This document shows positions 1 to 20,000 of a stretch of 20,000 nt of DNA, piece after piece. The position numbers and the translations under genes were made by a program. The DNA comes from an uncultured virus (IMG/VR IMGVR_UViG_3300008459_007659). Taxonomy: Duplodnaviria > Heunggongvirae > Uroviricota > Caudoviricetes. Each line of letters opens with the position of its first letter. The stretch's first letter is position 1. The stretch covers positions 110,563-130,562 of the IMG/VR virus record IMGVR_UViG_3300008459_007659. One strand, 5' to 3'. The notes beneath the pieces are model-generated. The model did not search any database and was not told the DNA's origin. It saw nothing but the letters and a program-made list of their open reading frames with translations.

Positions 1-1
1 G

Positions 2-1621
2 TTGAGATTGATTGGTGCTCCTGATGCCATTACCGAATTTAATGAATATGTGTATGTTGCTGATCAGAGAATAAATTTAACTCAATTTGGGGAACAATAT
101 ACTCAAATATCGGGAGGTACATATGTACAGGATATACCTGTATTGGATACTACCGACATATATTCAATTATGGGTGTTCAGTATACGGGATTCACAACAA
201 ATACTGTAACTCAAGATATTACAGTAACCAAAGTTGATTACCCTATAGATAGTTTTGGTTATCCAAGTATGCCTGTAGACAGTGATAATTTCTTCTTCCA
301 AATTGGGGGAGGATGGATAGAATCTACACCACAACATAGAATGCCGGCACAAGTTGATTTGACGACTAGTGTATTTACAGGTGCAAACCCAAATTATCAA
401 ACAACTTTACAACCATTCAATTACGGGGAAGAATATTTACAGAGATTTAAACAATTTCCATATATGGATTTAGGTTTTAAATTACGAAAAACTGCGGATA
501 ATAAAAAAAGTTGGGTGGTAAATAATGAAATTATTAGGAGAAGTACTGATGGTGGATTTACAGCTTATTACCCTACTGATGATGATAGATTAGTGTTGAA
601 TGTTAAAAATATTGACATTTTTATGAATCCAGCTCAGGGACTTGTTTACGATGTTTGGAATATGTCACGACAATATAATTACCCAATACCTGAAGAAGGA
701 TTGAATTATATTGCACCAACATACTGTAACCCAAATCCTAACACACCATACCCACAAAGAGGGGGAATAGATTGGACTGAAATTATACCAAAACCAAAAC
801 AAAAAACATTTTTTGAATTTGCTCAAAGTTTTTGGCATAACACAATTAATGTTAGAAATAGACAATTTATTACTGATGGAAAGACGGGAGGTTATCCGAC
901 ACTTCAGTCAATTTATTGGAAATATCTTGAATCACTAGAATTGGCGGGAATTAAAAACGACAATTTTACTTATCAGACAATGATAGATTATGTAAATGGT
1001 ATTGGGGATTATTGGATTAGATTAATTGAACAAATGGTTCCGGCAACAACAATATGGAATGCCGGTACAAAGTACGAAAATTCAATATTCCACAGGCAAA
1101 AATATGTGTGGAGAAGACAGATGGGTTGTCAATTAGTACTTGTACCTTGTAACCCATGTACATTAGTGGGGCAATTATTTACCTACGATTGTCCAATCCA
1201 AACGGTAAGTTGTTCAGTGTATCCTTGGGATACAAATCCTTATATTAATTCATTTGGTAATGTTCTTGGTGATATGTTAAATGGTTATCTATCATCAAAC
1301 GGTTTAACATTTGGTGATTGTGATATGAATACGTTACAAACTACTTGGTATGTGAATGTTAAATTTAATGGAAATGATATTATTAACTACCCATTCTTCA
1401 ATGGGGTTGGATATAATAACCCATTATCTGTACCAAGCGGACAAACTTGGGTTGATGCAATACAAACAAGTTTTGTTGATTTACAAACATATGGGTTAAG
1501 TTATTATTTAAATGATGATGAAACAAGTTTTACTGTATTTAATAGTACTTGTATCCCATTAAGCGTAGTTCAAAGTTTTGAACTTAATGTTGGAATAAAT
1601 TTTAATTTACTATGTAACTAA
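2..1621 (+). CDS. 5'-truncated putative virion structural protein (possible baseplate wedge-like protein)
   Basis: Frame is open from the window edge (LRLIGAP...), so the listed start is not the true start. Stop TAA overlaps the next ATG (TAATG). 'YWIRLIEQMVPATT' is loosely reminiscent of baseplate wedge proteins. Sits in a structural gene context and has a Cys-containing C-terminal domain shared with the next protein. Confidence 0.55.
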   Translation: MRLIGAPDAITEFNEYVYVADQRINLTQFGEQYTQISGGTYVQDIPVLDTTDIYSIMGVQYTGFTTNTVTQDITVTKVDYPIDSFGYPSMPVDSDNFFFQIGGGWIESTPQHRMPAQVDLTTSVFTGANPNYQTTLQPFNYGEEYLQRFKQFPYMDLGFKLRKTADNKKSWVVNNEIIRRSTDGGFTAYYPTDDDRLVLNVKNIDIFMNPAQGLVYDVWNMSRQYNYPIPEEGLNYIAPTYCNPNPNTPYPQRGGIDWTEIIPKPKQKTFFEFAQSFWHNTINVRNRQFITDGKTGGYPTLQSIYWKYLESLELAGIKNDNFTYQTMIDYVNGIGDYWIRLIEQMVPATTIWNAGTKYENSIFHRQKYVWRRQMGCQLVLVPCNPCTLVGQLFTYDCPIQTVSCSVYPWDTNPYINSFGNVLGDMLNGYLSSNGLTFGDCDMNTLQTTWYVNVKFNGNDIINYPFFNGVGYNNPLSVPSGQTWVDAIQTSFVDLQTYGLSYYLNDDETSFTVFNSTCIPLSVVQSFELNVGINFNLLCN

Positions 1622-3882
1622 TGAGTTGTGGTTTACCATATGTGTATAATTATTTTGTAAGCGGAGATTGCTCTAATATAGGTGCTGGAGTAGTATCATT
1701 TGATATTACAGGAAGTACCGCTCCTCCATATTCTGTAATGGAATTAACCACATCAGGTTTGTTACCGACTTCTGCGTCTACTACTTCATATTATTTTAGT
1801 GGTTTAACTGGTGGTTCATATAGTTTGGAAATTACGGATTCTTGTTTAAGTCCAGGACCTTCATCCGCAATAATAAATTTTAATATATCTACAGGTAGTT
1901 GTTTATCAATATCGTCAACAACAAATACAACTTGTGGTAATAATAACGGATCTTTAACCTCAACATTCTCAGTTGATTATGGGGGTGGAGAAGTTTTTCT
2001 ATATGAAACAACAAATGGGTATCAATCAAGTGGTGCAACAACCCTTGGTAGTTATACTTTTAATTCATTATCAGGTGGTACATATTATGTTATCGGAAAT
2101 GATGGAGGTGGATGTACTGGGAAAAGTGAAAGTTGTATTGTAAAATCCTCAACAACGGTTGATTTTGGTGTTTATGTTATAAATGATGGTAGTTGTGTTG
2201 CACTTGATGGAAGTGGGAAGATAATTGTTACAGGACAGACGGGAACATCACCATATACATATAGTTGGAGTAGTAATGCGAATGGACAAACAGGTTCTAC
2301 AGTTACAGGATTAACGAGCGGTGTTTATAGTGTGACTATGACGGATTCGTTAGGATGTTCAAAAACACTAACAAATATTACGGTGAACCAAGTGTTACCT
2401 GTTGGTATTGTTAATTTTACTATTGTGTCACCAAGTTGTTTCTCAAATGACGGGGAGGTTACAGTCCAACTTACAGGAGGGACATCACCTTTCTATTATT
2501 CAGGATCAAATGGTAGTGTCGCAATTTCATTCTCAGATAGTTATACATTTACGGGGTTATCTTCAGGTGATTTTACTGTTAATGTTACCGATGCTGGATT
2601 ATGTACTAGCTCACAAACAACAACATTATTAACACCTAACGGATTCTCAATTCTTAATCTTAGTACGGTTAATTCAAATTGTAATAATAGTGACGGACAA
2701 ATTTTTATTGAATTAAATGGTGGTTCTAATGTTGGTACATATGTTTACACTTTAATAAATTCTTTAGGTAATACTGTATCTACATCAACTGAAGGTAATA
2801 ATTATCATTCGCCACCATTATCATCGGATACATATACTATTTTGATTAGTGGAGGTTCTTGTGTATTTACCGCAACAACAATAATAAATAATACTAATTT
2901 ATATACAATTACCGCAAATACCACAGGTACAACTTGTGGTTTTAATAATGGGACAATACAGATTTTAGCGTCAAGTGGGGGTACACTACCATATACCTAT
3001 CAAATCACCGGATTTCCACCTGGACCCGTATCAACATTTAGTAATTTATCTCCAGGATTTTATGATGTAACTGTAACGGATTCAGGAGGTTGTCAACAAA
3101 TTGAAACGGTATATATTACAGGATCGTCTCCAGTGTATTTTGATTTTTTTGCTACACAACCTATAAGTGGGAATGATGGAGAACTTGATGTATTAATAAC
3201 AAGTGGGGAGCCACCGTTTATTTTAAATTGGAGTTCTAATGTTAATGGACAAACAGGAACTACCGTGACTGGTTTAACTGCGGGAACATATTCATTAGAG
3301 GTAATTGATGATAATGGATGTGCATTAATTAAAACGATTGAATTATTTGGAACAGTACTATATAGTAGTTATCAAACATATAGAGTATGTTCTAATAATT
3401 TCCAAAATAGTGGTACTCTTGGTAGAAGAGGTATACAACAAATGTTAAATGAAGGTTTCTTTGATTTAACATCGGGAGATACTAATTGTATATTAAATTC
3501 TGCTATTTTTACGCTTGATGTGACAGTAAATGGTGTTAATTCTCAAACCGTATTTTATACATCAACAGGACTTGATGATTACCCAACAGATGAGGAATGG
3601 GTTAATGAAATTAAAACTTCTTTATATGGTTTTTCGGGAATTACTTCGGTTGAAACCAATATTGAAACTAATAAAATAATAATTAAGAGTGGTTGTTTAA
3701 CTGGAGGCACAACTTGTCAACCTACGGTAACAACACAATTGGATGACACAAGAGTAATAATTAATTTGTTAATAGATTATGACATATCTTGTGTGGAATG
3801 TGGAGTATATCAAAAAGTTTTCCAAGACGACTTTGAGTTTGTATTCCAAGATGATAATAGTTATATATTCCAAGGACAGTAA
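1621..3882 (+). CDS. Virion-associated protein with tandem SprB-like beta-sandwich repeats and a C-terminal FQD tag
   Basis: 753 aa. Repeated C..DG.(I/V)...TGGT.P(Y/F).YSW......TGL..G.Y.V.VTD..GC pattern typical of SprB repeats. No signal peptide or T9SS C-terminal domain is apparent. Coupled to both neighbours by TAATG overlaps. Confidence 0.7.
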   Translation: MSCGLPYVYNYFVSGDCSNIGAGVVSFDITGSTAPPYSVMELTTSGLLPTSASTTSYYFSGLTGGSYSLEITDSCLSPGPSSAIINFNISTGSCLSISSTTNTTCGNNNGSLTSTFSVDYGGGEVFLYETTNGYQSSGATTLGSYTFNSLSGGTYYVIGNDGGGCTGKSESCIVKSSTTVDFGVYVINDGSCVALDGSGKIIVTGQTGTSPYTYSWSSNANGQTGSTVTGLTSGVYSVTMTDSLGCSKTLTNITVNQVLPVGIVNFTIVSPSCFSNDGEVTVQLTGGTSPFYYSGSNGSVAISFSDSYTFTGLSSGDFTVNVTDAGLCTSSQTTTLLTPNGFSILNLSTVNSNCNNSDGQIFIELNGGSNVGTYVYTLINSLGNTVSTSTEGNNYHSPPLSSDTYTILISGGSCVFTATTIINNTNLYTITANTTGTTCGFNNGTIQILASSGGTLPYTYQITGFPPGPVSTFSNLSPGFYDVTVTDSGGCQQIETVYITGSSPVYFDFFATQPISGNDGELDVLITSGEPPFILNWSSNVNGQTGTTVTGLTAGTYSLEVIDDNGCALIKTIELFGTVLYSSYQTYRVCSNNFQNSGTLGRRGIQQMLNEGFFDLTSGDTNCILNSAIFTLDVTVNGVNSQTVFYTSTGLDDYPTDEEWVNEIKTSLYGFSGITSVETNIETNKIIIKSGCLTGGTTCQPTVTTQLDDTRVIINLLIDYDISCVECGVYQKVFQDDFEFVFQDDNSYIFQGQ

Positions 3883-4184
3883 TGACACAATTGGTGATAA
3901 GTAATGTTACAGGATTAACAATACCATATCAAATATATGTTTGTGATGTTTATGGTAATAATTGTACAATAGTTGCAACTGTAAATACTGTAATTCCACC
4001 AATGGTTACAATTACATTACCATCACAATTTAATATGTCACCAGCAATAGGAGTATTAGTAAAAGATTTATATTGTGAAAGATTTATTGTTTTAAATTGC
4101 GTTAATTTACCACCTGTAGGAAAACAATTCCAAGACGGAGATTACTTCTTCTTTATGGATTATAGCATTTATCAGTTCCAATAA
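3882..4184 (+). CDS. Small Ig-like/beta-sandwich protein with C-terminal FQD tag (putative fibre adaptor)
   Basis: 100 aa, TAATG-coupled. The first ~75 aa are paralogous to the 15992..16213 protein (YVCD....C..V.T motif). It ends KQFQDGDYFFFMDYSIYQFQ. Confidence 0.65.
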   Translation: MTQLVISNVTGLTIPYQIYVCDVYGNNCTIVATVNTVIPPMVTITLPSQFNMSPAIGVLVKDLYCERFIVLNCVNLPPVGKQFQDGDYFFFMDYSIYQFQ

Positions 4185-4196
4185 TGAATTAAAGTG

Positions 4197-4204
4197 TATT
4201 TATA
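4197..4204 (+). promoter_or_regulatory. TATTTATA motif, putative late promoter
   Basis: Lies 14 nt upstream of ATG 4219. The same motif precedes the genes at 8563, 10104, 11724 and (as TATTTATC) the minus-strand gene at 16213. Confidence 0.55.
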
Positions 4205-4218
4205 TATAAAAAAGAATA

Positions 4219-7200
4219 ATGGCATTTTTAACGGATCAAATACCAGCAACCGGGGTTAATTTAACTGATTTATTTCACATAGTGGATCCTAATGATTTAT
4301 CACAAGGTAATCCTGCTGGATCATCATATAAAGCGTGTTTTCAGCAAGTACTTGGAGCATTAACGGGTGGAACATCTGTTATGATAGTTGGTTCTGGAAT
4401 TGGTTCGGTTGAAAGATGTGGTAATAATAATGATGCAAGTGGGAACTACTCCACTGTAAGTGGTGGTAGAGTAAATACATCAAGTTGTAATTGGTCAACT
4501 GTAAGTGGGGGGTATTGTAACACATCAAGTGGGTGTTATTCGACAGTAGGTGGCGGACAACAAAATGGTTCAACATCTAATAATTCAACTGTAAGTGGCG
4601 GGTATTGTAATACAATCTTAACAGGAGCAACAAACTCAACTATAGGTGGAGGGAACTCCAATACAATACTAATAGGATCAACTTTAACAACGATTGGTGG
4701 TGGTGGTTTGAATACATCAAGCGGTTCTAGATCAACCGTAAGTGGTGGTGTTGGTAACACATCAAGTGGTGGTGGATCAACAGTTGGTGGTGGTCAAAGT
4801 AACGAATCAAATGGGGCTAACTCAACCGTAAGTGGAGGTTATTATAATACATCAAGTGGTGACTGGTCAACAATTGGCGGTGGTAGTGGGAATACATCAA
4901 GTAATTATTTTTCAACAATTGGCGGTGGTAGAAGTAACACATCAAGTGGGTGTTACTCAACCGTTGGTGGTGGTAAATGTAACACATCATCAGGTACTTA
5001 TTACTCAACTATAAGTGGAGGATATCGTAATACATCAATTGGTAGTGAATCAACCATAGGTGGGGGGCGTTTTAATACCTCAAGCGGTTACTATTCAACT
5101 ATAAGTGGAGGACGTTGTAACTCATCAATTGGTGCGGATTCAACCATAAGTGGTGGTCTTAGTAACAAAACAAATAGTGACACATCAACCATAGGTGGTG
5201 GGTGTAATAATACAATATTAACTGGTTCAACAAGTTCATCAATTGGTGGTGGTGAATGTAATACAATCTTAACAGGATCAACAAGTTCATCAATTGGTGG
5301 TGGTGAATGTAATACAATCTTAACAGGATCAACACATTCAACAATTGGAGGGGGTGTGAGTAATACTTCAAGCGATTATTATTCAACCGTAGGTGGTGGT
5401 GCAAACAACACTTCAAGTGGAGGTAGATCAACCATAAGTGGGGGAGCAAGTAGTACATCAAGTGGATATTATTCAACCGTAGGTGGTGGTAGATGTAATA
5501 GATCGTTAGGGGATTCTACAACCGTAGGTGGTGGTCAATTTAATAGGGCGTGTGGTCAAATATCAACAATAAGTGGGGGGCGAGCAAATATTTCGTGTGG
5601 AACATATAGTTCAGTCGGTGGTGGAAACGCTAATACGTCAAGTAGTTATGCATCAACTGTTGGAGGTGGATTCAGTAACACATCTTATGGTGTGTGTTCA
5701 ACAGTAAGTGGTGGTCGTCAAAATACATCGGTTGGTGATACCTCAACGGTAAGTGGGGGTATAGGTAATACATCATTAGGAGCGTGCTCAGTAATTGGTG
5801 GGGGTGTTTGTAATACAAATATGTCTACGGGTGGTTTTATAGGATCAGGTTGTGGAAATACTTCGTGTGATGTTTATAGTTTAGTAGTTGGAGGTTATTT
5901 TAATAAAGTTAACGGTAAAGCTTCAACAGTTAGTGGAGGTTATTGTAATACAATATTAGCTGGAGCAACAAGTTCAACCATTGGTGGTGGACAACAAAAT
6001 ACAATATTAGCATCAGCAGCAAACTCAACCATTGGTGGAGGTAGTGGTAACACAATAAGTAGTTTTTCATCAGTCGTAGTAGGTGGATGTTTAAACACGT
6101 CAAGTGGGGGATACTCATTTATCGGTGGTGGTAGAAGAAATGTGTCAATCGGTTTTATATCAACCGTAAGTGGAGGTTATTGTAACACATCAATCGGAGA
6201 TTGCTCAACCGTAGGTGGTGGTAGAGGTAACACATCAAGTGGGTGTTATTCAACCGTTGGTGGGGGAACGCAAAATAAAAGTAATGGTGTAGTATCAACA
6301 ATAAGTGGGGGTAGAACTAATACCGCATCAAATTATTTTACATTTATTGGTGGAGGTAGAGGTAACACATCAAGTGGGTGTTATTCGACAATAGGTGGTG
6401 GATGTTTGAATCGATCTTTAGGTGTTGGATCAACAATAGGTGGTGGATTGCAAAATATAACAAGTGGTAATTGTTCGTCAATATTAGGAGGAATTAGTAA
6501 TACATCAAATTGTAATGGATCAACCGTAGGTGGTGGTTGTCGTAATACTGCATCAAATTATTTTTCGTTTGTTGGTGGAGGACTACAAAATACAAATAAT
6601 GGTGTTTGGGGTACCTTATCTGGAGGTATATGTAATAGACTTATAGGTAACGGAGCATCAATTGGTGGTGGTTCTAACAATACTGCTTGTGGAGATTATT
6701 CGGTAATAAGTGGTGGAATATCGGGAACTACAACGGCAAGTAATAATTTCATTGGTGGAGGAAGTAATAACACAACAACAGGAAACTACTCCTCAATTTT
6801 AGGTGGAGTATTTAACACCTCAATAGGAAATTATTCTTCAATTTTAGGAGGTTCAGGAAATACCGTAACACATAATTGTTCATCGGCTTTTGGTGTTGGT
6901 ATTACATCGGTTTCAGCGTGTACATTCCATACAAATTATTTAACATTACAAAATACACCAGATACTGATCCGTCAAATACAAATTTCTTGGTGAGAGATA
7001 CATCAACAGGTGTCGTTAAATCAAGAGATATTTCATTACCGTTGAATTATGCGACCTCCGCAATAACATCATCACAAACATTAACTTGGGATAAAAGTTA
7101 TTGGGGGGTTAGTGGTTCATCAAATGTTGATTTAACATTACCGACAACAACATCGAAAGATGGTTATTATTTATTGATAAAAGATGAAGCAGGAACTTCT

Positions 7201-7326
7201 GGTTCATACAGAATAAGATTAACGCCAGCATCAGGATTGATTGATGGTAATTCATATGTTGATATGAATATAAACTATATGTCTCTTACTGTTATGGTGA
7301 GAAACGGAAATTGGTATATAATATGA
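4219..7326 (+). CDS. Long fibre/adhesin-like protein: N-terminal anchor domain, 53 Gly-rich beta-roll-type repeats, C-terminal T4 gp9/gp10-like domain
   Basis: 1035 aa. 15-aa (some 16-17 aa) repeats STxxGGxxNTSSxxx resemble YadA-head-type trimeric beta-rolls. The C-terminal 'LTLP...G....IKDEAG....I......IDG......Y.SL......W.I' resembles gp9/gp10-like domains. Stop TGA overlaps the next ATG. Confidence 0.7.
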   Translation: MAFLTDQIPATGVNLTDLFHIVDPNDLSQGNPAGSSYKACFQQVLGALTGGTSVMIVGSGIGSVERCGNNNDASGNYSTVSGGRVNTSSCNWSTVSGGYCNTSSGCYSTVGGGQQNGSTSNNSTVSGGYCNTILTGATNSTIGGGNSNTILIGSTLTTIGGGGLNTSSGSRSTVSGGVGNTSSGGGSTVGGGQSNESNGANSTVSGGYYNTSSGDWSTIGGGSGNTSSNYFSTIGGGRSNTSSGCYSTVGGGKCNTSSGTYYSTISGGYRNTSIGSESTIGGGRFNTSSGYYSTISGGRCNSSIGADSTISGGLSNKTNSDTSTIGGGCNNTILTGSTSSSIGGGECNTILTGSTSSSIGGGECNTILTGSTHSTIGGGVSNTSSDYYSTVGGGANNTSSGGRSTISGGASSTSSGYYSTVGGGRCNRSLGDSTTVGGGQFNRACGQISTISGGRANISCGTYSSVGGGNANTSSSYASTVGGGFSNTSYGVCSTVSGGRQNTSVGDTSTVSGGIGNTSLGACSVIGGGVCNTNMSTGGFIGSGCGNTSCDVYSLVVGGYFNKVNGKASTVSGGYCNTILAGATSSTIGGGQQNTILASAANSTIGGGSGNTISSFSSVVVGGCLNTSSGGYSFIGGGRRNVSIGFISTVSGGYCNTSIGDCSTVGGGRGNTSSGCYSTVGGGTQNKSNGVVSTISGGRTNTASNYFTFIGGGRGNTSSGCYSTIGGGCLNRSLGVGSTIGGGLQNITSGNCSSILGGISNTSNCNGSTVGGGCRNTASNYFSFVGGGLQNTNNGVWGTLSGGICNRLIGNGASIGGGSNNTACGDYSVISGGISGTTTASNNFIGGGSNNTTTGNYSSILGGVFNTSIGNYSSILGGSGNTVTHNCSSAFGVGITSVSACTFHTNYLTLQNTPDTDPSNTNFLVRDTSTGVVKSRDISLPLNYATSAITSSQTLTWDKSYWGVSGSSNVDLTLPTTTSKDGYYLLIKDEAGTSGSYRIRLTPASGLIDGNSYVDMNINYMSLTVMVRNGNWYII
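4450..6879 (+). repeat. Coding tandem repeat array, ~45-bp (15-aa) units with 51-bp variants, 53 units
   Basis: Counted by hand from the translation. Recurrent nucleotide core tcaac..taagtggtgg...aa(c/t)acatcaagt. Confidence 0.9.
5227..5334 (+). repeat. Exact 51-bp tandem duplication (2 copies plus 6 bp)
   Basis: tcaacaagttcatcaattggtggtggtgaatgtaatacaatcttaacagga at 5227-5277 and 5278-5328, identical. Confidence 0.95.
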
Positions 7327-8543
7327 GTTTTATTTTTAATAATCAAGTATCTTATAGTGACAGTGCAAATTTAGATGCATTTGGTAGGTTAAGAACTGCC
7401 GCAGTCCAAAATTTATTGGACATTAAACACGTATACGATAAAAATCCATTACAAGTAAATGAGGTTACCGCAGGAACTGCAACGTCAATTTTTAATCAAC
7501 AATTTGCGAGAGTTAGAATGTCAACTGCGGCAAATAATGATTTAGTTATAAGACAATCAAAAACACACCCTATTTACCAACCAGGAAAAAGTCAATTATT
7601 CCAAGCAAGTTTCTCAAATTTTCAGTTAGAAACAAATGTCATAAAAAGGGTGGGAGGATTCACCTCAACAACGGCATCTACATATAATTCGGTTTTTGAT
7701 GGGTTCTTTTTAGAAAGTAATGGGGTAACAAACGAAATAAGTTTTCAAATATGGAGATCGGGAACTACGGTTTATAGTGCGGCAACAACCGTATGGAACA
7801 CTAATGAATTTAACCCAATAGGTTTAGATTGGTCTAACACTAATTTAATGTCAGTTGATTATCAATGGTTAGGTGTTGGTAGAATGAGATTTGGTTTGGA
7901 TTTAGATGGAATATTAATTTATTTTACCGAACATAATTGTGCTAATAACGAACCAAATGTTTATATGTCATCACCAAATCAACCAATAAGGTATGAAATA
8001 AGACAAGTTGGTGTTGGTTCAGGAAGTTTTGATATGATATGTTCACAAGTATCAACCGAAGGAGCATTAAACGGACTATATTCCACTGTAGGAGTTATAA
8101 ACTCAACCACTGCAGATTTAAATTCGTCAGGTACAAAATATCCATATATTGGTTATAGACTTAAACCAAGTTATAAATCAGTGACATCGCAATATAGTAG
8201 TTTGAGTATTTTAAATACCTCAAATGATAATTACTTAGTGACTATTGAATTTAATCCTACATTATCTGCAACTCCAAGTTGGACAGATATACCAAATTCA
8301 CCATTTCAATATTCAATATATAATGGGACTGTTACAACAACGATAACATCACCAGGTCACATTATGTCGTCTTTAATTGGTGAATCAGGATCATCAGCAC
8401 TTTCAACAATTAAAGTGGATGATAATCAAATTAGAGTTGGTTCTAATGTTGATGGAACACTTGATGAAATGTGGGTATGTATAACACCATTAAGTGCAAG
8501 TGCAACATTTTTGGGAACCGCAGAAGTATTATATTATTTATAA
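7323..8543 (+). CDS. 'DAFGRLR'-motif phage structural protein, probable beta-sandwich/lectin-like fibre-associated protein
   Basis: ATG 7323 overlaps the upstream TGA (ATGA) and is preferred over the TTG at 7311. The N-terminal LDAFGRLR and internal 'YQPGKSQ' and 'DYQWLGVGRMRFG' motifs recall a recurrent phage tail-region family. The lectin-like fold is inferred. Confidence 0.6.
   Translation: MSFIFNNQVSYSDSANLDAFGRLRTAAVQNLLDIKHVYDKNPLQVNEVTAGTATSIFNQQFARVRMSTAANNDLVIRQSKTHPIYQPGKSQLFQASFSNFQLETNVIKRVGGFTSTTASTYNSVFDGFFLESNGVTNEISFQIWRSGTTVYSAATTVWNTNEFNPIGLDWSNTNLMSVDYQWLGVGRMRFGLDLDGILIYFTEHNCANNEPNVYMSSPNQPIRYEIRQVGVGSGSFDMICSQVSTEGALNGLYSTVGVINSTTADLNSSGTKYPYIGYRLKPSYKSVTSQYSSLSILNTSNDNYLVTIEFNPTLSATPSWTDIPNSPFQYSIYNGTVTTTITSPGHIMSSLIGESGSSALSTIKVDDNQIRVGSNVDGTLDEMWVCITPLSASATFLGTAEVLYYL
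8535..8542 (+). promoter_or_regulatory. TATTTATA motif, putative late promoter
   Basis: Overlaps the last codons and stop of the upstream gene, 20 nt before ATG 8563. Confidence 0.45.
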
Positions 8544-8562
8544 AATAAAAATAGATTAAAAA

Positions 8563-10014
8563 ATGGCAAATCAAAAACTTACAGACAGAGTATTGGCAAC
8601 GGGAGTCACATTAAATGATTTAATTCATATTGTAATTCCGACAGATATAACTGACGATCCTGCGGGTTCATCATATAAAGCAACCGTTAGTCAGATGATG
8701 GACACTATAAGTGGTTCCACAATTATGGTTTTGGATGCAGGAATTGGATCAACAATGAGATGTGATAATAATAATGAAGCGTCGGGAAGTTATTCAACAG
8801 TTAGTGGAGGTTATTGTAATACCTCAAGTGGAAATAAATCAACTGTAAGTGGTGGATACCTTAATACATCGAGTAGTTATTACTCAACAGTTGGTGGTGG
8901 AGCGGCTAACACATCTAGTTGTGTTTATTCGACGGTAAGTGGTGGTCGTAACAACACATCAAGCGGTATTTATTCATTTATTGGTGGAGGATCCTTCAAT
9001 AATAATAGTTCTTGTGGAAGTGTTATATCGGGTGGTGCAAATAATTTAACAGGACCAACAGGTGTTATCTCAACTCTAAGTTCATATACTCCAAGTGCTG
9101 GATTAGGTCTTGCAGATGCGACTTACGGACCTTATTCTCAAACAACAACAAGTGGTTATGGTGTTGGTGCGGATTTTACATTTGATGTTAGTGGTAATAC
9201 AATAACTGGAGTTACAATCACAAATGGAGGTTTTGGATATAGTAATGGTGACACTATTTTTATTACAGGAACAACTTTTCCTGGTGGTACATCATCAAAT
9301 GATGTTACATTAACTATTAATAATGTTTTAAGTAGTTATTATTCAACCGTAAGTGGAGGACTAAATAATACATCAAGTGGAGATTGCTCAACCATAGGTG
9401 GAGGTAGAGGTAACACATCAAGTGGTAATGGTTCATTTGTTGGTGGCGGATCATTTAACAAATCAACTAATAATTTTTCAACAGTTGTAGGAGGTGCGGG
9501 TAACACATCAAGTTCTTATTATGTGACAATTGGTGGGGGAAAATACAACACATCAAGTGCTTGTTACTCAACCGTAAGTGGTGGATATAGAAATACAACA
9601 TTAACGGGGTCAACATATTCAATAATAGGTGGTGGTCGTAGTAACACATCAAGTGCTTCGTATTCAACAATAAGTGGTGGGTATTGTAATACAATTTTAA
9701 CAGGATCAACAAGTACAACAATTGGTGGTGGTTATCAAAATACAATATTAACAGGATCTACATATTCAACAATAAGTGGTGGTATATGTAACACATCAAT
9801 TGGAATATCTTCGTCAATATTAGGTGGTTCTGGAAATACGGTTATACACGATTGTTCATTTATTGTTGGTAATGGAATAGCAACTTCTTGTCCTAATACG
9901 ACATATATGAATTGTTTATCAATTATGGATTTACCAAATGAATCGTCATTACCATTACCTTCAGGTTCTGTTTATTATTGTACGACAGGTTGTGGTATTT
10001 ACTATGTTCCATAA
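8563..10014 (+). CDS. Short fibre/adhesin-like protein paralogous to 4219..7326; 17 beta-roll-type repeats with an inserted ~94-aa domain
   Basis: 483 aa. N-terminus LTD...ATGV.L.DL.HIV.P.D....PAGSSYKA aligns with the long fibre. Same repeats and same post-repeat neck, but a different short C-terminus. Confidence 0.7.
   Translation: MANQKLTDRVLATGVTLNDLIHIVIPTDITDDPAGSSYKATVSQMMDTISGSTIMVLDAGIGSTMRCDNNNEASGSYSTVSGGYCNTSSGNKSTVSGGYLNTSSSYYSTVGGGAANTSSCVYSTVSGGRNNTSSGIYSFIGGGSFNNNSSCGSVISGGANNLTGPTGVISTLSSYTPSAGLGLADATYGPYSQTTTSGYGVGADFTFDVSGNTITGVTITNGGFGYSNGDTIFITGTTFPGGTSSNDVTLTINNVLSSYYSTVSGGLNNTSSGDCSTIGGGRGNTSSGNGSFVGGGSFNKSTNNFSTVVGGAGNTSSSYYVTIGGGKYNTSSACYSTVSGGYRNTTLTGSTYSIIGGGRSNTSSASYSTISGGYCNTILTGSTSTTIGGGYQNTILTGSTYSTISGGICNTSIGISSSILGGSGNTVIHDCSFIVGNGIATSCPNTTYMNCLSIMDLPNESSLPLPSGSVYYCTTGCGIYYVP
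8794..9855 (+). repeat. Coding repeat array (17 units) interrupted at ~9049-9330
   Basis: Same unit as 4450-6879, counted from the translation. Confidence 0.9.
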
Positions 10015-10042
10015 TTCACTTTTTACAATACTATAATATCTT

Positions 10043-10087
10043 TATTTATAATTAATTTACTAAAAAATGGTAAGTTGATTATTTATA
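10043..10087 (+). promoter_or_regulatory. Two TATTTATA motifs (10043-10050, 10080-10087), putative late promoter(s)
   Basis: Both are intergenic. The second lies 16 nt upstream of ATG 10104. Confidence 0.55.
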
Positions 10088-10103
10088 GTAAAAGAGAATA
10101 TAA

Positions 10104-11690
10104 ATGTCCAATTGTTATTGTTTAGAATTTAGTTTTGCAAAGGTTAATCAGTATGATTTAACCTATCAAGATTGTAGTGGAAACACTGTAACAGAAACAT
10201 TCCAAAGTGGTACAACATACAATATATGTAGTGAAAATTTTGATCCAATAACAAATTGTTTAGATATTGATTTTGAAGTTAAAGGACTCTGTGTTAATGG
10301 AGTTTGCCCTGGTGGATTATTTAAATATCAAAATGAATGCGATGTAATAACAATATTCCCATTGGGAGTACAATGTTTAACTGAAAATCCAACAACAAGT
10401 AATAGTTTTGACGGTGTGGCATCTTTGTATATTACAGGAGGTACACCACCATATTTTATATCATGGGAAAATGGTAATTATTCTCAAACATTAACAAATT
10501 TGGGTTCAGGAGAATATGATGCGGTTGTTACCGATTTTTATGGTGACTTTACCGCAAGAACAACTTGTTATTTAACCGCACCAAGTCCGACACCAACACC
10601 AACTCCTACACCAACTCCTACACCGATACCGGCATTTAGTGGTTTATGTTTAATTGTTGAAGGTAGAATAGGTAAAGATCCTTATCTTGAATTAATTGAT
10701 TTTGGTTATAATGGGTATTATAATGGAAAACCAACTTGGACATCAACACCTTCAGGTTATGATGTGGTATGGATGAGTGGTACAAGTCAGTGGGAAGTGT
10801 CAGGATGGACATACGGTAGTTTAGTTAATTTAAATCCAGCTACACCACCTATTGCTGGATGGCAATCTATTGGTTCAGTACCACCAAATCCGTCAATATT
10901 ATCGGTACAAATGAGTGAAGGAACTTGTGCAAGTCAAGACATATTGAGATATGAATTAACAGTTAACCAACCTACTTGTGTTCGTAAAGATGGTTTAGGT
11001 GGATGTATTAGTGACGGAAGTATAATATTTAATATTATTGATGGAGTTCCACCATATGAGTATAGTATAGATGGATTCAACTTCTTCCCTAACCAACCTA
11101 TCTTCCAAAGTCTATGTCCTGGGTTATACACAACAATTGTTACAGACTCTTCAGGACAAACATTTAGTCAAATTGTGAATTTAATACAACCGGCAGCACC
11201 TCAAATATATGCACTAACATTATCACTAAACGCCACGTCAACCGCATTTAATGTTACGGTTTCACCACAATTACCTGTAGGTACTACTCTTTCATTTGAT
11301 TTAGTACATGAGAAATATTTTACAGAACAACCTCAATTTAATGCGTACACTTGGAATAATGTGGTTACAGTAAATAAAAATATGATTCCTGTTCCATATA
11401 GTACAACCACTAATAGTGGGTCATCAAATGCTTTACCTGATAAAGTGTGTATTGGAGGTGTTGTTGTTGAGTCACTTACAACATTTACTTGGGATAATAT
11501 AACTATGGTACAGGGAGACACTGTTAGTGGTACAATTAGTAATCCAACACCAATATTGAATCTACCTTTAGAAACTCACTGTTTATCTGAAAAACATTCA
11601 TATAATTTATATTTAAATGATGTAAAGTTAACTAACTGTCCTTGTTGTTCGGTAACCGTAATAAATAAACCGATAGGAAAAGTAGGGTAA
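10104..11690 (+). CDS. Cys-rich multidomain virion-associated protein with SprB-like repeats and a Pro-Thr linker
   Basis: 528 aa. DGVASLYITGGTPPYFISW...LGSGEY...VTD and DGSIIFNIIDGVPPYEYSIDG...LCPGLY...VTDSSG are SprB-like. (PT)n linker at ~10581-10631. Confidence 0.65.
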   Translation: MSNCYCLEFSFAKVNQYDLTYQDCSGNTVTETFQSGTTYNICSENFDPITNCLDIDFEVKGLCVNGVCPGGLFKYQNECDVITIFPLGVQCLTENPTTSNSFDGVASLYITGGTPPYFISWENGNYSQTLTNLGSGEYDAVVTDFYGDFTARTTCYLTAPSPTPTPTPTPTPTPIPAFSGLCLIVEGRIGKDPYLELIDFGYNGYYNGKPTWTSTPSGYDVVWMSGTSQWEVSGWTYGSLVNLNPATPPIAGWQSIGSVPPNPSILSVQMSEGTCASQDILRYELTVNQPTCVRKDGLGGCISDGSIIFNIIDGVPPYEYSIDGFNFFPNQPIFQSLCPGLYTTIVTDSSGQTFSQIVNLIQPAAPQIYALTLSLNATSTAFNVTVSPQLPVGTTLSFDLVHEKYFTEQPQFNAYTWNNVVTVNKNMIPVPYSTTTNSGSSNALPDKVCIGGVVVESLTTFTWDNITMVQGDTVSGTISNPTPILNLPLETHCLSEKHSYNLYLNDVKLTNCPCCSVTVINKPIGKVG

Positions 11691-11709
11691 AATAAAATAT
11701 CAAACATAG

Positions 11710-11717
11710 TATTTATA
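11710..11717 (+). promoter_or_regulatory. TATTTATA motif, putative late promoter
   Basis: Intergenic, 6 nt upstream of ATG 11724. Confidence 0.55.
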
Positions 11718-11723
11718 TAACAA

Positions 11724-14162
11724 ATGGCATATATACTCAAAAATACATCTGGTTTAATCAATACAAGAGTTACTGATACAGGTAGACAAAAATTATCTGA
11801 AGGTAACTTTAACATTGCGTATTTCCAAGTTGGGGATAGTGAAGTATCGTACAATGCATTATCGTCAACATATAATCAACCATATAGTATGGTATTGGAA
11901 CCACCATTTAATAGTCAAAATAGTGCTGGTTCACCACAATCAAATAGACAAAATGTTAAATACCCTTATTATGTAGATGGTTCTGCCGGTAATACATATG
12001 GAATTCCTTATATGGATTCGGTTATTGAACCTGTATTTAATAGAGCTCCTTTAAGAGGATTTTTTTCAGGAAATACTAGTGCAACCACAATTAGTTGGAG
12101 TGCTTTAACTAACAATAATTATGTAGTTAGCTCAAACTATGTTGTAAATATGTGTTCTTTAAGTGGAACAAACCAAGTTGAATTAATATATTCTGGTTCT
12201 AATTTAATTAATGAGGGAATACCTTCAGTTGGTGATTTTATTACAATATATTATGACGGTAAATGGGATATAAATAACACTTGTTATAATTTACCAACCC
12301 CAACACCATCAGCGTCCGTCGCATCAACACCGACACCAACCCCAACACCAAGTTCAACGTATACATTTGTGTGTTCGGCAACACCAACGCCAACACCAAC
12401 TAAGACACCTTGTTTAACACCATCAAACACACCTGCGTGTCCTCCACCACCTATGGCGGATTGTTATATGTCAATTAATAGTTGTTATCCAATGATGACA
12501 TATAGAATTATTGCGTACTGTAACAATGTTATTACTGTTGATAGGAATTTACCTGACTTTTCATCATTTTCTGGGTCATGTTATTCAAGAACATTAATCT
12601 ATCCACCAAATATGACAACACTTTATGATAGTATAACACCGGCACCTCATTGGAGTAGTGATGTTATTAATTTTGAAACTGTTTGTGATATTGATGAGTT
12701 TGATGTTAAAATATGGAACATGAATATTCCTTGGAGTGAAAATCCTGCAGGTTTATATCCTGCAACATATGAGGGATATGAATATTTTGGATCAATAGAT
12801 TATCTTGGGACAAAAGAATATTTTGGATACGCATCAAGTTTGGGACAAAAAGACACTAGTTCGGTATATTACTACAATTCATTTGATGAAAAGATTACGG
12901 TACAACCTGAAGAACAAAAAGCAATTGCAATAATACATTATACAAATCAAACCATTGACTTCTTCTATGGAGAGAAATTTGCGCTAGAACCATATGATTC
13001 CGCAAATCCTGATGATACAACAGGACAAGCAAGAAACTTTAAATTACATCTACCTTGGTTGATGTGGCATAAAAATCCTGCGTGTTGTTCGGGAGAAACA
13101 TTTTGGGTTGATCCTGCGGGGTTTGAAGATAAAAATCTATTTGATGTCCAATACATACAATCAAATAAAAATTCAGGGATGAATCAACCTGGTATTAGAT
13201 ATTATCATCTTTGGGATACTCACGCAAATGCTGATGGATACCCAAGTAGAATTGGTAAAGTATTCCCTGATAGTAAGATAGTTATTATTGATGATGAGGA
13301 AATAATTGCGGCGATGTCATATAAGTCAAATAGAAACTGGACTTTACCAGCACCTCAAGTTTCCTTAGTAACCCCAAATACTTGTGGAACACCAACAACA
13401 ACGGTAGATGGTATCTTAACAGGAAATAACGAAACTATGTATGTGACTTATAGATTCACAAATCAAACTGGTTTTACAGATTCACTACATTGTAATTATT
13501 ACTCAAAAGTAATCGGTAATAATAATGATTGTAATCCTGACACATCTAAAAATGTTGCATTAAGATTTGGTGCGGAATTCGGATGTATGGTACAACCTTC
13601 ATACAGTGCTGGAACACCTTGTATTACTTCTTGTAACTACTTACCTCAAGGATATTTTGGTACTAATTTTGAAATTCTGTGTCAAAAAGTTATAACAGGA
13701 AATAGACCTGACTCAACTCAATGGAGAATAATTGATTATACCGATGTTATTAGTGCGTCAACAATTAATGGATATTTAACTCAAGATGGTATTACAGGCA
13801 CGACATTCGTAATTACACCTGAATTATACAACGCAGCACCATATTATAATTTAAATAATTACATATCCTTAACTACATTAGGATCCACAGGTGAAACATT
13901 AAATTTTGGTGATGAATTTTATTTTTATGGTGGTTTGGAAACAGATATCCAAGCAACAATATATGAAATGAAATATAAGATTAATTTGAGTAATGCTGAA
14001 TTCTTAAACACATCAAATCCTACTTGGACTCAAGGAACTAAATCATATATTACTGAGATTGCATTATTGGATAGAAATAAAGATATATTAGTAATGTCCA
14101 AACTACAATCACCAGTTCTAAGACAAGGTATCCAACAGTTCGTAGTTAAGTTAGATTTCTAA
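11724..14162 (+). CDS. Putative baseplate/tail-collar-fibre-like structural protein with a large insertion and Pro-Thr linkers
   Basis: 812 aa. N-terminal 'VTDTGRQKLSEGNFNIAYFQVGDSE' and C-terminal 'YITEIALLD.NKDILVMSKLQSPV....F.VKLDF' resemble the two halves of tail-collar fibre/baseplate-anchoring (DUF3751-like) domains. PT-rich segment at ~12294-12452. Confidence 0.55.
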   Translation: MAYILKNTSGLINTRVTDTGRQKLSEGNFNIAYFQVGDSEVSYNALSSTYNQPYSMVLEPPFNSQNSAGSPQSNRQNVKYPYYVDGSAGNTYGIPYMDSVIEPVFNRAPLRGFFSGNTSATTISWSALTNNNYVVSSNYVVNMCSLSGTNQVELIYSGSNLINEGIPSVGDFITIYYDGKWDINNTCYNLPTPTPSASVASTPTPTPTPSSTYTFVCSATPTPTPTKTPCLTPSNTPACPPPPMADCYMSINSCYPMMTYRIIAYCNNVITVDRNLPDFSSFSGSCYSRTLIYPPNMTTLYDSITPAPHWSSDVINFETVCDIDEFDVKIWNMNIPWSENPAGLYPATYEGYEYFGSIDYLGTKEYFGYASSLGQKDTSSVYYYNSFDEKITVQPEEQKAIAIIHYTNQTIDFFYGEKFALEPYDSANPDDTTGQARNFKLHLPWLMWHKNPACCSGETFWVDPAGFEDKNLFDVQYIQSNKNSGMNQPGIRYYHLWDTHANADGYPSRIGKVFPDSKIVIIDDEEIIAAMSYKSNRNWTLPAPQVSLVTPNTCGTPTTTVDGILTGNNETMYVTYRFTNQTGFTDSLHCNYYSKVIGNNNDCNPDTSKNVALRFGAEFGCMVQPSYSAGTPCITSCNYLPQGYFGTNFEILCQKVITGNRPDSTQWRIIDYTDVISASTINGYLTQDGITGTTFVITPELYNAAPYYNLNNYISLTTLGSTGETLNFGDEFYFYGGLETDIQATIYEMKYKINLSNAEFLNTSNPTWTQGTKSYITEIALLDRNKDILVMSKLQSPVLRQGIQQFVVKLDF

Positions 14163-14185
14163 AAACTTTAATTTTAATTAATAGT

Positions 14186-14194
14186 TGTTATATT
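14186..14194 (+). promoter_or_regulatory. Extended -10-like element TGTTATATT upstream of the resolvase
   Basis: TG-n-TATATT in an intergenic region, 18 nt before ATG 14213. The -35 is weak. Confidence 0.35.
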
Positions 14195-14212
14195 ATTAAT
14201 AAATCATTTTTT

Positions 14213-14821
14213 ATGACTAAAACTATTAAAAATTCACCAAAAGTCCTTGGACTAGATGTCTCAACAAGAACCATTGGGTGGGCATTATTTGATATTAAAG
14301 AACAAGAATTATTAGAATTAACTCACATCTCACCAAGACCAAAAGCAAAAGACTTTGGAGATAATAAAATGATGGAGTTGTTACTTAAATCTGAAATATT
14401 CAGAACAAAATTATCCGAATATAAAAATTTAGGGATTGTTAATGTAGTTATTGAGGAACCGTTGTTGAACTCAAATAATGTCTATACAATTCAAACTCTT
14501 TTAAGATTTAACACATTAATATGTAAAGAAATTTATGATGCGTTAGGTATAGTTCCCGAATTTATATCAACATATAACTCAAGAAAATTTGCATTCCCTG
14601 AATTAGTACAACCTAATGATAAAGGTAAGCATGTTTTATTTGGGGGACTTCCAAAAGACATAGATAAGAAACAAATTATTTGGGATTTAGTGGCAAAAAA
14701 AGAACCTCAAATCCAATGGTTGTACACTAAAAATAACACCTTAAAGAAAGAAAATTTTGATCAAACCGATGCTTATACCTGTGTATTAGGATATATGAAC
14801 TCAAAAGAAATTTGGAAATAA
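14213..14821 (+). CDS. ruvC: RuvC-like Holliday junction resolvase (RNase H fold)
   Basis: 202 aa. VLGLDVSTRTIGWA (catalytic D), VVIEEP (E) and FDQTDA (D..D) motifs occur in the expected order. Confidence 0.8.
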   Translation: MTKTIKNSPKVLGLDVSTRTIGWALFDIKEQELLELTHISPRPKAKDFGDNKMMELLLKSEIFRTKLSEYKNLGIVNVVIEEPLLNSNNVYTIQTLLRFNTLICKEIYDALGIVPEFISTYNSRKFAFPELVQPNDKGKHVLFGGLPKDIDKKQIIWDLVAKKEPQIQWLYTKNNTLKKENFDQTDAYTCVLGYMNSKEIWK

Positions 14822-14846
14822 TATCGGTTAGATAAAGGATAATTTG

Positions 14847-14878
14847 AAATATCGTCTTTTTAGACGATATTTTTTTTT
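14847..14878 (+). terminator. Rho-independent terminator between convergent genes
   Basis: Perfect 11-bp stem AAATATCGTCT / AGACGATATTT with a TTTT loop, followed by a T run on +. It may also act more weakly on the minus strand. Confidence 0.8.
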
Positions 14879-15989
14879 ATGGTGAACTCGGAGTTGGTGT
14901 TGGTGTTTGAGTCAATGTCGGAGTTGGTGTCGGAGTTAATGTAACACAAGGACAATCAATAAAAACTATATTAATGTTATTACCTACAGGTATCTTATAT
15001 GATTTTACAGTAATTGTTGAACCACCATTTATGTTTATTACTTGAGTCTCGTTATTACTACAGTTTTTAATATTAAAAGTATTTGCAGTATATAGTAAAT
15101 TAGTTACTTTATACTCACAACAAACATCAGGAGTTTGAGTTGGTGTTAATGTAGGTGTAGGTGTTGGTGTAGGTGTTGGAGTTGAACTAACAGGTGGAAT
15201 ACAAACAAGACATCCTCCTTCAGAAACTAAACCATTCTCAGTGTTCAAGACTATAATATCAACACCACTAATATTATCCGCAGTACCAATGTACTCAATA
15301 CAAACATCTATCTCATTCACTTCCGCCTCATATACCATACCAATTACTGGAGTACCACCTGTCGGGTTTAATATAACATCAGTGGTTGAATAAATAAATC
15401 CATTTAAACAATCTTTGAATTGTTTGCTATTTGGACATTTAATATAATCATCAAGAGTGTTAAATGTTACTAAACCTGTATAATTACATGGTCTGGTAAT
15501 TTCAGGTGAAGGTGTTGGAGTTAATGTTGGAGTTGGTGTTGGAGTTGGTGTATATGTAATACCCGAAACATTAATACCGATCCCACCACAAGGGTTTGTT
15601 GAGGTTGGTGTCATTGTTGGGGTTAATGTCGGAGTTGGTGTCGGAGTTGGAGTTTGTGTTGTGGGTACATCACAATCAAAAATCGCATCAAAATCTATTG
15701 AACAAGCAGCACTTGGTGATGGAGTTGGTGTAGGGCAAATACCCGAACTAAAAAGTTCATCACATAAATCAGGACAAGAACTTACACAAGGTGATTTACC
15801 AAATAATAAACAATTTGGATCCCCTAAAGTTAATGCTAAACACCATTGAGTTTGTCCTGTTGAATAATAAATAGTATATGTATCTCCTGTGAAATAATCA
15901 TAACCCGCATCGTAAGTACCTGCGGAAAAATATGTACCATCAAAAGATGATGAAGTACCACTTACACAATATTGACCAAAACAAGACAT
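14877..15989 (-). CDS. Cys-rich, Pro-Thr-linker multidomain protein, probably virion-associated
   Basis: 370 aa with 22 Cys (hand count) and five (PT)n tracts. Module types resemble those of the 10104..11690 protein. Confidence 0.7.
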   Translation of the reverse strand: MSCFGQYCVSGTSSSFDGTYFSAGTYDAGYDYFTGDTYTIYYSTGQTQWCLALTLGDPNCLLFGKSPCVSSCPDLCDELFSSGICPTPTPSPSAACSIDFDAIFDCDVPTTQTPTPTPTPTLTPTMTPTSTNPCGGIGINVSGITYTPTPTPTPTLTPTPSPEITRPCNYTGLVTFNTLDDYIKCPNSKQFKDCLNGFIYSTTDVILNPTGGTPVIGMVYEAEVNEIDVCIEYIGTADNISGVDIIVLNTENGLVSEGGCLVCIPPVSSTPTPTPTPTPTLTPTQTPDVCCEYKVTNLLYTANTFNIKNCSNNETQVININGGSTITVKSYKIPVGNNINIVFIDCPCVTLTPTPTPTLTQTPTPTPSSP

Positions 15990-15991
15990 AC

Positions 15992-16213
15992 TTAAACGGT
16001 TACGGTGTCAGTTACAACACAATTATTATCATCCACAATTTTAACTATAAAATCAGTTAAAGATGAGTACACTGGTGGAATCTCAAAGGTATATGGTAAG
16101 TCACCACTTACGATTGTTGATACATAAATACAACTTGTGTATCCTGTATCACATACATAAACATCAAATGGTGTTGAACCTGAAATATTATTTATTGTTA
16201 TATCTGTTGGCAT
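15992..16213 (-). CDS. Small Ig-like protein, paralog of 3882..4184 lacking the FQD tag
   Basis: 73 aa. ITINNISGSTPFDVYVCDTGYTSCIYVSTI aligns with LVISNVTGLTIPYQIYVCDVYGNNCTIVATV. There is a 2-nt gap to the next minus-strand gene. Confidence 0.75.
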   Translation of the reverse strand: MPTDITINNISGSTPFDVYVCDTGYTSCIYVSTIVSGDLPYTFEIPPVYSSLTDFIVKIVDDNNCVVTDTVTV

Positions 16214-16230
16214 TTACTATTGTTATCTTA

Positions 16231-16238
16231 GATAAATA
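16231..16238 (-). promoter_or_regulatory. TATTTATC motif on the minus strand, putative late promoter for the inverted cassette
   Basis: The + strand reads gataaata at 16231-16238, 17 nt upstream of the minus-strand ATG at 16213. Confidence 0.5.
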
Positions 16239-16264
16239 TAAAGGAATGTAAAAACTTGTGAAGT

Positions 16265-16293
16265 TTGATTATTCCATAATTTATGTTTATATT
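16265..16293 (+). promoter_or_regulatory. Sigma70-like promoter TTGATT-N17-TATATT
   Basis: -35 at 16265-16270 and -10 at 16288-16293. The primase ATG follows 7 nt later. Confidence 0.6.
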
Positions 16294-16300
16294 ATAATTT

Positions 16301-17200
16301 ATGGATGAAAATGAATCTTTGGTTGAATTATTGGAGGATGTTTTGGGGGATCACGGATTACACTACCCAAATAGAGGACAAATATCCTTCAATTGCCCCG
16401 TATGTGACGACGATAGAAACAAATCCAACCTTGAGGTAAATTATTTTACAAATGTTTATAAATGTTGGTCTTGTTCTGAAAGTGAGGGTACGCACGGATC
16501 TTTGGGTAAACTTTTTGATAAATACGGGAATAAAAAACATAAAAAATTATATAACATCCTTAAACCTGAAACTGTTCAGGTGAAAGAAAAGAAAAAACCT
16601 AAAGTCCAACTACCAAAAGAGTATAAGTTATTTAAGGATGTTAATCCAAGATATCCAATTAGACAACAAGCAATAAATTACCTATATAATCGGGGAATTT
16701 CCGATTATATGATTGAAAAATACCAAATTGGGTTCTGTGATAATGGTAGTCATTCTGGTAGGATAATTATTCCATCTTATAGTGCAAAAGGAGAACTTAA
16801 CTATTACATAGGTAGAAGTTGGGATCCGTATACTAAAGCTAAATACCGAAATCCCGAAGCCGAGAAAGAAAAAATTATTTTTTGGGAAAATTTAATTGAT
16901 TGGAACAAAGATATATACCTTGTTGAAGGTGCTTTTGACGGGATTTTCTTAGAAAACTCAATACCAATGCTCGGAAAACATATGTCAGAATTATTGTTTG
17001 AATCAATATATAATAAAGCTAAAGGTGATATTATTATTTGTTTGGATGCTGATGCGTGGGTTAACGCAGTTAAACTTTATCACGAATTAAATGGTGGAGT
17101 TCTATGGGGTAGAATAAAAATTATCAAATTACCTGATGATAAGGATGTTTGTGATTTGAAGGGAGAAATAAATGATTATTATATTGAAATACGAGATTAA
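16301..17200 (+). CDS. dnaG: DnaG-type DNA primase (Zn finger + TOPRIM)
   Basis: 299 aa. CPVC...CWSC zinc-binding domain, YL..RGI, GRIIIP, YIGR, KYRNP, TOPRIM LVEGAFD and CLDADA, KDVCD. Confidence 0.88.
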   Translation: MDENESLVELLEDVLGDHGLHYPNRGQISFNCPVCDDDRNKSNLEVNYFTNVYKCWSCSESEGTHGSLGKLFDKYGNKKHKKLYNILKPETVQVKEKKKPKVQLPKEYKLFKDVNPRYPIRQQAINYLYNRGISDYMIEKYQIGFCDNGSHSGRIIIPSYSAKGELNYYIGRSWDPYTKAKYRNPEAEKEKIIFWENLIDWNKDIYLVEGAFDGIFLENSIPMLGKHMSELLFESIYNKAKGDIIICLDADAWVNAVKLYHELNGGVLWGRIKIIKLPDDKDVCDLKGEINDYYIEIRD

Positions 17201-18057
17201 TGGATTTAAAAGAAATTGCAAAGGAGATAAGAGAGATTATTGAAAACAAACAAAAGGAACTACAATTAACTTTTGAGGAAGATAGTCACACATACACAAT
17301 GATTGATTCATCGGGTAACTTGAGAAGTGATTGGCCGTCAGTATCAAAAGTGATGAAGTTATTTTATACCGAATTTGACTCGGATGGAATTGCTGAAAAG
17401 AAGGCTAAAGGTGACCCTGAAGAAAAGGCTCGTTTATTGAAAGAATGGTCAGATGCGGGAACCTATTCTACAAATATGGGTTCTAGAGTCCACTTCTTTC
17501 TTGAACAAAAATCCTTAGAAATGTTTGGAATTGAAAAGGAGGTTAGACAACCAATATTTGATTGTGATTTCACACAAATATTAAAGGGAGATTCTATGAT
17601 TCATGCGGGTACTGATTTTTTGGAATTGATGAAAGAAAGGGGAGCTGTATTATTGGATACTGAAATAGTATTAGGGTGTAATGAGATTGGATATGTTGGA
17701 CAACCAGATAAATTTTGGTTAATAATGAATAGAGAAGGTACTGAATTTGGTTTAATTATTACCGATTGGAAGACAAACAAAAAGAAAAATTTTGAGGATA
17801 ACATCTTTACCAAAAAAATGAAACCACCATTTCAAAGTTTGAGTGATAACGCCTTAGGGCACTACTTTACACAGTTACCGTTCTATTCAAAGTTAATATT
17901 GAAAATGTTAAAAGGTTCTAAGTATGAAAATACCAAATTATATGGTGGTATTATTGTTCATTTGAGTGATGAAGGTAAGTTTGAAGAATTTAGAGTACCT
18001 AAAGAAGTTATCAATACTATTTTGAATATGGATATGTCAAAATACTTGAAAAAATAA
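17200..18057 (+). CDS. PD-(D/E)XK exonuclease (RecB/Cas4-like superfamily)
   Basis: 285 aa. F.E..H.Y, SVS, GSRVH, TE, GQPD, ITDWKTN and Q..Y motifs. TAATG-coupled to the primase. Confidence 0.8.
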   Translation: MDLKEIAKEIREIIENKQKELQLTFEEDSHTYTMIDSSGNLRSDWPSVSKVMKLFYTEFDSDGIAEKKAKGDPEEKARLLKEWSDAGTYSTNMGSRVHFFLEQKSLEMFGIEKEVRQPIFDCDFTQILKGDSMIHAGTDFLELMKERGAVLLDTEIVLGCNEIGYVGQPDKFWLIMNREGTEFGLIITDWKTNKKKNFEDNIFTKKMKPPFQSLSDNALGHYFTQLPFYSKLILKMLKGSKYENTKLYGGIIVHLSDEGKFEEFRVPKEVINTILNMDMSKYLKK

Positions 18058-18074
18058 ATTAATTTAATTATAAT
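18046..18074 (+). promoter_or_regulatory. Near-consensus sigma70-like promoter TTGAAA-N17-TATAAT
   Basis: -35 at 18046-18051 and -10 at 18069-18074. The -10 lies inside an 18-bp perfect palindrome (18062-18079). ATG at 18080. Confidence 0.65.
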
Positions 18075-18079
18075 TAAAT

Positions 18080-18172
18080 ATGGAAAATTCAGTGGAATTA
18101 ATATGGGTATATACAACATCGTGGGATCACGAGTTACCATATAAAATAAAAATTAATTATATTATAAAATGA
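18080..18172 (+). CDS. Small hypothetical protein, 30 aa (MENSVELIWVYTTSWDHELPYKIKINYIIK), not in the ORF track
   Basis: Fills the gap between genes, lies directly behind a consensus promoter, and its TGA overlaps the next ATG (ATGA). Confidence 0.6.
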   Translation: MENSVELIWVYTTSWDHELPYKIKINYIIK

Positions 18173-18420
18173 AAATTAGAATGACAAGATCATATGAAAT
18201 GTGGGAATCATATGAACCAATTGAAATTAACCCAGAAGATTATCCTGAATTGGAAGGAATGACAAATGAAGAAATCATTGATTATTTGAATGAAAATATG
18301 TATGAATTTGAAATTAAAGATGGTTCAGAAGGAAGTTTAGTTGATGAAATTCAGTTTGGACAAGAAATTATTAAAGATAAAATGGGTGATGAAACATTCA
18401 CATTATATTTAGAAGATTAA
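18169..18420 (+). CDS. Highly acidic hypothetical protein
   Basis: 83 aa with 24 D/E versus 6 K/R by hand count. Confidence 0.75.
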   Translation: MKIRMTRSYEMWESYEPIEINPEDYPELEGMTNEEIIDYLNENMYEFEIKDGSEGSLVDEIQFGQEIIKDKMGDETFTLYLED

Positions 18421-18424
18421 AACT

Positions 18425-18640
18425 ATGGAAGATAATATTATTAGACCTAAAATTGATTTAAAACAACAAGAAACCGTTGAGTGTGAAAAATGTAAATGTA
18501 AATTCTTTAAGGAGGTTGTTTTAATTAAAAAAGTGCCTAAATTAATGACAGGAAGTTCGGAAGATACATTAGTACCATTCCCAACATATATGTGTAATGA
18601 TTGTGGTCATGTGAATATTGATTTTAAATTGTTTGATTAA
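18425..18640 (+). CDS. Small zinc-ribbon protein
   Basis: 71 aa with CEKC...CNDCGH (two CxxC motifs). Confidence 0.75.
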   Translation: MEDNIIRPKIDLKQQETVECEKCKCKFFKEVVLIKKVPKLMTGSSEDTLVPFPTYMCNDCGHVNIDFKLFD

Positions 18641-18641
18641 A

Positions 18642-18872
18642 ATGACACATAGAGAATTTTATATTTGGTTAGAAGGTTATCTTGCTGGTAAACTTGAAAA
18701 TAAACATATAGATATTACACCTATTGTTGAAAAAATGGGTGAAGTTATTAGTGATGAACAAAAGTGGATTGATGACTTCAAAAGATATAGAGATATTAAT
18801 CCATTACCAATAAAACCGAATCCGTATAACCCACCGTATGAAATTTATTGCGGTACAAAAGACACAGAATGA
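18642..18872 (+). CDS. Hypothetical phage protein (MTHREFYIWLEGYL...)
   Basis: ATG 18642, 1 nt after the upstream stop, is preferred over 18618. Its TGA overlaps the next ATG. Confidence 0.7.
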   Translation: MTHREFYIWLEGYLAGKLENKHIDITPIVEKMGEVISDEQKWIDDFKRYRDINPLPIKPNPYNPPYEIYCGTKDTE

Positions 18873-19648
18873 TAAAAAAAATAATACACTTTTCTGATTT
18901 ACACATTCGTCTTTATAAAGATCATGATTTGTATAAGTCAATAATGGAAGATGCGATTAACCAATGGAGAGAAATCAATCCTGATAGAATTGTATTCACT
19001 GGTGATTTGGTTCACTCTAAAAATCAAATGACTCCCGAACTTATTGAAATGGTTCGGTGGTTGCTTTTGGAATGTTCATTTATTGCACCAACAATCATTA
19101 TACCTGGTAATCACGATTTCCTTGTAAACAATGTTGAAAGATTAGACGCACTTACACCAATCATTAATTCGTTAAATAATAAAAACATTTTCTATTATAG
19201 AGATAGAGGTGTGTATGAAGATGAGAATATTAGTTGGTGTGTGTACTCGCAATATCAAGGGAATATTCCTCCTGATTTGAATGTTGCAACAGGAATAAAA
19301 GTGGGATTGTTTCACGGACCAATTCAAGGAATGAAAACCGATTTGGGATTTGACTTTGGAGAGGAGGCGTATGATGTTGAAAAGTTCAATGGACTTGATG
19401 TTGTATTATGTGGTGATATCCATAAAAGACAAGAATTTAACTTTAAAACGGGTAAAGGTTATATGATAGGTAGCCCAATACAACAAAATATTGGTGAAAG
19501 TATTGGTAGACATGGATATGGAGTTTATAATTTAGAAACAAAAGAATATAACTATACGGACTTATTCAACCCCAAGCCATTTTTAAAGTTTGAAATTAAA
19601 TCATTTGAGGATATTGAAAATGGAACCGAATTACTCAAAAATCTTTAA
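18869..19648 (+). CDS. sbcD: Mre11/SbcD/T4 gp47-like calcineurin-like metallophosphoesterase (recombination nuclease subunit)
   Basis: Motifs FSDLH, TGDLVH, PGNHD, FHG, CGDIH and GSPIQQNIGE. ATG 18869 forms an ATGA overlap and is preferred over 18848. Confidence 0.82.
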   Translation: MIKKIIHFSDLHIRLYKDHDLYKSIMEDAINQWREINPDRIVFTGDLVHSKNQMTPELIEMVRWLLLECSFIAPTIIIPGNHDFLVNNVERLDALTPIINSLNNKNIFYYRDRGVYEDENISWCVYSQYQGNIPPDLNVATGIKVGLFHGPIQGMKTDLGFDFGEEAYDVEKFNGLDVVLCGDIHKRQEFNFKTGKGYMIGSPIQQNIGESIGRHGYGVYNLETKEYNYTDLFNPKPFLKFEIKSFEDIENGTELLKNL

Positions 19649-20000
19649 TAAAAAAACAATGCAGACAGTGTCTGCATTTTGTGAATTAAACAAAATTGAC
19701 GATATAGATAAATTCATCAAAAAATGTTTTACTGATGGATTTAATATTGAAAAATACGGACTTTTGGGAGAAACACTTAATGAAGGTGAAAAAGACTTAA
19801 AAACGGATGTTGTTGAGGAAAAACAATTAATAAAAGAAGTGATTGTTGAAAAACGGGTGGAAGTTCCTATTGAGGTTATCAAAGAGGTGGAGAAAATAGT
19901 TGAGGTGGTTAGAGAAGTACCCATTGAAATTATTAAGGAAGTCCCTGTTGAAAAAGTTGTCACAAAAATAGAATATATTAGTGACAAGTCTAGTGAGAAC
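19620..20000 (+). CDS. 3'-truncated hypothetical protein with V/I/E/K/P-rich alveolin/articulin-like repeats, not in the ORF track
   Basis: Open frame from ATG 19620 (alternative ATG 19659) to the window end: MEPNYSKIFNKKTMQTVSAFCELNKIDD...KEVIVEKRVEVPIEVIKEVEKIVEVVREVPIEIIKEVPVEKVVTKIEY... Confidence 0.8.
   Translation, partial: MEPNYSKIFNKKTMQTVSAFCELNKIDDIDKFIKKCFTDGFNIEKYGLLGETLNEGEKDLKTDVVEEKQLIKEVIVEKRVEVPIEVIKEVEKIVEVVREVPIEIIKEVPVEKVVTKIEYISDKSSEN

What the first reader, a model, noticed from the sequence alone, without database searches (positions are those of the whole stretch)
3814..4443. Candidate peptide-tag/fibre docking system: two proteins end in the same triple 8-residue-periodic F-Q/M tag, followed by two fibres with a shared N-terminal domain
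Seen: the 753-aa protein ends K-V-FQDDFEFV-FQDDNSYI-FQGQ (3814-3879) and the otherwise different 100-aa protein ends K-Q-FQDGDYFF-FMDYSIYQ-FQ (4122-4181). Both carry three F-Q/M units exactly 8 residues apart at the extreme C-terminus. The tag-less paralog at 15992..16213 shows the tag is a detachable add-on. Exactly two genes in the window (4219, 8563) share an N-terminal domain LTD..xATGV.L.DL.HIV.P.D....PAGSSYKA. Inference: a three-fold pseudo-repeated peptide on a monomeric scaffold could bind the three protomers of a homotrimeric fibre N-terminus (a 1:3 symmetry adaptor). That would make a plug-and-socket system for hanging interchangeable adhesive fibres on the virion, with two tags for two fibres here. 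I do not know of a description of this motif pair.
Basis: partly seen in the sequence, partly recalled or inferred. Interest (0 to 1): 0.85.

Follow-up and report, generated by a model that had tools for sequence, protein, structure and literature searches.

The report
Peptide plug docks phage tail fibres
An uncultured giant phage carries a short, three-part peptide on two virion proteins that most likely acts as a plug for the three-chain base of separately encoded fibres, so fibres can be swapped like cartridges.

Summary
The 753-aa and 100-aa proteins end in a 20-22-residue tag: K-x-F-[Q/M]-D-x3-F-x-F-[M/Q]-D-x3-Y-x-F-Q. The tag is the best-conserved part of the small protein. It is under protein-level selection and has no Pfam, PDB or literature match.

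In related viral contigs:
- 79 of 79 fibres fetched by their 45-aa N-domain have a tag-bearing gene just upstream.
- 26 of 26 tagged small carriers are followed by such a fibre.
- 30 of 31 untagged carriers have no such fibre nearby.
- Two independent deletions remove tag and fibre together.
- Whole-record counts match in nine records: 2/2, 0/0, 2/2, 1/1, 2/2, 1/1, 1/1, 1/1, 1/1.

Tags and N-domains fall into two co-varying subtypes. This assigns the 100-aa tag to fibre 4219 and the 753-aa tag to fibre 8563.

A complex model (one carrier plus three fibre N-termini) scored ipSAE 0.75 against a best control of 0.00. Only the tag touches the fibres, and the three phenylalanines, 8 residues apart, each meet the same invariant residues of a different fibre chain.

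The closest known systems are anchor-branch receptor-binding-protein docking (K1-5, G7C, KP32) and TP901-1 BppU-BppL. Here the peptide sits on the carrier, not on the fibre. No binding has been measured.

The parts
1621..3882 (+). Large carrier, 753 aa, with SprB-type Ig-like repeats. In most relatives the homologue stops at ...DISCVSC[S/T/N/D] and has no tag.
   Evidence: ORF. PF13573 SprB scores 38.4 bits against a cut-off of 28. Tag-less homologues of 728-748 aa are seen.
3814..3879 (+). Tag of the large carrier, KVFQDDFEFVFQDDNSYIFQGQ. It is subtype 2, with a hydrophobic residue before each F (V, V, I). Assigned to fibre 2.
   Evidence: The tag HMM scores 34 bits. The same non-adjacent pairing is seen in L009, L064 and L065.
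3882..4184 (+). Small carrier, 100 aa: Ig/FN3-like anchor domain (residues 1-73), linker (74-80) and tag (81-100).
   Evidence: 82 homologues. In the AF2 model residues 1-72 form a beta-sandwich with pLDDT 80-87, and the tail has pLDDT 55-64. Only weak FN3-like fold matches were found, with E of 0.064 or worse.
4122..4181 (+). Tag of the small carrier, KQFQDGDYFFFMDYSIYQFQ. It is subtype 1. It is the only part of the carrier that touches the fibre chains in the complex model.
   Evidence: The interface is carrier residues 79-100.
4219..7326 (+). Fibre 1, 1035 aa. After the N-domain it has about 15- and 17-residue Gly/Ser/Thr/Cys-rich repeats.
   Evidence: Tandem repeats with 45- and 51-nt periods.
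4219..4353 (+). N-domain (socket) of fibre 1, MAFLTDQIPATGVNLTDLFHIVDPNDLSQGNPAGSSYKA.... It is subtype 1, with a short N-terminus.
   Evidence: Alignments A1 and A2. In the model, residues 1-7, 20, 22, 29-31 and 33-36 of all three copies touch the tag.
8563..10014 (+). Fibre 2, 483 aa, with the same kind of repeats as fibre 1.
8563..8706 (+). N-domain of fibre 2, MANQKLTDRVLATGVTLNDLIHIVIPTD...PAGSSYKA. It is subtype 2, with its N-terminus extended by two residues.
15992..16213 (-). Tag-less paralogue of the anchor domain, 73 aa.

Best explanation
The 20-22-residue tag is a docking peptide. It consists of three 'hydrophobic-x-F' strands spaced 8 residues apart and joined by D-G-type turns. 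It sits on proteins that are presumably fixed to the virion: a small Ig-like anchor protein and a large SprB-repeat protein.

The conserved 45-residue N-domain of a separately encoded fibre is the socket. The fibre is presumably a homotrimer. One tag lies on the fibre's three-fold axis. Each of its three units packs against the same invariant residues (L4, T5, H20, V22, A33-S36) of a different fibre chain. This joins a monomer to a trimer (1:3).

Two orthogonal subtypes let one phage hang two different fibres at two sites. In this window the 100-aa tag pairs with fibre 4219 and the 753-aa tag pairs with fibre 8563. Linker, tag and fibre gene travel together as a cassette, and the distal part of the fibre is freely exchanged.

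Shown by sequence: the motif, its conservation, adjacency, co-loss, copy-number match and subtype covariation.
Predicted: the interface and the 1:3 geometry.
Inferred: the trimeric state of the fibre, the location of the carriers on the virion, and the biological role in host adhesion.
For: 1. Conservation. 81 of 82 homologues keep the complete tag. The tag is more conserved than the folded domain (0.73 against 0.62). Synonymous codons are mixed at conserved residues in 73 distinct tag DNAs, for example F3 is TTC 40 / TTT 29 and D5 is GAC 26 / GAT 30.

2. Reverse test. All 79 loci fetched with the N-domain profile (the best 80 of 214 confirmed stretches) have a tag-bearing ORF upstream. In 76 it ends 18-49 nt upstream. 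In 3 (L101-103) the gap is 268 nt and the carrier is a 960-aa protein.

3. Forward test. 26 of 26 loci with a tagged small carrier have the fibre adjacent. 30 of 31 loci with an untagged carrier have no N-domain.

4. Natural deletions. L053 against L014 (95-97% identical flanks) and L059 against L042 each lack the linker, tag and fibre. L053 keeps a remnant of the fibre's 3' end.

5. Whole-record counts of tags/N-domains: G001 (complete 304-kb form of this genome) 2/2, G002 (complete, 308 kb) 0/0, G003 2/2, G004 1/1, G006 2/2, G007 1/1, G008 1/1, G009 1/1, G010 1/1.

6. Portability. The tag occurs on small anchors of 97-114 aa and on carriers of 157, 286, 360, 419, about 750, 901 and 960 aa. 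It occurs internally in giant proteins of about 2800 aa. It occurs two or three times on P0086, P0092 and P0084. Every tag parsed has exactly three strands.

7. Covariation. Of 69 distinct adjacent pairs, 55 have an N-terminus of 3 residues or fewer before L-T-D and a tag with polar or aromatic x. 13 have an N-terminus of 5 or more residues and a tag with at least 2 of 3 x in I/V/L/M. 1 is mixed and 0 are the reverse. Records with two adjacent pairs carry one of each subtype (L149, L156, L163, L177). The rule also holds for non-adjacent pairs: the large-carrier tags of L004, L009, L064 and L065 lie 2.8-4.4 kb from their fibres, and in G008 an internal tag lies 60 kb from its fibre. Within subtype 1, fibre residue 3 = K/R/T goes with the middle x = E in 8 of 8 pairs. 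Residue 3 = F/L goes with an aromatic x in 43 of 46 pairs.

8. Complex model. Three copies of fibre residues 1-60 were folded with the 100-aa carrier. ipSAE was 0.75, 0.75 and 0.77. The best of 3 controls was 0.00. The mark was reached by 116 of 157 solved complexes and 2 of 215 mismatched pairs; these counts hold only roughly here, because my own alignments were used and the job is not a pair of single chains. The runs agree in at least 94% of contacts. Partner pLDDT was 71-72. The carrier interface is residues 79-100 only. F83/Q84 touch copy 3, F91/M92 touch copy 2 and F99 touches copy 1, each through H20, V22 and S36. Fibre residue 3 touches Q82, F90 and Q98, which are the covarying x positions.

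9. The tail is poorly ordered in the monomer model, with pLDDT 55-64.

10. The pass is not a memory of a solved complex at sequence level. The tag profile's best PDB hit has E 0.32. The N-domain profile has no PDB hit at E 10 or better.
Against: - No binding, stoichiometry or virion location has been measured. The phage is uncultured and has no relative among 50,697 deposited phage genomes.
- Tag and N-domain are usually only 18-49 nt apart. Their co-inheritance and covariation could therefore partly reflect linkage. Many loci are near-duplicates, and the independent evolutionary events are few: about 2-3 losses, 1-2 gains of the second pair and 2 ancient subtypes.
- One contig (L055/L181, 18 kb) has a subtype-2 fibre directly after an untagged 73-aa carrier, with no tag in the DNA held.
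- Only the best 80 of 214 and the best 80 of 164 confirmed stretches were examined.
- The 1:3 model was the only stoichiometry folded. 3:3 and 1:1 were not tried.
- The trimeric state of the fibre rests on collagen-like (G-T-S)n shafts in relatives and on analogy.
- The calibration of the complex score does not strictly cover this kind of job.
- The carrier could be a transient assembly factor rather than a virion part.
Confidence: 0.72

Rival explanations
1. The tag does bind the fibre N-domain, but only transiently. The carrier would be an assembly factor that nucleates or registers trimerisation of the fibre's N-terminus and is not kept in the virion.
For: The model places one tag on the trimer axis, in contact with all three chains. 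That is also what a trimerisation template would look like. The small carrier is only 100 aa. The deletion variants L053 and L059 suggest the module is dispensable.
Against: - The same tag sits on a 753-aa SprB-repeat protein within the baseplate/fibre gene block and inside proteins of about 2800 aa. These look like structural proteins.
- The anchor domain also carries directly fused payloads of 311-963 aa through PT-linkers, as a display module would.
- From my own knowledge, known fibre chaperones act on C-terminal parts and are usually encoded downstream of the fibre.
Confidence: 0.12
2. Tag and fibre are only genetically linked as one mobile cassette. The tag's real partner would be something else: a baseplate or capsid site, or a host-surface glycan bound by its aromatic face.
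For: Tag and N-domain are mostly 18-49 nt apart, so co-loss, equal copy number and covariation could all follow from linkage. Aromatic-rich short repeats are typical of carbohydrate-binding modules (my own knowledge).
Against: - Subtype matching also holds where tag and fibre are 2.8-4.4 kb or 60 kb apart.
- Linkage does not explain why the tag sits on the upstream gene and moves between at least seven carrier architectures while always keeping a fibre partner.
- The complex model scores 0.75 against 0.00, and its contacts fall on the invariant and covarying residues.
Confidence: 0.1
3. The conserved 3' end of the carrier gene is a nucleic-acid signal for the fibre gene (promoter, ribosome-binding context or RNA structure), not a functional peptide.
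For: It lies directly upstream of the fibre start in most loci.
Against: - Synonymous codons vary freely while the amino acids stay fixed in 73 distinct tag DNAs.
- The 753-aa protein's tag is followed by the small carrier gene, not by a fibre.
- Internal and multiple tags exist.
Confidence: 0.02

Closest known systems
Anchor-branch receptor-binding-protein systems (K1-5 adaptor gp37; G7C gp66/gp63.1; Klebsiella phages KP32, K11, KP34). Sources: PMC6872550, passages read; PMC13352976, abstract and outline read.
   Same: - A conserved docking element at the fibre or spike N-terminus is joined to a variable receptor-binding part.
- A second protein provides the docking site.
- Several receptor-binding proteins can sit on one virion.
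- The system is modular and exchangeable.
- According to the PMC13352976 abstract, loss of either partner abolishes incorporation of the second receptor-binding protein.
   Different: - In those systems the short peptide (7-29 residues) is on the incoming receptor-binding protein and the socket is a folded T4gp10-like domain on the carrier.
- Here the short peptide is on the carrier and the folded 45-aa domain is on the fibre.
- Here the peptide is an internal three-fold repeat.
[quoted passage not shown]
- There is no sequence similarity between the systems.
Lactococcal phage TP901-1 baseplate, BppU-BppL (recalled from my own knowledge of Veesler et al. 2012; no paper on this was opened here, and PMC10747895 was seen only in search listings).
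   Same: One chain of a carrier holds the N-termini of one receptor-binding-protein trimer. This is a 1:3 monomer-to-trimer joint.
   Different: BppU uses a folded C-terminal domain, not a 20-residue repeat peptide. The phage is a siphophage. The sequences are unrelated.
T5-like phage DT57C, LtfA-LtfC (PMC10713586, passages read).
   Same: The fibre is attached through beta-strand contacts of short segments rather than through a globular joint. Three identical fibre chains take non-equivalent positions.
   Different: In DT57C the fibre N-termini donate strands to a dodecameric collar ring. There is no repeat peptide and no cassette organisation.
Adenovirus fibre tail-penton base, and cohesin-dockerin pairs (recalled from my own knowledge; concept only).
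   Same: A short conserved peptide or small module gives a non-covalent and specific attachment. Cohesin-dockerin pairs come in orthogonal types.
   Different: The polarity, folds and organisms differ. They are analogies only.

Membership tests
Anchor-branch RBP docking system (T4gp10-like branching domain plus conserved N-terminal peptide) | T4gp10-like branching domain on the carrier or primary RBP | tested here: not met
   Pfam and PHROGs scans of the 753-aa and 100-aa carriers found no gp10-like family. Profile-profile remote homology of the HHpred kind was not run.
Anchor-branch RBP docking system (T4gp10-like branching domain plus conserved N-terminal peptide) | Conserved N-terminal docking element on the secondary RBP with a variable distal part | tested here: met
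   The 45-aa N-domain has 11 invariant columns across 39 fibres (A2). Complete fibres range from 98 to 1231 aa, with unrelated shafts that include collagen-like G-T-S repeats.
Anchor-branch RBP docking system (T4gp10-like branching domain plus conserved N-terminal peptide) | Removal of either partner abolishes incorporation of the fibre | not testable with these tools
   Only natural variants could be examined. They have lost tag and fibre together.
SprB repeat proteins (PF13573) | Match above Pfam's gathering score | tested here: met
   The 753-aa carrier scores 38.4 bits against a cut-off of 28, in 3 stretches. This describes the carrier's body, not the tag.
Ig/FN3-like virion decoration or display domains (Hoc-like) | Beta-sandwich fold with a significant structural match | tested here: inconclusive
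   The AF2 model of residues 1-72 is a six-strand sandwich with pLDDT 80-87. The best Foldseek hits are FN3/Ig domains at E 0.064-0.3 and TM 0.33-0.49, and none reaches E 0.001. The PHROG Hoc-like hit on the 753-aa protein is weak, at E 0.0026.
Tail-fibre assembly chaperones (Tfa / gp38 / gp57-like) | Family match; gene downstream of the fibre; action on the fibre's C-terminal part | tested here: not met
   There is no family match. The carrier gene is upstream of the fibre. The predicted contacts are with fibre residues 1-36. The defining features themselves are recalled from my own knowledge.
Homotrimeric phage fibres | Three identical chains around a common axis | tested here: inconclusive
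   Collagen-like (G-T-S)n shafts in relatives' fibres imply trimers. In the complex model the three copies use the same residues in a cyclic pattern. No oligomeric state was measured.

The most novel reading that the evidence does not exclude
A 20-24-residue peptide with an internal three-fold repeat, borne on a monomer, forms a pseudo-C3 plug on the axis of a homotrimeric fibre. It thereby solves the monomer-to-trimer symmetry mismatch with a portable tag instead of a folded adaptor domain.

At least two natural orthogonal tag/socket subtypes exist. Carriers with two or three tags would hang several fibres on one chain. Because tag and fibre move as one cassette, a phage could acquire a new fibre together with its own docking site. 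The pair could also serve as a genetically encoded 'trimer-docking tag' for phage and protein engineering.
Probability: 0.5. Interest if true: 0.8.

Novelty: new variant of a known kind. Interest (0 to 1): 0.72.

Why it matters
How fibres are fixed to virions decides which receptor-binding proteins a phage can carry and exchange. Known docking systems use folded adaptor domains, or short peptides on the incoming fibre.

Here the evidence points to the reverse design. A minimal three-unit peptide on the carrier matches the three chains of the fibre. It comes in orthogonal subtypes and is inherited with the fibre as a cassette.

If binding is confirmed, three things follow:
- A sequence rule would link fibres to their attachment sites in uncultured jumbo phages.
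- It would offer a natural explanation of how such phages gain, lose and multiply fibres.
- It would give a very small, specific peptide-trimer docking pair that could be tested at once with synthetic peptides.

Tried and rejected
- **Nucleic-acid signal idea:** rejected, because synonymous codons vary.
- **A solved structure or named family for the tag or N-domain:** none found. Pfam gave 0 families at E 1 or better that cover the tag; only sub-threshold chance hits appeared, such as EF-P at E 0.13-0.44. PHROGs gave none for the 100-aa protein or the fibres. The PDB sequence profile's best hit for the tag was E 0.32, and the N-domain had no hit at E 10 or better.
- **Literature:** full-text searches for the motif strings PAGSSYKA, FQDGD, FMDGD, FFFMD, LLLEDG, LLQEDG and ILQEDG returned only unrelated papers. 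Three keyword searches found known docking systems but not this motif.
- **Deposited phage genomes:** the window DNA, the 100-aa protein and the 812-aa protein had no match. The fibre N-terminus had only three chance-level hits at E 0.6. P0092 had no match.
- **Gene-split idea:** I tested whether the tag/N-domain pair arose by splitting a fused anchor-fibre gene. Fused anchor proteins (L015, L016, L018, L019, L023, L033, L037) carry PT-linkers and globular payloads, with nothing resembling the tag or the N-domain.
- **A third pair in this genome:** I tested whether the 818-aa protein plus the 1513-aa fibre 'MANIRITDL...' form a conserved third tag/socket pair. In the 3 relatives examined (L224, L227, L229; 6 were fetched) the upstream proteins have no periodic tail, so this is not supported.
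- **Earlier notes of this scan:** none exist for this genome or sequence.
- **Not tried:** only one complex job was allowed, so cognate against non-cognate pairings, scrambled tags and other stoichiometries were not tested.

Full report
**Where the window lies.** The window is bases 110563-130562 of a 130.5-kb IMG/VR virus record with 31% G+C. An identical stretch lies in a 304-kb record that CheckV rates 100% complete (L004 = G001). The genome is therefore that of an uncultured jumbo phage. The window DNA, the 100-aa protein and the 812-aa protein have no match among 50,697 deposited phage genomes, and the fibre N-terminus has only three chance-level hits at E 0.6. Only the 410-aa 'virion structural protein' (phrog_1645) has distant relatives, mostly in cyanophages. 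Upstream of the window the record holds sheath-like and large baseplate-like genes. The window holds the end of that structural block, followed by replication genes: a RuvC-like resolvase, a primase, an exonuclease and an SbcD-like nuclease.

**The observation.** A loose regex for three aromatic-Q/M units 8 residues apart at a C-terminus found only these 2 among 298 ORFs of the 130-kb record. The 100-aa protein has 82 homologues in the large protein library. Of these, 81 carry the complete tag and one is cut inside it.

The core of the tag is K-x-F-[Q/M]-D-x3-[F/Y]-x-F-[M/Q]-D-x3-[Y/F]-x-F-[Q/M], followed by 0-2 residues and the stop (A4). It is better conserved than the folded domain in front of it. 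The majority-residue frequency is 0.73 for the tag, 0.62 for the domain and 0.30 for the linker. In 73 distinct tag DNAs the conserved F, D, Q and K positions use both synonymous codons freely. Selection therefore acts on the peptide, not on the DNA.

**Anatomy of the carriers.** AlphaFold2, using a 38-row alignment, gives the 100-aa protein a six-strand beta-sandwich over residues 1-72 (pLDDT 80-87) and a poorly ordered tail (pLDDT 55-64). Foldseek finds only weak FN3/Ig-like matches, with E 0.064 or worse.

This roughly 70-residue 'anchor' domain occurs in five forms in related contigs:
- alone, at 67-78 aa, like the window's 73-aa paralogue at 15992..16213;
- with the tag;
- with other periodic tails;
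- fused through Pro/Thr linkers to globular payloads of 311-963 aa;
- with an extra domain and then the tag (P0090).

The 753-aa protein has SprB-type repeats (PF13573, 38.4 bits). In most relatives its homologue ends at ...DISCVSC[S/T/N/D], exactly where the window's protein goes on into linker and tag.

**The fibres.** The two window fibres share only their first 45 or so residues. In 39 fibres from relatives this N-domain keeps 11 invariant columns: L4, T5, H20, V22, A33, G34, S35, S36, K38, A39 and Q43 (A2). The rest of the protein varies from 98 to 1231 residues in complete ORFs. It includes collagen-like (G-T-S)n shafts, which imply trimers.

**Tests of association.**
- *Reverse test.* I fetched loci with a profile of the N-domain, keeping the best 80 of 214 confirmed stretches, which gave 79 loci. 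All 79 have a tag-bearing ORF upstream. In 76 a small carrier of 97-114 aa ends 18-49 nt before the fibre start. In 3 (L101-103) a 960-aa homologue of the window's large carrier bears the tag, 268 nt upstream, and no small carrier is present.
- *Forward test.* Of 57 loci fetched with the 100-aa protein, 26 have a tagged small carrier, and all 26 have the fibre adjacent. Of the 31 with an untagged carrier, 30 have no N-domain in the locus.
- *Natural deletions.* L053 differs from its 95-97% identical relative L014 by a deletion of about 640 bp. The deletion runs from codon 69 or so of the small carrier into the 3' end of the fibre gene and leaves a fibre remnant. L059 differs from L042 in the same way, with about 1055 bp replaced by 33 bp. 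L056 is a third tag-less, fibre-less locus.
- *Copy number in whole records* (tags/N-domains): G001 2/2; G002 (complete, 308 kb) 0/0; G003 2/2, both pairs adjacent; G004 1/1; G006 2/2; G007 1/1; G008 1/1; G009 1/1; G010 1/1. G005 was searched for the tag only and has 1.
- *All fetched loci.* Across L004-L219, the per-strand counts of (tags, N-domains) are (1,1) 148 times, (2,2) 24 times, (2,1) 10 times and (0,1) 4 times. For the three distinct sequence types I checked (L006, L008, L067), the (2,1) cases are loci that end before the second fibre. I did not check the other seven individually.

**The exceptions.** The four (0,1) cases come from three contigs.
- In L199 the fibre follows a 2823-aa protein that carries an internal tag at residue 2224.
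- In the L205 genome (G008) an internal tag lies in a 2756-aa frame, 60 kb from the fibre.
- Both internal tags scored below my HMM threshold.
- The third contig (L055/L181) is 18 kb long. It has a fibre directly after an untagged 73-aa carrier, with no tag in the DNA held. It remains unexplained.

**Breadth.** A profile of the tag, run against 1.84 billion representative proteins, found 28 proteins at E 0.001 or better. Carriers range from 39 to 419 aa. P0086 has two tags in tandem, P0092 has three, and P0084 has two internal ones. Every tag that I parsed has exactly three 'x-F' strands. The tag is therefore rare, is restricted to this group of uncultured phages, and is portable between unrelated carriers.

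**Two subtypes and the assignment in the window.** There are 69 distinct adjacent tag/N-domain pairs.
- In 55 the fibre starts M-x-x-L-T-D and the residues before the three F's are polar or aromatic, for example K-Q-F ... F-F-F ... Y-Q-F.
- In 13 the fibre has an N-terminus longer by two or more residues (MxxQ[K/R]LTDR, MPxYNRLTDR) and at least two of the three x residues are I/V/L/M, for example K-I-F ... F-L-F ... F-I-F.
- 1 is intermediate, and none shows the reverse combination.

Records with two adjacent pairs carry one pair of each subtype (L149, L156, L163, L177). The rule also holds where tag and fibre are not adjacent. The large-carrier tags of L004, L009, L064 and L065 are all subtype 2, and the second fibre, 2.8-4.4 kb downstream, is subtype 2. 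The internal tags of L199 and G008 are subtype 2, as are their fibres.

By this rule the window's 100-aa tag (Q, F, Q) belongs with fibre 4219 (MAFLTD...), and the 753-aa tag (V, V, I) belongs with fibre 8563 (MANQKLTDRVL...).

Within subtype 1 there is a finer covariation. Fibre residue 3 = K/R/T goes with a middle x of E in 8 of 8 pairs. Residue 3 = F/L goes with an aromatic middle x in 43 of 46 pairs.

Caveat: these pairs are related by descent, so the number of independent changes is small.

**Complex prediction.** One job was allowed: three copies of fibre-1 residues 1-60 (39-row alignment) with the whole 100-aa carrier (38-row alignment) as the scored partner.
- The tool's verdict was that the model supports binding but does not show it.
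- The score was ipSAE 0.75, 0.75 and 0.77. The best of 3 controls was 0.00.
- The mark was reached by 116 of 157 solved complexes and by 2 of 215 mismatched pairs. The tool warns that these counts hold only roughly here, because my own alignments were used and the job is not a pair of single chains.
- The runs agree in at least 94% of contacts. Partner pLDDT was 71-72.

The carrier touches the fibres only through residues 79-100, which is the tag. Each fibre copy uses the same residues: 1-5(7), 20, 22, 29-31 and 33-36. The listed best contacts are cyclic:

| Fibre copy | H20/V22/S36 meet | Residue 7 meets | Residue 3 meets |
|---|---|---|---|
| Copy 3 | F83, Q84, F89 | F91 | Q98 |
| Copy 2 | F91, M92, Y97 | F99 | Q82 |
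| Copy 1 | F99, K81 | F83 | F90 |

Q82, F90 and Q98 are the x positions, and F90 is the very position that covaries with fibre residue 3. The alignments were not paired, so this agreement is not built into the model.

This contact pattern is what a pseudo-threefold 1:3 plug on the trimer axis would give. I saw no coordinates, so the fold of the tag (a three-strand meander or a single triangular rung) is inference. Neither partner resembles a PDB sequence, so the pass is unlikely to be a memory of a solved complex.

**Mechanism proposed.** A protein that sits on the virion ends in, or contains, the tag. A fibre trimer closes its three N-domains around the tag. The three F's, with their flanking aromatic residues, fill equivalent pockets lined by H20, V22 and A33-S36. 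The fibre's first residues lie over the x face and set the subtype specificity. Monomeric payloads can be fused to the anchor directly. A trimer cannot be fused to a monomer, which would explain why a non-covalent three-unit tag is used for fibres.

- Shown by sequence: conservation, adjacency, co-loss, copy number and covariation.
- Predicted: the interface.
- Inferred: the trimer, the virion location and the role in adhesion.

**Comparison with known systems.** Docking of receptor-binding proteins through conserved N-terminal elements is well known. In K1-5, G7C and Klebsiella phages a 7-29-residue N-terminal peptide of the secondary protein is thought to bind a T4gp10-like branching domain (PMC6872550, passages read). 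A 2026 study reports by engineering that the branching domain and this 'conserved docking peptide' are specific partners (PMC13352976, abstract and outline read). DT57C attaches its fibres by beta-strand donation to a collar protein (PMC10713586, passages read). From my own recall, TP901-1 BppU holds one BppL trimer per chain.

The present system works like these but is not a member of any of them:
- no gp10-like domain was found;
- the short peptide is on the carrier rather than on the fibre;
- the peptide is itself three-fold repeated.

I therefore rate it a new variant of a known kind. I found no description of the motif pair in Pfam, PHROGs, the PDB or the paper library. That library lacks most subscription-journal papers.

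**Limits.**
- Everything is computational.
- Many loci are near-duplicates from different samples.
- Only the best 80 hits of each fetch were seen.
- Linkage can explain part of the association.
- One contig contradicts the rule.
- Only one stoichiometry and one pairing were folded.

Noticed in passing
L018 3416-4027, L027 5700-6272, L188 3344-3637, L216 3841-4128 (also L200, L219): The same Ig-like anchor domain can carry a different 8-residue-periodic tail, such as ...SYLLQETGFYILQEDGFRIKIT ('type B'). Each such gene is followed at once by a fibre with a different N-terminus (MPDLPISSLP...). This may be a second tag/socket flavour.
   Followed up: partly
L149, L152, L161, L163, L172, L182, L196 (95-96-aa carriers): A third periodic tail...DTFFILTETALIITTESGDRLVWI, sits on anchor-domain proteins. 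It is followed by another anchor-domain gene rather than by a fibre.
   Followed up: no
L220 1877-4081 (GenBank OP947161.1, Rhodobacteraceae phage LS06-2018-MD05): A 735-aa 'virion structural protein' of a deposited 44.8-kb phage ends ...SFILLQDGSYILLEDGGRILLEN. This is a type-B-like tail with three units of 8-residue period at the extreme C-terminus. The BLAST hit was weak (E 10). The next gene does not start with a recognisable fibre N-domain.
   Followed up: partly
G000:C1 28781-31237 and 31258-35799 (L222 282-2738 and 2759-7300): Elsewhere in the same genome an 818-aa ORF ends ...DFLVTQDFFYIRTQNNDYFIV (roughly 8-periodic). It lies 20 nt before a 1513-aa fibre that starts MANIRITDLDLVPF.... 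In the 3 relatives of that fibre N-terminus that I examined (of 6 fetched), the upstream proteins have no such tail.
   Followed up: yes
P0086, P0092, P0084: Some carriers bear several tags. P0086 (206 aa) has two in tandem at its C-terminus. P0092 (194 aa) has three. P0084 (a 381-aa fragment) has two internal ones. If each tag holds a trimer, one chain could hold two or three fibres.
   Followed up: no
L199 494-8962; L221 (G008:C1:143300-144300): Giant proteins of about 2800 aa carry an internal subtype-2 tag (...DNYIF[E/Q]S.EDYLFMGSE.[FY]IFQDQ...) after a Cys-rich stretch. The tag is therefore not obligatorily C-terminal.
   Followed up: partly
L053 8203-8260 compared with L014 8213-8910: The tag-less, fibre-less variant L053 still holds the last 30 codons or so of the fibre gene, fused out of context. 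It is therefore a recent deletion from an L014-like ancestor, and the module is dispensable or under variable selection.
   Followed up: yes
window 4436-6263 and 9547-9795: Both fibres are built of tandem 45-nt and 51-nt units (15- and 17-residue Gly/Ser/Thr/Cys-rich repeats such as STVSGGxxNTSSGxx). Several near-identical copies occur at 5185-5366.
   Followed up: partly
window 10104-11690, 11724-14162, 14877-15989 (-): Three further large proteins of unknown family carry long Pro/Thr linkers (TPTPTPTP...). The 528-aa one has a sub-threshold SprB-repeat match and ends in a Cys-rich ...CPCCSVTVINKP motif that is conserved in relatives.
   Followed up: no
window 7311-8543: The 410-aa protein between the two fibres matches phrog_1645 'virion structural protein' (E 9e-50). 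It has distant relatives in 139 deposited phages, mostly Synechococcus myophages. In relatives with one tag, this gene and fibre 2 are replaced by a 326-331-aa protein (MENILFVSAQPDVPYF...).
   Followed up: partly
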